64,000 nucleotides of DNA from Candidatus Shapirobacteria bacterium (GTDB lineage Bacteria > Patescibacteriota > Microgenomatia > UBA12405 > BS750m-G30), in the NCBI GenBank assembly GCA_043817235.1, contig JBDRHA010000008.1, positions 112 to 64,111 on the forward strand, written 5' to 3'. The position numbers were made by a program, and so were the translations under genes. Under the pieces are notes generated by a model. It searched no databases and was not told the origin of the DNA. It saw only the letters and a program-made list of their open reading frames with translations. Below are positions 1 through 64,000 of the stretch, piece after piece. How positions within the stretch are numbered: position 1 is the stretch's first letter; each line of letters opens with the position of its first letter.

Positions 1-27
1 AAAATACCAAGTTTATCTAATTTTATT

Positions 28-876
28 ATGAAAGCAACCCAACTATACCAACATCTTGAGAAAGATTTTATCACTCCTGAAATGAGTGATGAATGGGCAC
101 AGTATATGGATTCTGTTGCCGATTTTCTTAGTGATAACTTTAAGAAAAGATCCATAGGATTAGTTTGCGATTTTACAACAGAAATCAATAAAGTATATAC
201 TGCTGTTTTTCCATCAAGAGAAGTTATGCAAAAAATCTTAGATGATGGAACTCAAGATGCTATGCTTTTTGTTCATCACCCATCGATATGGGATATTAGG
301 AAAGCTCCAGAAGTTTTTCAGCAAATGAATAGAGATTTATTGCAACAATTCAAAGATAGAAGAATATCCATTTATAACCTTCATGTTCCTTTGGATAATT
401 TTGGCGAATACTCGACAAGCGTATCATTTGCAAATGCACTTGGAATAAAGCCTCAAAAATCATTTGCACCATATTTTGGAGCTTTAGCCGGTGTGTTTGG
501 AAAAACAGATTTAACAACAATTCAAGAATTAAGAAAAGTCTTTGAAAAATCTGTAGGACACAAGGTTAGTTTATATAACTATGGCAATAATAAAATCAAG
601 GATGGAATTGTTGCGGTTGTAGCCGGTGGCGGATTAGATGAAACAATAGAGGAGATTGCTCAAAATAAGGTGAATACATTCATCACAGGAATCTCAGTAA
701 AAAACGACCACTCAAGAAAAGCACATGATTTTGCAGAGAAACATAAAATAAATATTCTAGGAGGAACACATTACTCAACGGAAAAATTTGCTTGTATTAA
801 AATATGCGAATATTTTAATAAATTTGGGTTGCCTTCTGAATTTCTTGAAGATAAACCTGTAATGGAGGATGAATAA
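28..876 (+). CDS. Nif3-family (YqfO/YbgI-like) dinuclear-metal protein
   Basis: 282-aa ORF; LFVHHPSIWD segment and glycine-rich AVVAGGG region typical of NIF3 proteins; TAA stop. Confidence 0.6.
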   Translation: MKATQLYQHLEKDFITPEMSDEWAQYMDSVADFLSDNFKKRSIGLVCDFTTEINKVYTAVFPSREVMQKILDDGTQDAMLFVHHPSIWDIRKAPEVFQQMNRDLLQQFKDRRISIYNLHVPLDNFGEYSTSVSFANALGIKPQKSFAPYFGALAGVFGKTDLTTIQELRKVFEKSVGHKVSLYNYGNNKIKDGIVAVVAGGGLDETIEEIAQNKVNTFITGISVKNDHSRKAHDFAEKHKINILGGTHYSTEKFACIKICEYFNKFGLPSEFLEDKPVMEDE

Positions 877-881
877 AATTT

Positions 882-1057
882 GCCACTTAGCGACTTTCTC
901 CCTTCGGTCGAACCACGCTGCGCTCTCCTCCTTTCAGTCGTCGGGGCGTATAACAAGGGATATACAGTTCAGCCCTCAGCTCGGGCTTCACCCAAATTTT
1001 TCTTCCACTTCGTTCCAGAAAAACTTCGTATATCCCTAACGTTATACGAAATCGTTG
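882..1057. repeat. Intergenic palindromic repeat element, copy 1 (family shared with 3390-3538 and 1393-1450)
   Basis: Internal inverted repeat cgtataacaagggatatacag / cgtatatccctaacgttatacg around a ~60-nt loop; shares tcgtcggNNcgtataaca, aacgtta and gataaaatt blocks with copy 2; flanked by 9-nt ataaaattt direct repeats. Confidence 0.4.
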
Positions 1058-1071
1058 ATAAAATTTAATCA

Positions 1072-1392
1072 ATGGAAAAACTAAGATTTTCAGATCCGTT
1101 GCCTAATTTGGTTTTGGAAGGTTCGAAGAACACGACCTGGAGAATGGATGATGAGAAGAATATCGAAGTTGGTGACTTATTGTCTTTTTGTCGTGTCAAC
1201 GGAGAAGAATTTGCGAAAGCGGAGCTTTTTGGAGTGAAAGAAACGACTTTTGGGCAATTGACGGAAGAAGACAAGAGTGGCCATGAGCCATTTTCGAGTG
1301 ACCGGGAAATGTATGAGACTTGCTCTGGGTATTATGAAAAAAAGGTGACGCCCAAAACCAAATTAAAAGTAATTAAATTTAGACTTATTTAA
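1072..1392 (+). CDS. ASCH-domain protein
   Basis: 106-aa ORF; size and hydrophobic/charged pattern of ASCH (ASC-1 homology) RNA-binding-like domain. Confidence 0.5.
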   Translation: MEKLRFSDPLPNLVLEGSKNTTWRMDDEKNIEVGDLLSFCRVNGEEFAKAELFGVKETTFGQLTEEDKSGHEPFSSDREMYETCSGYYEKKVTPKTKLKVIKFRLI

Positions 1393-1496
1393 TTCGATCA
1401 ACGACATCGCATAACACGGGCTATGCGGCAAATTAAAGTAAATTTTCCCAAATTAGCTGATTTTTCTTTTTTTACTCCATGTGCTAGAATCTAACC

Positions 1497-1790
1497 ATGA
1501 CAACCCAAGATATTAGTTCGAAGATTGTTCCTGTTTTAAAGTCCCAAGGAGTGCTCAAGGCGGCTCTTTTTGGTTCGGTGGCTAGGGGCGAATCGAAAAA
1601 GGGTAGCGACGTTGATTTATTGGTTGACCTTGCTAATGACAAAAATTTACTTGATTTAGTAGGCCTTAAGCTTGAACTGGAGGATGTTTTAAAAACAAAA
1701 GTTGATGTGTTGACCTATGATGCCATTTATCCCCCTCTTAAAGATATCATTTTAAATGAACAGCAGGTTATTTATGAAAAAAGATCCTAA
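1497..1790 (+). CDS. mntA: MntA-like nucleotidyltransferase (antitoxin of HepT/MntA pair)
   Basis: 97-aa ORF with GSVARGESKKGSDVDLLVD minimal nucleotidyltransferase motif (GS...DxD). Confidence 0.7.
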   Translation: MTTQDISSKIVPVLKSQGVLKAALFGSVARGESKKGSDVDLLVDLANDKNLLDLVGLKLELEDVLKTKVDVLTYDAIYPPLKDIILNEQQVIYEKRS

Positions 1791-2118
1791 AATTTTTCTT
1801 AATCATATTTTGGAAAGCATTGAAGAAATTGAAAAAAATGTGCAGCAACTTAAGGAAGATGACTTTTTGGTTAACACGACCATCTAAGATGCGGTTATTA
1901 GAAGACTGGAGATAATCGGGGAGGCAACAAAAAATTTACCCAAGTCTTTTAAAAGCAAACACCCAGGTATTGAGTGGAGAAAAATCGCCGGACTAAGAGA
2001 CGTAATTGTTCATGGCTACTTTCGTCTTAGTTTGAAATTAGTTTGGAAGATAACTCAAAATACGAAATTTCTAATTCTCCTCTTAGATAGAAAAGGGCTT
2101 GACTTTAGAATAATATGA
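1774..2118 (+). pseudogene. hepT: HepT-like HEPN toxin (DUF86) interrupted by an in-frame TAA at 1885-1887
   Basis: Frame overlaps mntA by 17 nt; translation MKKDPKIFLNHILESIEEIEKNVQQLKEDDFLVNTTI*DAVIRRLEIIGEATKNL...RDVIVHGYF with HEPN Rx4-6H motif; single nonsense codon, remainder of frame open to TGA at 2116-2118. Confidence 0.65.
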
Positions 2119-2169
2119 AGGGGCAAATAAATAGAAATTCTTTTAAATCTCTTAATTTACTTTAACTAT

Positions 2170-2631
2170 ATGGAACAAGATTTAAAACAATTGTTAGAAG
2201 ATTGGCAGGCAATGCGTCAATTAACGCTTGATTTATTAGATGAACTTCCAGAAGAACATCTCTCTTTTGCTGTTGGCAAAAATATGGGAACTATTGGAAA
2301 ACAATACCGCCATATTGGAGATGTTCAAATCTGCTATAGTAATGCAATTAAAACAGGCAAAATTAGTTTTAGCGATTATAAAAGAGATTATTCTCTTGAA
2401 AATTCAAAAGAGAAATTGAAAGATTTTTTGCAAGGAGTAAATGAAGAAATGCTAAAACAAATTGAAGAAAATCCTAATGCCAAAATAGATTGGCTTGGAG
2501 AATCTTTAGATTTAAGTCAGCATCTCAAGGCATTAATTGAGCATGAAATTCTTCATCATGGCGAATTAGTAGTTTATGTAAGAACATTAGGTATAAAATT
2601 TCCTAAAAGTTGGGAACTATGGGGACTATAA
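2170..2631 (+). CDS. DinB/YfiT-like (DinB_2 superfamily) putative metal-dependent hydrolase
   Basis: 153 aa; HIGD and HEILHHGEL histidine motifs characteristic of the four-helix DinB/YfiT fold. Confidence 0.55.
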   Translation: MEQDLKQLLEDWQAMRQLTLDLLDELPEEHLSFAVGKNMGTIGKQYRHIGDVQICYSNAIKTGKISFSDYKRDYSLENSKEKLKDFLQGVNEEMLKQIEENPNAKIDWLGESLDLSQHLKALIEHEILHHGELVVYVRTLGIKFPKSWELWGL

Positions 2632-3335
2632 ATATAATTGAGGAAATTCGCCAAGAGATTAAAAGATTGGTAAGAAATCCAGATAATGTTAAAGATTATT
2701 CTCGTTTTCACAAAGACGGAAAGAAACATATTGGTTTAGCATCCAACATTACGAGAAAACTGTATGCTGAAAAATTTAAGCAAGTAAAACATTTAGACAA
2801 AAAAGAAATTTTTGATCTTTGTGAAAAACTACTGGAATGTGGGGGCGGTTCTTGTCGCGGAATGGCATTTGATTGGGCTTTCAAAATTAGAAAACAATAC
2901 GCCAAAGAAGATTTTACAATTTTTGAAAAATGGCTGGATAAATATGTTGATACTTGGGGAAGCTGTGATGATTTTTGTACTCATGCTCTTGGTTATCATC
3001 TTTTTGTTTTCCCCGAATCAATTCCAAAAATTCACCAATGGACAAAATCAAAAAACAAATGGAAAAGAAGAGCTTCCGCTGTGATTTTTATTTATCCAGC
3101 AAGAAAAAACAAATATTTAGATGAAGTTCTTAAAATTGCAAAATCCTTATTTTTAGACGAGGAAGATTTAGTTCAAAAAGCGTATGGTTGGATGCTAAAA
3201 GAAGCATCAAATACCAATCAAAAAATGATAGTTGATTTTGTAATGAAACATAAATCAAGCATGCCAAGAACCGCATTAAGATATGCTATTGAAAAAATGC
3301 CTGCCAATCTTAAGAAACAAGCAATGATAAAATAG
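2610..3335 (+). CDS. DNA alkylation repair protein (AlkD-like HEAT-repeat glycosylase family)
   Basis: 241 aa; YAEKFKQ, WLDKYVDTWGSCDDF, KAYGWMLKE blocks resemble the DNA_alkylation repair domain; start may be a downstream ATG. Confidence 0.65.
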   Translation: MGTMGTINIIEEIRQEIKRLVRNPDNVKDYSRFHKDGKKHIGLASNITRKLYAEKFKQVKHLDKKEIFDLCEKLLECGGGSCRGMAFDWAFKIRKQYAKEDFTIFEKWLDKYVDTWGSCDDFCTHALGYHLFVFPESIPKIHQWTKSKNKWKRRASAVIFIYPARKNKYLDEVLKIAKSLFLDEEDLVQKAYGWMLKEASNTNQKMIVDFVMKHKSSMPRTALRYAIEKMPANLKKQAMIK

Positions 3336-3389
3336 AAAAAGCTAAGCCCTTTAAGATTTGATGATAACGGAGAATTAGAAACTCAAGCC

Positions 3390-3538
3390 ACATTGCATTC
3401 TTTTCACTTCATTCGTCGGATCGTATAACACAGTATATGCGGTTCCCCCCGCCGAGGAAGGTTCACCCATATCCCGTCGAAATTTGATAAAATTAACATG
3501 GTGTCGACGGGACATCAGATATACGCAAACGTTAGGCA
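3390..3538. repeat. Intergenic palindromic repeat element, copy 2
   Basis: 149 bp bounded by 11-nt direct repeats aaactcaagcc (3379-3389 and 3539-3549); shares sequence blocks with 882-1057. Confidence 0.4.
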
Positions 3539-3590
3539 AAACTCAAGCCTGAATTATTGTATAATTTATCTAGTTTGACAAATTAATACT

Positions 3591-4088
3591 ATGAATACAT
3601 ATAAAAACTATATTTTAATCAGTACCATGCTTATAGTCCTTGCCGTTGGAGTTTTTTATATTTTTCAAAACCTAAATCAAGGAAAAAAAATACTTGAAGT
3701 GCAGTTGGAAGTGTCAGCACCATTTTCGACGGCAACACTTTTAGCGAGCAGCCAAGGCACTATTAGTTATGAAGCAGAGGCTCCAAGAGTAAACGTCGAA
3801 AAACAAGTTGATTCAGAAAAGATAGCAGAGGAGCAATTTGAAGAGCTTGTTGATTTGATTATTCAAAATAATTTCTGGTCATTTAATGAAGAATATTTTG
3901 AAGATAATTTAATGGATGCTACCACTTACACGCTAAGCGTCAAATCAGTTTCTAATTGCCAGCCTGAATTAGCTGATGCTAGAGTTTATTCAGTAAGTTG
4001 TTACGGAGATTGCCCTGAAAAAATTATTGAAATTATTAACAATATTAAAGATTTGTGGGGTAAAGAAATATTACAAGTGGGAATATAA
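3591..4088 (+). CDS. Hypothetical N-terminally membrane-anchored protein
   Basis: 165-aa ORF with one N-terminal TM helix, acidic soluble domain with Cys pair; no recognisable family. Confidence 0.35.
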   Translation: MNTYKNYILISTMLIVLAVGVFYIFQNLNQGKKILEVQLEVSAPFSTATLLASSQGTISYEAEAPRVNVEKQVDSEKIAEEQFEELVDLIIQNNFWSFNEEYFEDNLMDATTYTLSVKSVSNCQPELADARVYSVSCYGDCPEKIIEIINNIKDLWGKEILQVGI

Positions 4089-4104
4089 CGATGGGTTTGT
4101 AACC

Positions 4105-4422
4105 ATGTTGCTTCCGTCTCATATTTTATCAAGCGTATTTATTTTAAGAACTTTATCAGTTTCATCTCTGTCCATCATGTACAATTTTGAAACTATAACT
4201 CTCTCAATCGCCTTTCAGATGCTTCCAGATCTAGATATTTTCTGGGCTAAAAAGCTTAATTCCCACCACGTTACTTATTTTCATTCTCCGCTTTTTTGGG
4301 TTACTACTTTCATAGTTTTTTATATTATTAATTCTATATTCAACTTATTCGGAAATTGGCTCCTCTATTTATATATTGTTCAAATAATCTTGCATTTATT
4401 TTTTGACTTTACCACTGGTTGA
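4105..4422 (+). CDS. DUF457/YdjM-like membrane-bound metal-dependent hydrolase (possible internal TGA, see findings)
   Basis: Start moved to internal Met after overlap with upstream ORF; multi-TM with LPDLDIF...H...HSPLFW motifs reminiscent of YdjM family; frame stays open past the TGA at 4420-4422. Confidence 0.3.
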   Translation: MLLPSHILSSVFILRTLSVSSLSIMYNFETITLSIAFQMLPDLDIFWAKKLNSHHVTYFHSPLFWVTTFIVFYIINSIFNLFGNWLLYLYIVQIILHLFFDFTTG

Positions 4423-4547
4423 ACTGCCGGTATCCCGCTTTTTTATCCGTTTGCGAAAAAAGAATTTAGTTTTTTACCACTAAACAAAATGCAAGGCGAC
4501 TTTCACCTTTTTGGGCAGCAATATCGGAATAAATCTCAGGCCTCATT

Positions 4548-4624
4548 TGGTGTCCCCGGAGAGAGTCGAACTCCCGACCTTTCGCTTAGAAGGCGAACGC
4601 TCTATCCGCCTGAGCTACGGGGAC
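4548..4624 (-). tRNA. tRNA-Arg (anticodon TCT), CCA encoded
   Basis: Reverse complement folds as cloverleaf: acceptor gtccccg/cggggac, anticodon stem ttcgc/gcgaa, loop cttctaa, T-loop ttcgact; 77 nt. Confidence 0.85.
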
Positions 4625-4699
4625 TCATGTATATTTTATCAAAACGGGAAAGAACTCCCGACCTAAAGAAACTTTTCACTTATATTTTTTAACTGATTT

Positions 4700-4775
4700 T
4701 GGGGTGGCTGAGGGGATTTGAACCCCCAACTTTCCGCTCCACAAGCGGACGCTCTGCCGTTGAGCTACAGCCACC
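4700..4775 (-). tRNA. tRNA-His (anticodon GTG) with encoded G-1 and discriminator C, CCA encoded
   Basis: Reverse complement g-gtggctg...tccgc-ttgtgga-gcgga...ggggg-ttcaaat-cccct-cagccac-c-cca. Confidence 0.85.
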
Positions 4776-4789
4776 ATATAATTACTTTG

Positions 4790-4863
4790 TCGGAGCGGCG
4801 GGACTTGAACCCGCGACCTCTGCGTCCCAAACGCAGCGCGCTAATCCACTGCGCCACGCTCCG
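4790..4863 (-). tRNA. tRNA-Pro (anticodon TGG), no encoded CCA
   Basis: Reverse complement: acceptor cggagcg/cgctccg, anticodon stem ctgcg/cgcag with loop tttggga, T-arm gcggg-ttcaagt-cccgc. Confidence 0.8.
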
Positions 4864-4883
4864 ATATACCACGTTGTCTCCCG

Positions 4884-4972
4884 TGGTGCCGAAGGTGGGA
4901 TTTGAACCCACACGAACGATAATGTCCACACGCTCCTGAAGCGTGCCTGTCTGCCAATTTCAGCACTTCGGC
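4884..4972 (-). tRNA. tRNA-Leu (anticodon CAG), type II with long variable arm, CCA encoded
   Basis: Reverse complement: acceptor gccgaag/cttcggc, anticodon stem cacgc/gcgtg with loop ttcagga, 17-nt variable arm, T-arm gtggg-ttcaaat-cccac; 89 nt. Confidence 0.8.
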
Positions 4973-5138
4973 TAAATTCTTGTCATTGCGAGTCCCTCGA
5001 CGTCACGTCGGGGGGCGCGGCAATCTCGAACGGGATTGCATTCCGTCTGGGATTGCTTCACTGCGTTCGCAATGACAAAGCAGATTGTCACTCACAGTGA
5101 CATGAACTATTATATCTAATTTAGGCGCTGACCTAAAG

Positions 5139-6494
5139 TCAATTAAGCTCTATGGCATTTGGCCGACAGATTTGGTAGGTAGTGGGGTGAAAAAGAAAGA
5201 TTGCCGGCAACTCTTCCAGCAAATATCTTTGAAAGTCGTGATAAATATTTTTCCGCTCGTCTTTGTTTAGGGTTGCTCGCCCATCTTCCAAAAGTTTATC
5301 TATTCTGGGGTTGCTAAAGCCGGTAATATTGCCGGCTTCATTGCTATGCCAAAATGGATATTGGTCGGGATCTGAAGGAATTAAGCCGTAACCCAGAATA
5401 ATATCAAAGTTTTCTTTATCAGAAATATAAGGAGAAATAAGTAAATTAACTTTTATCCCCAGCTCTTTTTCCCAATTATCTTTAATTTTTTCGGCCCAGT
5501 CGGCCAAATCATAAGTGGTGGTTACCTGAAGCTCCAAGCTGGTTAGTTCTAGTTCTTTTAGCAAAGTTCTTGCCCGGTCAGGGTCAAAAGGATAGGTTTT
5601 TACGTTTGGATTATAAGCCCACGATAAGGGAGAAATTGGGCCAAAGGCCCTTGCTCCCTCTTCCGGCTTTTGAAAAGCATAGGCCAAGGCTTGCCGGACG
5701 CTTTTATCGGAAAAAGGCTCTTTTCGGGTGTTAAAAAATAAAGCCACGTAGCGAGAAGCACTTTCTTTGACAGGAGTAATCCGCAAATTTTCCCAGCTTC
5801 TTAGGAGCTCTATGGAGTCTAGATCGCGAACACAGTCAACCTCTCCCAGTTTAAAGGCGGCAACGAGGCTTTCTTGATCAGGATAAAAACGAAAAGTAAT
5901 TTTTTTGGGGTCCAGTCCGTGCCGGCTCGCTTTTAGAGAAAGATAAGAAATATAGCCGGCACTGGAAAATACTTTTTCAATTTGGTAGTCGCCCAATCCG
6001 ATTAACCCCTTTTTGAGAAGGGGGTTGGCTACTAGGCTAGGTAAGGGCGAAAATGGTTTTTCAATGCTAACTAAAATGGAATAGCCGTCTGGATATTCAA
6101 CGCTAGCCGCTTCAATATCCAGCTGAATATCTTTGCTAAGAAGAGGTGAACCGTCTTGCCAATGAAGAAGAGGATCAAGGTGAAAGAGATACTGTTTTCC
6201 TTGCTCCTTTACTTCCCAAGAGAGAGCTGCTCCTTTTTGGGGAGTGTTATTGGTGGAAAGTTTTGTTAGGCCAAAGGATGTTAGTTCGGCGACTTCCTTG
6301 GGAAGGCGCCCGATTCTGTATTTCCCTAATATGCCCACTGAAACCTGCGAAGGCAAAAAATTTCTTAACAAGGCCTCAAGCTGGCTTCGCAATAAAAAGA
6401 AGCCAATTCCCAAAAAGATTCCTACTCCAAAAATAAATAAATTTCTTTGAAGGAAAATAACAGCGATCTTTGTTTTTCGGAAAACAAAAAACAT
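5139..6494 (-). CDS. ABC transporter substrate-binding protein, family 5 (OppA/DppA-like)
   Basis: 451 aa; N-terminal TM/signal anchor; internal blocks (FGPISPLSWAYNPNV, PFDPDRARTLLKE) typical of SBP_bac_5. Confidence 0.65.
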   Translation of the reverse strand: MFFVFRKTKIAVIFLQRNLFIFGVGIFLGIGFFLLRSQLEALLRNFLPSQVSVGILGKYRIGRLPKEVAELTSFGLTKLSTNNTPQKGAALSWEVKEQGKQYLFHLDPLLHWQDGSPLLSKDIQLDIEAASVEYPDGYSILVSIEKPFSPLPSLVANPLLKKGLIGLGDYQIEKVFSSAGYISYLSLKASRHGLDPKKITFRFYPDQESLVAAFKLGEVDCVRDLDSIELLRSWENLRITPVKESASRYVALFFNTRKEPFSDKSVRQALAYAFQKPEEGARAFGPISPLSWAYNPNVKTYPFDPDRARTLLKELELTSLELQVTTTYDLADWAEKIKDNWEKELGIKVNLLISPYISDKENFDIILGYGLIPSDPDQYPFWHSNEAGNITGFSNPRIDKLLEDGRATLNKDERKNIYHDFQRYLLEELPAIFLFHPTTYQICRPNAIELN

Positions 6495-6497
6495 TTT

Positions 6498-6713
6498 TTA
6501 GTGGTTTTCTACCATTAATCTCAAGAAGGAGACAACGATGAAGCCAAAAATGCAAAACAAGGTGAGGTTAAAGGTAATTTTTTCCCAGCCGCGTCTTACA
6601 ATCTGAGGGGCAAAGAAGGACCGCTGGCTTCCCTGCTCATCTGCCGGTTGCTGCAAAATAATAAGGATAATGGTGCCAAGGGCTAAAATAATTTGGAGCC
6701 AAACGAGAATCAT
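6498..6713 (-). CDS. secG: Probable preprotein translocase subunit SecG
   Basis: 71 aa, two TM helices separated by Gly/Ser/Gln-rich loop (ILQQPADEQGSQRSFF), the typical SecG layout. Confidence 0.45.
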   Translation of the reverse strand: MILVWLQIILALGTIILIILQQPADEQGSQRSFFAPQIVRRGWEKITFNLTLFCIFGFIVVSFLRLMVENH

Positions 6714-7114
6714 TTTTTAATAATCCAACGAATAATGATAAGAACAAGATCTAAAATGAAAGAAAGCAAGACATAGGTGCCAAATAGAGAAAGATTAACA
6801 GGCGAAATGCTAAAACCATTGCTGGAGTAGCCCGCAAAATGAAAATTAGCGATTTGGAAACCCTCTACCAGATAAACCGCTAAAATTAAACCGGCAACAT
6901 TGATCACCCAGCGAAGCAAGCCAAGAGTTAATAAGTTTATTGGAAGAAGCAGCAGTTTGAGCAGAGGTTTTAAAAAAAGGGAAAAAATAGTTAAGACAAG
7001 GGTAGATAAAAACCAGGCTCTTAAGCCTGTGCTAAAATCAAGAGCACCAGTAAGCCAGGCAATGGCTTGAAGAGCAATAAGGTGAATAAACCACTCCCGA
7101 ATTATTTTTTTCAC
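6710..7114 (-). CDS. Four-TM small membrane protein (DUF360/phage-holin-4-like)
   Basis: 134 aa, four predicted TM segments; resembles the YvlD/holin-4 superfamily by size and topology only. Confidence 0.3.
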   Translation of the reverse strand: MKKIIREWFIHLIALQAIAWLTGALDFSTGLRAWFLSTLVLTIFSLFLKPLLKLLLLPINLLTLGLLRWVINVAGLILAVYLVEGFQIANFHFAGYSSNGFSISPVNLSLFGTYVLLSFILDLVLIIIRWIIKK

Positions 7115-7140
7115 TTCTTTTAAGATTAGAGTAACAAAAA

Positions 7141-8985
7141 TTAACTCCTTTTTGCAACTTTAGTGATTATTTTTACTAAGAAAAAAATAGTTAAACTTAG
7201 GATAATTAAGCTGATAAAAACAAGCATTATTAGGCGGATTGACTGCTCGCTAGGACTCAGCTCATGAAGGTAAAAGATTTTTGAATCAGTTAAGCTGGCT
7301 AGTTTTAAAGTCGCATTTAGCTTAGGATTGAGCAAAAATTGCTGCCAAAAGGGATGAGCAGAAGCAGAAATTTTTTTAGTAGCCAGTGGAGCCAAAAGAT
7401 CAATAGTTTGATCGTTGAGCTGAATTTTTTTGAGAGGAAAAAAGCTATTGTTCTTTAACAATAAATAAGATTGCTTATTTTCTCTAACTATCCGAAGATC
7501 AAGCTTTTCTAGTAATTCTTGATCTGGAGGAAAAGGAACTTCTTTATTGGCTAAAGATACTTGAATATTTTTGCTGGTTGATTCACTGCTTTGGGTATAA
7601 GATCCGGGCGGCGGCGGAAAATCGCTTTGGGTTCCATGAATCACGAAAGCAAGATGATTAAAATCAAAGTGATCAAAGTAGTCTACTCCGCCGGTAGTTT
7701 TTTCCCAAGTGGGGTCAACCTGGATCCATTGTAAACGAGAAAAATCCCAGTATTCCGGCCAGGCGTGGAGAACATCTTTTTTTAAAGAAACCGGCTTTAG
7801 TTTTGGATTAGTGGTGTAAGCAAATCCCTCAATCTCTCTTGCCGGAATTTTTGCGGCTCGAGAAAGGGTGACAAATAAATCAGTAAATTCGCTGCAAACT
7901 GCTTGGTTAGGATTAGCAAGCGCAAAAAGCGCGCCAGATCGCAATATCGCTCCTCCACTCAGGGCTTGATAATTATAGCTTAAGTGAGAAACAACATATT
8001 GATAAATTTTATCGGCTGTTTTTAAGGATTGAGCCAGGTCAGTTATTTTTGGTGAGGAAATTGGCCAATATTTCTGCTCTTTTAAAAATAGATCTAGCTT
8101 GTCAGTTAAGTTATAAGAATCAACTGCCTGAGGAATGGCAAAGACCTTTGCCTGGCCTTCCACCAAAACCGGCAGGGTGTTTTTGGCCTCAACCAAATAA
8201 ATCGCCAGCCAGTTGCCGTTTTCATCTACCTCCACTCTTTCGGGCAAGGGTCGCAGGTCAGTTAAAAGTGTTTCCTGATAGTTGGTAATGGGAGGGATGG
8301 CCACTGAAAATTGCCATGTTTGGTCGTCCGGATTTTCTAGCTGGTAAGAAAGAGAGAAGTTAAAGCTTTGAAAGTCTCCAAAAGAAAGAATAGCTGGCTG
8401 GCTGGCAGATGAGGAGTCAAGGCTAAATTTTGTTTTGGTTTCCAGGGTTTCGGCTTTAGCTATCTTAACTGAGCTATAAGCAAGCTTTCCAAATGAGTTG
8501 GGAACAGTGATTGTGGTGGTTAAAGAATCAACGCTTCCTAGGCTTGAAAAACCGGGAAGGCTCACCTCCCAGACTCGTCCCTTGCGTAAAGCTGGATCTT
8601 TAAGCTGATATTTAATATTAAAAACAAAACTTTTTCCCTTGCCTACTATTTCTTGGTTAAAGCTAAGCCCTATTTTTGTTTTTCCGTCTTCTTCGCTAAC
8701 TTGTTTTAAGATATCTCCCTGCTGATCCCAGGCGGAAATATTGCTCACCTTCTGACTGGTCTCAATGATGTATTCTTTAGGATAAATATTAGCCATGTTG
8801 TTGGTAAGGGAAATTTGCTGGGAAGCAGTGACGAGGCCGCGATTATCTATAGTATAATCAATTTGGTAGTTAGTGTTAAACTCATCAATGGCCTTTGCCG
8901 GGCGAGAAAATAACAAGAAAAAAAAGAGAATTAGGGCAAGCTTTTTCATAGCAATATAATAACAAAATAATGACCGGTTAAACAT
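7141..8985 (-). CDS. Secreted transglutaminase-like cysteine protease domain protein with C-terminal TM anchor
   Basis: 614 aa; signal peptide; core AVCSEFTDLFVTLSRAAKIPAREIEGFAY ... HAWPEYW ... D matches the transglutaminase Cys-His-Asp core. Confidence 0.65.
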   Translation of the reverse strand: MFNRSLFCYYIAMKKLALILFFFLLFSRPAKAIDEFNTNYQIDYTIDNRGLVTASQQISLTNNMANIYPKEYIIETSQKVSNISAWDQQGDILKQVSEEDGKTKIGLSFNQEIVGKGKSFVFNIKYQLKDPALRKGRVWEVSLPGFSSLGSVDSLTTTITVPNSFGKLAYSSVKIAKAETLETKTKFSLDSSSASQPAILSFGDFQSFNFSLSYQLENPDDQTWQFSVAIPPITNYQETLLTDLRPLPERVEVDENGNWLAIYLVEAKNTLPVLVEGQAKVFAIPQAVDSYNLTDKLDLFLKEQKYWPISSPKITDLAQSLKTADKIYQYVVSHLSYNYQALSGGAILRSGALFALANPNQAVCSEFTDLFVTLSRAAKIPAREIEGFAYTTNPKLKPVSLKKDVLHAWPEYWDFSRLQWIQVDPTWEKTTGGVDYFDHFDFNHLAFVIHGTQSDFPPPPGSYTQSSESTSKNIQVSLANKEVPFPPDQELLEKLDLRIVRENKQSYLLLKNNSFFPLKKIQLNDQTIDLLAPLATKKISASAHPFWQQFLLNPKLNATLKLASLTDSKIFYLHELSPSEQSIRLIMLVFISLIILSLTIFFLVKIITKVAKRS

Positions 8986-9027
8986 CTTCTTGACTTCGGG
9001 TTTTTTTCGTGTTTCAATAAATTTAAT

Positions 9028-9648
9028 ATGCCGCCTGTATTATATCGACGCCAGCGTCAAATTCTAGATTTTATTAACCAGTATGTGGAAAAATTTGGCT
9101 ACTCCCCCACTTTAGGCGAAATTAGAGAGGCCTTAGGTGTATCTTCTTTGTCTACAATTTGCGAGCACCTGGATACTTTAGAAAAGAAAAAGATGATTCG
9201 GCGCTATAAAGGAGCGGTTAGGGGGATTGAGGTGCTGGAAAATGACGTTTCTTTAGGTTTGGAAAAGGGAATAGAAGTCCCCATTCTCGGCTTTATTGCT
9301 GCCGGTGAGCCGATCGAACCCCATACTGACCCAAATGCTTCGGTTTTAGTTCCTCAACAAATGGTATCCGGCAAAAAGCGATCCTTTGTCCTTCAGGTAA
9401 AAGGAGAATCAATGATCGAAGAAGGAATTTTACCTGATGACTATATTATTGTTGAGGAAAGAAGTGATGCTCAAGACGGAGATGTGGTGGTGGCTATTTT
9501 AGAAAATGGTTTTGCCACTTTAAAGAAATTTTTCCGAGAAAAAGATAGATTTAGGCTAGAGCCGGCCAACTCTCAAATGAAGCCGATCTTTGCCAAAAAA
9601 CTTACTATTCAAGGCAAGGCTATAGGTATTATTAGGAATTTTAGTTAA
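9028..9648 (+). CDS. lexA: LexA repressor (SOS response)
   Basis: 206 aa; N-terminal wHTH; S24 peptidase domain with catalytic Ser (VKGESM) and Lys (ATLKK). Confidence 0.8.
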   Translation: MPPVLYRRQRQILDFINQYVEKFGYSPTLGEIREALGVSSLSTICEHLDTLEKKKMIRRYKGAVRGIEVLENDVSLGLEKGIEVPILGFIAAGEPIEPHTDPNASVLVPQQMVSGKKRSFVLQVKGESMIEEGILPDDYIIVEERSDAQDGDVVVAILENGFATLKKFFREKDRFRLEPANSQMKPIFAKKLTIQGKAIGIIRNFS

Positions 9649-9823
9649 GTATTTTTATATAAACATGACTATAGGATGTTATTGGTTAAAAAAGTTTATT
9701 TTGCGAGCGGGAAAACCTCGGAGCTTGCTCCGTGGATGAAAGCTATAATCCTCGCAAAGCGAGCAAAAGAAGAAGCTGCGCAAGCCAGCTGCGCAGAGAC
9801 TTCATTTTTGATAAAATAATTTT

Positions 9824-10525
9824 ATGAAACTTAAAACAGATGATTTGATAAAAATTACTTACTCTGCTGTTAAGTCTATTATCGAACCGGGGAAAAGCAA
9901 TTCTCCCTTGCCTAAAAAAGAATCCCCTAACCGCCCGGAAATCTATTTATTTAGACACGGAGAAAGCAAAGATAACTTTCTTAGAGTTTTTAGCGGTTGG
10001 CGTGACAGTAGGTTAACCACCTTAGGAAAAAAACAAGCTCAGGAGCTTGCTAGTAAGCTTAAAAACAAACAAATTGATGTTTGCATAACGTCATCTTTGT
10101 CGCGTTCAAAAGAAACGGCAAGAATTGCTTTAAAAAGCAAGAAAGTTAAATACGAAGTTGATGACCGAATAATTGAAAGAAATTATGGAGACTTAACCGG
10201 TAAAAATAAAGTGAAGTTAATGAAAAAAGATCTTATCGGGGCAGTAAAATACCGCCGTTTTTATGACTTTCCGCCACCCAATGGCGAGTCTTTAAAAGAC
10301 GTGCAAAAACGAGTTTTCCCTTTTTGCCAAGACCTAGTAAAAAGAATAAGAAAGACCGGCGAAAATATTGCTATTTCCGCCCATGGCAACTCTATGAAAA
10401 TTGCTCGTCTATATTTTGAAAAACTTTCAATAGGCGAAGTTCTTGTTCAAGAAAATCCTTTAGCCCGTGATTACGCCGAATATGTTGTTGCCCCAAAAAA
10501 GATTTTGGTTAAGCGGTCAGGGTAA
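9824..10525 (+). CDS. Histidine phosphatase family protein (phosphoglycerate-mutase-like)
   Basis: 233 aa; LFRHGESKDN (RHG catalytic motif) and SAHGNS second His motif. Confidence 0.65.
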   Translation: MKLKTDDLIKITYSAVKSIIEPGKSNSPLPKKESPNRPEIYLFRHGESKDNFLRVFSGWRDSRLTTLGKKQAQELASKLKNKQIDVCITSSLSRSKETARIALKSKKVKYEVDDRIIERNYGDLTGKNKVKLMKKDLIGAVKYRRFYDFPPPNGESLKDVQKRVFPFCQDLVKRIRKTGENIAISAHGNSMKIARLYFEKLSIGEVLVQENPLARDYAEYVVAPKKILVKRSG

Positions 10526-11564
10526 TTAGCCGATTATATTTAGCGACCCGCTCGCCTCGTGCCGGGGCGCCAAATTTAACAAAATCGGCTCCAATAAATA
10601 GGCTTAAATCAGCAATCCAAGAATCATTAGTCTCTACTCCGCGATGAGAAACAATTGTTTTTAAACCAAGCTTTTGGGCAGTTTTTGCCGCCAAAACAGC
10701 CCCGGAAACTGTCCCCTGCTGATTGGGCTTAATAATTACTGCGTTAAAAAGCTTATCTTTAGCTCCTTTAATTATTTTATTTTTGTCAGTTACCGTTAAA
10801 TCATCAGCAATAATTAATAAGCGAGGATTCTCTTTATTAATAATTTGATAAAAGTCTTTCCATTTTTGAATTTCAGATTCTGCAAAAGGATCCTCCACGC
10901 TAAAAATTCTATTGTGTCGCACAATATTTAATACAGATTTAACACTAGGCGGGCTTTCATTTCCAGCAATATCCAAAGCAATTTTTTTTGCTCCCGCTTT
11001 TTTCAAAACTTTTAGAATATCTTCATCTTTGAACTCTTTAGGAGAAAAGCCCCCTTCTGTTCCCACAGTTGCAAGAATATTATGATTTTTCAGATATTCG
11101 GAAATTTTTTGGTAAAAACTAATCCCCTTCTCTATTTTATCTACCACTATCATAAATTCCTGAATTGTTAATTTCGGATTACCATGTTTTTCTCCTTCAA
11201 AAATAAGCATCATGATCTTGGGCATTTTTGGATTTGGTATTTTAAAATAACCTGCAGCCTTGGCAAAAGCGACGGAAATGGCCAAAGTTGCGCTACTTGG
11301 CCAGGAAAGATTGCTTAAAAGAACTTTGTCTAATTTCTCTTGATTTAAATCCGTTAGTTTAAGAAGTTTATTTTTAATCTGGCTTTTAATTATAGCCGAA
11401 GCTTTTTCCCCACCAATATCGGCTTTTTCCTGGGTTCCGATCGAAATTCCCTGAGGGACAGAAGCGGTTGCCTCCCTCTGGCTATTTAAAGTTATTTTGA
11501 CCTCCACCGACCAACCACTTTCCGAATTAATAATTGGCTTGGTATCAAGATCCACTATTCTCAC
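10509..11564 (-). CDS. eno: Enolase (short, divergent)
   Basis: 351 aa; C-terminal signature IVSHRGVETNDSWIADLSL...KFGAPARGERVAKYNRL matches the enolase SHRSGETED/KTGAPARSER region; adjacent to ppsA. Confidence 0.7.
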   Translation of the reverse strand: MRIVDLDTKPIINSESGWSVEVKITLNSQREATASVPQGISIGTQEKADIGGEKASAIIKSQIKNKLLKLTDLNQEKLDKVLLSNLSWPSSATLAISVAFAKAAGYFKIPNPKMPKIMMLIFEGEKHGNPKLTIQEFMIVVDKIEKGISFYQKISEYLKNHNILATVGTEGGFSPKEFKDEDILKVLKKAGAKKIALDIAGNESPPSVKSVLNIVRHNRIFSVEDPFAESEIQKWKDFYQIINKENPRLLIIADDLTVTDKNKIIKGAKDKLFNAVIIKPNQQGTVSGAVLAAKTAQKLGLKTIVSHRGVETNDSWIADLSLFIGADFVKFGAPARGERVAKYNRLITLTA

Positions 11565-13834
11565 TTTTTACCCTTAAGAACCTTTTTTTCCGCTTCAATA
11601 ATAATCTCCCGAGTCCTATCAATGGCATCCGGACTCACCGAAACACTGGTAATGCCCCAAGAAACTAGTTTTTCTACCAACTGCGCATAGTTACTGGGAG
11701 CCTGCCCACAAATTGAACTAGTGATTTGGTGTTTTTTTGCTAATTTAATTACTTTCTTTAAAGACCAGAGCACGGCTGGATTTCGCTCGTCAAATTCAAA
11801 AGCGACTTCACTATTATCTCGATCCAGCCCTAAAAGGAGCATAGTGAGGTCATTAGAACCAATAGAAATCCCATCTATGCCTACTTTAGCAAATTCTTCA
11901 AAAATAATAATATTGGAGGGAATTTCTACCATCAGCCAAAGCTTAAAACTCGGAGAGCGGGAAAGACCGCAAGAAGCCATTATTCTTTTTACCTGCAAAA
12001 GCTCGCGGGGAGTACGCACAAAAGGAATCATCATCCAAAGGTTTTTATAGCCTAATTTATTTCTTACTCGTTTAATTGCCTCAAGCTCTAAAGCAAAAAC
12101 ATCCGGAGAAGTGATATATCTTATTGCTCCCCGAAAGCCAATCAACGGGTTCTCTTCTTCCGGTTCGTATTTCTCTCCGCCCAGCAAATGGCGATACTCG
12201 TTTGTTTTAAAATCTGTGGCCCTGTAAACTACCGGACGAGGAAAAAATGCTTTGCAAAACTTGGCTATCCCCTGGCTCATTTTTTGGATAAATATTTCCT
12301 GCTTGCCATCGGCGATTAACTTTTTAGGGTGAACGCCAATATTGGCAATCATAAACTCTGCCCGCAATAAGCCAACACCGTCAATTTTTCTTTTAGCTAT
12401 GTTTTTGGCCAAGCCCGGCTCAGCTAAATTAATATATATTCTCGTGGCTGTTTTTTTAAATTTCTCTTTCTTTTTGGATGTTTTTTCTCTTGCCAGCCTT
12501 TTGCTTCCACCCTCAAACACTTCTCCCGTGCTTCCATCTATAGAAATCAGCTGATTATTTTTCAAAACCTTAGTAGCAATTCTTGCTCCTACCACGCAGG
12601 GAGTAGCTAATTCCCGAGAAACAATAGCCGCGTGGGAAGTTTGCCCACCTTTATCGGTAATTATTCCGTTCACTTTTTGCATTGCCGGAACAAAATCCGG
12701 GCTGGTCATTGCTGTTACTAAAATTTCTCCAGTTTTTACCTGGCTAACATCCTTTGGATCTAATATTATTCTCACTTTTCCACTTGCCCTACCCGGCGAA
12801 GCTGGCTCTCCCTGAAGAATCAGCTTTTGTTTTTTAGCTTCTAAAACATTTTTTTCTTGTTTTTCTTTTACCGTAGTAATCGGCCTAGTTTGAACAATGT
12901 ATAATCTGTTCTTTTCTAGGGCCCACTCCACATCCTGGGGAAAAAAATAATGTTTTTGAATAGCCTCCCCTATCTTAGCCAATTCAATTATCTGAAGACT
13001 GTTTAATTTTTGCATTTTCTGTATCCCTCTGGGAACCTTGGCTCTGATTGTTTTTTCTCTTACCTTAAGAAGCTGCCAAGTTTGCTCCTCAATGGTTCTT
13101 TTAATTATTTTATGGAATTTTCTATCTACCTGATAAGAATCCGGAGTGATCTGGCCCTGAACAATAGTTTCTCCTAAACCCCAAACCGACTCAACAACAA
13201 TAATATTCTTATCGTTAGTGACCGGATCAGCAGTAAACATTACGCCCGAAACCTCTGATTGAATCATCTTTTGGACCGGAACGGCAATACCCACTTTAAG
13301 ATGATCAAAATTATTTTTAACGCGGTAAAAGATGGCTCTAGGAGTAAATAAAGAAGCCCAGCAGTCCCGAACTCGATTAATCACATTTGCCTCTCCTTTG
13401 ATATTAAGATAAGTTTCCTGCTGGCCGGCAAAAGAAGCCCCTGGCAAGTCTTCGGCTGTTGCCGAAGAGCGCACAGCTACATAAGGATTTTTCAAGCCTC
13501 CCCATTTGCCTAACTTTAAATATGCCCGCATAATCTCACCGGCAATTACTTGCGGTACAGGGGAATTTTTTATGAGTTCTTTAATGCTTCGGGAGTTCTT
13601 TTCTAGCTCTTCAATATTTTCAACATTTGTTGACTCCAGGATATTTTTTATCTTATCTTCAATTCCTGCATGTTCGAGAGAATCATAATAGGCTAGCACC
13701 GAAACCACAAATCCGGGCGGAACAGGGATGCCCATTTTAGTCATTTCCCCTAAATTAGCACCCTTGCCTCCTGCTAAATTAATATCATTCTTGTCAATCT
13801 CGTCAAACCATAAGACATATTTCTTCTTTTTCAC
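11561..13834 (-). CDS. ppsA: Phosphoenolpyruvate synthase (pyruvate, water dikinase)
   Basis: 757 aa; N-terminal LAGGKGANLGEM ATP-grasp motif; phosphohistidine motif GGQTSHAAIVSRELATPCVVG; C-terminal PEP-utilising TIM barrel. Confidence 0.85.
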   Translation of the reverse strand: MKKKKYVLWFDEIDKNDINLAGGKGANLGEMTKMGIPVPPGFVVSVLAYYDSLEHAGIEDKIKNILESTNVENIEELEKNSRSIKELIKNSPVPQVIAGEIMRAYLKLGKWGGLKNPYVAVRSSATAEDLPGASFAGQQETYLNIKGEANVINRVRDCWASLFTPRAIFYRVKNNFDHLKVGIAVPVQKMIQSEVSGVMFTADPVTNDKNIIVVESVWGLGETIVQGQITPDSYQVDRKFHKIIKRTIEEQTWQLLKVREKTIRAKVPRGIQKMQKLNSLQIIELAKIGEAIQKHYFFPQDVEWALEKNRLYIVQTRPITTVKEKQEKNVLEAKKQKLILQGEPASPGRASGKVRIILDPKDVSQVKTGEILVTAMTSPDFVPAMQKVNGIITDKGGQTSHAAIVSRELATPCVVGARIATKVLKNNQLISIDGSTGEVFEGGSKRLAREKTSKKKEKFKKTATRIYINLAEPGLAKNIAKRKIDGVGLLRAEFMIANIGVHPKKLIADGKQEIFIQKMSQGIAKFCKAFFPRPVVYRATDFKTNEYRHLLGGEKYEPEEENPLIGFRGAIRYITSPDVFALELEAIKRVRNKLGYKNLWMMIPFVRTPRELLQVKRIMASCGLSRSPSFKLWLMVEIPSNIIIFEEFAKVGIDGISIGSNDLTMLLLGLDRDNSEVAFEFDERNPAVLWSLKKVIKLAKKHQITSSICGQAPSNYAQLVEKLVSWGITSVSVSPDAIDRTREIIIEAEKKVLKGKK

Positions 13835-13843
13835 TGTTTCATT

Positions 13844-14527
13844 CTAAAGGCTTGCTAGTAAATTAACAAGAGGAATTTCTAACCCTGCCGAAAGCAAACC
13901 TTTTTTCTGTTTATATTCCAATTCAATTAATTTAATATAAATATCAATAGTCTTTTTACAAGAAAGCTTCTTTGCTTGGGTAACAAGCTTTGCCTTTTGC
14001 CAATCAGGAAAATTACTTTTAAAAGACATAGCTAAAATTAAATTATGAAAATGCTTTTTTAAAAAATAAAAAGATAGCTCTGTTGGTTGTAGCTCAGCTA
14101 ACTCTCGCCAAAAACCAAACAGCTGTTTCTGATTTTGAGGAAAAACGCTCTCTAAAAATTTAAAAGTTAACCTAGGAAGAGGAAATTTAAATTCTTGAGC
14201 TTGAGGGAAGAATTTTAAAATATTTCTGAACCTAGAAGTTAACTGATCATCCCAAAAAATAACATTAGCTTTTGACTTAAGAAGGATGTTAAAAAGCTCC
14301 TTTTCCTGATCTTTCTTAAATTTCCTTAGGTTTTCCACTAGAAAAAGCTCTTTTCTTTCGATAAAACTCAAATTTGCTTGTTTGGCTCTTAAATCAGAAC
14401 AGCTAAAACCCTTACAGGAAATGAGCACCATTTTCCCAGATGGATTTTGGGCCAAAAATGATTCTCTTGTGCTGTTTAACTTTTGGCGGCTGCCAAAAGT
14501 ATTGTCGCCATGGATATAGTAAACCAT
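13844..14527 (-). CDS. holA: DNA polymerase III delta subunit-like (HolA-like)
   Basis: 227 aa; N-terminus MVYYIHGDNTF resembles HolA start (YLLYGEE); helical C-terminal half; weak. Confidence 0.4.
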   Translation of the reverse strand: MVYYIHGDNTFGSRQKLNSTRESFLAQNPSGKMVLISCKGFSCSDLRAKQANLSFIERKELFLVENLRKFKKDQEKELFNILLKSKANVIFWDDQLTSRFRNILKFFPQAQEFKFPLPRLTFKFLESVFPQNQKQLFGFWRELAELQPTELSFYFLKKHFHNLILAMSFKSNFPDWQKAKLVTQAKKLSCKKTIDIYIKLIELEYKQKKGLLSAGLEIPLVNLLASL

Positions 14528-14530
14528 AAT

Positions 14531-14794
14531 TTACTCCACTTTAAATACCGTATCTCCTTCTTTTACCGACTCATCGATTTTTAAACCAAATTCATCCTCC
14601 TTTTTTACCGAGTCAACACTTTCATGTTCAATTTGCATTGACTTAATTTCCTGAAAAACCTCATTGCCTCTACCGGCTATTTTAATTTTATCCCCTGCCT
14701 GGAGCTTGCCAGCGTCCAGTTTAATTATAGCTACTTTTATTTTGTCAAAAAAATGCGTTACTTTACCTATTTCTTCTTCGGCCATCAGCCTCAC
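14531..14794 (-). CDS. Hypothetical small beta-barrel protein (EF-Tu/IF2 domain-2-like)
   Basis: 87 aa; pattern GDKIKIAGRG...DEFGLKID...EGDTVFK resembles translation-factor beta-barrel domains; function unknown. Confidence 0.3.
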   Translation of the reverse strand: MRLMAEEEIGKVTHFFDKIKVAIIKLDAGKLQAGDKIKIAGRGNEVFQEIKSMQIEHESVDSVKKEDEFGLKIDESVKEGDTVFKVE

Positions 14795-14803
14795 CCCCTT
14801 TCT

Positions 14804-15301
14804 TTAAGGACATATTTCATAAATTATTTTAGCATGACAAACAGCAATTCCTAAAGCATCGGCTACGTCGTCAAAATGGGTCTTTTTTTTATTTGGTGAG
14901 CGTATCGATAGTATTTTTCGAACTGCTTTTTTCATCTCTTCTTTTTTTGCCCGCCCATTTTTAGCAATCACTGATTTTATTTTGGGAGGTGAGTACTCTA
15001 CAATATTTATTTTCTTTTCTACGGCGGCCAAGCGAATTACTCCAATTGCCTCCGATACTCGCATCGCCGTTTTTTGATTATTATAAAAAAGAAGCTGCTC
15101 AATCGCCATTACTTCCGGCATTTGCTTTTCAAGCAATCCCGTCATTTGTTTATAAATGCTTTTTAACCGCTTATTTCTTTCTTGTTCTTTAGGGGTGCTG
15201 ATCCAGCCAAAATTAATAACTTTAAACTCCAGCTTGGGGCTTGCTTCTATAACTCCAAAACCTGTAGTTGCCGTTCCCGGGTCAATGCCTAATATTTTCA
15301 T
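14804..15301 (-). CDS. ruvC: Crossover junction endodeoxyribonuclease RuvC
   Basis: Start set at MKILGIDPGTATTGFGVIE (RuvC N-terminal catalytic Asp motif); the longer ORF to 15400 would overlap tRNA-Glu. Confidence 0.85.
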   Translation of the reverse strand: MKILGIDPGTATTGFGVIEASPKLEFKVINFGWISTPKEQERNKRLKSIYKQMTGLLEKQMPEVMAIEQLLFYNNQKTAMRVSEAIGVIRLAAVEKKINIVEYSPPKIKSVIAKNGRAKKEEMKKAVRKILSIRSPNKKKTHFDDVADALGIAVCHAKIIYEICP

Positions 15302-15369
15302 TAATTTAAAGTTTCTTTGTTTACCATTCCATTGTAGTATAATTACTTGAAGATCACAATGTTTTCGTT

Positions 15370-15446
15370 GCCGCCATCGTCTAGCGGCCCAGGACGCCAC
15401 CCTTTCAAGGTGGAGATCGGGGGTTCGAATCCCCCTGGCGGCACCA
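15370..15446 (+). tRNA. tRNA-Glu (anticodon TTC), CCA encoded
   Basis: gccgcca-tc-gtct...ccacc-ctttcaa-ggtgg...ggggg-ttcgaat-ccccc-tggcggc-a-cca; close to canonical bacterial tRNA-Glu. Confidence 0.85.
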
Positions 15447-15457
15447 GTCTTAAAAAA

Positions 15458-16375
15458 TCAAGAAAGCTGATTCTTTACTTCCAAAATACTCTCTTCTAGA
15501 GTTCTTATTTGAAGCTTTAAAGCCGTTTTAATTTTTTTATTAGATAAAGCAAGGTTTTGATGCCAAGGAAAAGAGCCAGAGGTTTGTTTTTTCCGATATT
15601 CAGCCAATGATCCCTTTTTTACCAAGTGAGGCTTAAAACCAAAAATTTTAGCAATTATTTTAGCCATTTTATACGGCGACTGAAAACTTGAGCCAACAAA
15701 ATGATATACCCCTATGGGTTTTTTTCTAATTATTTTGGGCAAAGCCAAAGCGATATCATCAATAAGGGTCGGGGTCGTAATCTGATCGCAAAACATCGGA
15801 TGCAAGCTTTCTTTTTCCAAAGCCTCAATTATTTTTCTGACCACGTCTTTTTTGCCTTTAAAAGAGCTTCTAAAAGGATAAGCGATTCTAAGAATTGTGC
15901 TCGAGGCAGAGCTTTTCAGAATCGCCACTTCTCCTAAATACTTAGTTCTCCCATACCAATCTATCGGCTTTGGCTGATCTTTTTCCGTGTGCGCCCCGCT
16001 TTTTTGGCCATCAAAAATATAGTCGGTAGAAAAGTATATCAGATGTTTTCTTAGATTTTTACAAGCCTGAGCAATATTTTTTGTTCCCAGAACATTGATT
16101 TGATAACATTTTCCCCTTTTATCACCGTTTTCCTTCCAAGCTGATTGAACATCAGTAAAGGCCGCTAAATGCAAAACAGTTTTTGCCTGGGGATATTTGC
16201 TTAAAAAAGAAAATACTTTTTCTTTGTTTTCAATGCCTAGTTGAGGACGGTGGGGAAAATTAATAAAATTATAGTCGGGAGACAAAAGCTCATTTATTCG
16301 GGAACCTATTAGCCCCGTTAACCCGGTAGTTAATATTAATTGCTTGTTCAGTATCAGCCCGATTTTATCTTCCAA
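15458..16375 (-). CDS. rmlD: dTDP-4-dehydrorhamnose reductase
   Basis: 305 aa; Rossmann N-terminus (LTTGLTGLIGSRI), WYGRTKYLGE catalytic YxxxK region typical of RmlD. Confidence 0.8.
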   Translation of the reverse strand: MEDKIGLILNKQLILTTGLTGLIGSRINELLSPDYNFINFPHRPQLGIENKEKVFSFLSKYPQAKTVLHLAAFTDVQSAWKENGDKRGKCYQINVLGTKNIAQACKNLRKHLIYFSTDYIFDGQKSGAHTEKDQPKPIDWYGRTKYLGEVAILKSSASSTILRIAYPFRSSFKGKKDVVRKIIEALEKESLHPMFCDQITTPTLIDDIALALPKIIRKKPIGVYHFVGSSFQSPYKMAKIIAKIFGFKPHLVKKGSLAEYRKKQTSGSFPWHQNLALSNKKIKTALKLQIRTLEESILEVKNQLS

Positions 16376-16896
16376 AAATCTTTTTCTGTGTAAAAATCAG
16401 GTGGAAGGCGGTATTCATCTGATCCGTCAAACCAATTATTAACAAGATAGGTCATGCTTGCAGTATTTTTATAAGGGTTGGCTAACCCATGAGCAACACC
16501 CCGGGGAACATAAACCAGATGAGCTCGGCCATTGCCCAAGCTAAGGCGCATTTTATTATTTTTGGTTTCAGACTCTTGGCGAAGATCCAAGAAGCCCACA
16601 ATCACTTGAAAAGATGGGTGAATAAACCATATCTCATCTTGCTTGAAATGCAAATGCCAGGCCTTTAAAGTGCCGGGAACAACCTCTCCATAATTAATTT
16701 GTCTAATTTCAAAACCTTTAAGTTCAGAGGGATTGGATACTTTGCAATTTTTCGCCCGGATAATTTCCGAAAAGACACCGTCTTCTCCAGTAAACCTTTT
16801 AATCTCTAAAACTAAAACGCCAGAAATCGTCTTTAAAAAAGAATAGTCCTGTTTAGTTAATAACTTTTTGACTTCCGAAGTTAATTTAACCATCAA
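16354..16896 (-). CDS. rmlC: dTDP-4-dehydrorhamnose 3,5-epimerase
   Basis: 180 aa cupin; RGVAHGLANP and WFDGSDEYRLPPDF motifs of RmlC; overlaps rmlD by 22 nt (operon). Confidence 0.8.
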   Translation of the reverse strand: MMVKLTSEVKKLLTKQDYSFLKTISGVLVLEIKRFTGEDGVFSEIIRAKNCKVSNPSELKGFEIRQINYGEVVPGTLKAWHLHFKQDEIWFIHPSFQVIVGFLDLRQESETKNNKMRLSLGNGRAHLVYVPRGVAHGLANPYKNTASMTYLVNNWFDGSDEYRLPPDFYTEKDFWKIKSG

Positions 16897-16902
16897 AATT
16901 AT

Positions 16903-17214
16903 TTACTTTTTTTTCTTACCTGTTTTCGATCTTAGATAATAAAGCTTTGATCTTTTAGGTTTTTTTCGGGAATGAGAAACTACTTTAAAATTCTTAATCT
17001 GAGGAGAATTAAGAGGCACTATTCTTTCTACCCCAATCCGGTCGGCTGCTATTTTCCTTAGAGTGAGCGTCCTGCTTTCTCCTCGACCCCTGATCTTGAT
17101 TATTTTACCGGCAAAAGGCTGAATACGCTCTTTGCCTTTTTCTTTTATTAAGTATCCAAGAGCGACTACATCTCCCACAAAAAATTCTGTTTCTTGCCAT
17201 TTTGCTCTATTCAT
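16903..17214 (-). CDS. rplS: 50S ribosomal protein L19
   Basis: 103 aa; FFVGDVVAL...GRGESRTLTLRK...GVERIVPLNSPQI...KLYYLR matches bL19. Confidence 0.85.
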   Translation of the reverse strand: MNRAKWQETEFFVGDVVALGYLIKEKGKERIQPFAGKIIKIRGRGESRTLTLRKIAADRIGVERIVPLNSPQIKNFKVVSHSRKKPKRSKLYYLRSKTGKKKK

Positions 17215-17260
17215 AATGCTTATATTATCATTAATATACTTATATTATCCTAAACAAGGT

Positions 17261-20200
17261 TCAATTTTCAATATGCGCTTCCGAACGAAGTATATTATTA
17301 ATCGTAGCCAACAGCTCCTTTGTCTTGTTTATCCCGCCATTCGCTTTTATTTTTTTTCCGTTTGGAAAAGCCAACCAACATTCAAAACTTCCCGGATTAT
17401 TTTTAAGAAGAGTGTTCAGGCGAACTAGTCCTTTGCTGCTAAGACCGGTTGGAATTTCGATAACCAGCTGGGTTTCGTTTGCACTAAAATCAGCCGGATC
17501 ACTTACTGATTCGGCGACTAAAGACAATCTGTCTTCGTTGTTTAATCCTCTTCTTCTTTCCAGTCTTCCCTCAATCAAAACTACTCCATTTTGGAGCAAA
17601 ACTGCTCCGCTCTCTTGATAAATGCCAGGAAAAATCACTGCTTCCAATTGACCCAAGTCATCATTAATGGTAATAAAAGCCATTTCCTGTTGATTTTTCT
17701 TGGTTAAAATAGTTCGAATACTAATAATTGTTCCTATTACTCTAATCCTATTTCCAATCTGCTCCTCTAAATCATTAAGTCTGTGGCTCGCTAAATTCTT
17801 AAATTTTGCCATTTCTTTAGCGCTTGGGTCTTGAGAAAGAAAAAAACCAAAAAGCTGTTTTTCAAATTCCAAAACCTCCTGAATCGAGAACTCCTCTATC
17901 TTAGGCAATTCAACTTTTAAACTGCTATTTTTATTATCAGAGGCAAATAAGCTTGTCTGTCCATCCGCTTTTCTTTTTTCTTCGTCTTCAGCCGCTTGGC
18001 GAATTTTATCTAATGAAAAAAGAATAGCCGCTTTTTTTCCAAACTGATCTACTGCTCCCGCTTTTATCAAGCTTTCTAAAACCTTTTTGTTTATTTTTTG
18101 GGTACTTGTCCTTTGGCAAAAATCAGCTAAGCTAGAAAACTCTCCCCCTTCTTGACGAACCCTTAAAATCTCTTCAATTGCCGCTGCCCCCACATTTTTA
18201 ATTGCTGAAAAGCCAAAACGAATCGCAAGATTATCTAAAGAGTCGGAATCTTTTTCTAAAGTAAATCCAGTTTGAGAAAGATTGATATCCGGCGGAAGTA
18301 CTTTTATTTTCATTCTCCAGCATTCCTTGATCGCCATCGGAATTTTAACTTCTTTTGACTGCTGACCTCCAGAAGCCGCTTCCGCTGTAAGCAAGGCGGC
18401 CATAAATTGGACCGGGTATTTAACCTTCACCCAAGCTGTTTGATATGCGATCATGGCATAAGAAACCGAATGAGCCTTATTAAAGCCATAGCCAGCAAAC
18501 CTTTCAATCAAAGACCAAACATTATCAATTATTTTCACCGAATAACCTCTTTTTTTGGCTCTTTGAGAAAATCTCTCTTTTTCCTTTTTCATGAGGTCAA
18601 TCTTTTTTTTACCTATTGCTCTTCTTAAAACATCTCCTTCGCCCAAAGTATAACCGGCCATAATTTGAGGAATTTCCATCACTTGCTCTTGATAAACAGC
18701 AATCCCATAGGTTTCAGCTAAAATCGGTTCTAGATCCGGATGAGGATAATTAATCGCTCGGGGATTATTTTTACCATTGATAAATTCATCAATAAATTGC
18801 ATTGGACCAGGGCGATAAAGGGCAACCATAGCGGAAATATCTCCAAAGCGCTCCGGCTTAAGCTTTTTGGCCACTCTTCTCATTCCCTCGCTCTCGAGCT
18901 GAAAAACACCGGTAGTTTCGCCAGCAGAAAGCATTTGGTAAACTTGTTGATCATCAAGCGGTATTTCGGATATATCCACCTTTAGGCCCAAGGTTGCTTT
19001 GATAAAGTTTCGAGCCTTTTCCAGAATCGTTAAATTTCTTAATCCTAGAAAATCCATCTTTAAAAGACCGATAGCTTTGTCGGAAACATTAAGGTCAAGG
19101 GCATACATATCGTATTGGGTAGCCACACCTTCTCCTTTTTTCGTTTCTCTTTGCAAAGGCGTATAGTGAACCATCGGCTCATCAGAAATTACCACTCCCG
19201 CCGCATGAGTAGAGGCATGCCGAGCTACACCCACTAGCCTGGAAGCTAAATCCAAAACTCGCTTAACATCGGGCTCGCCCTCATATGCTTCTTTTAAGCT
19301 TGGGTTCTCCTCAATCGCTTTAGAAATAGAAATTTTCTTTCCCGGCCGCACCAAAATCATTTTCGCTACCCGATCACCGACCGAATAAGAAAAGCCTAGG
19401 GCTCGGGTCACATCCCGAATAGCCATTTTTGCTTCCATCGTGCCAAAAGTAACAATTTGAGCTACCCTGCTTTCACCATATTTTTGCCGCACATAGTCAA
19501 TAACTTCATCTCTGCGATCGTCAGGAAAATCTAAGTCAATGTCCGGCGTAGATTGTCTTTCTGGGTTTAAAAATCGCTCAAAAGGAAGTTTGTGAAAAAT
19601 AGAATCAACTGATGTAATCCGTAAAATATAGGCAACAACAGACCCTGCAACGCTGCCTCTACCCGGGCCAACTCTAATTCCTTTCTTTTTTGCCCAATTA
19701 ACAAAGTCCTGGACAATTAAAAAATATTCACTATAGCCCATTTTAATAATCAGCTGCAGCTCATATTCAATTCTCTTTTTTACTTCCTTTTCAAGCTTTG
19801 GATAGCGAAAACGGGCATTGTCCCAAACTAGTTTTCTTAAAAAAGATTCAGCTGTCTCTTCCTTAGAAAGAGGGAATCTCGGATAAACTTTTTGACCGAT
19901 AGGGATTTCCAGGTTGCATTTTTCGGCAACTTCTGCTGTATTTTTAATCGCGTCCGGATAAAGAGAAAATAAACTGCTCATCTCCTGCCCGCTTCTTACG
20001 TAAAAGTCCGGTGAATCAAGCATGGATAAGCGTCCTGGGGTATCAATTGTTTTTTGAGTTTGAATAGCCAAAAGGACATCCTGCGCCTGAGCATCATCGG
20101 GCTCAATGTAGTGATTATCGTTAGTGGCAATTATTGGAATTCCCAGTTCACGCGAAAGGGTAATAATGCCCTTGTTGGCAACCTCTTGGTCTTTTATTTG

Positions 20201-20749
20201 AGGGTGAGGCATTACTTCCAAGTAAAAATCAGAGCCAAAAATATCTAAAAATGTTTTTGCTTTTTCTTTTGCCTTGTCATATTTCTTTTGAACTATTAAA
20301 GACGGAATAATTCCCTGCAAGCAAGCACTGCTGGCTACCAAGCCCTTGGAATATTCTTGAAGCAAATCAAAATCAGCCCTAGGCTTATAATAAAAACCCT
20401 CCAGGTGAGATTTAGTAACAATTTCCATTAAATTCCGATAGCCTTCAAAGTCTTTGGCCAGCAAAACCAGGTGGGACTGATCGCTATCCAGACCGACTTG
20501 CTTATCAAAGCGCGACCTTTGGGCCATATAAATTTCGCAGCCGATAATTGGCTTTAATCCGGCTTCTATACATGCATTATAAAATTTAATTGCTCCATAC
20601 ATTACGCCGTGATCAGTTAAGGCAATCGCTTTCATTCCCATATCCTTAGCTTTGCTGACCATGGGAGCAATCTTTGATAAACCGTCTAATAAAGAATATT
20701 CACTATGATTATGAAGATGAACGAATTCAGTTTTCTTTTTTTTAGCCAT
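17261..20749 (-). CDS. dnaE: DNA polymerase III alpha subunit
   Basis: 1162 aa; N-terminal PHP motif FVHLHNHSEYSLLDG; polymerase core and OB-fold regions. Confidence 0.9.
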   Translation of the reverse strand: MAKKKKTEFVHLHNHSEYSLLDGLSKIAPMVSKAKDMGMKAIALTDHGVMYGAIKFYNACIEAGLKPIIGCEIYMAQRSRFDKQVGLDSDQSHLVLLAKDFEGYRNLMEIVTKSHLEGFYYKPRADFDLLQEYSKGLVASSACLQGIIPSLIVQKKYDKAKEKAKTFLDIFGSDFYLEVMPHPQIKDQEVANKGIITLSRELGIPIIATNDNHYIEPDDAQAQDVLLAIQTQKTIDTPGRLSMLDSPDFYVRSGQEMSSLFSLYPDAIKNTAEVAEKCNLEIPIGQKVYPRFPLSKEETAESFLRKLVWDNARFRYPKLEKEVKKRIEYELQLIIKMGYSEYFLIVQDFVNWAKKKGIRVGPGRGSVAGSVVAYILRITSVDSIFHKLPFERFLNPERQSTPDIDLDFPDDRRDEVIDYVRQKYGESRVAQIVTFGTMEAKMAIRDVTRALGFSYSVGDRVAKMILVRPGKKISISKAIEENPSLKEAYEGEPDVKRVLDLASRLVGVARHASTHAAGVVISDEPMVHYTPLQRETKKGEGVATQYDMYALDLNVSDKAIGLLKMDFLGLRNLTILEKARNFIKATLGLKVDISEIPLDDQQVYQMLSAGETTGVFQLESEGMRRVAKKLKPERFGDISAMVALYRPGPMQFIDEFINGKNNPRAINYPHPDLEPILAETYGIAVYQEQVMEIPQIMAGYTLGEGDVLRRAIGKKKIDLMKKEKERFSQRAKKRGYSVKIIDNVWSLIERFAGYGFNKAHSVSYAMIAYQTAWVKVKYPVQFMAALLTAEAASGGQQSKEVKIPMAIKECWRMKIKVLPPDINLSQTGFTLEKDSDSLDNLAIRFGFSAIKNVGAAAIEEILRVRQEGGEFSSLADFCQRTSTQKINKKVLESLIKAGAVDQFGKKAAILFSLDKIRQAAEDEEKRKADGQTSLFASDNKNSSLKVELPKIEEFSIQEVLEFEKQLFGFFLSQDPSAKEMAKFKNLASHRLNDLEEQIGNRIRVIGTIISIRTILTKKNQQEMAFITINDDLGQLEAVIFPGIYQESGAVLLQNGVVLIEGRLERRRGLNNEDRLSLVAESVSDPADFSANETQLVIEIPTGLSSKGLVRLNTLLKNNPGSFECWLAFPNGKKIKANGGINKTKELLATINNILRSEAHIEN

Positions 20750-22062
20750 TACTTTTTAAGTTTTTCTTCAATTGCTTTAGAAATAAGCTTAGGATCTGCT
20801 TTTCCTTTGGCTTTAATTCGCACTTGCCCAATTAAAAACCCAATTACCTGAGCTTTCCCTTTTTGATAATCGCCTACTGCTTTTGGATTTTCTTTTAAAG
20901 TTTGCTTAACCAAATTCTTAATCTCTTTTTTACTAAGAGTAAATTTGCTTTGATCTTCTATTATTTTTTTAATTAAGCTCAAGGCGCTCTCTTTTCGCAA
21001 AGAAGGATTATTAACCAAACACTTAGCAATCACTTGAGCGCTAACTTTATTTTTTTTGCCTAAAATTAACGCGCTCTTGAATAGGTTAATTAGTTTCTTT
21101 TTTTTCGTTAATAAAGCAATAGAATTTGGATCAAGTCCAAGTTTAAACAAATACACCTCCTGATCCCAAGGCAGTCCTGAAATTCCTTTTTTGATTTTAT
21201 CTATTTCTTGATCTTGAAAAGAAAAGGGAGGAATGTCTGGCTCGGGAAAATAGCGATAGTCTTTGGCTACTTCTTTGCTCCTTTGAGAATAAGTTATTCC
21301 TTTTTTCAAATTAAAGCCACGGGTTTCCTGTTTCGGCTTTTTCCCCTTTTCTAAAAGATTAATTTGCCTATTAATCTCATAATTAATTGCTTTCTGAACA
21401 AATTTAAAGGAGTTAAGATTCTTTATTTCAACTTTATAATCAGGAAGCTCTTTTGTCTTGGAAACAGAGATATTCACCTCCAGCCTCATTGAGCCTTTTT
21501 CCATATCGCAGTCTGAAACATCAAGCCAGCGCAAAGTCTGCTGAAGTCTTTGCAAATAAAGCTTTGCCTCTAGTGCGGAAGTTAAAACCGGCTGGCTGAC
21601 AATTTCTACTAAAGGAACACCGCTCCGGTTAAAATCAATTAAGGTTTCTTGATTCTGATGAATTAGTTTTCCGGTATCTTCTTCAAGATGAATATTATCC
21701 AGGGCAATTCTTTTTATCTTTTCTTTAGCCAAAATAGGCACTGCCCCGCCAATTCCGATTGGTTTAAAATGCTGGCTGATTTGATAGCCCTTAGGAAGAT
21801 CTGGATAAAAATAGTTTTTCCGGTCAAACCAAAAGTGATTATTGATCTGAGAGTCAAAAGCCAAGGCAATAAGAAGCGTTTTCTCGATTGCTTTAAGATT
21901 AGGCACCGGAAGAGCCCCGGGCAAGCCTAGGCAAACCGGGCAAGTATGAGTATTCGGCTTTTGGCCAAAGTGTTTAGAGCGACAATGACAAAACATTTTC
22001 GCTTTAGTATTTAATTCAACATGAACTTCAAGACCGATGGTTGGCCGCCAGAATGACTTCAT
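20749..22062 (-). CDS. gatB: Asp/Glu-tRNA amidotransferase subunit B
   Basis: 437 aa; TIGLEVHVELNTKAKMFCHC N-terminal GatB signature; C-terminal YqeY-like tail. Confidence 0.9.
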   Translation of the reverse strand: MKSFWRPTIGLEVHVELNTKAKMFCHCRSKHFGQKPNTHTCPVCLGLPGALPVPNLKAIEKTLLIALAFDSQINNHFWFDRKNYFYPDLPKGYQISQHFKPIGIGGAVPILAKEKIKRIALDNIHLEEDTGKLIHQNQETLIDFNRSGVPLVEIVSQPVLTSALEAKLYLQRLQQTLRWLDVSDCDMEKGSMRLEVNISVSKTKELPDYKVEIKNLNSFKFVQKAINYEINRQINLLEKGKKPKQETRGFNLKKGITYSQRSKEVAKDYRYFPEPDIPPFSFQDQEIDKIKKGISGLPWDQEVYLFKLGLDPNSIALLTKKKKLINLFKSALILGKKNKVSAQVIAKCLVNNPSLRKESALSLIKKIIEDQSKFTLSKKEIKNLVKQTLKENPKAVGDYQKGKAQVIGFLIGQVRIKAKGKADPKLISKAIEEKLKK

Positions 22063-23269
22063 TTCCTCTTTTCAAAACAAAATAACCAATAATAAGCAAA
22101 CTAATTCCAATTACCGTCAAAAAACCCTTTACTGTCAGCAATTCGGAAATCATACCCGCAAAAATACCCGGCGGAATAGTTACTAAAGCGATTAAAAAGC
22201 TTAGGGTGCCAAATACTCTTCCCCGTTTTTCCCCAGGTGACTCTTCCTGAATAAAAGAGCGGATGGGAGCGTAAATAAAAGAAACCGATAAGCCAGCTAA
22301 AAAAGAAAGAGGTAAAGAAACAAGAGGCTGATTAGTTTTTAGCCGAGAAACAATAATAGAAAAGACCAGTATAATCAACCCTAAAGCAAGAAGCCCAAAG
22401 CCAATCCATTCCTTTTTCCGGTATCTATTCTGGCTTCCGGTAAGCAGGTAAGTGCCAAATAAAACTCCGCAAAGAACGGGTAAAACAACAATCCAGCTGG
22501 CGTCGTAAGGACCCAGGTGAAGGACTTGGCTGGAAAAACCGGGCAATATCAGCGCAAAAACAACTACAATTACCTGAAAAAGCAGGAGCAAACCAAAGCT
22601 ATAAATCATTAGCAGGTTATTGGCCAAAAACACATAGCCTTCTTTTATTTTAAGAAGAAAGTCATCAACCGCCTCCCGCCACCTTGGAAAACTGTTAGCG
22701 GGAATATCCGCAGGTAATAATCCGGCAAAAGTTGCCGCTAATAAAGTTAAAATTGCCGTCAAAAAGATTACAGCCAAGGGTGATAAAAAACTGGCCACCA
22801 GTCCGCTTAATATTGAACCGGAAACCAACGCACCCTGGTCGGCAAAAAAGAAAAGATTATTTACCAAAACAAAATCTTTTTTAGCTAAATAAGTAGGAAT
22901 TGACGCTTGCTCAGCCGGATCATTAAACTGATTAATAATTGAATAAACAAAAACAAGGGCATAAATTAAAAAATTTTTAGTGCCCAAAAAAGTTAAGCCA
23001 TAGCCAATAATTACTATTACCTGAAGGAGATTGGCAATGACTAAAATTTTTCTTTTGCTTAAGCTATCTACGGCCGCTCCGGAAAAAGGACCTAGAAACA
23101 GCAAGGGCAGAGCATAAATTGCCCAAAGCACGCCTAAAGCGACAGTCGATCCGGTAACTTCAAAAACACGGCCTAAGAGCACAAACAGGAGCAGATAATT
23201 GGCCAGCTGGGAACAGCTGTGACTTAGAGCTAAATTACGCAATTTTTTATTTTGAAATATTTTTTTCAT
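22028..23269 (-). CDS. MFS transporter
   Basis: 413 aa, ~12 TM helices, MFS-type loop motifs; sits between gatA and gatB, overlapping both. Confidence 0.7.
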   Translation of the reverse strand: MKKIFQNKKLRNLALSHSCSQLANYLLLFVLLGRVFEVTGSTVALGVLWAIYALPLLFLGPFSGAAVDSLSKRKILVIANLLQVIVIIGYGLTFLGTKNFLIYALVFVYSIINQFNDPAEQASIPTYLAKKDFVLVNNLFFFADQGALVSGSILSGLVASFLSPLAVIFLTAILTLLAATFAGLLPADIPANSFPRWREAVDDFLLKIKEGYVFLANNLLMIYSFGLLLLFQVIVVVFALILPGFSSQVLHLGPYDASWIVVLPVLCGVLFGTYLLTGSQNRYRKKEWIGFGLLALGLIILVFSIIVSRLKTNQPLVSLPLSFLAGLSVSFIYAPIRSFIQEESPGEKRGRVFGTLSFLIALVTIPPGIFAGMISELLTVKGFLTVIGISLLIIGYFVLKRGNEVILAANHRS

Positions 23270-24659
23270 AAAGGTACGCGACCTTAAGCATTATATCTTC
23301 TCTGAATTGCGGTGCAATAATTTGCAACCCAACCGGAAGCTTGTTTGCCCACCCAACATTAATACTTATTCCCGGCAACCCGGCCAAGGCGCTTGCCTCA
23401 ACCAGGATATCCTGCATCTCCCCAAAAAGCGGATTTTTAGCCGCCTCCCCAATTTTTAGGGCTGTGCTCGGCGAAGTTGGAGCGATAAGCAAGTCCACCT
23501 TTTTAAAAACCCGTTCAAAGTCTTTTAAAATAAGCTGCCGGGCTTTTTGGGCATAGCGATAATAGCGGTCATAGTAGCCGGCAGAAAGAACATGGCTGCC
23601 CACAAGAATCCTTCTTTTGGCCTCTTGCCCAAAATACTTCCGGCTTTTACCAAACCGAATGCCATCGTAGCGGGCTAAATTTGAAGAAACCTCCGCGCGC
23701 ATGATAATTGTGTAAACAGTCATCGCTAACCGCGGGTCAAGCAAGGAAACTTCTTTGACTTTAAATCCTGCTTTCTTAAAATTATTAATGGCCTCTTTTA
23801 TTACCAGTATTATTTTTTTATCCATTTCTGGTAAAAAATAATTGCGAGGCACTCCCAATACTAGCTCTTTTGGGCTGCCCTTTAAATTTTTCCGAAAATC
23901 AAAATAAGGGAAATCCGCGCTGGTAGCATCTTTTTGGTCCTTACCGGATAAAACATTTAATATTAAAGCCGCATCTTCAGCTGTTTTTGTTAAGGGGCCG
24001 GGAGAATCGGTAGAAGAAGCCATCGCCATTAAGCCCCAGCGGCTAACTCGTCCATAGCTCGGCTTTAAACCAACCACTCCGCACCAGGCCGCCGGCTGGC
24101 GAATAGAGCCAGCCGTTTCCGAACCAATCGCGGCCAAAACTTGATGGCTGGCTACCGCCGCCGCACTTCCACCGGAAGAGCCGCCGGGAGCTCGCTGCAG
24201 GTCATGTGGGTTTCTGGTAGCAAAAAAGTCTGAAGTTTCAGTAGAAGAGCCATGGGCCCAAGCATCCATATTTGTTTTTCCCAAAATAATACCGCCGGCA
24301 TTTTCAATCCTTTCCACTACAGTAGCGCTATAAGGAGGAACGTAATCACTTAAAACATTGGAACTTGCGGTTGTTTTTTTGCCTTTCGTGCAAAAATTAT
24401 CTTTAACGGCCAAGGGTATCCCCAAAAGAGGTTTTCGTATATAAATATTTTTATCTTTTTTTATTAATCTATCCTGTTTATCAGCTAACTCAAGTGATTC
24501 TTTTTCCCAAACTGAGATAAACGACTTAATTTTTTGATCAGTTTTTTTTATCTGAGCTAAGCAAGCCTTAACCAAATCGAAACAGCTAAATAGGCCCTCT
24601 CTTAAACTTTCGGAAGCCTCTTTAACGGTTAACTCATTTAGGCTTTTAGCATTGGTCAC
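23247..24659 (-). CDS. gatA: Glu/Asp-tRNA amidotransferase subunit A
   Basis: 470 aa; amidase signature GGSSGGSAAAVAS. Confidence 0.9.
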   Translation of the reverse strand: MTNAKSLNELTVKEASESLREGLFSCFDLVKACLAQIKKTDQKIKSFISVWEKESLELADKQDRLIKKDKNIYIRKPLLGIPLAVKDNFCTKGKKTTASSNVLSDYVPPYSATVVERIENAGGIILGKTNMDAWAHGSSTETSDFFATRNPHDLQRAPGGSSGGSAAAVASHQVLAAIGSETAGSIRQPAAWCGVVGLKPSYGRVSRWGLMAMASSTDSPGPLTKTAEDAALILNVLSGKDQKDATSADFPYFDFRKNLKGSPKELVLGVPRNYFLPEMDKKIILVIKEAINNFKKAGFKVKEVSLLDPRLAMTVYTIIMRAEVSSNLARYDGIRFGKSRKYFGQEAKRRILVGSHVLSAGYYDRYYRYAQKARQLILKDFERVFKKVDLLIAPTSPSTALKIGEAAKNPLFGEMQDILVEASALAGLPGISINVGWANKLPVGLQIIAPQFREDIMLKVAYLYEKNISK

Positions 24660-24662
24660 TTT

Positions 24663-24953
24663 TTATTCCCATTTTATTCTTGATGTTAAAAAGTATCCGT
24701 TTTTCTTTTTTGGAGCAGAGGCCAATGCTTGCTCTTGCATTAATCCCTCTTTAAGTATGTCTTCGTGATAAATATTTTCTAATCTAGTTACCTGAAAAAG
24801 AGGCCTTGTTTTGTCCACTTTTATTTTTTTAATAGCTTCCACCTGGTCAAGAGAATCAGCAATTTGCTTTTTGAAGATTTTTCTTTCTTCTTTAGATAAA
24901 GGCAAATTCCCCAGCTTTGCCAGGTAATCAATATTTATATCTTTTTTTTTCAT
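24663..24953 (-). CDS. gatC: Asp/Glu-tRNA amidotransferase subunit C
   Basis: 96 aa; position upstream of gatA and GatC-like helical sequence (IDYLAKLGNLPLSKEE). Confidence 0.7.
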   Translation of the reverse strand: MKKKDINIDYLAKLGNLPLSKEERKIFKKQIADSLDQVEAIKKIKVDKTRPLFQVTRLENIYHEDILKEGLMQEQALASAPKKKNGYFLTSRIKWE

Positions 24954-24964
24954 CTTAAAATCAT

Positions 24965-25759
24965 TTAAATTAATTTTTGCTGATGGCTCTTTTTGCTTTC
25001 ATTGCTGACTTCTTCTTTCTTGATATATTCTCGGTAAAGACAGTATTCGCAAGTATTGCCCCGAGAAGGAATACTCTCCCCTTCAAGGCAATCTTTAATT
25101 TTATTAATCGCTCCTTTTACCCAGGTATCATCACCTGCATGGCTGACCAAAGAGAGCTCAAACTCCAGCAAACCATCAAATTTAGACTTATTCCTGCCGG
25201 CATTAGCAAAAACAAAATAAGCCATATTGCTCACCTTAAACCCAAGGCGGCGAAATATCCATTGATAAATCTCCGCTTGTCTTTTGTACCCCTGCTTGTA
25301 TTCATCGTCAAGAGAAATTTCTTTATTAGTACTCGTCGACTTGTAGTCAACTACCAGAAGCTGTCCTTGTTTATTTACCCACAAGTCATCTATAATTCCA
25401 CAAATTTCCAGGTTCGTCCCCTGATCTAAAACCCTTGCCCCGGTAAAAGCAAACATATCGTCTCTCCATACAGGTAAATCCGGATGATTAAAAGGTATTG
25501 CCTGCACACTGTATTTTTTCATAAGCATATGGGCTTCGCCTTTTTTCCTTAATAAATCAAATTCGTTTTTCAGCAAAGAATCTACAGCCGAATTTAGGGT
25601 AAAAGCGGGCATGCTTGGGCGAGAAAGACCAAGTCGCCGATCCAGATAAAAACAGCGCGGACATTCTATAAATAGGTCTATCTTCGAGCGACTGATGCGA
25701 AAAGTATTTTTTGACCCTGGCACATACAAATTACTTTGTCTTTTTTGATATACACGCAT
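24965..25759 (-). CDS. PD-(D/E)XK nuclease family protein with Cys clusters (Cas4/RecB-nuclease-like)
   Basis: 264 aa; N-terminal CPRCFY, catalytic-like IIDDLW...LVVDYKST (D...D/ExK), C-terminal CEYC; no cas genes nearby. Confidence 0.5.
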   Translation of the reverse strand: MRVYQKRQSNLYVPGSKNTFRISRSKIDLFIECPRCFYLDRRLGLSRPSMPAFTLNSAVDSLLKNEFDLLRKKGEAHMLMKKYSVQAIPFNHPDLPVWRDDMFAFTGARVLDQGTNLEICGIIDDLWVNKQGQLLVVDYKSTSTNKEISLDDEYKQGYKRQAEIYQWIFRRLGFKVSNMAYFVFANAGRNKSKFDGLLEFELSLVSHAGDDTWVKGAINKIKDCLEGESIPSRGNTCEYCLYREYIKKEEVSNESKKSHQQKLI

Positions 25760-25763
25760 TAGT

Positions 25764-26177
25764 CTAGTTTATCACATAACAGCTCCTTATTTGATAAAGA
25801 AAATACAACCCAACACCGGTAAATATCAAGCTAAACAAAGACAATGAAAACAGACTAGCGAAAATTCCCACCAATCCAGAATAATAAAGCAGCTGCCAGC
25901 CTTTTCTGGTTTTGCTAAAAAGCCCGGGAAGAGCAATAGCTTCTAAAACTACTTGGCTAGCACCAAGCAGAAAAAACACAATCCCCGCCAAAGAAGAGGG
26001 AATTAATCCTGATATTAGCGAGCTAAAAATTCCGGGAATACTAAGAACAACAAAAAAAAGAATAATCCAGGCCAGATACTTCACGATTCCCTGACGAAAT
26101 TTTATAGATAGCTGAGGCGCTTTTTTTAAAAATAAATCATTGAAAAAGTTATCAAGTTTTTTTAACCAAATTTCCAA
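25764..26177 (-). CDS. Hypothetical membrane protein
   Basis: 137 aa, three to four TM helices, no recognisable motif. Confidence 0.3.
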   Translation of the reverse strand: MEIWLKKLDNFFNDLFLKKAPQLSIKFRQGIVKYLAWIILFFVVLSIPGIFSSLISGLIPSSLAGIVFFLLGASQVVLEAIALPGLFSKTRKGWQLLYYSGLVGIFASLFSLSLFSLIFTGVGLYFLYQIRSCYVIN

Positions 26178-26199
26178 CTTATTCTCACCTCCTTTAAGG

Positions 26200-27102
26200 T
26201 TAAATCATTTTCTTTAACTCGTTAATTCTATCATCCAGGGGCGGATGGGTGGAAAACAAGGTGGCCAATCGAGCCAAGGCGCTTGTTTTTGCACCAAAGG
26301 GGTTGACGATAAACAAATGAGCTGTAGCTGCATGAGCAGTTTTCAAGGATTGGGTTTGAAATTTTAGTTTTTTCAATGCAGAAATAAGTCCCCGGGGCTG
26401 TCGGGTTAATTTTGCCGCCTGGGCATCGGCCAAATACTCGCGCGATCGGGAAAGAGCCAGCTGAATTAGTTTACCGGCTAAAGGGGTTAAAATCAATCCT
26501 AAAAAACCAACTATCATAACTAAAGGGTTGCTTCTCTTGTCTTCTTTTGAAGATAAAGAGCTTGTGCGTAAAATCCAGTCGCTTAGCAAAGTAATAGTTC
26601 CCACCAAAACAGCCACAATAGTCATCAATCGAATATCATAGTCTAGAATATGAGAAAACTCATGAGCAACTACTCCTTCCAGCTCGGTTCTGTCTAAATT
26701 TTTAAGCAAACCGGTTGTGGCGCAAATTATAGCGTGATCTGGATCTCTTCCGGTCGCAAAAGCGTTCATATTGCCACTCTTTATCACATACAGGCTGGGC
26801 ATAGGAATTTGGGAGGCAATGCTTAGATTTTGGGCAACAGTGTAAAAGTCAAAATAATCCTCCTTTTTGGCTTTTTCTGCTCCGGATAGGGCTAAAACAA
26901 TTTTATCTCCCCACCAATAACTGCTAAAAGCCGACAACAAAGATAATGCTACTGCTGCACCAATTAGACTCATTTCTGTTTGTAGAATCTGGCCCAAGCC
27001 TAAGAAAAAAAGACTAAGAAAAGTTACAAATAAAAGCATTACCAGATAAGAGCGCCTTTTATTTCGCTCTACCTGCTCGTAAACATTCAAAATATTTTTC
27101 AT
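26200..27102 (-). CDS. htpX: Zinc metalloprotease HtpX (M48)
   Basis: 300 aa; HEFSH zinc motif, NAFATG, C-terminal THPPLDDRI. Confidence 0.8.
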   Translation of the reverse strand: MKNILNVYEQVERNKRRSYLVMLLFVTFLSLFFLGLGQILQTEMSLIGAAVALSLLSAFSSYWWGDKIVLALSGAEKAKKEDYFDFYTVAQNLSIASQIPMPSLYVIKSGNMNAFATGRDPDHAIICATTGLLKNLDRTELEGVVAHEFSHILDYDIRLMTIVAVLVGTITLLSDWILRTSSLSSKEDKRSNPLVMIVGFLGLILTPLAGKLIQLALSRSREYLADAQAAKLTRQPRGLISALKKLKFQTQSLKTAHAATAHLFIVNPFGAKTSALARLATLFSTHPPLDDRINELKKMI

Positions 27103-27114
27103 CTTTTGAAAGTA

Positions 27115-27687
27115 TTATATTTTAGGCGTTTTTAAATCTTCGGAGCTTACACTAATATGCGAACCGTCAAGAGGCGTAGAAAGTCCTTTCTCTTGTTTAA
27201 ATCCAAATATTTTAGCTATAAAATTACTAGGGACAGTAAGCACTTGTCGATTATAATCAGCTGATAAGTCAATTAAGGTTCGGCGAGCGTACATGATCTT
27301 ATCCGAAGTATCAGTTAGATTATCCATAAGCTTAACTATTGTGCCGGCGGCTTTTAGCTCGGGGTTGCTTTCAACCACTACCCTGACAGATCCTAAGGCT
27401 TTTTGCAAGGTTTCCTGAGCTTTAAAAATCTTTTTTGCTTCTCCGGATTCAGCCGCTTGATTTATTAAAGTTCGGGCATTGGCAATTGTTTTTAAAATTT
27501 CTTTTTCATGCTGAAGATATTTATCCGCCGCTTTGGCTAAATTAGGAATTAGCTCCGCCTGCCTTTTTAGCTGGTTGCCAATTTCTTGGATAGACGCCTT
27601 AATCCTGGTTTTAAGGGTAATAAAACGGTTATAGGTGCCAAAAACGTAGAAAATAACTACTGCTAAAATTATTAGTCCTATTATCAT
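27115..27687 (-). CDS. lemA: LemA family protein
   Basis: 190 aa; N-terminal TM then LemA-like helical domain; immediately upstream of htpX as is common. Confidence 0.75.
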   Translation of the reverse strand: MIIGLIILAVVIFYVFGTYNRFITLKTRIKASIQEIGNQLKRQAELIPNLAKAADKYLQHEKEILKTIANARTLINQAAESGEAKKIFKAQETLQKALGSVRVVVESNPELKAAGTIVKLMDNLTDTSDKIMYARRTLIDLSADYNRQVLTVPSNFIAKIFGFKQEKGLSTPLDGSHISVSSEDLKTPKI

Positions 27688-29483
27688 TTATCAATCACCC
27701 CCTTCTCTATTTTCATTATCTCACATAAGTCGGCAAAAGGATAGCAATTAACAATATCTGACTTTTTCGCCCAGCCTCTTTTAGCCACAATCACCCCGTA
27801 TTTCATAAAATCCATTTGGGTGACATGATGAGAGTCGGCGTTAATGATTAATTTTAGCCCCCGAGAAATTGCTTGGCGAACCAAGATATCAGGAAGATCT
27901 AGGCGGTTGGGCGAAGCGTTAATTTCTAAAATCTTATTTTCTTTTAAGCAGAAAGCATAAATTTCCTCCCAATCCGCTTCTATTTCCGACCGCTTATTTA
28001 GCATTCTTGTCGTCGGGTGGCCAAGAATTTTGACCTTAGGATGAGATAATCCCCTAACAATGCGCTTGGTCATTGTCTTTTTGTCTTGGTTAAAAACACT
28101 ATGGATCGAGGCAATTACATAGTCAAGATACAAAAAACCACTTTCAGGCAAAGCAAGCTGCCCATCCGGCCGAATATCTACTTCCAAGCCGTTTATAATT
28201 TCTATCTTAAGCTTTCTACCTATCGTTTTCCTAAGCTCTTCTATTTTTTTCTCTTTACTTTTAAGTAGTACTATTATCTGATTTTTGTTATGCTGACTTA
28301 AAGAAGGATTATGCTCTGTAAATCCTAAATAATGATAGCCAAGCTCTTTTCCTTTTTTAAGCATTTGAGCAAAACTGCTTTTCCCCAGATCGTGGCTTGG
28401 CTCTATTGGAAAACTAGAGTGAAGCTGAAGGTCGCCCTTTATGTCTTTAAGCTCTGCCAGCTTTGGCAAGCTTCCTTTTTGGGCTTGCTCAATTTCTCCC
28501 TGGTTTTCCCTTAATTCCGGGGGAATATAGTCCATCCCCAAAAACTGATAAAAATCTTTTTCTTTTTCAAAAGAATATTTTTTTCGCTTACGCGTATCCT
28601 TCATTCCGTGTTCGGATAAGCTAAAACCTTTTTCCAAAGCAATTTCCCGCAAACGAATGTTATGGTGCTTGGATCCGGTAAAGTGCTGGAGCAAAGATCC
28701 GTAAGCTTTCGGGTCTTGCACATAAGCATCAATTTGGTGCCCTGAGCTAAGCAAAAAAGAAATTTTTTTCCTGCCCGCTTCTAAAACTTTGCTTAACTTA
28801 GGATAAATTTCCAATTTTTTAATCACTGCTTGGGGATCGTTAGTTGCTATTGACAGGTCAATATCGCCAACAGTAGCGCTCCCCCGACGAATGCTTCCTA
28901 GTACATCAGCCCTAATTACTTTTTTGTCTTTTTGTAAAAATCTAATGATCTTTTCGGAAATTTCTAAGGCTTCTGACAAAAGCATTCTCTTTTCCTTTTT
29001 TTCCTGCCTTAAATAATCGCTAATTCCCGCCTTAATATCTGCTTCTGATTTTTTTCCAAAGCCCATTATTTGTCTAATTTTTCCTTTTTTGGCCGCCTTT
29101 AATGTTCTTCTTAAAGCATTTTTTCGGGCTTTAATCCCTAGTTCCTGGCAGAGCTTATAAGCGGTTTTGGGGCCGATGCCGTTCACTTTAATCAGCTCAA
29201 ACATCGCTAACGGAACTGCTTTTTGAATTTTTTCAAAGTGGTCAGATTTTCCTTTTTGGAAAACTTCACTTAAATATCCCGATATTTTTTCACCAATGCC
29301 AGAGATATTTTTTAATTCTCCTTTTTCCCAAAGGGTTTTTGCAGAAGCGGAAAGACTTTCTAAAGAATCGGCCGCTTGGTCATAAGCGGTGACGCGAAAA
29401 CGACTTTTTCCTTTAACTTCCAAGGCGGCAGAAACACTTTTCAAAAGCTCTGCCAATTCTTGGTTTGACCAGCTTTTTTTCAC
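27684..29483 (-). CDS. polX: DNA polymerase X family protein with C-terminal PHP domain
   Basis: 599 aa; HhH motifs (GIGEKI, GIGPKTA), GSIRRGSATVGDIDL nucleotidyltransferase motif, C-terminal PHP histidines. Confidence 0.8.
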   Translation of the reverse strand: MKKSWSNQELAELLKSVSAALEVKGKSRFRVTAYDQAADSLESLSASAKTLWEKGELKNISGIGEKISGYLSEVFQKGKSDHFEKIQKAVPLAMFELIKVNGIGPKTAYKLCQELGIKARKNALRRTLKAAKKGKIRQIMGFGKKSEADIKAGISDYLRQEKKEKRMLLSEALEISEKIIRFLQKDKKVIRADVLGSIRRGSATVGDIDLSIATNDPQAVIKKLEIYPKLSKVLEAGRKKISFLLSSGHQIDAYVQDPKAYGSLLQHFTGSKHHNIRLREIALEKGFSLSEHGMKDTRKRKKYSFEKEKDFYQFLGMDYIPPELRENQGEIEQAQKGSLPKLAELKDIKGDLQLHSSFPIEPSHDLGKSSFAQMLKKGKELGYHYLGFTEHNPSLSQHNKNQIIVLLKSKEKKIEELRKTIGRKLKIEIINGLEVDIRPDGQLALPESGFLYLDYVIASIHSVFNQDKKTMTKRIVRGLSHPKVKILGHPTTRMLNKRSEIEADWEEIYAFCLKENKILEINASPNRLDLPDILVRQAISRGLKLIINADSHHVTQMDFMKYGVIVAKRGWAKKSDIVNCYPFADLCEIMKIEKGVIDK

Positions 29484-29556
29484 AGCCTAATAATAGCACT
29501 TTTCCGTGCTTAAATATTGCTCATTATTTAAAAAGATGCTAATATCAAAACTACTC

Positions 29557-29660
29557 GGGGCTGTAGCCCCGCCTGCCAGCGCCTGAGGCGCAGCCGATGG
29601 CGGGCACGGTCAATTGGCTAGAGCAGTCCGACGTCTCGTCGGACAGGTTGCGGGCTTGGG
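29557..29660 (+). pseudogene. Degenerate partial copy of tRNA-Asp carrying a 42-nt GC-rich hairpin insertion
   Basis: ggggctgtagc + cccgcctgccagcgcctgaggcgcagccgatggcgggcacgg + tcaattggctagagca matches the intact tRNA-Asp 5' acceptor/D-arm; anticodon arm replaced by gtccgac-gtctc-gtcggac; similarity ends after the T-stem 5' half (aggttgcggg). Confidence 0.5.
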
Positions 29661-29666
29661 TTAATA

Positions 29667-29936
29667 ATGACAAAAGGATTTGTTTACATATTAAAGAGCA
29701 TTAAAAATTCTAGTTATTATATAGGAAGTACTAACAACCTTGAAAGAAGGATGGATGACCATAAACAGGGCAAAGCAAAGTATACTAAAAACATTAGACC
29801 TGTTGAATTAAAGTTTTTTCAAGAGTACCGTTCTTTATCAAAGGCGAGAAAAATAGAATATAGGCTTAAAAAGCTATCACGTAAAGATTTAATTGATAAT
29901 ATAATAAAAGACGGCTACATAAAAATGGGGCTGTAG
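29667..29936 (+). CDS. GIY-YIG nuclease family protein (stand-alone YhbQ/UPF0213-like)
   Basis: 89 aa; FVYILKS...YYIGSTNNLERRMDDHKQGK GIY-YIG core; stop codon TAG lies inside the first bases of tRNA-Asp. Confidence 0.65.
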   Translation: MTKGFVYILKSIKNSSYYIGSTNNLERRMDDHKQGKAKYTKNIRPVELKFFQEYRSLSKARKIEYRLKKLSRKDLIDNIIKDGYIKMGL

Positions 29937-30003
29937 CTCAATTGGCTAGAGCATCCGCCTGTCACGCGGAAGGTTGCGGGTTCGAGTCCCGTTAGCCCCG
30001 CCA
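29927..30003 (+). tRNA. tRNA-Asp (anticodon GTC), CCA encoded
   Basis: ggggctg-ta-gctc...tccgc-ctgtcac-gcgga-aggtt-gcggg-ttcgagt-cccgt-tagcccc-g-cca. Confidence 0.9.
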
Positions 30004-30172
30004 ATCGGAGCACCCTGGTGACCGTGATACCTCGAATATCCCAAAAATACCTTCAAAACCTCTAGTTTTTAATTTTAACATTCGTACCGCACGCTCACTG
30101 TCCGGTAAAATACCGTAAAATAGGACTTTTGGGTGAGTTATAAGGATATTTCCAATTGAAAAACCTCTTTGA

Positions 30173-30423
30173 ACATCAAAAGAATCTTTTAGGATTTCCC
30201 GTTTCCGAATGGAAAGGTTTCTGGAATGTCCTAGATGCTTCTATCTTGACCGAAAAATGGATTTAGATCGTCCGGTCTTCCTGGGTGGCCTCTAAACAGT
30301 GCTGTTGACCGCCTTCTTAAAAACGAGTTTGATTTACTTCGAAACGATGGGAAGCCTCATGCCTTAATGAAAGAATGCGGCATTGATCTAGTTCCTTTCT
30401 CACACCTTGATTTGTTAGAATGA
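30173..30423 (+). pseudogene. Frameshifted, truncated fragment of a paralogue of the PD-(D/E)XK nuclease at 24965-25759
   Basis: Translation TSKESFRISRFRMERFLECPRCFYLDRKMDLDRPVF then +2 shift LNSAVDRLLKNEFDLLRNDGKPHALMKECGIDLVPFSHLDLLE*; aligns with residues ~15-100 of the intact protein (FRISRSKIDLFIECPRCFYLDRRLGLSRP...LNSAVDSLLKNEFDLLRKKGEAHMLMK...IPFNHPDL). Confidence 0.6.
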
Positions 30424-30504
30424 AGAGATGATTATTATAAAATATGTAGGCGTATCGATTTTGTATAAACCAACCAATCTCGAACTTTGTGGAATTAATG
30501 AATT

Positions 30505-30975
30505 ATGACTTCATATAAACATACTCAAATTGGATATCTGATGCTAATTGTGATGCTGGCCGTGCTGATTCTTTTCGCATGGGCTTATATTACGGCTTCA
30601 GCCGAACCTCCCTCGTATTACTCTGGCACAAATTTTGCCGTTACTGCCTTAATGGTATTAATTCTATTTATTCTTGCATCGTTTACCACGCTGACAGTGT
30701 CAATTGATGAAAACTATCTTCGAATCAAATTTGGATATGGGCTTTTTAAGAAGAAATTTTTACTAAGTAAAATGGTTTCTGTAAAAACTGTAAAGAATCC
30801 TTGGTATTACGGCTGGGGAATTAGGTTGTGTTTATGGCCCACTATATGGATCTATAACGTTTCAGGTTTTGATGCGGTTGAAATAATGATGAAGAACGGA
30901 AGGACGTATCGCATAGGCACAGATAATCCAAAAAAACTTGAGATGTCAATTAAGCGGGTTATCTTTACTACCTAA
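30505..30975 (+). CDS. Membrane protein with bacterial PH-like (DUF304/bPH_2-like) domain
   Basis: 156 aa; two N-terminal TM helices followed by small beta-rich domain (LTVSIDENYLRIKFG...). Confidence 0.35.
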   Translation: MTSYKHTQIGYLMLIVMLAVLILFAWAYITASAEPPSYYSGTNFAVTALMVLILFILASFTTLTVSIDENYLRIKFGYGLFKKKFLLSKMVSVKTVKNPWYYGWGIRLCLWPTIWIYNVSGFDAVEIMMKNGRTYRIGTDNPKKLEMSIKRVIFTT

Positions 30976-30978
30976 CGC

Positions 30979-32994
30979 TTACGCTTCTGCAAATTGGCTA
31001 TTATAAAGTTCTGTATAAAAACCGTTAAGACTCAGTAATTTTTCGTGTGTTCCATGCTCTATCACATCTCCGTTTTTCATTACTAAAATTAAGTCTGCAT
31101 CCCGAATAGTCGAAAGCCGATGGGCAATTACAAAACTTGTCTTATCTTTCATAAGCATGTCCATGGCTTTTTGAATTAAAACTTCTGTTCGAGTATCTAC
31201 AGAACTTGTGGCTTCGTCCAGTATTAGCATTGGCCTTTTGGCTAACATCGCTCTTGCAATGGTAAGCAGTTGTTTTTCACCTTGGGAAATATTACCGGCT
31301 TCCTCGTTTATTTCCATATCATACCCATTAGGAAGTGACTTCACAAAGTGATCGACATGTGCTTCCTGTGCGGCAGTTATAAGGTCTTTTTCGGAAGCTT
31401 CCGGGTTCCCGTAAGTAATATTGTCTCGTATCGTACCTTTAAAAAGCCAGGTGTCCTGAAGAACCATCCCAAAAAGTTTTCTCACTTCAGACCTTTTCAT
31501 CTCTTTTATGTCAACGCCGTCTATCTTAATTAAGCCGCTACCAACTTCATAAAATCTCATTAAAAGATTAACTAACGTAGTCTTTCCCGCTCCGGTTGGA
31601 CCAACGATAGCAACTCTATGCCCTGGCTCAATTTTTATAGAAAGGTTTTTAATGACTTTCTGATCAGGATTATAACCAAAAACTACGTTTTTAAATTCTA
31701 TTTTTCCCTTAACTTTCGATAAAACGATTGATTTATTAGTTTCCTTTGACTCTTCTTCTTCAGCTAGAAATTCAAAAACCCTCTCAGCTGCAGCAGCCGT
31801 TGACTGCAACACATTTGCGATATTGGCGGTTTGAGTAATCGGCCGGTTAAACTGCTGAACGTATTGAATAAAAGCCTGAATATCTCCAATTTGTAATTTG
31901 CCATTAATAGCAAGCCAGCCTCCTACAACTGATACGCCTACGTAACCCAAATTACCAATAAATGTCATTAACGGGTGCATAAGACCCGATAGAAATTGGG
32001 ATTTCCAGGCACTTTGATAAAGTTTGGAATTGATCTTATCAAATTTTTTAATGGAATCTTTCTCTCCATTGAACACTTTGACAACTAAATGCCCGGAATA
32101 CATTTCTTCAACATGTCCGTTCATCAGACCAAGACTGGCTTGTTGATTTACGAACTGAATTTGGGAACGTTTCATAATTTGGGTAATTAAGAGAAAACTC
32201 AAGGGTAAAATAATAACTGTTACCAGGGTGAGAAGCGGACTTATCGAAAGCATCATAACAATAATACCAATAATCATAACAGCCGATGTTACAATTTGAG
32301 ACAGGCTTTGGTTTAATGTTTGGCTTACCGTGTCAACATCATTGGTGACCCTGCTTAAAACTTCTCCATATCTGTGTTTATCAAAGTAACTTAAGGGAAG
32401 TCTGTTAATTTTTTCCGAAAGATCCTTTCTGAATTGATAGGTTACTTTCTGGGTAATTCCTGTCATGATCCAGCCTTGAATATAGCCAAAAGCTGCACTT
32501 AGCAAATAGAGGCCGATAAGCAGAAGAATAATGTTTCGTATACTCTCAAAATGAAAGCTAGGACGTTTGGATAGATCAAGAGACTCTATTTTGGCAAAAG
32601 TTTCAGCGGGAATTTCATTAAGTAATTGCTGTGGAAGCTTCGTAATTAAATCTGTACCTTTTATTCCTGCAGGTAGCTCAATTTCAGCGGGGAGTTTGGA
32701 GATGACTTTGTCATAAGTTTGTATGTCAGTATAATCACTTACTATCTGGTTTGTAACCTGACCTAATATTTTTGGACTGACAATGGAGAAAATAGTACTG
32801 GCTATTACAAAAATTAATACCAATGACATTTTGGACCAAAAGGGTCGTAAATAACTTGCCAGTTTTTTTATTGTGCCCTTGAAATCTTTTGCCTTTTCAA
32901 CTGGCCCTCTTGCCATCATATTTCCTCTTCTGCCAAAAGGCATACCACCTGACTGGCCCTTTGAAGATTTGATTTTATCCTGATCTTTATTCAT
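30979..32994 (-). CDS. ABC exporter, fused permease/ATPase (heterodimer subunit)
   Basis: 671 aa; 6-TM domain then Walker A GPTGAGKTTLVNLL, signature ISQGEKQ, Walker B ILDEATSSVD. Confidence 0.85.
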   Translation of the reverse strand: MNKDQDKIKSSKGQSGGMPFGRRGNMMARGPVEKAKDFKGTIKKLASYLRPFWSKMSLVLIFVIASTIFSIVSPKILGQVTNQIVSDYTDIQTYDKVISKLPAEIELPAGIKGTDLITKLPQQLLNEIPAETFAKIESLDLSKRPSFHFESIRNIILLLIGLYLLSAAFGYIQGWIMTGITQKVTYQFRKDLSEKINRLPLSYFDKHRYGEVLSRVTNDVDTVSQTLNQSLSQIVTSAVMIIGIIVMMLSISPLLTLVTVIILPLSFLLITQIMKRSQIQFVNQQASLGLMNGHVEEMYSGHLVVKVFNGEKDSIKKFDKINSKLYQSAWKSQFLSGLMHPLMTFIGNLGYVGVSVVGGWLAINGKLQIGDIQAFIQYVQQFNRPITQTANIANVLQSTAAAAERVFEFLAEEEESKETNKSIVLSKVKGKIEFKNVVFGYNPDQKVIKNLSIKIEPGHRVAIVGPTGAGKTTLVNLLMRFYEVGSGLIKIDGVDIKEMKRSEVRKLFGMVLQDTWLFKGTIRDNITYGNPEASEKDLITAAQEAHVDHFVKSLPNGYDMEINEEAGNISQGEKQLLTIARAMLAKRPMLILDEATSSVDTRTEVLIQKAMDMLMKDKTSFVIAHRLSTIRDADLILVMKNGDVIEHGTHEKLLSLNGFYTELYNSQFAEA

Positions 32995-34733
32995 AATTTT
33001 TGTGACTTTAATTCCTCGTCAGAAAGTTGCGAGTATGCTATTTCCTTATAAATTTCATTTTGTTTAAGTAGTTGCCTGTGAGTCCCCTGGCCGACAATTT
33101 TTCCTTTATCCAAAACAATAATTTTGTCGACATTCATAATTGTGCTTATGCGCTGGCCAACCACCAACATGGTTTTATTCTTAATTTCTTTTGTTAATGC
33201 CTTGCGAAGTTGGGCATCTGTTTTATAATCTAGTGCAGAAAATGAATCGTCAAAAATATAAACTTTTGGCTTTACCGCAATTGCCCGGGCAATTGAGAGC
33301 CTTTGTTTTTGTCCTCCAGAAACATTAGAACCACCCTGAGATATTTTGCTGTCATATTTTTTATTAAGTCTATTTATGAACTCTGAAGCTTGGGCAATAC
33401 TAGCGGATCTTGCAATGTCTATATCCTTTGCATTTTTGTTTCCATAATTTATATTGCTTTTAACCGTTCCGGAAAACAACACTCCTTTTTGAGGAACATA
33501 ACCAATCTGGCTATATAAGTCATTAAGCTTTAAATCCCGTATATCAACTCCATCCAGAAGAATTTGACCTGCTGTTACGTCATAAAATCTAGGTATTAAA
33601 TTTATGAGAGTCGTCTTTCCGCTCCCAGTACTACCAATAAAAGCGGTTGTCTGCCCAGGCTCTGCAGAAAAGTTGATACCGGTTAAGATAGGCACGTCTG
33701 CATCAGGATATGTAAAAGTAACATCTTTAAATTCAATTCTACCTCTTCCCTTTGGATTCGGATTAGTTGGCTTTTTGGGGTCCTTAATTAAAGGGTCAGT
33801 TTCTAAAACCTCTGCTACCCTTTTACCAGATACAGACGCCCTTGGAATCATGATAAAAACTATCGAAATCATTAAAAATGACATAATAACTTGCATCGTA
33901 TATTGCATAAAGGCGAGCATGTTTCCAATTTGAATTGAACCACTGTCTATTAAATGTAATGAGAACCAGACGATAGCAACAACAGAAAGATTAAGTACTA
34001 GCAGCATCGTTGGCTGGAGAATAGACATTAACCTGTTTACAAATAAGTTAACTTTTGTTAATTCTTTATTTGTTTTTTCAAATTTCTCTTGTTCCTTGTG
34101 CTCATTATTGAAAGCCCTAACTATCCGCAAGCCCGATAAATTTTCCCGAGTCACCAGATTAAGTTTATCTATTAATTCTTGTACGAACTTAAATTTGGGA
34201 AGACCGAAAACAAAAAGTACTGCAATCATCCCCAAAAGTGTTAAGGTGGCAAGACCGATGATCCAACTCAAAGAAGGTGCTGTGATAAGAGCCTTCTGAA
34301 GCGCACCAATAGCCATAATGGGTGCCATGAGAACGAGCCTAAAAACCATAATTAAAACCATTTGTATTTGCTGGATATCGTTTGTGGATCTTGTAATAAG
34401 AGAGGCTGTGGAGAACTTGTTAAACTCTGAAATAGAGAAGCTTTCAACTTTAGTAAAAACTTGCTTCCTTACATCCCGAGAAAATCCTGTGGCAATACGG
34501 GAGGCTAAGTACCCAACGACAGCCGCAGACACAACCCCAACAAGGGTAATCAAGAGCATTAATCCACCATTGGTGTAAATTGCCTTTGTATTCTTAAGAA
34601 TTATTCCATCATTAACGATATTGGCCATATAGTCAGGTAAGGCTAGATTTGCTATTACTTGAAGATAGGTAAATACAGCCAATACCAGAATGAGCCAAAT
34701 ATAAGGCCTTAAGAATTTTATTAATTTTGTCAT
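32991..34733 (-). CDS. ABC exporter, fused permease/ATPase (heterodimer subunit)
   Basis: 580 aa; Walker A GSTGSGKTTLINLI, signature VSGGQKQRLSIARA, Walker B IFDDSFSALD; overlaps partner by 4 nt. Confidence 0.85.
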   Translation of the reverse strand: MTKLIKFLRPYIWLILVLAVFTYLQVIANLALPDYMANIVNDGIILKNTKAIYTNGGLMLLITLVGVVSAAVVGYLASRIATGFSRDVRKQVFTKVESFSISEFNKFSTASLITRSTNDIQQIQMVLIMVFRLVLMAPIMAIGALQKALITAPSLSWIIGLATLTLLGMIAVLFVFGLPKFKFVQELIDKLNLVTRENLSGLRIVRAFNNEHKEQEKFEKTNKELTKVNLFVNRLMSILQPTMLLVLNLSVVAIVWFSLHLIDSGSIQIGNMLAFMQYTMQVIMSFLMISIVFIMIPRASVSGKRVAEVLETDPLIKDPKKPTNPNPKGRGRIEFKDVTFTYPDADVPILTGINFSAEPGQTTAFIGSTGSGKTTLINLIPRFYDVTAGQILLDGVDIRDLKLNDLYSQIGYVPQKGVLFSGTVKSNINYGNKNAKDIDIARSASIAQASEFINRLNKKYDSKISQGGSNVSGGQKQRLSIARAIAVKPKVYIFDDSFSALDYKTDAQLRKALTKEIKNKTMLVVGQRISTIMNVDKIIVLDKGKIVGQGTHRQLLKQNEIYKEIAYSQLSDEELKSQKL

Positions 34734-34745
34734 TTTACTGCTTTC

Positions 34746-35966
34746 TCACTCATATCTTAATGCCTCAATTGGTAATAGTTTTGCTGCTCGTTGGGCCGGA
34801 TAATAACCAAATACAACTCCTACGACAGAAGAAACTCCGACGGCAAGAAGAATTGAGCTAAGAGAGACAACAAACGGGATATCTATAAGTCCAGAGATCA
34901 AAAATGACAAACCAATCCCTAGTGACATTCCGATTAAACCACCTACAAGAGTTAAAACAATTGCCTCGATTAAAAATTGTGTAAGAATGTCTCCATCTCT
35001 TGCTCCGATGGATTTTAAAAGGCCAATTTCTCGCGTTCGCTCAGTCACAGTCACAAGCATAATGTTCATAATGCCAATGCCACCAACTACAAGAGAAATT
35101 GCAGCAATTCCAGATAGCAATGCTGTCAAAAGTCCTGTCACCGACCCAACAGTATCCAATGCCTGTTGTGCACTGTTTACTGAAAAGTCATTATTCGCCC
35201 CCTCGATAATATCATGCTGATCTACCAACAAAGAAGTAATGTCATTAACTGTTTGATTTACCAGCTCTCCATTTTCAACTTGTATCAAAATCTGGGAAAC
35301 ATAATCTTGTCCAAGTAATATCTTCATGGCAGTATTTACCGGAATATAGACACCTTTGTTGGGGTTTGAGAAAGCACTACTATCCTTTTCTTGAAGCACT
35401 CCTATTACTCTAAAAGACTTGTTGTCAAGTTTTATAGATTCTCCAACAGGCTCAGCTTCTTCACCAAATAAATCAGCAACAACATCCGCTCCAATTACGG
35501 CAACACGAGAAAGACTGATTTCATCATCATTACTAAAAAACTCCCCTTGGTTAATCTCAAGTGATTGGATAGTTGAATAATCTGATCCAACACCTTGAAC
35601 TGTGGCATTTACGGTTTGTCCATTGGCACTTACCTGAAGCGGTTTCGAGGCTACTCCAGATACAGCTGAGATATTTTGCAATCTAGATTTGTCGGCAAGT
35701 GCTTCTACATCTTCAAGCTTGAGTGTGTCAGTCTGGTTTTGCCGTGGCCCCTGTCCACTTCCACTTGACCCCGGAAGTATAAATACTGTATTTGTTCCAA
35801 AAGAAGACAGCTGACCAGTAATGCTTGCTGTGGCTCCTTGCCCCAGCGAGATAATTAAAATAACAGAGGCAATACCAATAATTATTCCCAGCATAGTTAG
35901 TAGGGTACGAAGAATATTTCCTCTTAAAGCCCCAATTGCAGATGATATAAGTTCGTTGTAATTCAT
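34746..35966 (-). CDS. ABC transporter permease, FtsX/MacB-like
   Basis: 406 aa; N-terminal TM, large periplasmic domain, C-terminal 3-TM FtsX fold (TERTREIGLLKSIGARDGDILTQFLIEA). Confidence 0.8.
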   Translation of the reverse strand: MNYNELISSAIGALRGNILRTLLTMLGIIIGIASVILIISLGQGATASITGQLSSFGTNTVFILPGSSGSGQGPRQNQTDTLKLEDVEALADKSRLQNISAVSGVASKPLQVSANGQTVNATVQGVGSDYSTIQSLEINQGEFFSNDDEISLSRVAVIGADVVADLFGEEAEPVGESIKLDNKSFRVIGVLQEKDSSAFSNPNKGVYIPVNTAMKILLGQDYVSQILIQVENGELVNQTVNDITSLLVDQHDIIEGANNDFSVNSAQQALDTVGSVTGLLTALLSGIAAISLVVGGIGIMNIMLVTVTERTREIGLLKSIGARDGDILTQFLIEAIVLTLVGGLIGMSLGIGLSFLISGLIDIPFVVSLSSILLAVGVSSVVGVVFGYYPAQRAAKLLPIEALRYE

Positions 35967-35968
35967 GG

Positions 35969-36661
35969 TTAGTTAATAGTATCTGAAACAATCTCACCGT
36001 CTTTTAAGCGAATCGTGCGTTTTGCAAAGGCCGCGATATCGTCTTCGTGGGTAATAAGAACAATTGTGTGCCCCTTTTTATTAAGCTCACGGAAAAAAAC
36101 CATTATTTCGTGAGCTGTTTTGCTATCCAAATTTCCGGTTGGTTCATCAGCAAGGATGATAGCTGGGTTCATTACCAACGCCCGAGCAATAGCTACCCGT
36201 TGGATTTGACCACCGGAAATATGGTTAGAAAGATTGTCTGCTTTGTCGTCAATGCCAACTAACTCCAAACATTCCATCGCTCTTTTTTTCCGTCCCTCAA
36301 TATCTATACCGGCATACATCATCGGCCGTTCAACATTTTTAAAAACAGTGGTTCGCGGCAGTAAGTTAAAAGCTTGGAAAATAAAGCCAATTTCGTGGTT
36401 TCGGATATAGGCCAGATCATCACTATTGTAAGTGCTGATATCCTTGCCTTTTAAAAAATATTTACCACTCGTGGGAGTATCAAGCGCGCCTAGAATATGC
36501 ATTGTGGTTGACTTACCTGATCCCGAAGGACCCATAATCGCCACAAACTCGCCCTGATCAATATTAAGAGAGATTCCTTTTAATGCTCTGTAGGTGTCGT
36601 TTCCAACCCCATAATCTTTAACAATCTCTTTTAGTAAAATAACAGGTGTTCTTTTTTTCAT
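35969..36661 (-). CDS. ABC transporter ATP-binding protein (MacB/LolD-type)
   Basis: Start set at MKKRTPVILLKEIVKDYG to avoid overlap with adaptor gene; Walker A GPSGSGKST, signature ISGGQIQRVAIARAL, Walker B ILADEPTGNLD. Confidence 0.85.
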   Translation of the reverse strand: MKKRTPVILLKEIVKDYGVGNDTYRALKGISLNIDQGEFVAIMGPSGSGKSTTMHILGALDTPTSGKYFLKGKDISTYNSDDLAYIRNHEIGFIFQAFNLLPRTTVFKNVERPMMYAGIDIEGRKKRAMECLELVGIDDKADNLSNHISGGQIQRVAIARALVMNPAIILADEPTGNLDSKTAHEIMVFFRELNKKGHTIVLITHEDDIAAFAKRTIRLKDGEIVSDTIN

Positions 36662-36668
36662 ACATATT

Positions 36669-37871
36669 TTACCTACCAAACGGTCCTCCGCCATTAGCTT
36701 CAACAACTCCATTCTTAGCACCAGTTATTACTTCCATACCTTCTTCGACTCCACTTATTATCTGAGTTCTTTCGGGACTCTTAATTCCCACTTCAACTGG
36801 GATATATTTTGGCATGTCGGTTTGCGGGTCGATTACTTGTACTGCCTTGCCCCCTTGGTAGGGTTTAATTGCACTGTTTGGAACTATCAAGGCATTTTCA
36901 GCTTTATCGACTACAATATCTACATTTGCCGTCATCATAGAACGGATGGAGCTCTCGGGATCAATTATTTCAACCACAACCGTATAAGTGATAACTCCAT
37001 TAGCATTTATACCAATTGTGTCTACATGGGTTACCTTGCCTTGGAACTTTTTACCTGGAAAAGCGTCAAGGGTAAAAGTGGCAGACTGATCTACCTTTAC
37101 CTTAGGAATGTCAACCTCATTTAGCTCAAGAGTTACTGTATATCTTGAGAAGTTCCCAACCACCAAAACTGGGATTCCTCCTGTGCTGCTATTTCCAGCA
37201 ACTACATGGTCACCAGCCTTAGACAAAAAATTAGCCACAGTTCCACTTGCTGGAGCGCGGACTATGATATTTTGTGTTGCGAAGTAAGCTAGTTCGGCTG
37301 ATTTCAAGGAAGCTTCGGCAGCGGCAATGGCATCATATGCGGAGTCCCTTGCTGCTTGAGCTGTAGTTCTTAATGCTTTCTGTGCAAATGTCTCATCTGA
37401 GTCATGATCTTTTACATCGTCTTCCACTTTTTGCGCAGTTGCTTCGCGATCCCGATAGGTATTCAAGGCTTGATTATAGGCAGAAGAAGCACCTTGGTAT
37501 GTAGCGAAAGCCGCGGCTTTTTCTTGATCTGTAGCAGTACTCCTCACTTTAAAAAGATTCTGACCTGCCTTAACTTCTGCGCCATTTTCAATATATACAA
37601 CCTCTATAATTCCAGTTGAGCTTGAGTAAACATCAACTATACCAGAAGAGTTTACATTCCCAGTTTCGGATACAATTTGCTCAATATTCCTTCGTTCGAC
37701 TTTCTGAAAAAGATATTCCGGTTGATTGTTTGTATTTCCAATACGATTGAATGCAAAATAAGCAACTCCAAGAATCAAGGTGACAGTAATTATTTTTTTA
37801 ACTAGGCTAAGTTTCAAAAACCATTTTTTGACACGAAGAGCCCCACCTTTTATTTTTTTAAAGATTTTCAT
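36669..37871 (-). CDS. Efflux transporter periplasmic adaptor subunit (membrane fusion protein, HlyD/MacA-like)
   Basis: 400 aa; N-terminal TM anchor, coiled-coil region, beta-barrel/lipoyl-like segments typical of MFPs. Confidence 0.7.
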   Translation of the reverse strand: MKIFKKIKGGALRVKKWFLKLSLVKKIITVTLILGVAYFAFNRIGNTNNQPEYLFQKVERRNIEQIVSETGNVNSSGIVDVYSSSTGIIEVVYIENGAEVKAGQNLFKVRSTATDQEKAAAFATYQGASSAYNQALNTYRDREATAQKVEDDVKDHDSDETFAQKALRTTAQAARDSAYDAIAAAEASLKSAELAYFATQNIIVRAPASGTVANFLSKAGDHVVAGNSSTGGIPVLVVGNFSRYTVTLELNEVDIPKVKVDQSATFTLDAFPGKKFQGKVTHVDTIGINANGVITYTVVVEIIDPESSIRSMMTANVDIVVDKAENALIVPNSAIKPYQGGKAVQVIDPQTDMPKYIPVEVGIKSPERTQIISGVEEGMEVITGAKNGVVEANGGGPFGR

Positions 37872-37872
37872 T

Positions 37873-38367
37873 TTAATTTTCCTGCTCTTCCAGTGAGTGA
37901 AGTATTTTTTTGTGGATGCGTATTAGCTCTTTTAAGTCGCTTTCTGATATTAAGTCTAAAACCTTACCCATTTTGTGAAACATCCGCTTACGTGTCTCAA
38001 CTATCTCTGATCTGCCTTTATCAGTTAGATTAAGACGCACTATTCTACGATCGTTAACGTCGGGTTTTCTTGAAATCAGTTTGTTTTCGGTTAATCTGTC
38101 TGTAAATTGAGCAATAGATGAAGATGACATGTTTACAGCTTGAGCTAGCTCACTCACAGTTGAGTTTGGACTTTCGCTCAAATAAGATAATCCTTGCATT
38201 TGCAAAATTGTCGCAGCCTTATCTTCCAAGGAGCAGTTAACACTTCTTTCTGCAATGCGACTAATTTTGGTCACTGTTGCAAAAAATTCTTCGAATAATT
38301 CTTGTTTTATATTGTTCATAATTAACTTAGACATTAAGTATCTTAACATATAAGATATTGTTGTCAA
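37873..38367 (-). CDS. MarR-family transcriptional regulator
   Basis: 164 aa; wHTH with NDRRIVRLNLTDKGR recognition/wing motif; first gene of efflux operon. Confidence 0.7.
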   Translation of the reverse strand: MTTISYMLRYLMSKLIMNNIKQELFEEFFATVTKISRIAERSVNCSLEDKAATILQMQGLSYLSESPNSTVSELAQAVNMSSSSIAQFTDRLTENKLISRKPDVNDRRIVRLNLTDKGRSEIVETRKRMFHKMGKVLDLISESDLKELIRIHKKILHSLEEQEN

Positions 38368-38396
38368 TAGTTAATTTAATGTATTAATAATCCCCC

Positions 38397-38526
38397 TTTT
38401 TTATACTGTCTCATTTGTCTCACCGTGTCCATCCATAGCTTTAGCGAAGGAGGATTTAACCTCAGATGTGATATGCTTGGAGAAAGCAGTTATGAGCTCG
38501 AAAGGTTCTAGACCGGCCTGCTCAGC
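38397..38526 (+). repeat. Bipartite conserved element, copy A (tttttatactgtctcaYttgtctcac ... agttatgag...gaaaggtYctagaccgg..tgctcagc)
   Basis: 5' block (with TATACT -10-like hexamer and tandem tgtctcaYt direct repeat) and 3' block (ggtYctagacc hairpin) both near-identical to copy at 47925-48022; middle differs. Confidence 0.45.
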
Positions 38527-38697
38527 CAGTACGGGCACCTCTGCCGACCGAGGTACCTCAAATATCCCTTATTATCTTGTAAAACGCCCATTTTCAAAGC
38601 CGAGAATTCGAACCGCTTTTTACCCTCAAAAAAGCCCCGTTCGAATCCGACTTCTGCCATTGTTTTAACTTGCTTCCTGTGATATAATTCGTTCAGT

Positions 38698-39336
38698 ATG
38701 TTAGAGAATAGGACCAGGAAAAGAATTTTTGAAATGCTTAGCCAGGCAATAAGCAGCGGGGAAGTAATTTCTCTTCGGAATATTGGGGACGAGCTTGGCT
38801 TGGCTGCCAACACGATTCTTTATCACATCAAAAAGCTTGAAGAGAAAGGGCTTGTTATCAGAAATATTGATGGCAAGGTGATCCGCATCAATTCCCCGGA
38901 AGATAATTCTGCTATTGCCTTCTTGCCTCTCTTAGGAAATGCCGCCTGTGGGGAACCCCTGGGTTCAATCGTTGAAACCGAGACGATCCGTATGATCCCG
39001 GTACCACTTAACATTCTGGGAAGAAATTCCAAGCGCAACCTCTACATGATTGAAGCAGTTGGAGACAGTATGGCAGAAAAGATTGAAAACGGTGATTATG
39101 TTATTTTCGAGCCTAACCCCTCGCCTAATCCTGGGCAGATTGTTGTGGCCAGAACAAAAGATGGATTTACAATTAAAGTTTTTAAGAAAACAGCCTCTCA
39201 GTGTATTTTGAAACCATTAAATCCAAATTATCTCCCTCTGGTTTTTGACAAAAGTGAGATAGATGAATCTTTCAACATTGACGGTGTAGCTGTGGGGATT
39301 TTTAAACCGCAGGGAAATTTAGGAGGAGGCGGGTAA
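38698..39336 (+). CDS. LexA-like repressor paralogue (wHTH + S24 peptidase), island-associated
   Basis: 212 aa; S24 catalytic Ser in AVGDSM and Lys in FTIKVFKK; N-terminal wHTH (LGLAANTILYHIKKLEEKGLV). Confidence 0.6.
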   Translation: MLENRTRKRIFEMLSQAISSGEVISLRNIGDELGLAANTILYHIKKLEEKGLVIRNIDGKVIRINSPEDNSAIAFLPLLGNAACGEPLGSIVETETIRMIPVPLNILGRNSKRNLYMIEAVGDSMAEKIENGDYVIFEPNPSPNPGQIVVARTKDGFTIKVFKKTASQCILKPLNPNYLPLVFDKSEIDESFNIDGVAVGIFKPQGNLGGGG

Positions 39337-39480
39337 AAATGGCAAAAGTTATATGCCCATTGTTTCCTAATGGTATCAGCAACATAAGATACAGGCAAAT
39401 TAGAAACCCAAGGGATTTTATTCATGTTGCCTTTATTAAAAATTCTTTTGGAAAGAGGACAAGGAAGGGGATGTCGAAAA

Positions 39481-39675
39481 ATGAAACCTAGAAATACATA
39501 CAAGTATGACTTTAAGGTCGGAAACAAAATAATGCACAGCGGGATTACTAGGAACCTAGATAGGCGTGAATTGGATCATAAACAAAAGTGGCCCAAAGGT
39601 CATACTGTTCAGATTGGCCGAAGAACAACCGAAGAAGCTGCCAGAAAATGGGAGGAAACAAAACAGAAAAGTTAA
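39481..39675 (+). CDS. Small GIY-YIG-like protein (weak)
   Basis: 64 aa from MKPRNTYKYDFKVGNKIMHSGITRNLDRRELDHKQ; Y-x10-(H/Y)SG-x-T...R...H spacing resembles GIY-YIG core; purine-rich RBS upstream. Confidence 0.3.
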   Translation: MKPRNTYKYDFKVGNKIMHSGITRNLDRRELDHKQKWPKGHTVQIGRRTTEEAARKWEETKQKS

Positions 39676-39709
39676 AATAATGATTGAGAAACGAGCAAAA
39701 TGAAAGGAG

Positions 39710-40090
39710 GTGAAATTTATGAAAAAGCGCATATTTATTAGCTTTGACTATGACCATGACAAAAACTATCGCTATTTATTGGCAGCCTTAGCCAAGAATC
39801 CACGATCTGATATTGAGTTTGACGATCTAACGCCAGAAGAGATTCAAAGCTACGATATTGGTCGAATAAAGGCAGTCTTAACGAGGAAAATAAGACAAGC
39901 TACGCATACATTAGTAATCATTGGAAAGCATGCAAATAGTTATCACCCGGACAGAGATGAAATTGGAGATCGAAATTGGCAGTGGTGGGAAATTAATAAG
40001 AGCGATGAGGAAAGAAAAGGATTTATCGCCGTAAAGATAGATTCATCCAACGACTCGCCGGAACCTTTGTATGGGAAAGGCGCAACTTGA
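39710..40090 (+). CDS. TIR-like domain protein (DUF1863/ThsB-like)
   Basis: 126 aa; N-terminal KKRIFISFDYDHDKNY strand (compare ThsB-type R-V-F-F-S-F-H-Y-x-D), THTLVIIGKH block, WQWWEINKSDEERKGFIAVKID with conserved Glu in W-E-I; GGAGG RBS 8 nt upstream. Confidence 0.55.
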   Translation: MKFMKKRIFISFDYDHDKNYRYLLAALAKNPRSDIEFDDLTPEEIQSYDIGRIKAVLTRKIRQATHTLVIIGKHANSYHPDRDEIGDRNWQWWEINKSDEERKGFIAVKIDSSNDSPEPLYGKGAT

Positions 40091-40143
40091 GCAAAAACTT
40101 TTTCTGTTGATTCAATAGTAAATGCGATTGATAATGCTTAATT

Positions 40144-40797
40144 ATGGTAGCCACCGACGATACAAAACTTGAAATTCTGCACGATCACTATAAAGAAAGC
40201 TTCTCGTACATTCGTGGATGGGAAGAAAAACGTGATAGGCTTTTTATATTTGTGATTGCTATGATTGGTGTCTTATTTCTCGAGATACAGTATTCCGATC
40301 TTTTTTCAAGTATTTTGGGGAATATCAAATTGGAGTTTATAGAATTAAATATCGCCTTAATGCCTATTTCTGTTTTTTTGAGTCTTACATGGACTTATTT
40401 GTTTACGATTATATTGAAATATTGCCAACAGTCCATCCTTATTGAAAGACAATATAACTACCTGCATCACTTAGAGGGTAAAATATCCAAGTTTTTTGGC
40501 GGCCGGAACATTTACTGCCGTGAGAGCAGAGCGTACCTCAATAAGTATCCCCTCTTTTCGGAGTTAGCCTGGATTTATTATGGCTTTTTGTTTCCATCAA
40601 TAGCGATACTCTCAGTCTGGCTAGTTATTTATCTTGAGTGGAACAAAATTTCAGGGCCACTATATCACTTGGTCTATGATTCATTTTTGAGCATAGCAGT
40701 AATTACGTGTTTGATATTTTATAGATTTTATCCTTTAGGTAAAAAAATAGTACTGAAGGTGAAAGATAGAATTAATTTGGCTTTTCGGGCGAAATAG
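40144..40797 (+). CDS. Four-TM membrane protein adjacent to TIR-like gene (candidate effector; SLATT-like?)
   Basis: 217 aa; ~35-aa cytoplasmic N-terminus, TM1-TM2, ~50-aa basic loop, TM3-TM4; 53-nt gap after TIR-like gene, same strand. Confidence 0.4.
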   Translation: MVATDDTKLEILHDHYKESFSYIRGWEEKRDRLFIFVIAMIGVLFLEIQYSDLFSSILGNIKLEFIELNIALMPISVFLSLTWTYLFTIILKYCQQSILIERQYNYLHHLEGKISKFFGGRNIYCRESRAYLNKYPLFSELAWIYYGFLFPSIAILSVWLVIYLEWNKISGPLYHLVYDSFLSIAVITCLIFYRFYPLGKKIVLKVKDRINLAFRAK

Positions 40798-40878
40798 TTT
40801 GGCGCCTGCCGAACTTAACAATGAGCAATGTACGATAGAGAAATGGAGTTGTGAGGCCCAGATTAAAGTCTTGTGTAA

Positions 40879-42186
40879 TTACCTTATCGGAGCTGAGCAG
40901 ACTTCCTTGTCGTGGACATAAAGATGTTTGCCGAACACTTTAACGATTTCCCTTTTTTCTTCATCAGCACCATCCCTAAGGACATATTTGGCGTATTCCG
41001 TAAAAGAAACTTCCCCTGAGCCAGGATTAATGTCTTTGAGTAGTAGCACTTGTTCTCGGATTTTCCGATAGGTTTCTATTCCAATTTTAACTTTTGGAGT
41101 CAGCTTAATTTTTTGAGGGTGGTGCATGCTCATAAAATTGATATATCTGATTAGCGCTCCGATCAGTCGTTTTTCGTTGAGCATGGGTTCTTTACATCGT
41201 TTGTTTCTGGCTTTGGAGCATTGGTAGTAGACATGCCTTCTTGGATCACGATGTTTTCTTTTTCTGAATTTTTCTTCGCCGGTGACGGTAGCTCCGCAAC
41301 TGGCACATTTGAAAATGCTTCTAAAGAGTACGTTCCGACTACCCCATTTTGACTTTTTAGGAACCACCAACTTTCTTCTGGTTTCGTTAAATATCTTTTT
41401 GGTAATCAATGGTTTATGCCCACCCTTATACCAATTACCGCTGCCAATCGAGTATTCGAATTCACCATAATAAAACGGATCGCCAAGCATTCGGTAAACT
41501 TGGCTCAAAGTTAATGGCTTGCCGGATTTATTATTAAAACCAACCTTGTCAGCCCATTTTTTAATTTGCCTACCGCTTTCTCCATTTATTACCCTGCTAA
41601 ACATTTCGGTTATGTATTTACCTCTGTCTGGGTCAACAGCGATATCTTTCTTACCAGCAAATGAGCGGTTAATATAACCGATTGGCGATGGCCCTGGTCG
41701 CCAGCCCATTTCACACTTGGCTCGGATTCCTCTTTTGACATTTATTCCCCTGTTATCGTTTTCTAACTTCGCCTGACTACATAAAATCATTAGCAGAAAC
41801 TTTTCGTTGGGATTATTAGAGAAACTTTGAGAGAAAGTTCGTATCTGGAGTAGTTTTTCCTGATCCATCAAATCAACCAGCATTCCCAAATCGCCAGCAT
41901 TACGACTCAATCGATCCGGTGCCCAAGTTAAAATGCCGCTAAATTTCCCCTGAGCAACATCAGCCAGAAGCTTGTTAAAAACTGGTCGGGTACTGGAGAT
42001 CTTGGCCGAATGGCTTTCTTGATAAATCTCTAAGATTTCAAGGCTATCCCGTTTGGCCAGAGTTTTCATTTCCTTTATCTGTGATCCGATTGACATTGCT
42101 TGTCGTTCGTCTGACTCGCTAGACTTTCTGGCATAAAGGCAATAGTTGATCAAGTCGTTTTGGGTAGCGCTTTCTATCATCAACAC
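40879..42186 (-). CDS. Large serine recombinase (resolvase/invertase catalytic domain + recombinase + zinc-ribbon)
   Basis: 435 aa; catalytic CLYARKSSESDE (Y-x-R-x-S), recombinase-domain region, Cys cluster CASCGA...C...C. Confidence 0.8.
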   Translation of the reverse strand: MLMIESATQNDLINYCLYARKSSESDERQAMSIGSQIKEMKTLAKRDSLEILEIYQESHSAKISSTRPVFNKLLADVAQGKFSGILTWAPDRLSRNAGDLGMLVDLMDQEKLLQIRTFSQSFSNNPNEKFLLMILCSQAKLENDNRGINVKRGIRAKCEMGWRPGPSPIGYINRSFAGKKDIAVDPDRGKYITEMFSRVINGESGRQIKKWADKVGFNNKSGKPLTLSQVYRMLGDPFYYGEFEYSIGSGNWYKGGHKPLITKKIFNETRRKLVVPKKSKWGSRNVLFRSIFKCASCGATVTGEEKFRKRKHRDPRRHVYYQCSKARNKRCKEPMLNEKRLIGALIRYINFMSMHHPQKIKLTPKVKIGIETYRKIREQVLLLKDINPGSGEVSFTEYAKYVLRDGADEEKREIVKVFGKHLYVHDKEVCSAPIR

Positions 42187-42234
42187 AAGGAATGACGCAA
42201 AGGGAAGGCTAAGTCAAGGCCCAAACGATGAATT

Positions 42235-43305
42235 TTAAATCTTTGCTAGTTGCTTAAGGAGTTGCTCGAAAGCTTTGATAGAGTAGTCCTTTATTCGCCA
42301 TTTAGCCATTATACCGAAAGAGGTTTTCATTTTTTCTGAAATTTCAGCTTCGGGAATTACCTCTTTGATTATTTTTCTCGATTCTTGGTCAATGTTTTTA
42401 GTGCCCCAAAATTCCAATTTTGGACCTTGGTTACCAGCAACTATTGGAAAGGAAATTGTTATCTTGTCACCAATGCTTGTTGTCACATAAAAATTTAAGT
42501 TTCTGGGAGTTTTGACAACAGCAACATTTTTCACCTCTTTCCCCCTTTCCTTTAATTGGTTAAAAAAGATGATCAACTTTTTAATATTTTTTTCTTCAGC
42601 TAATCCCTGATATGCTTCTACAAAATCTTCATCTGTCGGAATACTTCGGGTTGATTTAACTCCAAGGTCCTTTTTAACTTCTGCGCCGAATAACTTCGGA
42701 ATCAGAATTTCAAAGCCTTTGTGTTTGTAAAATTCCAGCTCAACTGCGTAAACGGTAAACTCACTGTTGTTATTTAAGAAGATAATCAGATCCTTTAATT
42801 GAGGATGAAGATGATCCATGAGGACTACAAACTTAAAGTTGCCGTCACTCAGATTTCTTCTGGTGTTTTCCAAAAGGTTGTCGGTTTCGTCTTCTGAGAT
42901 ACCGAAAAACTCCCCCAGCCTTTGACTTAAGGTTTTATTAAAATCCTTATTGGTATTAAGACTAACTTGTTCGACGAAATCGGTAAAATCTCGGTAATTC
43001 GACCAAAGTGATGCTCCGTAATCCAGAACCTGCGCAACCACCATTCTTTTATCCGGATTTTTGTAAAGCTTCGTTTCAATTAGATAAATCTCCCCCTCTC
43101 TATCCACACCCAAAGCATCAATCGATCCACTTTTTGTTGTAAACTCACGAGCTAAGATTAAAAGTCTTATGTCTTCTTTAATATCATAAAGGGGAATACT
43201 TTCGGGATTGTCATAAATATACTGTTGAAGATGATCTTCAAGTTCAAAATTGCTCTTGTTTATTTTGATCGCGTTCTTGCCATTTTTTGAGACGATGATT
43301 GCCAT
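42235..43305 (-). CDS. Restriction-endonuclease-like (PD-(D/E)XK fold) protein, family unassigned (Shedu/DUF4263-like possible)
   Basis: 356 aa; N-terminal GSIDALGVDREGEIYLIETKLYKN ... QVLDY fits D-(x)n-E-x-K nuclease core. Confidence 0.35.
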   Translation of the reverse strand: MAIIVSKNGKNAIKINKSNFELEDHLQQYIYDNPESIPLYDIKEDIRLLILAREFTTKSGSIDALGVDREGEIYLIETKLYKNPDKRMVVAQVLDYGASLWSNYRDFTDFVEQVSLNTNKDFNKTLSQRLGEFFGISEDETDNLLENTRRNLSDGNFKFVVLMDHLHPQLKDLIIFLNNNSEFTVYAVELEFYKHKGFEILIPKLFGAEVKKDLGVKSTRSIPTDEDFVEAYQGLAEEKNIKKLIIFFNQLKERGKEVKNVAVVKTPRNLNFYVTTSIGDKITISFPIVAGNQGPKLEFWGTKNIDQESRKIIKEVIPEAEISEKMKTSFGIMAKWRIKDYSIKAFEQLLKQLAKI

Positions 43306-43481
43306 TTACCCTCCAGTTATTTTTAGCTGGAGGGTTTAAATGATAAAGGCTCCCCTCCAGCTGATGGTCCTTACGGAATCCACCCGCCAACCTTTCGATT
43401 GGTGACCTGCAGAAGGCAACACTGACGAGGAGCTCTCGTCCCTTCTGCAGGACTTTCTTGCCATGCCCCGATTATTCGGGG
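43306..43481 (-). promoter_or_regulatory. GC-rich structured 5' leader of the 42235-43305 gene with alternative RBS-sequestering helices
   Basis: On the minus-strand RNA: hairpin ccccgaauaaucgggg; long hairpin ccugcagaagg...ccuucugcagg; then cagcuggagggg / cccuccagcu / cuggaggg(uaa)AUG, where the middle segment can pair with either neighbour. Confidence 0.35.
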
Positions 43482-43617
43482 TTTAGGCAATATTTAATGG
43501 TAACGTTTTTTATTTTGATATTTTTAGTGATTTAATAAAGAAGCAAAACAACACAGATCTCCTGATTCCAGCCATAATCAATCTAAGGACCTCAGTTTAA
43601 TTAAGGCTAAATATTGC

Positions 43618-44160
43618 TTAAAGTTTTTTGTTCTTTTTAGCTTTATATAGACTCCACGCACTTAACACGGGGAAAATGATAATTTTGTTTCTTGCTATCA
43701 TATCTTCTATCTCTTTCTCAGAAAACCAAAAACTCTTAATACCCTCTTCTTCCGAATCCTTCCTTAAATAAGGAGCTTTTTCTAGATGCCTCCCCAGGTA
43801 AACAAAGACCATTGTGGCAGAACGTCGATTGTTTAGTAAAAACTTTCCCAAGAGTATTAATTTTTTGGCTCGTAGTCTAGCTTCCTCTGCAAGCTCGCGA
43901 TTAGCGCCAACTTCTGGACTTTCATTAACCTCAAGCGCTCCTCCAGGAAATTGATAAAGTTCTCGATCTTGAGGATAAGAATACTCTTTCTGCAAAAGAA
44001 TCTTTCTGTCTTTTCTGATAGCTATAACTAACGCTGTATCAGTCCTATGCTTAAATTTAAGATAGGTTGTCTTTGCACCACTCGGAAGTACAACTTCATC
44101 CTCAATCACAGTTAGTCGAGAATGAACAAGAGTTTCCTTAGATGAAATTTTTTTCCACAT
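43618..44160 (-). CDS. NUDIX hydrolase
   Basis: 180 aa; Nudix box GGALEVNESPEVGANRELAEEARL. Confidence 0.75.
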   Translation of the reverse strand: MWKKISSKETLVHSRLTVIEDEVVLPSGAKTTYLKFKHRTDTALVIAIRKDRKILLQKEYSYPQDRELYQFPGGALEVNESPEVGANRELAEEARLRAKKLILLGKFLLNNRRSATMVFVYLGRHLEKAPYLRKDSEEEGIKSFWFSEKEIEDMIARNKIIIFPVLSAWSLYKAKKNKKL

Positions 44161-44169
44161 AAACTGTGC

Positions 44170-45600
44170 TTAATATGACTGGGCAAAAAGCCATCGATAA
44201 TGACTTTTTTTACCACAATAAATACATTTACCTTTCTCTTTTTTAGAATCCAAGGGCAAACAGCGAATAGTGGCTTTAGTTTCTTTCTTGATTTTGGCTT
44301 CGCACTTTAAATCTTCACACCAGAAGGCTGAAAGAAAACCGCGGGTGGTGCTCATAATATCTTTAAATTCATTATAACTATCAATAACAGGAGTGTTTTG
44401 TCGAGTGAATTTTTTGTGCTTCTCAAAAAGATTATGTTGAATCTTGTCTAGGAGCTTTTGAATAGTAGATTCTAGCTCGGAAACAGGCACCTTAACTTTT
44501 TTGCAGGTATCTCGGCGAAATAAAGTGATTTCATTGGCATTGGCTTCCTTAGCACCAATTTCCAAACGGATAGGTACACCTTTTAGTTCCCATTTATTGA
44601 ACTTGAAACCGGCAGATTCGTCGTCAACCAAATCAATTTCAATTCTGAACTTATTTTTGAGTTGATCGAAGATTTTTTGAGCAAACTTGGTGGCAATTTC
44701 TTGACCAGGAATGGGAACGACAATAATTTGAATTGGAGCAATATTGGGAGGCAAAATCAAACCACTGTCGTCACCATGAACCATAATTAAACTACCAATG
44801 CTTCTAGTGCTAAAACCCCAGCTGTTTTGCCATGGATGAACCGTACTTTTGTTTTGGTCCTGAACAGTCCATCCAATGGCCTTAGAAAAATTTTGGCCTA
44901 AATCATGAGAAGTGCAGGCCTGAAGGGCCTTGCCATTAGGCATTAATAATTCAAGGGTATAGGTTTTATAAGCACCAGCGAATTTTTCCGATTCGCTTTT
45001 AATACCAGGAATGCCATAAGTTGCCATTAAATTATTATAAGTTTTTTGGTAAGCATTCAGTGCCCAAATAACCTGATCTAAACTTTCTTTATGAGTTAAG
45101 TGGGCACAATGGCCCTCTTGCCATAAAAATTCCGATGTTCTTAAAAATAAGTAGGTTCGTTTTTCCCAACGAACGACATTGCCCCACTGGTTAACCAAAA
45201 TTGGCAATTCTCTCCAGGAAGTAGTCCATTTTTTGTACATTTCGTACATTATGGCTTCAGAAGTGGGACGAATAATTAATTTTTCCTTGAGTTTTTTACC
45301 ACCAGCAATAGTTACAACCGCAAAAAGGGGGGCAAAACCCTCAACATGTTCTTTCTCTTTGTTAATAAAACTTTCAGGTATGAATATAGGGAAGTAGGCA
45401 TTCTTGACTCCTCTTTCCTTAATTAATTTATCTAAAAACTGCTGGATAGCTTCCCAAAGAGCGTAACCATAAGGACGAATGATCATGCAACCTTTAACTG
45501 GGGCATAATCAGCCAATTCGGCTTTTAAAATTACATCGTTGTACCATTCAGACAAATCAACAGATCGTTTTTTGAGAAGATTTTTTTCAAATTTTGTCAT
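44170..45600 (-). CDS. proS: Proline--tRNA ligase, archaeal/eukaryotic-type
   Basis: 476 aa; class II core motifs (RPTSEAIMYEMY, FLRTSEFLWQEGHCAH), C-terminal Cys-rich Zn domain; no bacterial-type insertion domain. Confidence 0.85.
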   Translation of the reverse strand: MTKFEKNLLKKRSVDLSEWYNDVILKAELADYAPVKGCMIIRPYGYALWEAIQQFLDKLIKERGVKNAYFPIFIPESFINKEKEHVEGFAPLFAVVTIAGGKKLKEKLIIRPTSEAIMYEMYKKWTTSWRELPILVNQWGNVVRWEKRTYLFLRTSEFLWQEGHCAHLTHKESLDQVIWALNAYQKTYNNLMATYGIPGIKSESEKFAGAYKTYTLELLMPNGKALQACTSHDLGQNFSKAIGWTVQDQNKSTVHPWQNSWGFSTRSIGSLIMVHGDDSGLILPPNIAPIQIIVVPIPGQEIATKFAQKIFDQLKNKFRIEIDLVDDESAGFKFNKWELKGVPIRLEIGAKEANANEITLFRRDTCKKVKVPVSELESTIQKLLDKIQHNLFEKHKKFTRQNTPVIDSYNEFKDIMSTTRGFLSAFWCEDLKCEAKIKKETKATIRCLPLDSKKEKGKCIYCGKKSHYRWLFAQSY

Positions 45601-45722
45601 ATTTTAATTGTAACATCTTCAGGCTGTGCGCGCCATTACAATACGGCAACTCAAAAATAGACTTGTGTTGCTCTGTTTTGTATAATGTTATAAATAAATT
45701 TATTATATTCAGAAAATAATTT

Positions 45723-46994
45723 ATGTATATCTTAGGCATACAGGGAAATTTTGGTAGACCAGAGCATGATCCTAGTGCGGTTTTAATATGTGACAATGAA
45801 TTAATAGCCGCAGTAGAAGAAGAAAGATTAATCAGATATAAGTGCGCATTTGGCGTAATGCCTGACAGAGCGATCAGATATTGCCTCAAAACAGCGGGTA
45901 TAACCATGAAGGACGTTGATGTTCTCGCTTTTCCGAGAAACACTTGGACCGGGCACGAAAATCGATTAAATTGGTATTCCGAATACAACTTTGGTTTTAG
46001 GCCAAAAAAAATTGAGTTTTTCGGTCATCATTTAGCCCATGCCGCTTCAACATACCACTACTCAGGTTATAAGAAATCTCTGATTCTTACAATTGATATG
46101 ACGGGTGACGGCATATCGTTGGCTGTTTTCAGAGCCAAGGGTAACAACATTCAATTAGTTCATGAAGTTCCTTTCCCTAATTCGCTGGGTATATTTATGG
46201 CATTAATTACCCAATATCTTGGGTTTAGAAGTAGTCAGGATGAAGGAAAGGTTATGGGCTTGGCTGCCCACGGAACCCCAAGCATCGATATGTCCCCTTT
46301 GCTAAAAATTACCAAAGATGGATATAAGTTTAACCCCAAAAGTTTACATCCGGAAGTATTTAAGAGATATCCAGAATTTCATATGAGACAGTTGCCTTTT
46401 TTCAGCAAGATGGTCGAGGGGGTTTTACCGAAAAGAAGATTGGCTAATGAGGAAATCCTAACAGAACATAAAAATATTGCTGCTAGTGCCCAAAAAATAG
46501 TTGAGGATGCGGTTTTTAAAATTATCGAATTATTTAAGAAAAGGAGTGATGAATATTTGTGCCTTGCCGGTGGAGTAACCCAAAACTCAGTATTAAATGG
46601 GAAAATTGTGAGCAGTAGATTATTTAAAGAGGTCTTTATTGCTCCAGCAGTTGGTGACGCAGGCAGCGCATTAGGTGCTGCAACTTTAGCACAAGTGCAA
46701 TCCGGTTTTAAGCCAAAGGTCATGAAATCATGTTACCTGGGCCCAAGTTATTCAAGTGAATATATTAAAAGTTATCTCGAGAAAAATCGTATTAAATATA
46801 AAGAATATCCGGATAGCGTCGACAAAGTGGCCAGTGATCTAGCCGAAGGGAAAATAGTTGCCTTGTTCCAGGGCCGTATGGAATTTGGGCCAAGAGCCTT
46901 GGGCAACAGATCACTACTGGCCAACCCAAAAACTAAAGGAATGAAATATAAAGTTAACATTATAAAAAATCGTGAACAATTTAGGCCCTACTGA
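45723..46994 (+). CDS. Carbamoyltransferase (NodU/CmcH family) N-terminal domain, C-terminally truncated
   Basis: 423 aa; Kae1/HypF-like fold motifs (MYILGIQGNFGRPEHDPSAVLI, FFGHHLAHAASTYHYSGY, AGGVTQNSVLNG); ends at NREQFRPY where full-length proteins continue FRPFAP... Confidence 0.6.
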   Translation: MYILGIQGNFGRPEHDPSAVLICDNELIAAVEEERLIRYKCAFGVMPDRAIRYCLKTAGITMKDVDVLAFPRNTWTGHENRLNWYSEYNFGFRPKKIEFFGHHLAHAASTYHYSGYKKSLILTIDMTGDGISLAVFRAKGNNIQLVHEVPFPNSLGIFMALITQYLGFRSSQDEGKVMGLAAHGTPSIDMSPLLKITKDGYKFNPKSLHPEVFKRYPEFHMRQLPFFSKMVEGVLPKRRLANEEILTEHKNIAASAQKIVEDAVFKIIELFKKRSDEYLCLAGGVTQNSVLNGKIVSSRLFKEVFIAPAVGDAGSALGAATLAQVQSGFKPKVMKSCYLGPSYSSEYIKSYLEKNRIKYKEYPDSVDKVASDLAEGKIVALFQGRMEFGPRALGNRSLLANPKTKGMKYKVNIIKNREQFRPY

Positions 46995-47801
46995 AAAATA
47001 CCGAGCATAATCTGCTATGGTTCTAACACTATCCGGAATTTCAATTTTCTTTACGGGCAACATTTTTTCATCAAGATTAATATTTTCTTTTTTAAAAACC
47101 GCCACATCTATGTGGGCCAAATACTGATGGTTTTTTGTAGTTACGTACTTACTCTCTCCATGTTTAGAATTCAAAACAAACTCATAAGCCGATAGCCCAC
47201 CAGCAAATCCGCCATCTGATCTAATTTTAAATACTTTTAAAGTCAGATCATCAAAGAATTTAATAAAAATGTCTGATATTTTCTTGTACTCTTTTTGAAA
47301 ACTGGACTCGTCAGCGTGAAAGGAATAGGAGTCCATCATGGTAAATTCTTTCAGCCTTAGTAGCCCACGAGTATGATATTCATTCCTAAACTTCTTTCCA
47401 AACTGGAAAAAATTAACTGGTAAATCGTTACGAGCAATATTGTAATTTCTAATTAAATTTAAATACATCTCTTCCGGAGAAGCTGCCAAATTATATCTAG
47501 AACCACCACGATCAATTAAATTAGTTACAAAAAAATCCCCTAAATAATTACGCCTACTTTCCTCCCAAAGATTATTTGAATGAAAAAGAGGAAGCATGGT
47601 TTCTTGTGCTCCAATTTTCCACATATATTCCCCCAATAACCTAGTTACATTATGGAACACAATCATGCCGAGAGGCAAAAAATAATACCTTCCGTTTCTA
47701 TATTTTTGTATAAAACAGCCATTTCTCAAAAACTTTTCAACTGATCCTAACGAAGATTTACTTTTTTTATTAGTTTTAAAAAATATTTTTGATAGCCTCA
47801 T
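46914..47801 (-). pseudogene. Bacterial-type proline--tRNA ligase N-terminal fragment (truncated after motif 2)
   Basis: 295 aa; LPVNFFQFGKKFRNEYHTRGLLRLKEFTMMDSYSFHADESS aligns with bacterial ProRS motif 2 region; lacks motif 3 and anticodon-binding domain; overlaps the truncated carbamoyltransferase by 81 nt. Confidence 0.6.
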
Positions 47802-47924
47802 TGATTTTACTTAATTCTATCATAGCTTTTAGTAATTATTTGGCCTTTAATGAAACATCTATGCCTTCGGCAATCTTGTCGAGATAGCTATAATTGAGAT
47901 TAATCACGCTGGTTATGAAATCTC

Positions 47925-48022
47925 TTTTTTATACTGTCTCACTTGTCTCACTTAGCCTCGAAATGATACACTAGAAATACTGAGTTATGAGGATAGAAAG
48001 GTCCTAGACCGGTATGCTCAGC
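47925..48022 (+). repeat. Bipartite conserved element, copy B
   Basis: ttttttatactgtctcacttgtctcac ... gagttatgaggatagaaaggtcctagaccggtatgctcagc; see copy A at 38397-38526. Confidence 0.45.
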
Positions 48023-48135
48023 TGAAAAGAAATATCTGCCTTTCATAAATTCTGCCCATAAGGAGGTGAATTAACATAGCAAAAAAACAAGAAAGCTCTC
48101 TGCCTAGAGAACAAATTATCAGTACTATTCTAGGA

Positions 48136-48636
48136 ATGGTGGTCGTAATCATTGTGGGCACTTTGGTTTATCGGTATTTTCAAAAGAATCAAGAGCAAGA
48201 ATCCATTACATCCGAAGATGCTAGCGAGCAAGAAGAGACAAGTTCGCCCGCATTAGAAAATTTACCCGCTACTTATACGGTCATAGCCGGAGACAATCTC
48301 TGGGAAATAGCGGAAAACTATTATCATTCAGGCTATAATTGGGTAGATATTGCAGAAGAAAACAGCTTAGCAAATCCCAATGGGCTGGAGATCGGACAGG
48401 AACTAATTATTCCAGATGTAGACCCCCGCCAGGTTACGGTAACTGCGGTTGCCGCCGGAGAAACGATTAGTCAAGGAACTTATACAGTTCAGGAAGGAGA
48501 TTGGCTGAGCAAGATTGCCCTGCGTGCTTATGGCGATATGTTTGCTTGGGAAAAAATTTATGAGGCAAACAAAAATACTATCGGACCCAATCCTAATCTA
48601 GTAGAGCCAGGTCAAGTCTTGACTATTCCGGAATAA
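48136..48636 (+). CDS. LysM-domain protein (two LysM repeats)
   Basis: 166 aa from the ATG; two LysM motifs (YTVIAGDNLWEIAENYY..., YTVQEGDWLSKIALRAYG...); frame open upstream to 48070 with strong SD aaggaggtg at 48060-48068, so a non-ATG start near 48076 is possible. Confidence 0.75.
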   Translation: MVVVIIVGTLVYRYFQKNQEQESITSEDASEQEETSSPALENLPATYTVIAGDNLWEIAENYYHSGYNWVDIAEENSLANPNGLEIGQELIIPDVDPRQVTVTAVAAGETISQGTYTVQEGDWLSKIALRAYGDMFAWEKIYEANKNTIGPNPNLVEPGQVLTIPE

Positions 48637-48654
48637 AATTAGAGAATATTTGGC

Positions 48655-48725
48655 GCGGGTGTGGTTCAGTGGTAGAATAGCTCCTTCCCAAGGAGCAGAC
48701 GGCAGTTCAATTCTGCTCACCCGCT
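48655..48725 (+). tRNA. tRNA-Gly (anticodon CCC), no encoded CCA
   Basis: gcgggtg-tg-gttc...gctcc-ttcccaa-ggagc-agac-ggcag-ttcaatt-ctgct-cacccgc-t; followed by GC-rich hairpins. Confidence 0.8.
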
Positions 48726-48860
48726 CATCTCGCCCACGGGGCGGATGAGCGAGGCTCGCCAAAGGCGGCCCGCTCCTTGAGTTTAAATGAAGGCTAGCAC
48801 TTATATTCTCCAAAGAGTGAGTATTTTTAAAAAAAAGTTGGCCATAAAATCACACTTAAT

Positions 48861-48883
48861 TCTGGCTTGAACCAGATTTTTTT
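48861..48883 (+). terminator. Putative rho-independent terminator
   Basis: tctgg-cttgaa-ccaga hairpin followed by ttttttt; downstream of LysM/tRNA-Gly transcription unit. Confidence 0.4.
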
Positions 48884-48939
48884 GTTTTTAGGAGTTAGCC
48901 TGGAAGTGGAAAATACTGGTAACGAGAGTCGAACCTAAA

Positions 48940-49737
48940 TCAATCTTTTTTCAATGTAGCGGATATTCTCCTTGCGAACCTAAGTAGTCTCTCTTGATAA
49001 TTCTTGTTTAACTTAAATATTTTAATAAAAAGTTCAAGACCTTCTCCCATATATTTAATTGAAGTTATTCCGGATTCCATTACATAACCTGGGACAGGAC
49101 CGCCTTTAAACATAAATAGCTTATTTGCATGATCAATGCCTGCAAAATATTCATTCAAACTATTAATATCTGAGTGCTCAAGAGAAGATGCTAGATTATA
49201 TATAAAGTCGTAGTCCCACTTTAAGCCAACGTCTTCTGCCATTTTCCATATCTTTTTACCAGACCAACTATATTTATCTGAAAACCTTCTTTCAATCTTC
49301 TTGTATGAGGAGTTAATTTCTTTCTCGTCAGTTAAAACTTTTAAAAAATGGCTTTTTTGTTCCGGGTATTTCTGCGCTATATCTAAAAATCTCTTTCTTA
49401 AAACCGTGTTGTAATGAATGAATCTTTTGGCCCTAGTCTTTGGCTTAGATTCAATTATCCATTTACAACTAATTAAATTATTCAACATACTTCGAACAAC
49501 AATCATTGCATCCATTCCATAGCTCTTTTTAACAAGTTCCAAAACTGCTTTGGTTGACGTATATAACTTAGTTACCTGTAAAAACAGCAGCGTTTTACCA
49601 TAGTCTTTCTTCCCAATCATAATTGAAGGCTCGTTCATTACTTCATCAGCGAATCTATTTATCCAATTAAGATGCCTTACGATTATCTTATGTTGATTTT
49701 TATCCATGCATCCCCGAAGGGCGATCCCTGTGGCCAA
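48940..49737 (-). CDS. Hypothetical alpha-helical protein
   Basis: 265-aa ORF (start probably at internal MDKNQHK); no recognisable motif. Confidence 0.3.
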   Translation of the reverse strand: MATGIALRGCMDKNQHKIIVRHLNWINRFADEVMNEPSIMIGKKDYGKTLLFLQVTKLYTSTKAVLELVKKSYGMDAMIVVRSMLNNLISCKWIIESKPKTRAKRFIHYNTVLRKRFLDIAQKYPEQKSHFLKVLTDEKEINSSYKKIERRFSDKYSWSGKKIWKMAEDVGLKWDYDFIYNLASSLEHSDINSLNEYFAGIDHANKLFMFKGGPVPGYVMESGITSIKYMGEGLELFIKIFKLNKNYQERLLRFARRISATLKKD

Positions 49738-49825
49738 GATGGATCATTTTCGTGTCATCGGTTTTCTAATGTTAAGCCAACTTCGCAATAGAAATCACCC
49801 GGTAAATTGAGTATACCACTGAAAA

Positions 49826-50341
49826 TTATTTCTTGACTTCATATCGAAGTTCAACAATTCCGTCAGTTATTTTTTCAGCACCAATAAATTCTAGCTTGAG
49901 TTCAAAATCATCGGGTTGAAAAACCGGAATGCCATTTCCCAAAATCGACGGATTAACATCAAGGATAACTTCGTCGATAAGATCTCTTTTGGCAAACTCG
50001 CTGTTAATTGTTGCTCCACCCGTGATTATGGCTTCTTTAAATCCAGTCCTCTCTAAGATTTCCAAAGCTTCTTCTGGGGAATGTGCTAACTCAAATCCTT
50101 CTTTCAGATCAATATTTGATCTAGAAATAATAATCTTTTTTGTTTTTTCTAAATCTTTTAAATAATTCCCGTCCCATTTGCTTACAGCCTCATATGTTTT
50201 TCTGCCCCACATAAAACACCCAATCCGTTTCGCTAACTTTACAAATTGAATCCAGTTCGTATGTGAAAGAAAATCCTCACTGCCAGTTTTTGAAGCAATA
50301 ATTCCATTTGCAGAAATGGCCATTGTAAGAATAACCTTCAT
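49826..50341 (-). CDS. Dihydrofolate reductase-like (RibD C-terminal domain) family protein
   Basis: 171 aa; MKVILTMAISANGIIA...ITGGATINSEF pattern of RibD_C/YwjB-like reductases. Confidence 0.65.
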   Translation of the reverse strand: MKVILTMAISANGIIASKTGSEDFLSHTNWIQFVKLAKRIGCFMWGRKTYEAVSKWDGNYLKDLEKTKKIIISRSNIDLKEGFELAHSPEEALEILERTGFKEAIITGGATINSEFAKRDLIDEVILDVNPSILGNGIPVFQPDDFELKLEFIGAEKITDGIVELRYEVKK

Positions 50342-50495
50342 ATCTTGATTTTATCAAAAATCTCCTTAAACAAACAGAAATCAACAGTCTTGATCTGTTT
50401 TTTAAACCTCGTTCAGACTTGGTTGTAGGGTGTGAATTGATATGGTAATCTAGTTTGGGTAGATTCGGACGAAACAATGACACTTTTACCTAACA

Positions 50496-51230
50496 ATGTA
50501 TAAAAAACGATTATCTTTAAAAGAAATTAGCTTTTATACGCTACTTCAAAGCGATCCGAATTTTTCTTACATTCTGTTCCCAAAGAAAATTGAAAATAAT
50601 ATTGGTTACTTTTCACTACTTCAGTCGGGAAATTTACTTGGTAAAGACAAAAAGTTTTATGTTTTAGCAATGCAGTCTATTGCCAAATTCCACCATTTCA
50701 TTAAGACCCAGACAACTTCTTTTATTGAAGATAATAGAGACTATTATGCCCGCTCTTTAGAAAATACTATCAATTACGCTTCTGATCAAAATATTACATT
50801 GCCAGCCCAACAGGTAAGCGAGCTTCAGGTTTCATTGAAACTAATCGAAAATAATTTTCAACTGATACATGATGACTTCTTGCCACAAAACGTGCTTGTT
50901 GATCATGAAGATGTAAAGATTATTGACTGGGAAGATATGCGATATGGCTTTGCAGAACACGATATAGGAAGATTTCTTGGAGACCTACATAGCAATAAGC
51001 CAAGATGGAACAAGAAGTATTACCCTTTAGGTTGGCATAGTTCACTACTCGATGCATATCTAGAACACAGGTTGCAATTAGACTCAGACTATGACATTCA
51101 ATTAGGAAGACGCTTAATTCACTTGGGAGAAATGTGGAATTATTTAGGGCCTATTGAAATGTGTCTAAAGCGAAAACAAATAAAGACAGATTGGTTCTTG
51201 GAAAATTTGAAAGCCCTGGGAAATAGTTGA
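50496..51230 (+). CDS. Aminoglycoside/choline-kinase-like phosphotransferase (APH family)
   Basis: 244 aa; Brenner motif LIHDDFLPQNVLVD and IIDWEDMRYGFAEHD (D-x-x-x-x-N ... D). Confidence 0.6.
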   Translation: MYKKRLSLKEISFYTLLQSDPNFSYILFPKKIENNIGYFSLLQSGNLLGKDKKFYVLAMQSIAKFHHFIKTQTTSFIEDNRDYYARSLENTINYASDQNITLPAQQVSELQVSLKLIENNFQLIHDDFLPQNVLVDHEDVKIIDWEDMRYGFAEHDIGRFLGDLHSNKPRWNKKYYPLGWHSSLLDAYLEHRLQLDSDYDIQLGRRLIHLGEMWNYLGPIEMCLKRKQIKTDWFLENLKALGNS

Positions 51231-51333
51231 TGCGGTTTTTGCTTAAGGTTTGCCAAAATACTTCTTTAATTAGTAAAATAGTGTGTCTTTTGATATCAAC
51301 ATGACTATAGGATGTTGGAGTTATTAAAAACTT

Positions 51334-53286
51334 TTAAAGAGCATACAATCTAGCTTCTATCCCGTTAGAAACAATTCTTGCCCTCTTTAATGGCGCCAGC
51401 TTCTGAAAATTTAAATTGTCTAGGCCGCTCTCTGGGTCTCTTGGGAATAAGCAAAGGAGACCTTTTTCAGCGCACAGTGTCTGAATATGTCCATCTTCCT
51501 CTAAAGCGTTCGCAGAACAAATCACCACTGCTCCTTTTTGCGGTAGGCTGCGAATATCTCCTTCTGAAGAAAACATAAAATTAGTCTCAAAAATAACAAG
51601 TCCTTTCTTGCAACGATTGTCTGAAGCTTTATCTAAGACTGATAGCTGAAAATCACCAACCCCCACTCCGGTGCCTGAAAATAAAACAGGTTTATCCGGA
51701 AATTTAACTTCGCAAGCTTGACAGAATGAGTCTTCTGGCAATTGCCTGACTTGGACTATACTCAATCCTAGATATTTATCTTGGGCAAATTCAATTTGAA
51801 CTGGACCTCCCCAAACTCTTTCCAAAATAGCAGAAATTCTGCTAACCCTAACAAGCAGGAATGGGTCCACTTTATTTCGATCGGGCAAGAAGTGAAATAT
51901 ATCTCTAAAAATAGGGTTAAGGCTATATCTCAAACCGAAAAAAAAGTCATTCTCGTCTCTTCTAGTATAATTTCGGCTTGTTCCGGTTACTATCTCCATT
52001 AGATTTGGAACTCCAGGAGTTACGGAATTTGCATATCCTTTTCTGGGTCTTTCGCAACTGTCATTCTTCTCAATATCCTCAGCAACATACTTTTGAACAA
52101 TAAGACCCATTTCTTCTGTGGAAATTCCATTTTCGGCACGATAATCCTTTGCCTTTTGACTTTTAACTGATTTATATACTTTTATTGCTGCTTGCTTAAA
52201 ATCTTCAAAAGTAGAACCGGCATGCACTACAACTGACTCATAAATTCCAGCTCCCGTTACTTTTTTTCCGTCTTCAGAACAAACAGCGCTGCTCCTTACA
52301 ATGTAATCAGCCGAAACCATGTTATCAGAAGATAAGCCTCTTCTCTTTGTCAAATTATTCGCCCAATTAAAAATCAAGCGTAATTGTTCATCAATATCTT
52401 TGCCTTCTTTCCAATTCTGGAAAACATAGACAGGCACAAGTCTAAAATCCGGCACACAAAACATTAATTCTAAAACATCACCTCCCATGTACTCTTTAAT
52501 CGACTCTACTAAATCATTAGCCATAACTAAATTAGCCGCTTTAGCCCCAAATTGCTCACGCAACTCGTCAAAAATTTTTTGGTCAATAGCTGGTAATTGT
52601 TCAAGTCTTAGTTCAAGCTGATATCTCCTTATCCCAGCTTCTGCTATTCTAGCAGCCCTTTGGATCCCGAAGGAACTGTAAACATAGTCACCTGAAATAA
52701 GCTCAACATCCACCAAATGGCTAACTAGATTCTCCCAGCTTTGCTCTACTAGCACCGATTCAATCTTGGAGCGAAACGAGAAAGAGAATTTATTAACATG
52801 CTCTAGCAATTTATGCCGAAGAGCTGTTGCTAAACGCGCCCTTTCCCTTAAATTCGGCTCAGACTGAACTTGAGTAACAAGCTCAGCTATTCGTCTTTCA
52901 TCTATTCTCACTTGAATATTATCGTAATACTCACGGGCAAGTTTATTCGGGTCTGGTTTTTCAGTATACAGCGACATACCGCCTAAATAATGAATGTGCT
53001 CAATAGTGGTGACTATTTCCAAAGCATGTTTTAGGCCAACCCGAATTTCTTCAGTATCTGCACTTTCCAAAGCTTGGTCAGCAATTAATTGCTCGAAATC
53101 TGCTTTTATATCCCAAGAACGAACCTGTAGCCGCCTAATACGATCATGAGGCAGATCCAGTAAACAGCTAATTGTTACCTCGAGCGAATCCAGAGAAGGA
53201 TCAGCCATTTGCCGATAAAAATTAAATAAATCACTGCTGGATTCCCAATTACTTAGAAAAAATTCTTTCTTTAATTCCGTACTCAT
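51334..53286 (-). CDS. PPDK_N-type ATP-grasp domain protein (PEP-synthase/rifampin-phosphotransferase-like N-terminal domain), function unknown
   Basis: 650 aa; FGAKAANLVMAND matches the G-x-K-a-a-N-L nucleotide-binding motif of PpsA/PPDK N-domain; no GGxTSHAAI phosphohistidine motif found; visibly higher GC than neighbours. Confidence 0.4.
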   Translation of the reverse strand: MSTELKKEFFLSNWESSSDLFNFYRQMADPSLDSLEVTISCLLDLPHDRIRRLQVRSWDIKADFEQLIADQALESADTEEIRVGLKHALEIVTTIEHIHYLGGMSLYTEKPDPNKLAREYYDNIQVRIDERRIAELVTQVQSEPNLRERARLATALRHKLLEHVNKFSFSFRSKIESVLVEQSWENLVSHLVDVELISGDYVYSSFGIQRAARIAEAGIRRYQLELRLEQLPAIDQKIFDELREQFGAKAANLVMANDLVESIKEYMGGDVLELMFCVPDFRLVPVYVFQNWKEGKDIDEQLRLIFNWANNLTKRRGLSSDNMVSADYIVRSSAVCSEDGKKVTGAGIYESVVVHAGSTFEDFKQAAIKVYKSVKSQKAKDYRAENGISTEEMGLIVQKYVAEDIEKNDSCERPRKGYANSVTPGVPNLMEIVTGTSRNYTRRDENDFFFGLRYSLNPIFRDIFHFLPDRNKVDPFLLVRVSRISAILERVWGGPVQIEFAQDKYLGLSIVQVRQLPEDSFCQACEVKFPDKPVLFSGTGVGVGDFQLSVLDKASDNRCKKGLVIFETNFMFSSEGDIRSLPQKGAVVICSANALEEDGHIQTLCAEKGLLCLFPRDPESGLDNLNFQKLAPLKRARIVSNGIEARLYAL

Positions 53287-53408
53287 GATTTAATATATTA
53301 ACGCAAATTATACTATAAGATTATTATCATATTAAAGCTATGGAATTTAAAATATTCTATAATTGTTTGCTAAAAGGATTTATTCCTTAGTAAAATAAGA
53401 TACCACTT

Positions 53409-53482
53409 GCCGGAGTAGCTCAGTTGGCTAGAGCACCCCACTCGTAACGGGGAGGTCGTGGGTTCAACTCCCACCTCTGGCT
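53409..53482 (+). tRNA. tRNA-Thr (anticodon CGT), no encoded CCA
   Basis: gccggag-ta-gctc-agttggcta-gagc...ctcgtaa anticodon loop...ggtc-gtggg-ttcaact-cccac-ctctggc-t. Confidence 0.8.
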
Positions 53483-53527
53483 CAATTTGCATTTTACCCT
53501 TTTGTTTTTTAAAATCATATACATTTA

Positions 53528-54262
53528 ATGAACAATAGATATTCGGGAAGAAGGTTTTCTGTTTCCAAAAATAATCTTAAAGATAAAAATAGCCAGCGGT
53601 TAGCTATTTTATTGGGCCTGACAACAGTATTGATTATTGTTGGCATTTTGCTCGGCGGCATTCCCCTTTTAATGGGCCTGGCCAACTTATTGGGCAACAT
53701 CAATAACAGTGATCAGGAAATCACTCAAGAAGATACGGTTCCTCCCGTCCCGCCCACATTTTTTGCCGTCACCGAAGCTACTAATAGCGCGATCCTAAAG
53801 CTAAGTGGCTCAAGTGAGCCCGAATCCAAAGTTGAAATCTATCTGAATAATAATCTTCTTCTTGCCACTCAGGCTGACGAGCAAGGCTTATTTAGCGTAG
53901 AAAAAGTAACTCTAGAAAAAGGAACAAACACCTTAACCGCCAAAGCCCTTGACGCTTCTGAAAATCAAAGCCAAAATTCCGAGGAAGCAAAAATTGTTTT
54001 TGATGATCAGCCGCCGCAGCTGGAAATTACTGCTCCGGAAGACAAAAGCACAGTTTATAGCCAAACAGTGGAAGTCAAAGGAATATCCGAGTCGGAAAAT
54101 ATTAAAATTACGGTAAATGACCGACTAGTTGTGATTGAAAAAGAGGGAGAGTTTACCTATCCTTATGAGCTAAGCCAGGGAGAGAATAAAATTACGGTTG
54201 TTGCCGAAGACCTGGCCGGAAACCAAACTGAAAAAGAGCTAACCGTCAACTACCAGCCCTAA
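53528..54262 (+). CDS. Membrane-anchored surface protein with Ig-like beta-sandwich repeats
   Basis: 244 aa; N-terminal TM, Pro-rich linker, two beta-rich repeats (KVEIYLNNN..., ENIKITVNDR...). Confidence 0.35.
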   Translation: MNNRYSGRRFSVSKNNLKDKNSQRLAILLGLTTVLIIVGILLGGIPLLMGLANLLGNINNSDQEITQEDTVPPVPPTFFAVTEATNSAILKLSGSSEPESKVEIYLNNNLLLATQADEQGLFSVEKVTLEKGTNTLTAKALDASENQSQNSEEAKIVFDDQPPQLEITAPEDKSTVYSQTVEVKGISESENIKITVNDRLVVIEKEGEFTYPYELSQGENKITVVAEDLAGNQTEKELTVNYQP

Positions 54263-55402
54263 AATAATCCAAAATTCTACTATTGCCCACGGGTAAAAAA
54301 GGGAATTATTAAAAAAACTGCTAATAATCCAGGAAACAAGGATAGCGCTTATTAGTAAATTTCTTTTTTTAATAACTTTTATCCAAAAATAAGAAAAAGC
54401 GGCAAAGCCCAGAACCCCGGTGGTCGCCAAAACAAAAAGTAAAGAATTATCAACGCCGGTTGACCCGTGGTCTTCTTGACTCTTGCTTTCCAAATAACCC
54501 GCTTCTTGCTGAGCAAAACGATAATTATTAAAACCCACGCCCAATAGAGGGTTTTTCTTAATAATTTGGAAAGAGTTTTTCCAGCTTTCTACCCTGGAAA
54601 ACCAGCTATCCTGCCTTTCCAATTTAGTGCCAATCCCTTCTTTACGAGGTAAAAAAAGCAAAGCCAAAACCAATAAAGAAACTGAGATTATAAATATCTT
54701 CCCGTTCTTTTTTACTAAAGCAATAAGCCCGATTGCTCCCAAAAAGGCCAAATAAGTGCTTCGGCTATAAGTTAATATTAAAGCCAAAAAAATAGGAGCA
54801 ATCCAAAAAATTATAATCTTTAAATCAAGCTTCGCTATTTTTTTCCAAAACAGAACCAGTATAAGAATTAAAGACCAAGCATAGATTAAGCCAGTAAAAC
54901 CCGGGTCAAAATAAGTTCCCACTATCCTGTATAAATGAGGATCCCAGCCAAATAGCTCCCATGAGCGAAAATCCGGGTAAACAAAATACTGAATTAATCC
55001 CATTACTGCCGTAATCCAACCTATTGTCAAAAGCAGTTTTAGCAGTTTATTTTTATTTTCTTTAGATAAATAAACAGCAGACAAGAAAATAAACAAATAA
55101 GCTAAATAGCGAACTAGATATAGGCTGCCCAAAATTGAATTTTTCACTCCCCAGCGACCAAGGTTTATCAGCAGAGAGGCAAAGCAAATAACTAGAAAAG
55201 GCAAAAAAATTTTAAAAATAGGAGAGTTGATTAATTTTCTAAAGCCTTGTTTTTTTAGTAAAACAAAGCTAAGGACTAAGATAAGCAAGTCATGAGCATA
55301 GATATGAACAAATGGCCAGCTTATTGGCAAGCGAGTCCACTGACCTAAAGGAAAAATCGCCAAAATAGCAATAAGAAGTAAGTTAATTTTTTTCATTGGC
55401 AA
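54239..55402 (-). CDS. O-antigen ligase/polymerase-like (Wzy_C family) membrane protein
   Basis: 387 aa, ~10 TM; periplasmic loop with YSRSTYLAFLGAIGL and HGSTGVDNSLLFVLATTGVLG resembling the O-antigen ligase motif. Confidence 0.55.
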   Translation of the reverse strand: MPMKKINLLLIAILAIFPLGQWTRLPISWPFVHIYAHDLLILVLSFVLLKKQGFRKLINSPIFKIFLPFLVICFASLLINLGRWGVKNSILGSLYLVRYLAYLFIFLSAVYLSKENKNKLLKLLLTIGWITAVMGLIQYFVYPDFRSWELFGWDPHLYRIVGTYFDPGFTGLIYAWSLILILVLFWKKIAKLDLKIIIFWIAPIFLALILTYSRSTYLAFLGAIGLIALVKKNGKIFIISVSLLVLALLFLPRKEGIGTKLERQDSWFSRVESWKNSFQIIKKNPLLGVGFNNYRFAQQEAGYLESKSQEDHGSTGVDNSLLFVLATTGVLGFAAFSYFWIKVIKKRNLLISAILVSWIISSFFNNSLFYPWAIVEFWIILGLVVDG

Positions 55403-56831
55403 CTTTATATAATTTTACTCCAGTTAAAGAATTTCCATAGATTAAAGGCAAGGACGCATATTTTTTTGGAAGCGGCGCATCATTGCCCAGCAATACATAA
55501 GTATATTCTTCTTGAGAACAAAAACTTGCCCAAGACTCGTGAGCAAAAGGAAAATCAACATAATAAAGATTATGAATTCCGTAAATTAATACCTGATCAT
55601 CTTTTGTAATATTTCTCTGAAAATAGCCATCAGTATCATAAAAATCGCCAAATCTAAAATTCAGATTTTGAGTTAAAAATTCAGATTTAGTTTCTCTTCC
55701 TAAGATGACCGGAAGAAACTTGACATTGCTCACCGATCTAATCCCCAAATGCAAAAGAGAAACAAAAAAGACTGAACTTATTAAAACTTTTTCCAGTTTT
55801 TCTTTTATTTTAATATCACAAAAAGGCAAACAAAATACACTTAGAATAAAAATTATTAAAGGAGGCGTAAAAGGCAGCAAGTAGCGAATAGAATGGGCTG
55901 GAGTAAAAAACCAATAAATAATTTGGAAAAAGGAAAGTAAAGAAATGATTTTTACTAATCTTGGTCTTTTTATTAGTCCAATCAAAGCTAGGGGCAAGAA
56001 TATAAGAAAAATTGGTGTAAACAAGCTGTCTGATAAGAAAGTAAACTCCCAAGGGATAAAAAATATTTTTAAAAAGCTTCTCTCAATAAGCGGGTAAGCT
56101 GACCGGGCATAGTCAGTAAATAAGGGGTAAAAGGGGTTACCAGTATATAAATAGGTGCGCAAATACCAAGGAAAAGAAACAAGAAGGGCAGGCAGAATAA
56201 TTTTTAACCAAGCAACTATTCCCCTTTTTAAGCTTTTTCCGGCAATAATTAAAATAATTAGATAAATAAATAAACTTCCCCAAGAAAGAAACTTAATAGA
56301 TAAAGAAAATCCAAGGGCAATACCCAAAGGATAAAGAAATATGTCTTTTCTCTTTTGAAACCAAAGAATAAAAAAATTTAACGCCAAAAGCTCAAAAAAA
56401 ACTACAGCCAAATCAACATAAGCAGTAATTGATAGCCAGCCGACAACCGGAGTAAGATAAAAAATCATTACGCCCAGTAAAGATATCTGAACTTCATAAA
56501 AGCGGCGCAAAACTTTATATAAAAGAAATGCACAGAGCAAGCCAAACGCCCAATGAATTATTTTGGCTAAAATCTCTCCCTGAAGAGCCAAGGCTCCGGT
56601 ATAAATTAGCTCCATTAGTCCCGGCTGTCCACTTGCATAAAGAAGACCGCCAGGGATAACCGGCATTTTCCCCCATAATAAATAAAGCTTAGGCAGAGTC
56701 AGATGATAAAACAAAGCGTCAAAGGAAAGCTCCGGACCCAAAGCTCCGATTAAATTAACTAAAGCTCCTATAATTATTAACGCCAGTGAAGCACCAGCCA
56801 TAAATATAAAACCAAAATAATAATTAGCCAA
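55383..56831 (-). CDS. GT39/GT83-like (ArnT/PMT-like) membrane glycosyltransferase
   Basis: 482 aa polytopic membrane protein; size, topology and neighbourhood (GT2 genes, O-antigen ligase) suggest family. Confidence 0.4.
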   Translation of the reverse strand: MANYYFGFIFMAGASLALIIIGALVNLIGALGPELSFDALFYHLTLPKLYLLWGKMPVIPGGLLYASGQPGLMELIYTGALALQGEILAKIIHWAFGLLCAFLLYKVLRRFYEVQISLLGVMIFYLTPVVGWLSITAYVDLAVVFFELLALNFFILWFQKRKDIFLYPLGIALGFSLSIKFLSWGSLFIYLIILIIAGKSLKRGIVAWLKIILPALLVSFPWYLRTYLYTGNPFYPLFTDYARSAYPLIERSFLKIFFIPWEFTFLSDSLFTPIFLIFLPLALIGLIKRPRLVKIISLLSFFQIIYWFFTPAHSIRYLLPFTPPLIIFILSVFCLPFCDIKIKEKLEKVLISSVFFVSLLHLGIRSVSNVKFLPVILGRETKSEFLTQNLNFRFGDFYDTDGYFQRNITKDDQVLIYGIHNLYYVDFPFAHESWASFCSQEEYTYVLLGNDAPLPKKYASLPLIYGNSLTGVKLYKVANEKN

Positions 56832-57622
56832 ATCAAATACAAGCTATAACCAGCCTTTTCCCAGAAAAAACTTTTCTTTTTGCTTGATTGCCAAAGCTTA
56901 GCACGTGTTAAAAAAGAATGAAAAGACATTGCCATTGCAAAAATAAAACCAGCTGTTTTGTCCCGAAAGCCCTGCAGCCAAAAGTAATTTTTTAAGAATT
57001 TTCCCAAAGGAAAAGCAATGATCATAGATAAAGAACTTTTTTCTCCTTTTTTGGCTAACTCCTGGGCTTTTAGGCCAGAATAAAAATTTATTTTAGCAAG
57101 CAAATCACTTAATTCTCTGTGAGGATAATGAAGAAGAGGATTTTGAAAAAACCCTGTTTTTCCTTTTACTATCCATTCTTCATGAACCCTGCCTTTCCAT
57201 TTGCCAGCAGATTTTTTGGCCAAGCGTAAAAGTTTTACATGGGCAGTCTCGCCAAAATTCAGTTTTTGGTTAAGAAAATAATCCTGGCGAAAAAAATAAA
57301 AACCCTTATTCTTCTCTTTATTAGCGTTTCTTAGATGTCGCACAATTTCTTGTGAGAGAGAGGGGGTAACTTTTTCATCAGCATCCAAAAAAAATACCCA
57401 TTCGTTTTTCGCTTTTGCTAAGCCAAAATTTCTTTGCGAGGAAAAATCTTGATTCAAGTGCTTTTTGTAAACAGCCGCTCCCCTGCTCCGGGCAATTTTT
57501 GCCGTGTTGTCGGTGGAATAATCATCAATAACAATGATCTCATCGCAAAACCTAAGCGATTCTAAACATTTTTTAATCCGTCCTTCCTCATCTTTCGCAA
57601 TCACCACCCCCGATATTTTCAT
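56777..57622 (-). CDS. Glycosyltransferase family 2 with C-terminal TM anchor
   Basis: 281 aa; ISGVVIAKDEE...IIVIDDYSTDNT...FLDADE (DxD). Confidence 0.75.
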   Translation of the reverse strand: MKISGVVIAKDEEGRIKKCLESLRFCDEIIVIDDYSTDNTAKIARSRGAAVYKKHLNQDFSSQRNFGLAKAKNEWVFFLDADEKVTPSLSQEIVRHLRNANKEKNKGFYFFRQDYFLNQKLNFGETAHVKLLRLAKKSAGKWKGRVHEEWIVKGKTGFFQNPLLHYPHRELSDLLAKINFYSGLKAQELAKKGEKSSLSMIIAFPLGKFLKNYFWLQGFRDKTAGFIFAMAMSFHSFLTRAKLWQSSKKKSFFWEKAGYSLYLIWLIIILVLYLWLVLHWR

Positions 57623-58491
57623 TTTTTAAATAAAAACTTATATATTCTTAGCAACATATTATCAATTGCAAATAGCAAGCTTAAGCCCTCCCCTCTCGCG
57701 CCAAACCATTTTTTTATAAAATGCTTTTTTGAATTATCCCACGCCTTTTGGTTTATTTTTCCTTTCTTGTTTCGATTGCTACCTCCATGAAAATGCTTAG
57801 CCTTAGCGTTAGCTACATAATATATCTTATAATTAAGATTGTTTGCCCTAATACAAAAATCATAATCCTCAAGATAAAGGAAATAATTTTCGTCAAATTT
57901 TCCAATTTTTAAAAAATCTTTTTTAGAAAACATCATTAAGTTACACGATACTCCAAAAACATTAATATTTTTTTTAGTTCTTAATAATCTTTCATTCCAA
58001 AAATTGTTTGAAAATTTATTTTTCGGAAATATTTTTTTTAATGACGTAAATTCAAAAGCCAAGGTTTTAAAATCAGGAGCGTTGACTACTGTTTTTAAGA
58101 TGTCCTTGTTCCTCCAAGACAAACTTCTCCCGCCAAGAATAATCTTTTCTTCCTCCATGTGATCAAAGTAAAAGCTATAGATATTTTTAATAAAGTTTCT
58201 GTCCAAAACAGTATCTGGATTAATTAAAATAATTAACTCGCTGGTTGCTTGCTTAATTGCAATATTCACAGCATTTGCAAACCCTATATTTTCCGATCCC
58301 TGGATATATTTTCTCTTTACTTTTCTTAATTTAATTGATTCTTTAGAAAAAATATTCCTTGGTGATATTGGAGAATTATTATCGTACAAAATTATTTCAT
58401 CGGGAGCATAGCTTTGATTAGATATTGATTTCAAACATTTTTCTAAAAAAATATTACTTTTGAAAGAAATTATTATTATCGACAAGCTCAT
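57619..58491 (-). CDS. Glycosyltransferase family 2
   Basis: 290 aa; LSIIIISFKS...ILYDNNSP...LINPDT motifs of GT2. Confidence 0.7.
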   Translation of the reverse strand: MSLSIIIISFKSNIFLEKCLKSISNQSYAPDEIILYDNNSPISPRNIFSKESIKLRKVKRKYIQGSENIGFANAVNIAIKQATSELIILINPDTVLDRNFIKNIYSFYFDHMEEEKIILGGRSLSWRNKDILKTVVNAPDFKTLAFEFTSLKKIFPKNKFSNNFWNERLLRTKKNINVFGVSCNLMMFSKKDFLKIGKFDENYFLYLEDYDFCIRANNLNYKIYYVANAKAKHFHGGSNRNKKGKINQKAWDNSKKHFIKKWFGARGEGLSLLFAIDNMLLRIYKFLFKK

Positions 58492-58544
58492 GACAACAGT
58501 TTAATTATTGACAAACTATTTTAACATCTTTATTTTTATGTTGG

Positions 58545-60992
58545 ATGAATAATAAAAAATTGAGACATGTGCTGTTTTTATTCCTCCTTCCGTTCTCTTT
58601 AGCTTTAAAGCCGAAAATTTCTTTTGCCCAAACCATTCTTTTCTACGACAATTTTGACTCAGCTAGGGAAAACTGGAAAATACAGAGTCAAAATTGGAAT
58701 GTAATAGACCTTTTGGGAAATGGCGTATTACAAACTAGTTTTTTTCCAACAGACACTCAGGCATTAATCTTCCCTGATAATCTAGATTCCCATAATTGGC
58801 AAAATTATTCCGTAGAGGCTTCCTTGTACAGCATTAATGGGGTAGATCAAATGGTATGGATACGAACACAAGAAAATAACGGCAGCTATAGTTACTATTC
58901 TGTTAACCTCAGAGCGAAAGGCTGGGTAGACTCCGACAACATAAGAGTAAAAAAGGTCATAGATGACTCTCATGTATGGCTAGATCAGCTTAATCCTCCT
59001 GAAATTGGCTGCAGCATAGAAAATGATTATTTTTACAACATAATATTTAGTGCAATTGAGGATAAAATATCTTTACAAATAAAATGCCCTTCTGATTCTG
59101 AGTATCGTTTAATTTATGAAAAAATAGACTCAGATCCAATAGTCAAAGGGGGGTTTGCATTGCAAGCCTGGAGTGGTCACTGGTATATGGGCGTAGAGAA
59201 AATTTTTGACAACATCAGAGTTTCAGGTTTTGACCAAACGGAAAAATCAATTATCATCCTTCCAGGATTGGGGGCGTCGTGGAACACGGAAGCAATTCTT
59301 CTGGACAAAGAAAAGCCACAAGGTCAATGGCAAATGACGCCTTTTGTAAATATTTATGACAACTTGGTGGGTTCTCTAGAAAACAATGGATACCAAATAG
59401 GAAACGATTTATTTATTTTTAACTACGACTGGAGACAACCAGTAAACCAAATAGCCCAAGATCTGGATGCTTATATTGACAATAATCTTAGTAATCAGGA
59501 AGTGGACTTAATCGGCCATAGCCTTGGAGGGTTAGTAGCCCGAGCTTGGTGGCAAGACAATAACGACGAACAAGTAGGCAAAATTATCACCTTGGGATCT
59601 CCCCATCAGGGAGTATTGCAAGCTTATGAAGCTTTAGCCGGCGGAAAAATCAGCTCTGATTTTTCCTGGGGCGCCGGAGCCTTAAATATTCTTTTAAATT
59701 TAAGATATCCTCACTATAAAACAACCGCCCAGATCCTCCAAAAAGAAGTACCAGTGTTATTTGACTTGATGCCGGTTTTTGACTTTCTTAAAAAAGGCAG
59801 AAATAACATACCTTGGGAAAACTTAAGCTTTACTAATAACTGGCTAAAAGACAGTAATGATTCTCTTGCTGATTTAGATAAGCTTAATTTCATTAGTGGC
59901 AATAACGGAAAGAACGTAAACGAGTTATTTTTAGTAAAGTCCCCTACTTTGATAGAAGACTTGCTTGGTCTTTGGCCCGATGGCGTTCCTTATCGTTATT
60001 ATCAAGGAGACGGCGACTCAACTGTACTTTTAAAAAGCACTTTCTTAGAACCAAAAAATTCTTCTGTTTATTCGCTTAATCATCGCCAAATTATTTCCGA
60101 TTCCTCTGCAATAGAAAAAATATTTGAGCTTCTTAATATAAGTCCCCAAACAATTATCCAAAACGAGCCTTATTCAATAGATAATACCTTAGTCTTTTTA
60201 ATTGCCTCACCGGCATATTTACAGATTACTTCTCCGGATAAAAAGATCTATTTATCCGATCCTCAAGGTTTCATTGTAATCCCTTCTCCCCTAGCTGGCG
60301 ACTACCAAGCGGAAATTACAGGCACCGGAAACGGCGAATATCATTTTCTAATTGGGCAACTATTTTCTGATCAGCTTTGGGATGAATATCAAGGAACAAT
60401 AGAAAACGGAAGCACAATAAATTATTTACTTAGCATAGACCCTAATAGCCCTCAAAAAAATCCGATCGCCAATCAGAAGGAAAACCAGCTGAATGCGGCT
60501 CTAATTGAAATTAAAAATCTTCAAGAAAAATCAGCAAGTAAGTTTTTAGGCAAAGCCCGAGCAGAAATAGAAAAGGCGATTAATAAATCCCAAGGAAAAA
60601 ATTGGGCCCAGGCTATTATAAGCGTAAAAAAAGCGATTAATTATTTGTTTTCCTTTCGCAAGGAGCAAGCTGATTTATATAGTTTAAAACAAAGTGAAAA
60701 ATCGCTTTACCTGCTTTCTCAAGCGCTTTCGGTTTTATTGAAAAACGAGAGAAAGATTAATCCTTCCACTGCTAAAAAGGACTATCTCCAGGCCCAAAAA
60801 CAACAGTCTTTGGGCTGGCAGAAAATTCGCTTACTGCAAAGAAGAAAAAGTTTAAATGATTTAACCTTGGTCGCTAATCAAACAGGCGCCAAATTCTTAG
60901 AAAAAGCTAAAGATTATTTGGCCAAAAAAGATTTGGAATCTTTGTCTGCCTTTTCCTTTACCTCTTCCCGCTTTTTTAGGGAATTTTACTAA
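58545..60992 (+). CDS. Secreted multidomain alpha/beta-hydrolase (lipase/esterase, GHSLGG nucleophile elbow) with N-terminal ConA-like lectin/glucanase-like domain
   Basis: 815 aa; signal peptide; DLIGHSLGGLVARAWW serine-hydrolase motif; N-terminal beta-sandwich domain; C-terminal helical tail. Confidence 0.55.
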   Translation: MNNKKLRHVLFLFLLPFSLALKPKISFAQTILFYDNFDSARENWKIQSQNWNVIDLLGNGVLQTSFFPTDTQALIFPDNLDSHNWQNYSVEASLYSINGVDQMVWIRTQENNGSYSYYSVNLRAKGWVDSDNIRVKKVIDDSHVWLDQLNPPEIGCSIENDYFYNIIFSAIEDKISLQIKCPSDSEYRLIYEKIDSDPIVKGGFALQAWSGHWYMGVEKIFDNIRVSGFDQTEKSIIILPGLGASWNTEAILLDKEKPQGQWQMTPFVNIYDNLVGSLENNGYQIGNDLFIFNYDWRQPVNQIAQDLDAYIDNNLSNQEVDLIGHSLGGLVARAWWQDNNDEQVGKIITLGSPHQGVLQAYEALAGGKISSDFSWGAGALNILLNLRYPHYKTTAQILQKEVPVLFDLMPVFDFLKKGRNNIPWENLSFTNNWLKDSNDSLADLDKLNFISGNNGKNVNELFLVKSPTLIEDLLGLWPDGVPYRYYQGDGDSTVLLKSTFLEPKNSSVYSLNHRQIISDSSAIEKIFELLNISPQTIIQNEPYSIDNTLVFLIASPAYLQITSPDKKIYLSDPQGFIVIPSPLAGDYQAEITGTGNGEYHFLIGQLFSDQLWDEYQGTIENGSTINYLLSIDPNSPQKNPIANQKENQLNAALIEIKNLQEKSASKFLGKARAEIEKAINKSQGKNWAQAIISVKKAINYLFSFRKEQADLYSLKQSEKSLYLLSQALSVLLKNERKINPSTAKKDYLQAQKQQSLGWQKIRLLQRRKSLNDLTLVANQTGAKFLEKAKDYLAKKDLESLSAFSFTSSRFFREFY

Positions 60993-61066
60993 AACCTGTC
61001 CAACTCTTTACGAAAAAACTCGGACTGACTTCAAAAGAATATTGTCATAGCTCCGTTATCCATAAA

Positions 61067-61828
61067 TTACTTTTTCTTACAAACAAAGATAAAACTGCAA
61101 GGCACTTTCTTTGCCTTTTGAATTGAATAGTGTCTTGTCGGGTCATTGTGGCCTCTACTCAAATTTTTTGGTTTCGGCTCGTGGTAGCCAGCAATCTCAA
61201 ATCCAGCATTTCGCAGGAGTTTAAACCAAGTAGAAGTTTTGCGATAAGTAATATTCGCTGTTGCCCCTTCTTTTTTCCAATTTTTTATCGCAAGCGAATT
61301 TTCCTTGTGGTAACCGTAAACGACAATAAATTTTTTATCTTCGTATTGAACATTAGTGAAAAAAGTATGATCCCAGCTCCAAACAAATAGTCCTCCAGGC
61401 TTCAGGTATGAGTAAATATTTTTTAGCGTCTTTTCTGGCTCTGGTGTCCAGCCGATAGCGTAAATAGAAAAAACAAAATCCACCGGATCAATATCAATTT
61501 TTTCTTCCATTGGGCCTTGGATTAGCTCGACTTTCCCTTGTTTTATTTCTTTTTGGTTGTGTGCAGTCGTTGCTTCGATCTGTTTTGCCGACACATCAAG
61601 TCCGTAAACTTTTTTCGCACCTCTTTCAGTTAAATATTTTATCGAACGACCGCTTCCACAACCAATTTCAAGAAAAGTTTTACTCTCAATTTCTGGAATA
61701 AGATTAAGGTCGTCGCCGATTCCAAATGGTCCCCAAACTGGCAATGCACTTGCGTTGACGAATAAATCGGCTACCTTGTCCCAAGTTTTTTGATTTTCGG
61801 AAATTATTTTCAGAGAAGAATCGTTCAT
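61067..61828 (-). CDS. Class I SAM-dependent methyltransferase
   Basis: 253 aa; motif I FLEIGCGSGRS, motif post-I YGLDVS. Confidence 0.75.
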   Translation of the reverse strand: MNDSSLKIISENQKTWDKVADLFVNASALPVWGPFGIGDDLNLIPEIESKTFLEIGCGSGRSIKYLTERGAKKVYGLDVSAKQIEATTAHNQKEIKQGKVELIQGPMEEKIDIDPVDFVFSIYAIGWTPEPEKTLKNIYSYLKPGGLFVWSWDHTFFTNVQYEDKKFIVVYGYHKENSLAIKNWKKEGATANITYRKTSTWFKLLRNAGFEIAGYHEPKPKNLSRGHNDPTRHYSIQKAKKVPCSFIFVCKKK

Positions 61829-61922
61829 AAGATTATTTTAAAAGCTCATTAGCCTAAACATCAAGGCATTTACTAAATGCACCTAGTATTGGTGCGTTTG
61901 TTTGACGAAATCCGAACCTTTT

Positions 61923-62041
61923 TTGAACGGAACTGACGGCGCGCTTCGCGCGCCAAACTGAACGCTCGGGCGGGCAAAAAGGAAGGGGGTTGGGGGGAAG
62001 GAATTTTTGCCTGCCCTCGCTTTCCGCCGCCGCCGAATTTC
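61923..62041. repeat. Left arm of long GC-rich inverted repeat (partner at 63882-64000)
   Basis: 119 bp, reverse complement of 63882-64000 with 3 mismatches; contains ggcgcgc-ttc-gcgcgcc hairpin and G-run ggaagggggttggggggaagg. Confidence 0.75.
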
Positions 62042-62069
62042 TTGCCAACAAAGTTGGCGCGCCGCTAAC

Positions 62070-62405
62070 TTATTGTAAACCAAACAATAATCTTACGCCA
62101 ACTCCAACAAAAATTGAAAACACGTTCGCTATCCCCGAAACAATCAGTGAACGCTTCCAGTTTAGGTTAAATGCTAATTTATACCAAATCATTTCTATTA
62201 GAAATACTCCAAACTCAACTGGAATATATGGTGCATTTTGCACACGCAAAAAATATATGACTAGAGGGTGAGTTAAAGAGTTGATAAGAAATATCGCAAC
62301 TATCCATTGCCAAATTTCCCTCGGGCGTTGTATCGCGAGAATGATTGCGATTTCCGAAATGATTGTCGTGGCGTACGCGAGCAAAATTGCATTTTCGATA
62401 AACAT
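62070..62405 (-). CDS. Small membrane protein (3-4 TM), unknown function
   Basis: 111-aa hydrophobic ORF within the IR-flanked cassette. Confidence 0.35.
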   Translation of the reverse strand: MFIENAILLAYATTIISEIAIILAIQRPREIWQWIVAIFLINSLTHPLVIYFLRVQNAPYIPVEFGVFLIEMIWYKLAFNLNWKRSLIVSGIANVFSIFVGVGVRLLFGLQ

Positions 62406-63553
62406 TATTTCTGGCGTTTTTTAAGTAAGAAGAAAATAATTATTCCGACAAGCGCAAGAATTGGTAAATAGACGTACACCCGCATTAACGGATTTTTAGA
62501 ATTAACAAGTAGATCAATTTTTTTCTCTGGTGTTGGCTCATCCAACGGCGTAGCTGTAGTTGAATTTTCAATGGTGGTAGTTACGGGAGTATTATTTACT
62601 GGTTCATTTGTGCTTATGAACGCAAGAATTTTTTTGATTAAAGAATCGTCTCTTTTCTGAATGGGCCCATAATCTCCGCTAATAGCCACAGCGTCTGGGT
62701 ACTTATTTATGACTTCTTGTGATAATCGGTCAATAGTGTTGAAATCTGTTTTATGAGAGTTAATAAATTCGCCGTAAGATGCTTTACATCCCATAAGTTC
62801 AATTGCTGAAAGTGGATCTAATTTTTTAGTTGCGTCAAAACTGAAATCCCTATTATTGCCGAGTTTCCAAATAATATTTTTTTCAGAAACATCGTTATAT
62901 TGAGTAACGCTGAGTTGATGTTCAACTCGGATACGAGTATCGCACGATTTAATTGTGCTTTCTAATTGTTTAGCAAGATTTGTATATAATGTTTTTATTT
63001 CAAGATAAGATTGGTCGTTTGATATTTTTTGTTCTTCCTCGGACATAGAAGAGATAAAGGCGGTTATGGGAATACCAAAATCATACTTGGTTGGGAAAAG
63101 ACTATTAGCAGTGATTCCTGTAAAATGAATGTCAGCTGATCGTGTAACGCCAAGCCCTCTATATTCATATGGCCACATTCTTACAATACTTTCACTCGCA
63201 GTAATGTCATCTGTTGGTTTGTATTTTGCGTAATCGCTATACTGCTGGCGTTCTTTGCCGTTTATTATTTGGACACGATAAAGATTTCCTCCCTCGTCAT
63301 CAATCTCATAACATTTTCCCTTTTCCAAAATAACCCACGGCTTACCGCGATTTTCACCCACTCGTTGAGAATAATCAAAAAGAAAGAAAAAATCGCTTTT
63401 TAAGTTTTCCGGATTTATAACGCTGAGACAAGTAATTTTATTGTCCTTTACCCAATAAGTGATATTTGGGCCTCCGTCGTCTGCCCTAACAATACTAACA
63501 ACTCCCAAACCCACCACTAACGAAATAATTACGCTTAAAAATATTTTTTTCAT
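62405..63553 (-). CDS. Secreted protein with C-terminal TM anchor, unknown function
   Basis: 382 aa; signal peptide, Thr/Pro-rich stalk and C-terminal TM plus basic tail (LLKKRQK). Confidence 0.4.
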   Translation of the reverse strand: MKKIFLSVIISLVVGLGVVSIVRADDGGPNITYWVKDNKITCLSVINPENLKSDFFFLFDYSQRVGENRGKPWVILEKGKCYEIDDEGGNLYRVQIINGKERQQYSDYAKYKPTDDITASESIVRMWPYEYRGLGVTRSADIHFTGITANSLFPTKYDFGIPITAFISSMSEEEQKISNDQSYLEIKTLYTNLAKQLESTIKSCDTRIRVEHQLSVTQYNDVSEKNIIWKLGNNRDFSFDATKKLDPLSAIELMGCKASYGEFINSHKTDFNTIDRLSQEVINKYPDAVAISGDYGPIQKRDDSLIKKILAFISTNEPVNNTPVTTTIENSTTATPLDEPTPEKKIDLLVNSKNPLMRVYVYLPILALVGIIIFFLLKKRQK

Positions 63554-63568
63554 ATATTTATTATAAAT

Positions 63569-63766
63569 TTATTTAATTAAATCATCAACGCTTACCTCAA
63601 GAGCATTTGCTATTTTCTTGAGTGTATCAAGCGTTGGATTTTGGTTTTTACCAGCTTCTATTTTAATAATTGTATTATTAGCGACATCGGCCAATCTCGC
63701 TAATTTTTCTTGAGAAAGCCCCTTGGCTTCCCTAAGTTTTCTAAGTGTTTTTGTAATATTTGACAT
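63569..63766 (-). CDS. XRE-family (Cro/CI-type) HTH transcriptional regulator
   Basis: 65 aa; LRKLREAKGLSQEKLARLADVANNTIIKIEAGK HTH_3 pattern. Confidence 0.75.
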   Translation of the reverse strand: MSNITKTLRKLREAKGLSQEKLARLADVANNTIIKIEAGKNQNPTLDTLKKIANALEVSVDDLIK

Positions 63767-63881
63767 ACTAATATCGTGATAGTAGAATTAAAATATAAGT
63801 GCTATTACCTTTCTATTACTTCAATGCTACACCAAAAATTAAAAATTGTAAACAGGCGGATCATTTAGCTAATCTAAATAC

Positions 63882-64000
63882 GAAATTCGGCGGCGGCGGA
63901 AAGCGAGAGCAGGCAAAAATTCCTTCCCCCCAACCCCCTTCCTTTTTGTCCGCCCGAGTGTTCAGTTTGGCGCGCGAAGCGCGCCGTCAGTTCCGTTCAA
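63882..64000. repeat. Right arm of long GC-rich inverted repeat (runs to window edge)
   Basis: Reverse complement of 61923-62041, 116/119 identical; may extend beyond the window. Confidence 0.75.

Follow-up and report, generated by a model that had tools for sequence, protein, structure and literature searches.

A probable small selfish cassette, consisting of a GIY-YIG nuclease gene and hairpin units, at a tRNA-Asp gene of a Candidatus Shapirobacteria bacterium

The closest described counterparts of the locus reported here are the Ssn nucleases (SsnA, CDD cd10448; Chenal et al. 2025, PMC11893778). These are GIY-YIG proteins with a single domain and about 94 amino acids; they bind hairpin repeats next to their own gene and cleave single-stranded DNA 5' of those repeats. 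The nuclease gene described below resembles them in three ways: the Ssn proteins (about 90-95 amino acids) have no DNA-binding domain, their genes are flanked by hairpin repeats (NTS/SRM) in which the sequence is conserved and the loop varies, and the whole is laid out like an insertion sequence. Among proteins of solved structure the best matches to its product are those of the UPF0213 / YhbQ-YazA family (PDB 1zg2 and 1ywl; profile E 5e-12 and 6e-9 over residues 1-73), namely BH0048 and EF2693, and none of these is a known Ssn. Members of this family have the same size and the same single domain as the protein described here. We know of no reported link between them and tRNA genes or hairpin repeats.

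The window (the whole stretch of DNA analyzed, 64 kb) contains at 29557-30003 a module made up of a 5' duplicate of a tRNA-Asp gene with two GC hairpins, an 89 amino acid GIY-YIG ORF and an intact tRNA-Asp gene, to which the native tRNA-Asp promoter probably also belongs, judging from its sequence. The intact tRNA-Asp(GTC) gene (29927-30003, plus strand) was identified by ARAGORN and by Rfam RF00005 (70.1 bits); it is the only tRNA-Asp gene seen in the window and is presumed to be the functional copy. The candidate promoter (29517-29545, plus strand; TTGCTC, a 17 nt spacer and TAATAT preceded by TGC) was found by reading the sequence and ends 11 nt before the partial tRNA-Asp copy. Its layout is that of the promoters directly 5' of tRNA-Asp in two relatives that lack the insert (below), TTGACT-17-TATTCT in locus L089 and TTGACG-17-TATAGT in L092, and from this likeness we infer that 29517-29545 probably acts as a promoter. 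An automated promoter scan did not list it and listed another candidate at 29465-29494.

The GIY-YIG gene (29667-29936, plus strand) matches PF01541 with 68 bits (cutoff 22.6, E 9e-19, residues 3-73), and its catalytic-type residues Y7, Y18, R28, H32 and E64 are invariant in 28 homologues. Homologues are 85-128 amino acids long, and amino acid identity across phyla is about 50%. GIY-YIG and the related T5orf172 are its only Pfam matches; a match to TIGR01453 is below the cutoff (29.9 versus 56 bits) and covers only the first 40 residues. The protein ends about 15 residues past the catalytic domain, no C-terminal sequence-specific DNA-binding domain was found in it, and it is 100% identical to an NCBI entry from a Candidatus Shapirobacteria MAG. 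By analogy with SsnA it is likely a nuclease that acts on a hairpin-bearing substrate. The preliminary description recognized this gene and its end inside tRNA-Asp, and it placed the stop codon in the acceptor stem; the TAG (29934-29936) is in fact U8-A9-G10 of the tRNA, and the ORF therefore spans the whole 5' acceptor strand and ends just past the stem.

Is this arrangement of nuclease gene and tRNA peculiar to the window? Two independent scans gave loci for comparison as follows: The first was seeded only with C-terminal peptide motifs from a 12-sequence alignment and returned 80 genome loci (the set analyzed has 82 loci, the 80 plus L001, L002, L005 and L007), and the second, a protein-seeded metagenome scan, also returned 80 loci. 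The ORF ends within 30 nt of a same-strand tRNA gene in 67 of the 82 loci of the first scan and in 52 of 71 loci of the second, and in 26 loci of the first the overlap is exactly 10 nt with the TAG at tRNA positions 8-10. About 20 tRNA isoacceptors are occupied. An exact copy of at least 10 nt of the local tRNA's 5' part is present upstream in 43 of 67 and 32 of 47 loci in the two scans, and it begins at tRNA position 1 in most of the cases displayed; a recognizable duplicate is absent from about one-third of the loci and an adjacent tRNA from about 15%. The overall layout (5' tRNA duplicate, one or more CCGAC/GTCGG hairpin units, GIY-YIG ORF, intact tRNA) was found at well over 100 sampled loci from CPR bacteria and Omnitrophota. 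In the freely readable literature that was searched, we found no description of such a module.

In the window the partial copy begins exactly 370 nt 5' of the intact tRNA-Asp gene and comprises three plus-strand blocks, as the preliminary description had recognized. The first (29557-29567; 5' acceptor strand, U8, A9 and the start of the D stem, positions 1-11) is identical at 11 of 11 positions to 29927-29937, and the second (29610-29625; the remaining D arm, positions 12-27) at 16 of 16 to 29938-29953. The third (29645-29661; variable region, 5' T-stem strand and T-loop start) has 14/17 identity to 29971-29987, its first ten nucleotides (29645-29654, tRNA positions 45-54) being an exact 10/10 match. 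The copy has neither a 3' half of its T arm nor a 3' acceptor strand. ARAGORN reported no tRNA in it with default settings, with introns allowed or at thresholds of 70-80%; calls at a 60% threshold, which include a permuted tmRNA, were treated as spurious noise, and an Rfam covariance search (E<=10) gave no match for the copy or its hairpins. The partial copy is not an independent tRNA. A 10-nt identity of 29564-29573 to the 3' end of the tRNA (TAGCCCCGCC) had suggested a fusion of the 5' and 3' acceptor strands; this idea was dropped in favor of a variant hairpin unit because CCCCGCC resembles CCCCGAC, with which units commonly start, in all but one base, and the change is compensated by GGCGGG.

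The hairpin unit common to the sampled loci has a 7-bp stem with the consensus NN-CCGAC...GTCGG-N'N', in which the outer pairs covary. The 42-nt GC-rich insert and the different anticodon-arm hairpin of the preliminary description both correspond to it. The insert, here called H1' (29568-29609, plus strand; CCCGCC...GGCGGG enclosing GCGCC-TGA-GGCGC), lies in the D stem; its core differs from CCGAC/GTCGG by a compensatory change to CCGCC/GGCGG, and its position (10/11) is that of the H1 unit in L002, L045 and many Saccharibacteria loci. The second hairpin, H2 (29626-29644, plus strand; GTCCGAC-GTCTC-GTCGGAC), is a canonical unit in place of the anticodon arm. Syntenic locus L002 has a near-identical H2 unit (GTCCGAC-GTCAC-GTCGGAC) despite its different tRNA-Asp sequence, and this position also holds a unit in the close relatives L093, L095, L099, L114, L141 and L143. 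H1' (a variant) and H2 are copies of a conserved unit that travels with the ORF, and not random degeneration.

In the two scans a unit lies no more than 150 nt upstream of the ORF in 73 of 82 and 57 of 68 loci, versus 1 of 82 and 0 of 68 in ORF-internal controls, and 261 of the 283 strict units in 560 kb lie within 200 nt of the ORF. Watson-Crick pairing in the outer two positions of the stem is seen in 89.5% of cases, versus 36.7 +/- 2.3% after shuffling, and six or more pair types are represented. Many loci have downstream units as well. By analogy with SsnA and the NTS hairpins, the units are probably the motif that the nuclease recognizes in single-stranded DNA. No second copy of the insert, of a hairpin unit or of the GIY-YIG gene was found elsewhere in the 64-kb window.

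The preliminary description was right to set the locus apart from ordinary intergenic sequence, and comparison with orthologous sites proves the insertion. Four syntenic relatives (L089-L092) have the conserved order LemA-PolX / tRNA-Asp-LysM-tRNA-Gly-tRNA-Thr with the promoter leading straight into tRNA-Asp and no ORF, duplicate or hairpin there, whereas the window and L002 are occupied. Movement between different tRNA genes is seen in L093 and L099, from the same metagenome: their ORFs are 93.5% identical in DNA sequence and their hairpin units 19/19 identical, whereas the tRNAs beside them (tRNA-Ala GGC and tRNA-Ala CGC, respectively) are only 76% identical, and in each the upstream 5' acceptor strand matches its own local tRNA. 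ORFs that are 70-74% identical lie at Asn versus Lys and Thr versus Phe genes. Occupied and empty orthologous sites, together with near-identical cassettes at two tRNA genes, argue for ongoing mobility. Simple break-repair (SDSA) homing, with the tRNA 5' part brought along by the cassette, was rejected for jumps between different tRNAs because the upstream duplicate and the intact tRNA both bear the local acceptor sequence in L093 and L099. A pure target-site duplication does not explain a hairpin embedded between target-derived segments.

Downstream of the tRNA is a fragment of a Cas4-like PD-(D/E)XK nuclease gene (30176-30496, plus strand), which the preliminary description had related to the intact gene at 24965-25759 (minus strand; a PF12705 protein). 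The homology is real (tblastn against the 24965-25759 protein, E 4e-14 and 5e-13; 52% identity in the best segment); the fragment, however, covers residues 16-122 of the intact protein and not about 85 codons, and it has at least two frame changes and an in-frame stop instead of a single frameshift. The broken frame, the stop and the limited coverage make it a pseudogene. An 18-kb block, of which the fragment marks the left edge, stands between tRNA-Asp and LysM, tRNA-Gly and tRNA-Thr and interrupts the ancestral gene order. No other cassette locus has a homologue of the fragment, and a link between fragment and cassette was rejected for this reason.

On balance we think that 29557-29926 is probably a small selfish cassette with tRNA genes as its targets, made up of an Ssn-like GIY-YIG gene and one or two hairpin units. 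The direct observations behind this reading are the anatomy of the loci, their conservation, the insertion polymorphism, the recent movement between tRNA genes, the target-derived duplication and the stem covariation. On insertion the 5' part of the target tRNA would be directly duplicated (in the window, positions 1 to about 60), and the upstream duplicate would hold the tRNA's original place beside the promoter. The hairpin units would disable this duplicate and split its homology into blocks of 16 nt or less, and the nuclease ORF would run into the intact tRNA and take U8-A9-G10 as its stop codon. In this reading ORF and tRNA are likely co-transcribed, both from the tRNA promoter, and a host with such an arrangement could neither silence the cassette nor delete it imprecisely without losing an essential tRNA. 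The duplication might arise by staggered cuts with fill-in or by break repair that copies a resident cassette; we know of no GIY-YIG enzyme that carries out strand transfer. Several facts count against a selfish cassette. In the window's subfamily the hairpin takes the place of the anticodon arm and the ORF follows the T loop, so that tRNA segments derived from the target lie between the foreign pieces, an order that a single simple insertion does not produce. The intact tRNA retains any target site that a homing enzyme would have, which does not fit classical homing logic. The loci without a recognizable duplicate or an adjacent tRNA, and the mismatch of the hairpins to the Ssn repeat pattern (below), also count against it. 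Only one cassette lies in the 64-kb window, and any activity in this genome is therefore putative.

A broader proposal, which we regard as possible but put forward only tentatively, is that these loci represent an undescribed class of bacterial mobile element in which an Ssn-like single-stranded DNA nuclease and its cognate hairpins invade tRNA genes of any identity, probably because heavy transcription leaves the DNA of these genes single-stranded and prone to form hairpins. The target's 5' part would be duplicated, every spare tRNA copy disabled by hairpins, and one intact tRNA left tied physically and transcriptionally to the nuclease gene, making the element addictive in the manner of a gene drive; successive invasions would build the layered pseudo-copies of L030, L033, L040 and L088.

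Could the nuclease and hairpins instead be domesticated and serve the host? They might be fixed guards of tRNA loci that cleave hairpin-bearing single-stranded DNA and so modulate recombination or integration of transforming DNA at tRNA genes, or that drive local tRNA-gene amplification, without being a currently mobile parasite. SsnA limits transformation of NTS-flanked DNA in Neisseria (PMC11893778), T4 SegB is reported to promote segmental amplification of tRNA loci (PMC13096335), the tandem arrays of hairpin-bearing tRNA pseudo-copies around intact tRNAs in L030, L033, L040, L088 and L001 resemble repeated local rearrangement, and the amino acid divergence across phyla given above bespeaks an old and widespread family. 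The occupied and empty orthologous sites and the near-identical cassettes at two different tRNA genes oppose domestication, and no host benefit is evident in placing an ORF between an essential tRNA and its promoter. We consider a host-serving role unlikely.

We judge it improbable that the upstream element works as RNA, a possibility raised in the preliminary description as an unusual tRNA-like structured RNA, for which we found no specific support. A structured, tRNA-derived 5' leader might stabilize the nuclease mRNA through its hairpins, bind the nuclease for autoregulation, or compete with the 5' half of the tRNA for its 3' half and so couple expression to tRNA processing. The element does sit between a promoter-like site and the ATG, the 121-nt region folds well (-59.2 kcal/mol, z = -3.2), the stems of the units covary, and the 10-nt overlap suggests that RNase P, by cutting at the 5' end of the tRNA, would strip the stop codon from the ORF, a form of post-transcriptional control. 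However, the non-Watson-Crick outer pairs show no strand bias (13 T.G versus 12 C.A, the latter being T.G on the other strand), and in canonical two-unit loci the hairpin pair is the same on both strands (CCGACG ... CGTCGG), as expected for recognition of DNA. Pseudo-copies of tRNAs with hairpins are found downstream of the tRNA too, and also where no ORF is present. Rfam has no match, and SsnA does not bind RNA (PMC11893778).

A guide function, in which the tRNA-derived arms (as RNA or single-stranded DNA) pair with the tRNA gene and direct the nuclease to it, is very improbable: Ssn cleavage can be programmed with split-hairpin oligonucleotides (PMC11893778), and the arms always match the local tRNA while hairpin and ORF are common to cassettes at different tRNAs, but the protein has only 89 amino acids and no extra domain, the arms are decayed or missing at many loci, and duplication of the target is a simpler source for them. 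The preliminary reading of the locus as the scar of a tRNA-targeted insertion or duplication holds for the insertion with duplication; that it is a one-off local scar beside a housekeeping YhbQ-like gene with chance hairpins, for which the single copy in the window might speak, can be dismissed, since the same anatomy with covarying hairpins and isotype-matched duplicates recurs at well over 100 independent loci.

If the selfish cassette reading is correct, it gives a biological context to the small single-domain GIY-YIG proteins, which Patescibacteria have in abundance and which at present bear no annotation beyond "GIY-YIG nuclease family protein," and it extends the recently discovered Ssn-type pairing of nuclease and hairpin to a new motif and a new niche, tRNA genes. 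It would also account for the fragments of tRNA pseudogenes and the odd tRNA-like sequences with hairpins by which tRNA annotation of CPR and Omnitrophota assemblies is confused, and a nuclease of about 90 amino acids with a 19-nt hairpin partner would be a candidate single-stranded DNA tool. It poses a mechanistic puzzle as well, a nuclease without a recombinase or transposase partner and yet precise insertions with target duplications of 10-60 nt.

How, then, does the cassette compare with known mobile elements? Integrase islands and prophages at tRNA genes likewise have a tRNA target, a partial tRNA repeat flanking the insert and an intact tRNA that is kept; they rely on tyrosine or serine recombinases, are kilobases long and repeat the 3' part of the tRNA, whereas with the cassette it is the 5' part that is repeated, the gain in length is about 370 nt, and the insert contains the GIY-YIG ORF alone and no recombinase gene. 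IS200/IS605 and REP/RAYT elements also combine a small nuclease with cognate hairpins recognized as single strands and have hairpin derivatives without an ORF; they differ in that they use HUH (Y1) transposases with covalent intermediates, have their hairpins at the ends of the element, and are not known to insert at tRNA genes with duplication of the target. Free-standing GIY-YIG homing endonucleases such as T4 SegB (PMC2330249, PMC13096335) share a nuclease gene located among tRNA genes, presence/absence polymorphism and local amplification or rearrangement of the tRNA region, and here too a conserved target has both occupied (window, L002) and empty (L089-L092) alleles. The Seg/Tev enzymes differ in being phage proteins of at least 200 amino acids with C-terminal DNA-binding modules, and they are not known to have hairpin units or to duplicate a tRNA 5' part. 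The cassette nuclease is Ssn-like in the ways given above. Even so, the cassette's hairpin consensus departs from the SRM (the published pattern HGTCWY..hairpin..RNCYNB has no match in the 75 kb of 83 loci or in the window), and the Ssn repeats are dispersed in hundreds of copies, whereas the flanks sampled here have units nowhere but in the cassette and in tRNA pseudo-copies. The Ssn paper (PMC11893778), in which the word "tRNA" occurs 0 times, mentions neither a strict tie to tRNA genes nor a duplicated tRNA part.

The intact tRNA-Asp(GTC) gene (29927-30003; found by both ARAGORN and Rfam) is preceded by a partial copy of itself (29557-29661) that starts exactly 370 nt to its 5' side and contains three mismatch-free repeat blocks: 29557-29567, 29610-29625 and 29645-29654 are exact duplicates of tRNA positions 1-11, 12-27 and 45-54, respectively, with then 14/17 identity up to 29661. 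Blocks 1 and 2 are separated by a 42-nt GC-rich hairpin (29568-29609; CCCGCC/GGCGGG around GCGCC-TGA-GGCGC), a second hairpin (29626-29644; GTCCGAC-GTCTC-GTCGGAC) stands in place of the anticodon arm, and the 3' strands of the T stem and acceptor stem are missing. Neither ARAGORN (introns allowed, or thresholds of 70-80%) nor Rfam (E<=10) called the copy as an independent tRNA. An 89-codon GIY-YIG ORF (29667-29936; PF01541, 68 bits) starts 5 nt past the copy and overlaps the intact tRNA gene at 29927-29936; it relies on the tRNA for its stop codon, the TAG being tRNA positions 8-10 (U8-A9-G10). The window belongs to a Candidatus Shapirobacteria MAG, and a protein 100% identical to the ORF product is on record. 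The preliminary description is thus borne out as a whole with small corrections: the copy 370 bp upstream, its GC-hairpin insert and its altered anticodon arm are all present, and the ORF does end within tRNA-Asp, but not in the acceptor stem as had been stated. Where tRNA 1-10 meets the first hairpin (29556-29573), the palindrome CGGGGCTGTAGCCCCG arises, which scored as terminator-like on the minus strand; ten nucleotides at this junction, TAGCCCCGCC, are also identical to the 3' end of tRNA-Asp (29993-30002), probably by coincidence, since hairpin units usually start with CCCCGAC. A permuted tmRNA-like call (29563-30027, tag peptide DGYIKMGL*) made by ARAGORN at a 60% threshold is noise; it mirrors the topology of the locus, in which an ORF stands between a tRNA-like piece on the 5' side and a tRNA piece on the 3' side.

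Four syntenic loci (L089-L092), reached through homologues of PolX, have the order GatC/amidase-M48-LemA-PolX and then, divergently, tRNA-Asp, LysM and tRNA-Gly(CCC); tRNA-Thr(CGT) ends the series in L089 and L092. In the intergenic sequences of L089, L091 and L092 the upstream region runs directly into tRNA-Asp, without hairpins or a partial copy, and in L090 no GIY-YIG ORF was called and tRNA-Asp lies ~60 nt from PolX. L002, the fifth of the syntenic loci, carries the cassette as the window does. These comparisons show that the partial copy occupies the former place of tRNA-Asp and that the module is an insertion. Sigma-70-like promoters precede tRNA-Asp in L089 (TTGACT-17-TATTCT) and L092 (TTGACG-17-TATAGT), and a matching one in the window (29517-29545; TTGCTC-17-TAATAT) ends 11 nt 5' of the partial copy. 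Because this promoter is present and nothing promoter-like separates the ORF from the intact tRNA-Asp, the two are predicted to be co-transcribed from the native tRNA promoter.

Does the nuclease fragment 3' of tRNA-Asp belong to the same insertion? Its similarity to the product of the intact PD-(D/E)XK gene (24965-25759, minus strand) is confirmed (E 4e-14 and 5e-13), but it is not the once-frameshifted stretch of ~85 codons at 30173-30423 first described: the pseudogene spans 30176-30496 (matching amino acids 16-122), requires two or more changes of frame and includes a stop. It forms the left edge of ~18 kb (30004-48135) that parts tRNA-Asp from the LysM gene (48136-48636), tRNA-Gly(CCC) (48655) and tRNA-Thr(CGT) (53409); in the relatives (L002, L089-L092) LysM, tRNA-Gly and tRNA-Thr follow tRNA-Asp within ~1 kb. 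Because of this edge position, and because a PD-(D/E)XK homologue beside the cassette is found at no other locus, the pseudogene belongs to a separate rearrangement or insertion beside the tRNA-Asp 3' end. The 18-kb block, possibly an island or the result of a rearrangement there, carries genes for a large serine recombinase (40879-42186), a LexA-like S24 repressor (38698-39336), ABC and MacB/FtsX transporters and ProRS.

The tRNA-Asp of L002 differs in sequence from that of the window (GGTCGCG... vs GGGGCTG...) and the upstream copy there matches its own tRNA; the D-stem hairpin is at the same position, and the anticodon-arm replacement is almost identical (GTCCGAC-GTCAC-GTCGGAC). Scanning genomes with nothing but two C-terminal peptide motifs as seeds gave 80 loci, mostly from Patescibacteria with some from Omnitrophota and a few from other MAG bins, which were analysed together with L001, L002, L005 and L007 as a set of 82. 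A same-strand tRNA gene lies within 30 nt of the ORF end in 67/82; at 26 loci the two share precisely 10 nt, which makes tRNA U8-A9-G10 the stop codon, and the ORF again has none of its own. A metagenome scan, independent of the first and with the window protein as its seed, gave the tRNA association in 52/71 loci. The occupied tRNA genes represent about 20 isoacceptors (Ala, Arg, Asn, Asp, Gly, His, Ile, Lys, Phe, Pro, Thr, Val), and an exact copy of at least 10 nt of the local tRNA 5' part lies upstream of the ORF at 43/67 (genome) and 32/47 (metagenome) loci, beginning at tRNA position 1 in most printed cases. The earlier reading as an insertion scar is therefore half retained: relatives without the cassette show that it was inserted, but a layout repeated at so many loci is that of a conserved module. 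A second GIY-YIG homologue lies within 2.5 kb, in tandem or inverted, in L025 (2141-2380, 2501-2758) and in L039, L063 and L086, on the opposite strand in the last three.

The hairpin unit is a 7-bp stem, NN-CCGAC ... GTCGG-N'N', with a nearly invariant core and a loop of 4-40 nt. In 73/82 and 57/68 loci the ORF has such a unit within 150 nt on its 5' side (ORF-internal controls 1/82 and 0/68); among 283 strict units in 560 kb, 261 are within 200 nt of an ORF and 13 more near a tRNA. The outer two pairs, of at least six types, are Watson-Crick in 89.5% of 234 units vs 36.7 +/- 2.3% when shuffled. Most Saccharibacteria and Paceibacteria loci have the arrangement tRNA 1-15 (or 1-10), unit, unit, tRNA 16-24 (or 11-16), ATG; the window's closer relatives (L093, L095, L099, L114, L141, L143, L005, L016) have tRNA 1-26, a unit for the anticodon arm, tRNA 44-59, ORF. 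The additional hairpin at position 10/11 in the window, L002 and L045 is, in the window, a variant unit with the compensatory core change CCGCC/GGCGG. An unusual tRNA-like structured RNA had been offered as an alternative; because the non-Watson-Crick pairs have no strand bias (13 T.G vs 12 C.A) and the two-unit pair reads identically on either strand, recognition at the DNA level fits better than a strand-specific RNA. Two abutting units include GTCGG-NNNN-CCGAC, which would permit a four-way pairing as an alternative. The T stems of several tRNA-Thr(TGT) genes (e.g. L044, L058, L062, L073) are CGTCGG...CCGACG, the unit core in reversed order.

Which parts move? L093, at tRNA-Ala(GGC), and L099, at tRNA-Ala(CGC), are on contigs of one metagenome; their ORFs are 93.5% identical in DNA and their hairpin units 19/19 identical, the tRNAs are 76% identical, the flanks are unrelated, and in each the 5' acceptor strand upstream agrees with the local tRNA. 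ORFs 70-74% identical are found at Asn vs Lys and at Thr vs Phe genes, and overall ORF identity tracks tRNA identity weakly (58% vs 53%). Because hairpin unit(s) and ORF are shared across tRNA genes while the duplicates match the local tRNA, the former are the transferable parts and the tRNA-like scaffold is a duplicate of the target. Hairpin-bearing tRNA pseudo-copies also occur 3' of intact tRNAs, including without an ORF (L030, L033, L040, L044, L064, L081, L088). At L040 the pairing partner of the upstream 5' fragment, GCCCTCG, is CGAGGGC at the 3' end of the downstream pseudo-copy and not the intact tRNA lying between them (GCGCTCG/CGAGCGC); it seems that an older tRNA allele was split and then superseded. 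The ORF-less versions (L088 868-1068; L030 2834-3065; L033 2835-2945; L040 and L064 3' of the tRNA) resemble MITEs, which are miniature non-autonomous elements, and have T-arm and acceptor alleles unlike the intact tRNA's. One type consists of tandem units ahead of tRNA-Arg(CCT), made up of a leader, tRNA 1-10, a pair of hairpin units and tRNA 11-24; another is pseudo-copy arrays without tRNA positions 1-7 and with units in D, anticodon or T loops. The Omnitrophota locus L001 (= L011) has three tandem tRNA-Ala(CGC)-like units (2891-3550) with two hairpin units per D loop, the third complete in anticodon arm, T arm and CCA end and with its 5' acceptor strand unpaired; ARAGORN called no tRNA there.

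Simple break-repair homing fails to explain all junctions, as does simple target-site duplication, for example where a hairpin lies between target-derived segments. The best explanation of the cassette is a selfish element that targets tRNA genes and combines a GIY-YIG nuclease resembling Ssn with the cognate hairpin units; that it forms a class of mobile element in its own right is a tentative suggestion that we consider rather doubtful. The selfish element would wedge between a tRNA gene and its promoter, duplicating the target's 5' part, and its hairpin units would disable the spare copy and split it into homology blocks of at most 16 nt, which may also hinder deletion by recombination between the repeats. 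Since the ORF stop lies within the tRNA, 3' of the RNase P site, cleavage at the tRNA 5' end would remove it from co-transcripts with the 10-nt overlap, and the resulting non-stop mRNA could act as a built-in brake on nuclease expression.

Full-text literature searches yielded no account of the module. Integrase-driven islands duplicate the 3' tRNA end and have a recombinase, whereas the cassette duplicates the 5' end and has none. The label YhbQ-type given to the protein is reasonable, UPF0213 (YhbQ/YazA-type) being the nearest family among solved structures (E 5e-12), followed by SLX1 and I-TevI; the DNA-binding domain of the Seg/Tev homing endonucleases is absent from it. Ssn proteins, single-domain GIY-YIG nucleases of ~94 amino acids, bind the hairpin repeats that flank the gene encoding them and cleave single-stranded DNA on the 5' side of these repeats (PMC11893778, a paper in which tRNA goes unmentioned). 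The cassette's hairpin motif differs from theirs, with 0 matches to the published Ssn-related motif (SRM) pattern, but the cassette behaves similarly and, with no clade membership implied, the Ssn/NTS systems serve as its precedent.

What the first reader, a model, noticed from the sequence alone, without database searches (positions are those of the whole stretch)
38397..43481. About 5-kb mobile/defence island: LexA-like S24 repressor, GIY-YIG-like ORF, TIR-like + 4TM pair, large serine recombinase, PD-(D/E)XK protein
Between the efflux operon and the NUDIX/proS genes lies a block of genes with no housekeeping role. It contains a second LexA-type repressor (the canonical lexA is at 9028), a small GIY-YIG-like ORF, the TIR-like/4-TM pair, a large serine recombinase with zinc ribbon, and a restriction-endonuclease-fold protein. 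The block is bracketed on the left by a repeated element (copy A) and on the right by a structured GC-rich leader. The serine recombinase suggests an integrative element. The LexA-like repressor could couple island expression to DNA damage. Boundaries are unclear: the copy B repeat at 47925 would give a 9.5-kb segment that also carries the archaeal-type proS.
Basis: partly seen in the sequence, partly recalled or inferred. Interest (0 to 1): 0.6.

Follow-up and report, generated by a model that had tools for sequence, protein, structure and literature searches.

The report
Decayed integrative defence island in Shapirobacteria
The 5-kb block is a real accessory island: a cut-down copy of a widespread, apparently undescribed family of serine-recombinase elements that insert at tRNA-Gln genes of candidate-phyla-radiation bacteria and carry swappable anti-phage genes behind a LexA-like repressor.

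Summary
The genes are there as described. There is an S24/LexA-like repressor with an intact autocleavage triad, a ThsB-type TIR protein paired with a 4-helix membrane protein, a large serine recombinase (LSR) and a PD-(D/E)XK-like protein. The "GIY-YIG" call is weak. The "GC-rich leader" is a LOOT RNA (Rfam RF03000).

The closest genome (L001, ProRS 87% identical) keeps NUDIX-proS synteny but has none of the island genes. Homologs of the recombinase and repressor (80-83% identical) travel together in many CPR contigs. The common order is: tRNA-Gln | 135-nt "block 3" | cargo slot | LSR | (PD-(D/E)XK, LOOT) | TerL-like | small protein | ParB-methylase | S24 repressor | defence cargo | "box element" (BE).

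The same alternative junction separates two contigs that are 99.98% identical.

The window copy lacks the TerL/ParB-methylase module and has no recognisable right att site. It is best read as a reduced, probably immobilised family member. The TIR-membrane pair recurs at 88%/67-71% identity beside restriction-modification (RM) genes in unrelated contexts.

It is a new member of a known kind. The element termini (BE, block 3) and the LOOT linkage are the unexplained parts.

The parts
38396..38526 (+). Box element (BE) copy A. It comprises the box TTTATACTGTCTCATTTGTCTCA (38400-38422), a leader, and a tRNA-3'-end-like block AAAGGTTCTAGACCGGCCTGCTCAGC (38501-38526). BE is the cargo-side terminus of the element family.
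38523..38529 (+). CAGCCAG, the sequence shared by tRNA-Gln 3' ends and BE at the junction with block 3. This is the inferred crossover region of the serine recombinase.
   Evidence: junction alignment; L097 and L099 diverge exactly here
38527..38663 (+). Block 3: a conserved ~135-nt recombinase-side terminus of the family. In relatives it directly follows tRNA-Gln.
38660..38688 (+). Promoter-like TTGTTT-17 nt-TGATATAAT, 10 nt before the S24 start codon. The mRNA would be near-leaderless.
   Evidence: read (inference, no test)
38698..39336 (+). S24 (LexA/CI-like) repressor: wHTH plus an autocleavage domain with a Cys-Gly site, the GDSM Ser and a Lys.
39481..39675 (+). Small ORF (64 aa from ATG 39481, 83 aa from 39424), weakly GIY-YIG-like. 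Status uncertain.
39719..40090 (+). ThsB-type TIR-only protein. The start at Met4 is set by alignment with an 88% identical homolog.
40144..40797 (+). Four-long-helix membrane protein, the conserved partner of the TIR gene.
40879..42186 (-). Large serine recombinase. The public record starts it at 42180 (433 aa).
42235..43305 (-). PD-(D/E)XK-like protein. It lies upstream of the recombinase in L086 and L096 as well.
43363..43489 (-). LOOT RNA (RF03000). The module's similarity to L086 (read from the alignment) runs to about 43497; L096 matches up to about 43500.
47924..48022 (+). BE copy B (box + leader + tRNA-like block) upstream of the LysM gene. The box is at the syntenic position in L001.
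30001..30138 (+). Diverged second copy of block 3, directly 3' of tRNA-Asp (29927-30003).

Best explanation
Window 38396-43497 is a reduced copy of a widespread family of integrative elements of CPR bacteria.

**Full-size family members (about 12-13 kb).** The order, written with the tRNA on the + strand, is: tRNA-Gln | block 3 | optional cargo slot | large serine recombinase (-) | often PD-(D/E)XK (-) and LOOT RNA | TerL-like (-) | ~145-aa protein (-) | ParB_N-N6/N4 methylase (-) | S24 repressor (+) | variable defence cargo (+) | box element BE (+).

**Integration (inferred).** The recombinase joins the BE|block 3 junction of a circular form (attP) to the 3' end of tRNA-Gln. The crossover lies in or next to CA(A/G)CCAG, which covers the discriminator and CCA.

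**Regulation (inferred).** The S24 protein would keep the element silent and be cleaved after DNA damage, in the manner of LexA or CI.

**State of the window copy.**
- The TerL/methylase core is missing.
- The S24 repressor with a small ORF, a ThsB-type TIR and its 4-helix membrane partner sits in the slot between block 3 and the recombinase.
- The left end is BE fused to block 3 (attP-type) instead of tRNA-Gln|block 3.
- No att-like site follows LOOT.

**Reading.** The island is therefore most likely a fixed or decaying remnant. Its junction probably arose by recombination between two resident elements or by a tandem insertion.

**Cargo.** The TIR + membrane pair is a horizontally moving two-gene module. 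It most plausibly acts as an abortive-infection system, with TIR signalling or NAD+ cleavage and membrane damage as the effector step. That function is inferred, not shown.
For: **Organism and absence in the relative.** The window is from Ca. Shapirobacteria. L001 (ProRS 87%) keeps ProRS2-carbamoyltransferase-ProRS-NUDIX. It then has 1.25 kb of unrelated or decayed DNA, then block 3 + tRNA-Gln, and no island gene.

**Size of the recombinase family.** Relatives also lie on IMG/VR viral contigs.

**Shared architecture.** S24 <-> ParB-methylase, ~145 aa, TerL-like, (PD-(D/E)XK), recombinase occurs in L081 (S24 80%, Rec 83%), L086, L096 and L100.

**Recombinase side.** Recombinase -> block 3 -> tRNA-Gln (CTG or TTG) is seen in L083, L086, L088, L099 and L100, and tRNA-Gln with block 3 in L216 and L160.

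**Cargo side.** BE lies 2-6 kb beyond S24/ParB-methylase and is co-oriented with S24 in L133, L115, L203, L155, L177 and L128. It lies 3.5-10 kb from the recombinase gene, on the far side, in L143, L214 and L182.

**BE|block 3 junctions.** These occur in the window, L097/L098, L170, L213 and L158. L097 and L099 are 99.975% identical over 12,070 bp and diverge exactly at this junction: BE in one, tRNA-Gln in the other.

**Repressor.** The S24 catalytic set is conserved across island repressors and the housekeeping LexA.

**Variable cargo behind S24.** Type ISP RM + AAA ATPase in L086 and L096; a SNF2/DEAD helicase in L100, which also carries an MvaI/BcnI RM pair on the other side of its S24 gene; and HNH-like + OLD-like proteins in L081.

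**TIR/membrane pair.** It recurs beside a methylase + CfrBI restriction enzyme in two other host contexts. A distant membrane homolog sits beside a TIR_2 protein.
Against: - No empty attB was recovered: no tRNA-Gln without block 3, and no alignable empty site. Only the NUDIX gene end aligns between the window and L001.
- The window order (S24 operon between block 3 and the recombinase) differs from the common order. No simple single event derives it.
- BE also occurs in front of ordinary-looking genes (L001 5192-5212, window copy B). In several contigs it looks like a separate small-RNA gene with its own terminator. Its role as an att arm is therefore not exclusive or proven.
- There is no compositional difference from the genome.
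- Recombination, SOS cleavage and defence are all inferred from family knowledge.
- In L097/L099 the adjacent recombinase is frameshifted, so the observed polymorphism needs another recombinase or homologous recombination.
Confidence: 0.68

Rival explanations
1. The real element is the 9.6-kb segment from block 3 (38527) to BE copy B (48022). It would carry the island plus NUDIX, archaeal-type proS, the carbamoyltransferase and the truncated second proS as cargo. It may still be mobile, flanked by BE copies in direct orientation.
For: The segment has the canonical polarity: it starts with block 3 and ends with a complete BE, including the tRNA-like block. BE copy A precedes it, as in a tandem array. 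L001 also has BE or box copies on both sides of NUDIX...ProRS2.
Against: NUDIX-ProRS-carbamoyltransferase-ProRS2 is syntenic and 80-89% identical in L001, whereas everything between block 3 and NUDIX differs. That fits vertical host genes next to a variable slot. No other family member carries such genes. The L001 box at the syntenic site lacks the tRNA-like block and simply precedes a gene start. A sole archaeal-type proS on a mobile element would be hazardous for the host.
Confidence: 0.1
2. This is a fixed chromosomal defence locus. The recombinase is domesticated (an invertase or resolvase-type switch, or inactive). The repeats are promoters or small-RNA genes unrelated to integration.
For: BE behaves like a promoter plus short transcript with terminators in some contigs, and it precedes ordinary genes. 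There is no compositional signal and no right att site. The TerL/methylase core is absent from the window.
Against: The recombinase has the full integrase architecture. Its best PHROG hit is 'integrase' at 1.3e-57. It is adjacent to tRNA-Gln | block 3 in many genomes. Relatives lie on viral contigs. BE sits consistently at the far end of the same elements. The island is absent from the nearest genome.
Confidence: 0.15
3. The BE|block 3 junction is an assembly artefact: reads from a circular, excised form were merged with the integrated form.
For: The junction is exactly what a circular form would carry. The source is a metagenome-assembled contig (P0001 lies on a 64,673-bp MAG contig).
Against: The same junction type occurs in independent assemblies: L097 and L098 from different projects, plus L170, L213 and L158. 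The window contig continues without a break into host genes on both sides. A chimera would need two further unexplained joins.
Confidence: 0.06

Closest known systems
Large-serine-recombinase prophages and islands (SPbeta SprA/YokA, TP901-1, phiC31/Bxb1 type; SCCmec Ccr recombinases)
   Same: Same three-domain recombinase (Resolvase, Recombinase, zinc ribbon). The integrase gene lies next to one element end. The core shared between attachment partners is short (about 7 bp). The arms have loose dyad similarity rather than long identity.
   Different: The target is the extreme 3' end of tRNA-Gln. The element ends carry long conserved non-coding blocks: 135-nt block 3, and a 100-130-nt BE with a promoter-like box. 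These are not needed by known LSR att sites. No recombination directionality factor is identified.
Phage-inducible chromosomal islands / phage satellites and P4-like defence hotspots
   Same: A small element (about 12 kb) with a repressor, an integrase and terminase-type genes. No capsid or tail genes were noticed (family searches were run on few element proteins). A variable defence cargo sits at a fixed position.
   Different: It occurs in CPR bacteria. The repressor is an S24 self-cleaving type that leads the cargo operon. The integrase is a serine, not a tyrosine, recombinase. Helper dependence is unknown. The window copy lacks the terminase module altogether.
Thoeris (ThsB TIR + ThsA effector), especially type II with a membrane-spanning ThsA
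   Same: A ThsB-family TIR protein (PF08937, PADLOC ThsB models) is encoded next to a membrane protein, in defence-type neighbourhoods.
   Different: The partner has no SIR2, SLOG or Macro domain and no PADLOC or Pfam hit. It is a 217-aa four-helix protein with no structural relative in the PDB. It is not a canonical Thoeris.
LexA / lambda CI / UmuD S24 family
   Same: wHTH plus S24 domain with Ser and Lys. The Cys-Gly cleavage site is as in UmuD (that comparison is from memory; alignment).
   Different: It scores below the LexA equivalog cut-off (101 vs 110.95 bits) and is 27% identical to the genome's own LexA. It heads a cargo operon instead of regulating an SOS regulon.
LOOT RNA motif (Rfam RF03000)
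   Same: A full-length match above the gathering score.
   Different: Rfam lists it as an sRNA. Here it is an element-borne RNA lying 56-77 nt upstream of a PD-(D/E)XK gene in 4 of 6 copies.

Membership tests
Large serine recombinase (integrase type) | N-terminal resolvase catalytic domain with the serine nucleophile | tested here: met
   PF00239 at 2.7e-21 over residues 17-161. The YARKSSESDERQ motif is visible.
Large serine recombinase (integrase type) | Recombinase domain plus zinc beta-ribbon domain C-terminal to the catalytic domain | tested here: met
   PF07508 at 1.2e-10 and PF13408 at 1.5e-8. Aligns to SPbeta integrase residues 12-375.
Large serine recombinase (integrase type) | Catalyses attP x attB recombination with a 2-bp crossover | not testable with these tools
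   Only inferred, from junction comparison.
LexA (housekeeping SOS repressor, TIGR00498) | Score at or above the equivalog cut-off | tested here: not met
   101 bits against a cut-off of 110.95. A separate canonical LexA is at 9028-9640.
S24 self-cleaving repressor (LexA/CI/UmuD superfamily) | Ser-Lys dyad and an Ala/Cys-Gly cleavage site | tested here: met
   The Gly of the site, the Ser of GDSM and the Lys are invariant in the 6-sequence alignment. The site reads AAC-GEP.
S24 self-cleaving repressor (LexA/CI/UmuD superfamily) | RecA*-stimulated autocleavage | not testable with these tools
   Needs biochemistry.
Thoeris | ThsB: TIR-like domain protein | tested here: met
   PF08937 at 1.1e-9. 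PADLOC ThsB at 6.6e-8 and PDC-M50B at 3.6e-8.
Thoeris | ThsA effector (SIR2-SLOG or Macro-TM) encoded alongside | tested here: not met
   The neighbour at 40144-40797 has no Pfam, PADLOC, PHROG or NCBIfam hit. The model is a bare four-helix protein.
GIY-YIG nuclease | Match to the GIY-YIG catalytic domain profile | tested here: not met
   No Pfam hit at E<=10. There is only a 23-residue local similarity to the window's true GIY-YIG protein.
PD-(D/E)XK nuclease fold | D...(D/E)xK motif in a restriction-endonuclease-like core | tested here: inconclusive
   The motif IDALG...LIETK is seen by eye. NucS_C scores 17.1 bits, below the cut-off of 24. NCBIfam NucS scores 2.7e-5, far below its cut-off. 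PADLOC PDC-S11 scores 3.9e-15. No structure was predicted.
LOOT RNA (RF03000) | Covariance-model score at or above the gathering threshold over the full model | tested here: met
   76 bits against 46.4, model positions 1-121.
Prophage / phage satellite | Packaging or structural genes (terminase etc.) within the element | tested here: not met
   Present in relatives. None lies in window 38396-43497.
CPR tRNA-Gln element family defined here | Block 3 terminus, BE terminus, LSR and S24 repressor of the same clades | tested here: met
   Block 3 at 1.4e-39. BE exact. Rec 83% and S24 80% identical to L081.
CPR tRNA-Gln element family defined here | Integrated next to a tRNA-Gln gene | tested here: not met
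   There is no tRNA-Gln in the window. BE occupies its place at the block 3 junction.

The most novel reading that the evidence does not exclude
The two termini may not be passive att arms. On this reading BE is an element-borne small-RNA gene. It has a strong promoter-like box, a 70-130-nt transcript ending in a mimic of a tRNA 3' end, and sometimes its own terminator. Its last 25 nt double as the P arm of attP and co-vary with the tRNA that is targeted (Gln vs Ser). On circularisation, its outward promoter would read across the junction into block 3 and the cargo slot. Together with LOOT (a leader or sRNA tied to the PD-(D/E)XK-recombinase module), this would give a family of CPR elements whose integration state is read out and controlled by dedicated non-coding RNAs.
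Probability: 0.2. Interest if true: 0.75.

Novelty: new member of a known kind. Interest (0 to 1): 0.5.

Why it matters
Mobile elements and anti-phage systems of CPR/Patescibacteria are poorly charted. The four literature searches made here turned up no description of this family.

The comparison gives a usable definition of an abundant family. The definition includes a target (the tRNA-Gln 3' end), both termini, a repressor-led cargo position that collects RM, helicase, OLD-like and TIR systems, and a genomic home for the orphan LOOT RNA.

This makes three things directly testable. The first is an LSR with a defined natural attB/attP pair from an uncultivated phylum. The second is a TIR + minimal membrane-protein module that moves between phyla. 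The third is the function of LOOT.

The window copy itself is an ordinary decayed island.

Tried and rejected
- **Exact look-up of the recombinase ORF** found nothing because of the start-codon choice. The 433-aa public version was found by homology.
- **Rfam at permissive E-values** on copy A/block 3 and copy B gave only chance-level hits.
- **Block 3 pattern in IMG/VR** gave no match.
- **Empty-site alignment** between the window and L001 downstream of NUDIX: only the gene end aligns.
- **Block 3 as a structured RNA.** RNAalifold on 5 and on 12 copies gives weak folds. One hairpin has two compensatory cases and the rest is sequence conservation. I did not build a covariance model.
- **BE as a structured RNA.** There is no consensus fold on a MAFFT alignment of 55 copies. 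The alignment is unreliable in the variable middle, so this is not a negative result.
- **Box as the S24 operator.** The TGTCTCA repeat is absent from the S24/ParB-methylase divergent promoter regions of canonical elements, so I rejected it.
- **Box as a fixed -35/-10 promoter.** The upstream GAGACA occurs at two different distances and in only 47 of 131 copies. The generic promoter scan of the region is at chance level.
- **Small ORFs after S24** as a frameshifted homolog of the L081 98-aa gene: no similarity. The small ORF also has no similarity to the 79-aa gene upstream of the TIR pair in L223.
- **PHROG scan of the genes beyond BE in L097**: only an excisionase/MerR-type HTH hit, so its phage nature is undecided.
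- **Structure search of the membrane protein**: nothing below E 0.29 in the PDB. The AFDB library was not available.
- **PDB sequence searches** for the PD-(D/E)XK and TIR proteins gave no significant hit.
- **Compositional analysis** gave no signal for the island.

Full report
**1. What is in the sequence**

Profile searches give the following.

- **38698-39336 (+):** an N-terminal winged HTH (HTH_20, HTH_24, LexA_DNA_bind) plus Peptidase_S24 at 2.9e-22. The best PHROG hit is 'transcriptional repressor' at 7.6e-23. The NCBIfam LexA equivalog scores 101 bits, below its cut-off of 110.95.
- **39710-40090 (+):** ThsB_TIR PF08937 at 1.1e-9 and PADLOC ThsB and PDC-M50B models at about 1e-7 to 1e-8.
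- **40144-40797 (+):** no hit in any library.
- **40879-42186 (-):** Resolvase + Recombinase + Zn_ribbon_recom, PHROG 'integrase' at 1.3e-57, and SPbeta integrase structures at 1.5e-12.
- **42235-43305 (-):** weak NucS-type hits below cut-off, PADLOC candidate family PDC-S11 at 3.9e-15, and a visible D...ExK motif.
- **39424/39481-39675 (+), the 'GIY-YIG-like' ORF:** no profile hit even at E<=10. It has only a 23-residue resemblance to the true GIY-YIG protein at 29667-29936.
- **9028-9640:** the housekeeping LexA, 27% identical to the island protein.

The 'GC-rich leader' is a full-length LOOT RNA (RF03000, 76 bits, gathering score 46.4) at 43363-43489 on the minus strand. The repeat pair 38396-38423 / 47924-47951 is real, 27/28 identical, with no match in 100 shuffles. 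It continues into a second shared block, GAAAGGTYCTAGACCGG..TGCTCAGC.

**2. Organism and nearest relative**

ProRS relatives place the window in Candidatus Shapirobacteria, in the Microgenomates group of the CPR.

Only one of the 80 loci returned (one genome per species) shares synteny: L001, with ProRS 87% identical. ProRS2, the carbamoyltransferase, ProRS and NUDIX are conserved at 80-89%. After NUDIX, L001 has about 1.25 kb holding a short PLD-like fragment and an unrelated ORF. Then comes a 160-nt stretch homologous to window 38503-38664, lying directly 3' of tRNA-Gln(CTG), and then a 5S rRNA gene.

None of the six island genes is present in L001. The block between this conserved stretch and NUDIX is therefore variable between close relatives, which is what an island predicts. 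Composition does not mark it (tetranucleotide z about -0.3).

**3. The island belongs to a large element family**

The 120 listed are 59-100% identical. Those that carry a name are from Patescibacteria lineages.

Gene neighbourhoods of homologs at 68-83% identity show a recurrent layout in L081, L086, L096 and L100. A 207-213-aa S24 repressor is transcribed one way, followed by defence-type genes. Transcribed the other way are a ParB_N-N6/N4 methylase, a ~145-aa protein, a TerL-like protein of ~380-530 aa, sometimes the 357-aa PD-(D/E)XK homolog (62-67% identical), and finally the recombinase.

L081 carries both an 80% identical S24 protein and an 83% identical recombinase. The two window genes therefore belong to one element lineage. 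Relatives of the recombinase at 47-61% identity lie on IMG/VR viral contigs.

The genes behind S24 differ from element to element:

- Type ISP RM + AAA_15/AAA_13 ATPases in L086 and L096;
- two small ORFs + a SNF2/DEAD helicase in L100, with an MvaI/BcnI RM pair on the other side of its S24 gene;
- an HNH-like protein + an OLD-like ATPase in L081;
- the small ORF, TIR and membrane protein in the window.

The repressor thus heads a variable cargo position.

**4. The two termini**

*Block 3 (window 38527-38663).* It follows the 3' end of tRNA-Gln (CTG or TTG) and lies just beyond the 3' end of the recombinase gene. It is convergent with that gene and is separated from it by zero to a few cargo genes. 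This holds in L083, L086, L088, L099 and L100, and in L216 and L160 block 3 again follows tRNA-Gln. L001 has the relic version. A diverged copy follows tRNA-Asp in the window itself, at 30001-30138.

*The box element (BE).* It consists of the box TTTATA(C/G)TGTCTCATTTGTCTCA, a leader, and a block resembling a tRNA T-arm plus acceptor end, GGTYCNAGACC-N6-GCTC(A/C)GC(CA).

In those contigs BE lies on the far side of the element from the recombinase and is co-oriented with S24. In L133, for example, the order is recombinase (-) 1191-2450, TerL (-), ~145 aa (-), ParB-methylase (-) up to 8189, S24 (+) 8618-9142, and box (+) at 13228. The same order is seen in L115, L203, L155, L177 and L128, and consistently in L143, L214 and L182.

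Full elements are therefore about 12-13 kb, with block 3 at the recombinase end and BE at the cargo end.

**5. The junction**

Aligned junctions show that tRNA-Gln ...GC(A/C)(A/G)CCAG and BE ...GCTCA(A/G)CCAG are followed by the same ACGGGCACC... of block 3.

L097 and L099 come from related samples and are 99.975% identical over 12,070 bp. They part exactly there. L099 continues with tRNA-Gln and housekeeping genes. L097 and L098 continue with a complete BE and other genes.

BE|block 3 is also found in L170, L213 and L158. In L170 it is followed by the recombinase, TerL and ParB-methylase.

On established knowledge of large serine recombinases, attP and attB share only a short core and loosely similar half-sites, and attL/attR are hybrids. 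The simplest reading is then:

- BE|block 3 is attP;
- tRNA-Gln|block 3 is attL;
- BE|flank is attR;
- the crossover lies in or beside CA(A/G)CCAG at the tRNA's discriminator-CCA.

This is inference. No recombination was observed and no unoccupied attB was recovered.

**6. The window copy**

The order in the window is as follows.

| Feature | Coordinates | Strand |
|---|---|---|
| BE | 38396-38526 | + |
| Block 3 | 38527-38663 | + |
| Promoter-like TTGTTT-17-TGATATAAT | 38660-38688 | + |
| S24, small ORF(s), TIR, membrane protein | 38698-40797 | + |
| Recombinase | 40879-42186 | - |
| PD-(D/E)XK | 42235-43305 | - |
| LOOT | 43363-43489 | - |
| Unique sequence | about 120 nt | |
| NUDIX | 43618-44160 | - |

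Homology to the LOOT-PD-(D/E)XK-recombinase module of L086 ends at about 43497, and L096 matches to about 43500.

Compared with full elements, the window copy differs in four ways:

- the TerL/~145-aa/ParB-methylase core is missing;
- the S24 operon lies in the slot between block 3 and the recombinase;
- the left junction is attP-type;
- no BE or other att-like sequence follows LOOT. The next BE is copy B at 47924-48022, whose box is at the syntenic position in L001.

I therefore read the island as a reduced and probably immobilised relic. An attP-type junction inside a chromosome can arise in two ways. One is tandem insertion. The other is attL x attR or homologous recombination between two resident elements. 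The L097/L099 polymorphism shows such an exchange happening in nature.

The stretch from tRNA-Asp|block 3-like (30001) to BE copy A (38526) has the polarity of such a second element. It is also the most compositionally atypical part of the window (z up to 2.4). It holds only transporter genes and a MarR regulator, so this remains a lead.

**7. Repressor**

I aligned the island protein, four element homologs and the genome's own LexA. The Gly of the cleavage site is invariant: AAC-G in the island type, AA-G in LexA. So are the Ser of G(D/E/N)SM and the Lys. A Cys-Gly site is used by UmuD (from memory). The autocleavage machinery is therefore intact. Damage-induced derepression of the cargo operon, or of the element, is plausible but untested.

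**8. TIR + membrane pair**

The membrane protein has about 80 relatives and no annotation. Homologs at 67-71% identity lie immediately downstream of a 140-aa ThsB_TIR protein. That TIR protein is 88% identical to the window's in the one pair compared, L223. The pair occurs in two other genomic backgrounds, each time after a HEAT-N6/N4 methylase, an RE_CfrBI restriction enzyme and a small ORF. A 44% identical homolog sits beside a giant TIR_2-cyclase-kinase protein.

The pair is thus a conserved, horizontally transferred module of defence neighbourhoods. The AF2 model (pLDDT 82) is four long helices with no ligand-binding domain and no PDB relative. Conserved polar motifs (LHDHYKESF..., Y..E..S...Y.RE) lie in the non-membrane parts of the helices.

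It is not a canonical Thoeris, because no ThsA-type partner is present. The likely logic is that TIR activity triggers or cooperates with a membrane effector, giving abortive infection. This rests on analogy only.

**9. LOOT**

Six LOOT copies were found among the element loci. In four (window, L086, L096, L094) a PD-(D/E)XK homolog starts 56-77 nt downstream. In two (L095, L133) a terminator-like hairpin with a T-run follows instead.

In the window the linker can form either AGCUGGAGGG/CCCUCCAGCU or CCCUCCAG/CUGGAGGG. The second would hide the GGAGG ribosome-binding site. This was read by eye and not tested. LOOT is thus an element-borne RNA tied to this module. Whether it acts as a leader or as an sRNA is open.

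**10. What stays unexplained**

Block 3 is conserved mainly at the sequence level. One hairpin has two compensatory cases among 12 copies.

BE in some contigs is followed at once by an intrinsic terminator. A second class of BE has a leader resembling the 5' half of block 3. Its 3' block comes in GCTCAGCCA and GCTCCGCCA variants, and tRNA-Gln and tRNA-Ser dominate the tRNAs in BE-bearing contigs. BE may therefore be a small-RNA gene whose end doubles as an att arm. No Rfam family matches it.

**11. Verdict**

The object is a new, reduced member of a known kind: an LSR-integrated, repressor-controlled element carrying defence cargo. It belongs to an abundant CPR family for which I found no description. 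The interest lies less in this decayed copy than in the family architecture and its non-coding termini.

Noticed in passing
window 43306-43489 (-); L086 8680-8868; L096 8374-8555; L094 5332-5523: LOOT RNA lies 56-77 nt upstream of a PD-(D/E)XK homolog in 4 of 6 copies. In L095 and L133 a terminator-like hairpin follows instead. The window linker can form two mutually exclusive hairpins, one of which hides the ribosome-binding site.
   Followed up: partly
L103-L222 (metagenome loci); window 38396-38526 and 47924-48022: The box element (TTTATA[CG]TGTCTCATTTGTCTCA + leader + tRNA-3'-end-like block) occurs in at least 120 metagenome contigs. It comes in two leader classes, is sometimes followed directly by an intrinsic terminator, and has no Rfam match. 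It may be an undescribed small-RNA gene.
   Followed up: partly
window 29667-30505: A genuine GIY-YIG gene (29667-29936) overlaps the 5' end of tRNA-Asp (29927-30003). The tRNA is followed by a diverged copy of block 3 (30001-30138) and about 365 nt of non-coding DNA. This may be a relic of a related element at tRNA-Asp.
   Followed up: partly
window 30000-39000: This stretch has the most atypical tetranucleotide composition in the window (z 1.6-2.4). It lies between the tRNA-Asp|block 3-like site and BE copy A and holds ABC exporters, a MacAB-like efflux set and MarR.
   Followed up: no
window 45723-47801 vs L001 5315-9812: The second, bacterial-type ProRS is truncated in the window (295 aa vs 569 aa in L001). 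The carbamoyltransferase is shortened (423 vs 497 aa). The glycosyltransferase gene between them in L001 is missing. This is a deletion in the window lineage.
   Followed up: partly
L097/L098 12949-13032 vs L099 12065-12139: Contigs that are 99.975% identical over 12 kb differ only beyond the outer edge of block 3: one has BE, the other tRNA-Gln. This is a natural polymorphism at the inferred att junction, although the adjacent recombinase is frameshifted.
   Followed up: partly
L223-L226 4290-5813; L229-L231: The ThsB-TIR + membrane pair (L223 TIR 88%; membrane proteins 67% and 71% identical to the window's) forms a cassette with a HEAT-N6/N4 methylase, an RE_CfrBI enzyme and a 76-79-aa ORF in two other, apparently unrelated gene neighbourhoods (host organisms not identified).
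   Followed up: partly
L001 12913-13116 and 12340-12813: A 67-aa fragment resembling the N-terminus of a PLD/helicase-type defence protein, plus an unrelated 157-aa ORF, lie between block 3 and a BE in L001. This looks like a decayed element at the same chromosomal position.
   Followed up: no
window 48060-48140: The LysM gene (ATG 48136) has an in-frame upstream extension starting just after a strong AAGGAGGTG site at 48060-48068. No standard start codon lies there, so the true start is uncertain.
   Followed up: no
window 39339-39491: A 50-aa ORF starts 3 nt after the S24 stop codon behind a strong GGAGGAGG site and overlaps the start of the 'GIY-like' ORF. It is unclear which of the small ORFs is real.
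   Followed up: no

Follow-up and report, generated by a model that had tools for sequence, protein, structure and literature searches.

The window (the whole 64-kb stretch of DNA analysed, part of a Candidatus Shapirobacteria genome) carries a bipartite element twice between a tRNA-Asp gene and a LysM gene. An earlier note on this DNA had reported both copies, and its placement was correct: copy A spans 38396–38529 and copy B spans 47924–48022, with a common left block of 28 nt and a common right block of ~40 nt. The left block, CTTTTTTATACTGTCTCAYTTGTCTCAC (repeat family D11; 38396–38423 and 47924–47951), is identical at 27 of 28 positions, and the right block, AGTTATGAG..GAAAGGTYCTAGACCGG..TGCTCAGC, lies at 38488–38526 and 47983–48022. 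With up to three mismatches allowed, each block occurred exactly twice in the 64 kb, with no further copies; dinucleotide-preserving shuffles predict 0.00 matches to the left block, and 0.14 and 0.01 to the two patterns used for the right block. The middles of the copies differ, as the note had also stated, chiefly through a ~32-nt insert 3′ of the left block in copy A, whose next arm is also of another subtype. The right block comprises Box0 and a ~30-nt R-block, and the same sequence, here called ext, follows both tRNA-Asp (at 30004) and copy A (at 38527). The features of the locus, with proposed roles where these apply, are as follows.

29927–30003, + strand: tRNA-Asp(GTC), from ARAGORN and Rfam; its 3′ end is the proposed chromosomal attachment point (B half-site).
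30004–38529, no strand: proposed island 1, with a 156-aa membrane protein, two ABC exporters, MacB/ABC/YknX efflux genes, MarR and, last, copy A (from ORFs, with Pfam for MarR).
30004–30075, + strand: ext copy 1, the proposed left end of island 1 (..GCCCCGC/CAATCGGAGCACCCTGGTGACCGTGATACCTCGAATATCCC), beginning directly 3′ of tRNA-Asp.
30130–30147, + strand: Box0-like remnant, GGTGAGTTATAAGGATA, an orphan that lacks a following R-block (read from sequence).
38396–38423, + strand: left block of copy A, C-TTTTTT-ATAC-TGTCTCA-TT-TGTCTCA-C.
38424–38487, + strand: variable spacer of copy A, a GTCC..GGAGGAT insert plus a CCTCAGATGTGATATGC.. arm (from alignments).
38488–38529, + strand: Box0 (AGTTATGAGC) and tRNA-3′-end-like R-block, AAAGGTTCTAGACCGGCCTGCTCAGC(CA), of copy A (R-block HMM).
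38527–48022, no strand: proposed island 2, with ext, LexA-like S24, a small ORF, a TIR/ThsB-like protein, an unknown 217-aa protein, a large serine recombinase (LSR), an unknown 356-aa protein, LOOT RNA, NUDIX, ProRS, a truncated carbamoyltransferase, a truncated class-II aaRS-like ORF and then copy B (from Pfam and Rfam).
38527–38600, + strand: ext copy 2, the proposed left end of island 2 (CAGTACGGGCACCTCTGCCGACCGAGGTACCTCAAATATCCC..; ext HMM, E=1e-15).
40879–42186, − strand: the LSR, with Resolvase, Recombinase and Zn_ribbon_recom domains (Pfam), reading toward copy A and ext.
47924–47951, + strand: left block of copy B.
47983–48022, + strand: Box0 and R-block, AGTTATGAGGATAGAAAGGTCCTAGACCGGTATGCTCAGC, of copy B (R-block HMM, E=7e-10), the proposed right junction of the whole insertion.
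48023–48726, + strand: proposed ancestral 3′ flank of tRNA-Asp, with a leader, the LysM gene (48136–48636) and tRNA-Gly(CCC) (from synteny); the LysM gene probably starts earlier than 48136.

Related contigs reveal an empty site. In L111–L113, the gene order is tRNA-Asp, ~100 nt, LysM, tRNA-Gly and tRNA-Thr, with no insertion, and L111 also has PolX upstream of tRNA-Asp, as in the window. The ~100 nt after tRNA-Asp in these relatives align with the window from 48023 onward, directly 3′ of the GCTCAGC of copy B; in the window, 18 kb lie between tRNA-Asp and its old flank, and the insertion abuts the tRNA 3′ end. The suggestion in the earlier note that the two copies are direct repeats delimiting a 9.5-kb segment was borne out, as that interval and the 8.5 kb before copy A are both missing from L111–L113. 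Because tRNA-Asp in the relatives is joined directly to the sequence that follows copy B, window positions 30004–48022 can be read as two tandem islands. The efflux–MarR–element block of island 1, which is missing between tRNA-Asp and LysM in L111–L113, occurs in other contexts in L107–L109, with an LSR at the far end. The remnant at 30130–30147 matches Box0 and its surroundings in other family members, L026 among them. The ProRS gene of island 2 is unusual cargo for an island. Exact look-ups of the window MarR and LexA-like proteins gave no match.

Rather than being confined to two copies with no conservation in relatives, the element is conserved across lineages of the candidate phyla radiation (CPR), where exact-pattern scans recovered ~70 full elements. 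The left block is near-invariant in this family (a T-run, ATAC and two TGTCTCA 9-mers), frequently joined by an inverted copy (TGAGACA/TGATACA) on its downstream side and sometimes by an extra inverted GAGACA 11–13 nt upstream. R-blocks are also found without a left block, forming arrays in a single orientation with small gene cassettes between them, and Box0 is conserved with them where the left block is missing. In L107–L109, which were found without use of the left-block pattern, the element orthologous to copy A has a left block that differs by 1 base and, at the same locus, a variable spacer of a different subtype. Exact left blocks numbered 1–2 per contig of 0.5–1.2 Mb; low copy number and ends that are not inverted copies of each other led us to reject a MITE or REP-like high-copy repeat. 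IS200/IS605-type ends were likewise rejected: L040 does contain an IS200, but this lies 300 nt away, has hairpins of its own and is independent. A diversity-generating retroelement or retron was rejected as well, as no reverse transcriptase is encoded nearby and the copies show no adenine-specific differences. A literature search on integron-like or serine-recombinase cassette systems in CPR bacteria yielded no relevant work.

A small RNA gene or a cis-acting 5′-UTR motif, in which TATACT would be the −10 hexamer and the ggtYctagacc hairpin part of the RNA, could also have boundaries that are sharp across the family and blocks that are conserved, and the earlier note had offered both a promoter/operator with a 5′-UTR motif and an sRNA locus present twice. 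Consistent with such an RNA, downstream genes are often close and co-oriented, the left block can pair imperfectly with the downstream TGAGACA/TGATACA and GAGTTATAA arm, the inserts resemble hairpin expansions, and an intrinsic terminator follows a minimal version of the element in L081. The structural evidence goes the other way. RNAalifold on 24 diverse members gave no consensus structure (−0.24 kcal/mol, two invariant G-C pairs), and folding z-scores of 0.09 to 1.26 on both strands indicated no stability above shuffles. The C/T difference that the note saw in ggtYctagacc is real, but covariation is absent across the 24 members: pair 3 of the 4-bp hairpin is broken in 10 of 24, the C/U change is one-sided, and the covariation score equals the shuffled mean. 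Rfam 15 gave no match to the window copies at E up to 10, nor to 20 family loci at the gathering score, and an MDR-NUDIX motif, considered because NUDIX and efflux genes are frequent neighbours, also failed to match. TATACT has no −35 partner in either copy and drew no sigma-70 call, no terminator was found in the window copies, and the downstream genes are diverse. As Box0 and R-blocks are moreover kept without the left block, and the genes near elements (148 neighbouring proteins, by Pfam) are diverse and functionally unrelated, we consider an RNA or 5′-UTR motif highly improbable. A small conserved ORF in the blocks was also rejected: its frame is shifted between the copies by a 1-nt indel, and the nucleotide conservation lacks synonymous variation.

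The left block might instead be mainly a regulated promoter or operator, with TGTCTCA iterons bound by a LexA-like or MarR repressor, so that the repeat would reflect shared regulation and not mobility. Its tandem and inverted TGTCTCA copies and extra inverted GAGACA are operator-like, regulator genes are frequent neighbours, and an Acidobacteria MAG and phage-like contigs have arrays of the TGTCTCA 9-mer upstream of a variety of genes. This explanation leaves the R-block, ext, the arrays, the empty site and the junction polymorphism unaccounted for, finds no sigma-70 promoter call, and faces neighbouring MarR and LexA-like genes that have their own promoters. We regard it as unlikely for the element as a whole; as the function of the left block alone, it is compatible with the insertion of islands proposed below.

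The R-block resembles the 3′ end of a tRNA. In alignments it is colinear with the T-arm, acceptor strand and CCA, with a T-arm-like GGTYCTAGACC, an acceptor-like CTGCTCA and then G-C. Gapless identity between the family R-block consensus and tRNA 3′ ends was 15–17 of 30 positions, compared to ~8 for shuffles (p about 0.0005–0.002), and the R-block is not an exact duplicate of tRNA-Asp. The WWE3-type R-block resembles the tRNA-Gly end of that lineage, and a 2.15-kb cassette, 95% identical between loci, follows an R-block in L042 but a true tRNA-Gly(TCC) in L068; the L068 island terminates with a full element ahead of tRNA-Cys and tRNA-Phe. Ext copy 1 (HMM match at 30000–30040; E=2e-6 for the window alone, 2.7e-5 for all loci searched) aligns colinearly with other tRNA+ext and R-block+ext junctions, and copy 2 is very similar to the ext 3′ of tRNA-Gln beside a 77%-identical LSR in L102. 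Comparison of the junctions puts the exchange at ..GC/CA.., and the outer inverted motifs of the R-block+ext dyad are, by eye, only approximate. Ext is conserved over ~70–100 nt, which is longer than a half-site. A tRNA-like fragment at 38639–38659 was rejected as an att core, as the window has no matching tRNA; it lies inside an extended conserved region of ext common to L057.

The LSR of island 2 belongs to a family with at least 8000 homologues; the best 120 of these are at least 59% identical and carry CPR names where the source gives one. L102, L104 and L106 were chosen solely by LSR protein homology, blind to the element. In each, the LSR homologue reads toward a convergent tRNA-Gln(CTG) located 0.1–0.9 kb beyond the stop codon, and ext abuts the 3′ end of that tRNA-Gln (3/3). 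L058 and L097 have a tRNA-Gln with an ext-like match near its 3′ end, and in L053 the element is joined to ext and followed by a C-terminal LSR fragment. LSR homologues also occur in L062, L042, L085 and L107/L108, and L062 mirrors the window layout, with two full copies 7.8 kb apart and an antisense LSR between them. We rejected the LSR as an obligate neighbour of the left block or R-block, since L102–L106 have neither within 10 kb of the LSR, and no right ends of their islands were seen. By its sequence neighbourhood, the LSR appears linked to the element via ext and the tRNA end, not via the left block or R-block.

Junctions vary between loci. At the MarR locus, the element is in the same place in L107/L108, L109 and the window, and the sequences diverge exactly after GCTCA(A/G)C. 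L024 and L071 share 2.4 kb at 99% identity up to an R-site; one additional cassette is flanked by repeats of the site. Five contigs of one study branch at the same point. In loci with at least two R-blocks, all sites are co-oriented (14/14 loci, with 22 concordant extra sites). Array cassettes consist of 1–4 small, mostly co-oriented genes, with stop codons 0–15 nt before sites and starts 7–40 nt after them, and most arrays lack any recombinase. Such spacing and co-orientation, the scarcity of recombinases, and LSR loci that have no left block or R-block within 10 kb could all be accommodated by an integron-like cassette platform in which the serine recombinase is just a passenger and exchange is driven by another recombinase or by homologous recombination between the short conserved blocks. 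Searches for a tyrosine integrase, however, gave no XerD-like match in any locus and none among the recurrent Pfam families of the 148 neighbouring proteins. The sites lack attC features (no R′′/R′ cores, no conserved hairpin, no palindrome in R-only sites), and the GTTATAA of Box0 is incompatible with GTTRRRY. Ext is tied to the LSR gene in all three blind loci, and blocks of 23–28 nt are short for RecA-dependent exchange. We thus judge a different recombination platform very unlikely.

We put the probability at about 0.78 that copies A and B are DNA-level junction modules, the right ends of two islands inserted in tandem at the 3′ end of tRNA-Asp, with LSR catalysis likely. This reading is favoured because of the empty site, ext at both left ends, the tRNA-Gln/ext junctions of the blind LSR loci, the tRNA-end-like R-block, the variable junctions, the co-oriented sites, the L062 layout and the failure of the RNA explanations. 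Each island would have a ~70-nt conserved left end (ext) and a right-end module of left block, variable spacer, Box0 and R-block. The R-block would be a ~30-nt imitation of a tRNA 3′ end, with exchange directly after it, at ..AGC/CA... In an excised circle, R-block and ext would form one attP-like site of ~55 bp; upon integration, tRNA-end/ext would become the left junction and module/old tRNA flank the right junction, and at a tandem boundary such as copy A the R-block and ext would again stand side by side. The most likely catalyst is the CPR LSR family encoded in island 2, as ext, the tRNA end and the recombinase gene keep a fixed neighbourhood. R-block-only sites between small cassettes may reflect the same site-specific exchange, being left by islands that have decayed or by cassettes that lack a recombinase and were mobilised in trans. 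The left block is internal to the island and too far in to fall within a serine-recombinase site of usual size; we tentatively suggest that an island-encoded DNA-binding protein, either a regulator or a directionality factor, binds it, and it is unlikely to act as RNA. Some observations weigh against LSR-mediated island insertion: tandem accretion requires the recombinase to use hybrid or attP-like partners, unlike canonical phage-type serine integrases; the left block and Box0 are strongly conserved well outside a ~50-bp att site; ext exceeds a half-site in length; L102–L106 have no left block or R-block near the LSR; the ProRS cargo is unusual; most arrays lack a recombinase; and the symmetry of R-block and ext is only approximate.

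Islands at the 3′ ends of tRNA genes accrete in tandem in classical pathogenicity islands and in Prochlorococcus tycheposon arrays. The arrangement described here resembles these in its exact insertion at a tRNA 3′ end with an empty site in relatives, its tandem islands, its co-oriented tRNA-end-like short repeats and its many cargo-only modules without an integrase. It differs in that the repeat has diverged and only imitates the tRNA end, at about 50% identity, instead of duplicating it exactly; in that a large serine recombinase, not a tyrosine one, is the candidate enzyme; and in an extra conserved module of ~60–110 nt (left block, Box0). As the crossover falls at or after the discriminator/CCA position, the tRNA would not be rebuilt, unlike in tRNA-end islands. 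SCCmec and SCC composite islands use Ccr large serine recombinases, ISS direct repeats and the 3′ end of rlmH (orfX). They share with the present islands an LSR, the 3′ end of a conserved gene as target, short direct repeats bounding the elements, and tandem arrays with recombinase-less pseudo-elements; the target here, in contrast, is a tRNA end (Asp, Gln, Gly) or its mimic in a CPR host, the site sequences are unrelated, and paired ccrA/ccrB are missing. Like the phage-type integrases of phiC31, Bxb1 and A118, the LSR has Resolvase, Recombinase and Zn-ribbon domains and a gene that adjoins one site half, and the sites have an apparent crossover within 2 bp (..GC/CA..) and an R-block+ext of ~55 bp with approximate outer inverted motifs. 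Canonical enzymes of this type recombine only attP with attB and are not known to build arrays; in the present arrangement, attP-like junctions remain at the boundary of tandem islands, and many sites look hybrid. The arrays recall integron attI/attC systems in their compact series of small, mostly co-oriented accessory genes with a conserved site after each, in sites of variable length with conserved ends, and in hypervariable cassette content at a fixed junction, but they lack an IntI tyrosine recombinase, RYYYAAC/GTTRRRY cores and a conserved folded structure.

A broader model seems rather less likely than not: a portable tRNA-3′-end imitation at the far end of each island would renew the landing pad with each insertion, so that a single conserved LSR family could build up integron-like arrays of islands and of cassettes without a recombinase throughout CPR, with the left block as a control module, e.g. 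an operator or an outward-reading switch for the next arrival.

CPR bacteria have tiny genomes in which gene flow is poorly understood. The left block, R-block and ext provide a sequence signature that locates island boundaries and cassette arrays in CPR assemblies and ties both to a serine recombinase family that is highly conserved and very widespread, and the recombinase and site pairs are candidate new tools for site-specific integration. For annotators, the element is a caution that striking intergenic conservation need not mean an RNA gene. For the biology of CPR, our results suggest a counterpart to integron- or SCC-like cassette accretion in which a serine recombinase acts on mimics of tRNA ends.

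The earlier note had described a bipartite element present twice in direct orientation, and this description held: copy A lies at 38396-38526 and copy B at 47924-48022. Both copies contain CTTTTTTATACTGTCTCAYTTGTCTCAC, then AGTTATGAG..GAAAGGTYCTAGACCGG..TGCTCAGC. With up to three mismatches allowed, neither block has a third match in the window, and shuffled sequence yields essentially none. Both copies occupy divergent intergenic regions. As the note had proposed, copy A precedes the LexA-like repressor gene, lying between MarR (-) and LexA-like S24 (38698-39336, +), and copy B precedes the LysM gene, lying between a truncated class-II aaRS-like ORF (-) and LysM (+). The interval between the copies encodes a TIR/ThsB-like protein, a large serine recombinase (LSR), LOOT RNA, NUDIX, ProRS, and a truncated carbamoyltransferase.

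Three comparison loci (L111-L113), found through the LysM protein at 62-63% identity, have the order tRNA-Asp(GTC), about 100 nt, LysM, tRNA-Gly(CCC), tRNA-Thr(CGT), with PolX just upstream of tRNA-Asp in L111 (window counterpart 27684-29483). The ~100 nt 3' of tRNA-Asp in these loci align to window 48023 onward, directly past the GCTCAGC of copy B. Because the tRNA-Asp flank in the relatives corresponds to the window flank past copy B, window 30004-48022 is an 18-kb insertion of two tandem islands. These islands repeat one architecture, in which a conserved left end of ~70 nt (ext) opens the island and a copy of the element closes it. The suggestion that direct repeats delimit a segment was therefore essentially correct, and the interval is indeed missing in relatives, where LysM follows tRNA-Asp after the short spacer. 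Comparison of the junctions places the exchange point at ..GC^CA...

Islands and junctions at the tRNA-Asp locus (window coordinates; ^ marks the junction)
30004-38529, island 1: ext, membrane protein, ABC/MacB/YknX efflux genes, MarR, copy A
38527-48022, island 2: ext, LexA-like, TIR, LSR (40879-42186, minus strand) and partners, NUDIX, ProRS, gene fragments, copy B
Junction in relatives: CCCCGC^AAAA
Junction at window left: CCCCGC^CAATCGG
Junction at copy A: CTCAGC^CAGTACG
Junction at copy B: CTCAGC^TGAAAAG

Several features of this region are separate observations. Within island 2 (44170-47801), a full ProRS with a ProRS-C_1 domain adjoins the C-terminally truncated carbamoyltransferase, which overlaps a 295-aa class-II aaRS-like fragment; the truncated and fragmentary genes may be debris of replaced genes, and carriage of an essential synthetase by an inserted segment is unusual. 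The LysM gene has a strong AAGGAGGTG site followed 7 nt later by ATA/GCA.. (window 48060-48138; ~9930-10000 in L112 and L113), and from there on the sequence, including ..GGAGGTGAATTnAAATAGC.., is kept in relatives. Judged from this sequence pattern, which suggests a non-canonical start codon, the gene probably starts upstream of its first ATG at 48136. In relatives, what comes after tRNA-Gly, within about 50-100 nt, is tRNA-Thr (L111, L113) or one 791-aa gene (L112). In the window, 4.7 kb with four genes separate the two tRNA genes (48727-53408), and thus a second hotspot for insertion may exist at the 3' end of tRNA-Gly.

The note had also offered an sRNA or 5'-UTR RNA motif and a promoter/operator as readings of the element, and neither gained support. 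Single-sequence folds of copies A and B showed no extra stability over shuffles on either strand (z = 0.09 to 1.26), and RNAalifold of 24 diverse full elements (left block plus right block) gave no consensus structure (-0.24 kcal/mol, two invariant G-C pairs). The C/T difference said to preserve pairing in a hairpin was a one-sided C/U change, with the third pair broken in 10 of the 24 members, and the covariation score equaled the shuffled mean. Neither copy in the window matched an Rfam 15 family at E up to 10, and 20 family loci had no match at the gathering score. A sigma-70 scan called the TATACT hexamer in neither copy, and no terminator follows either one. Together these results indicate that the element is conserved at the level of primary sequence, the conserved parts being the left block, Box0 (AGTTATAAGGA), Box1 (CYAGACC), and Box2 (YGCTCARC).

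A search for copies beyond the window revealed a family present across the candidate phyla radiation (CPR). In a scan limited to one genome per species, the 19-mer ACTGTCTCAYTTGTCTCAC matched 45 loci, compared to about 9 expected by our own estimate; some 20 of these carry the full bipartite element and come from Levy-, Woyke-, WWE3, Saccharibacteria, Peribacteria, and Paceibacterota MAGs and a few otherwise-labelled MAGs. A metagenome scan with a 23-mer added 52 loci, nearly all with the full element. A high-copy repeat was ruled out, as exact left blocks number only one or two per 0.5-1.2-Mb contig. Outside the left block, the element falls into lineage-specific subtypes (type 1, as in the window, WWE3-type, and Peribacteria-type), with variable inserts at two fixed positions. 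In some full elements (L069 1950-2180, L101, L074, L058), the variable spacer consists of short TTCGAC-N3-9-GCTCAG modules similar to the Box1-Box2 core, TAGACC-N4-5-GCTCAG; earlier exchanges may have left these modules as scars, or they may form a CPR mini-repeat of their own.

At the element, exchange has a sharply defined boundary. Loci L107-L109, whose MarR is 84-85% identical to that of the window, have a full element at the same position and the same left flank, and they part from the window exactly after GCTCAAC, where a GIY-YIG gene (L107, L108) or a 204-aa gene (L109) stands in place of ext and the LexA-like gene; their element differs from copy A from just past the left block. Five contigs from one study likewise have the element in common and branch at the same point. 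Loci L024 and L071 have 2.4 kb in common at 99% identity, ending at an R-block site (the right block of the element), and in L024 repeats of this site flank one additional cassette.

The R-block resembles a tRNA 3' end. In the window, an HMM of ext, the sequence after copy A, also matches directly 3' of tRNA-Asp (GCCCCGC^CAATCGGAGCACCCTGGTGACCGTGATACCTCGAATATCCC versus GCTCAGC^CAGTACGGGCACCTCTGCCGACCGAGGTACCTCAAATATCCC at copy A), and alignment on ext puts the R-block exactly in place of the tRNA T-arm, acceptor 3' strand, and CCA. Compared without gaps, it agrees with tRNA-Gln and tRNA-Asp ends at 15-17/30 positions, and shuffles agree at about 8. A 2.15-kb cassette follows a WWE3-type R-block in L042 (..GGTGCTCCAG^ATGTTTGAAGTTCCGACC), and a 95%-identical cassette follows a genuine tRNA-Gly(TCC) 3' end in L068 (..GTCGCTCCAG^ATGTTTGAAGTTCCGACC), where the far end of the island is a full element just ahead of tRNA-Cys and tRNA-Phe. 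Upstream of the window tRNA-Asp, 29540-29936 holds a degenerate sequence resembling tRNA-Asp, GGGGCTGTAGC..TCAATTGGCTAGAGCA..AGGTTGCGGGCTTGGGTT, which GC-rich inserts break up. Next comes a GIY-YIG gene (29667-29936) that overlaps, at its end, the beginning of the intact tRNA-Asp. Genes of this type recur beside the element in L010, L026, and L108. Post-junction conservation runs about 130 nt past ext (window 38570-38660; L057 3348-3480; L102 ~12100-12165; 77% identity between window and L057). Within this stretch lie GAGAATTCGAAC ... GTTCGAATCC, which form an inverted pair, and GTTCGAATCCGACTTCTGCCA (38639-38659), which resembles a tRNA 3' end. The stretch could have a regulatory role, or another integration could have left it as a scar.

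The LSR of the window is a member of a very large and strongly conserved family: at least 8000 proteins match it at E<1e-30, the top 120 share 59% identity or more with it, and its homologues carry CPR names wherever the source gives a name. Three loci fetched by LSR protein homology alone (L102, L104, L106) have no left block or R-block within 10 kb; in all three, a convergent tRNA-Gln(CTG) lies 0.1-0.9 kb past the LSR stop codon and ext abuts the tRNA 3' end. LSR, ext, and tRNA end thus form a fixed neighbourhood. In L053, a C-terminal piece of an LSR lies about 100 nt past the element and ext and keeps the same relative orientation; L058 and L097 have tRNA-Gln with an ext-like match near its 3' end; L062 has the layout of the window, two full copies separated by 7.8 kb that contain an antisense LSR; and in L107/L108 the efflux-MarR block has the element at one end and a 62%-identical LSR at the other. 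These arrangements identify ext as the island end beside the LSR gene, and its partner is a tRNA end or an R-block. LOOT, an orphan Rfam motif (RF03000), occurs at window 43363-43489 (-) and L102 8680-8809 (+) with 76 and 73 bits, and in both cases what lies directly downstream is a 356/357-aa gene (67% identical between the two loci) together with the LSR gene; LOOT is absent from L062, L085, L104, L106, and L107. From this shared order, LOOT, the 356-aa protein, and LSR appear to be a conserved module of CPR islands, with LOOT possibly the leader of an operon containing the two genes.

Using an HMM of the 40-nt right block, we counted 52 R-block sites in 30 non-duplicate loci (E<1e-3). Fourteen loci have two to four sites, co-oriented in 14/14 (22 concordant extra sites), spaced 0.4-2.6 kb apart and enclosing one to four small, mostly co-oriented genes. 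Stop codons lie 0-15 nt upstream of a site and the next start 7-40 nt downstream. WWE3-type and Peribacteria-type sites also form arrays. The cassettes encode accessory functions of very different kinds (NUDIX, GIY-YIG, methyltransferases, GNAT, and others), and no recurrent integrase was found among genes near elements or R-block sites.

We propose that R-block plus ext on the circular island form a ~55-bp site, which the LSR would recombine with either a further R-block or the 3' end of a tRNA; the candidate attP of the window (~60 bp) is 38497-38560. The same reaction could give rise to arrays of R-only sites, through decayed islands or through cassettes moved in trans; their formation would need tolerance of hybrid sites like that of staphylococcal Ccr recombinases. 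A normal serine-recombinase site would not reach as far as the near-invariant left block and Box0, which are within the island. The TGTCTCA 9-mers of the left block are similar to Box2 (TGCTCA), and comparable iteron arrays are present in other phyla and a phage contig; our best guess is that a protein binds the left block. In the Acidobacteria MAG YP4.bin42, 13 copies of GAAAAAA-ACTGTCTCA-TTTGTCTCA-CCTGTCTCC-ACTGTCTCA, with four tandem 9-mers, lie upstream of unrelated genes (L001, L002, L005, L011, L019-L022, L034, L038, L041, L044, L045). Clusters of TGTCTCA iterons, with both orientations represented, are also present in other phyla and a viral contig (L012, L015/L049, L023, L046); the cluster in L012 lies 230 nt upstream of an LSR homologue. 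All these iterons probably reflect a widespread putative DNA-binding specificity.

The element probably belongs to a known kind, the att junctions of islands at tRNA genes, as an unusual variant, distinguished by a serine recombinase, an island-borne mimic of a tRNA end, cassette arrays like those of integrons, and an end module conserved across CPR.
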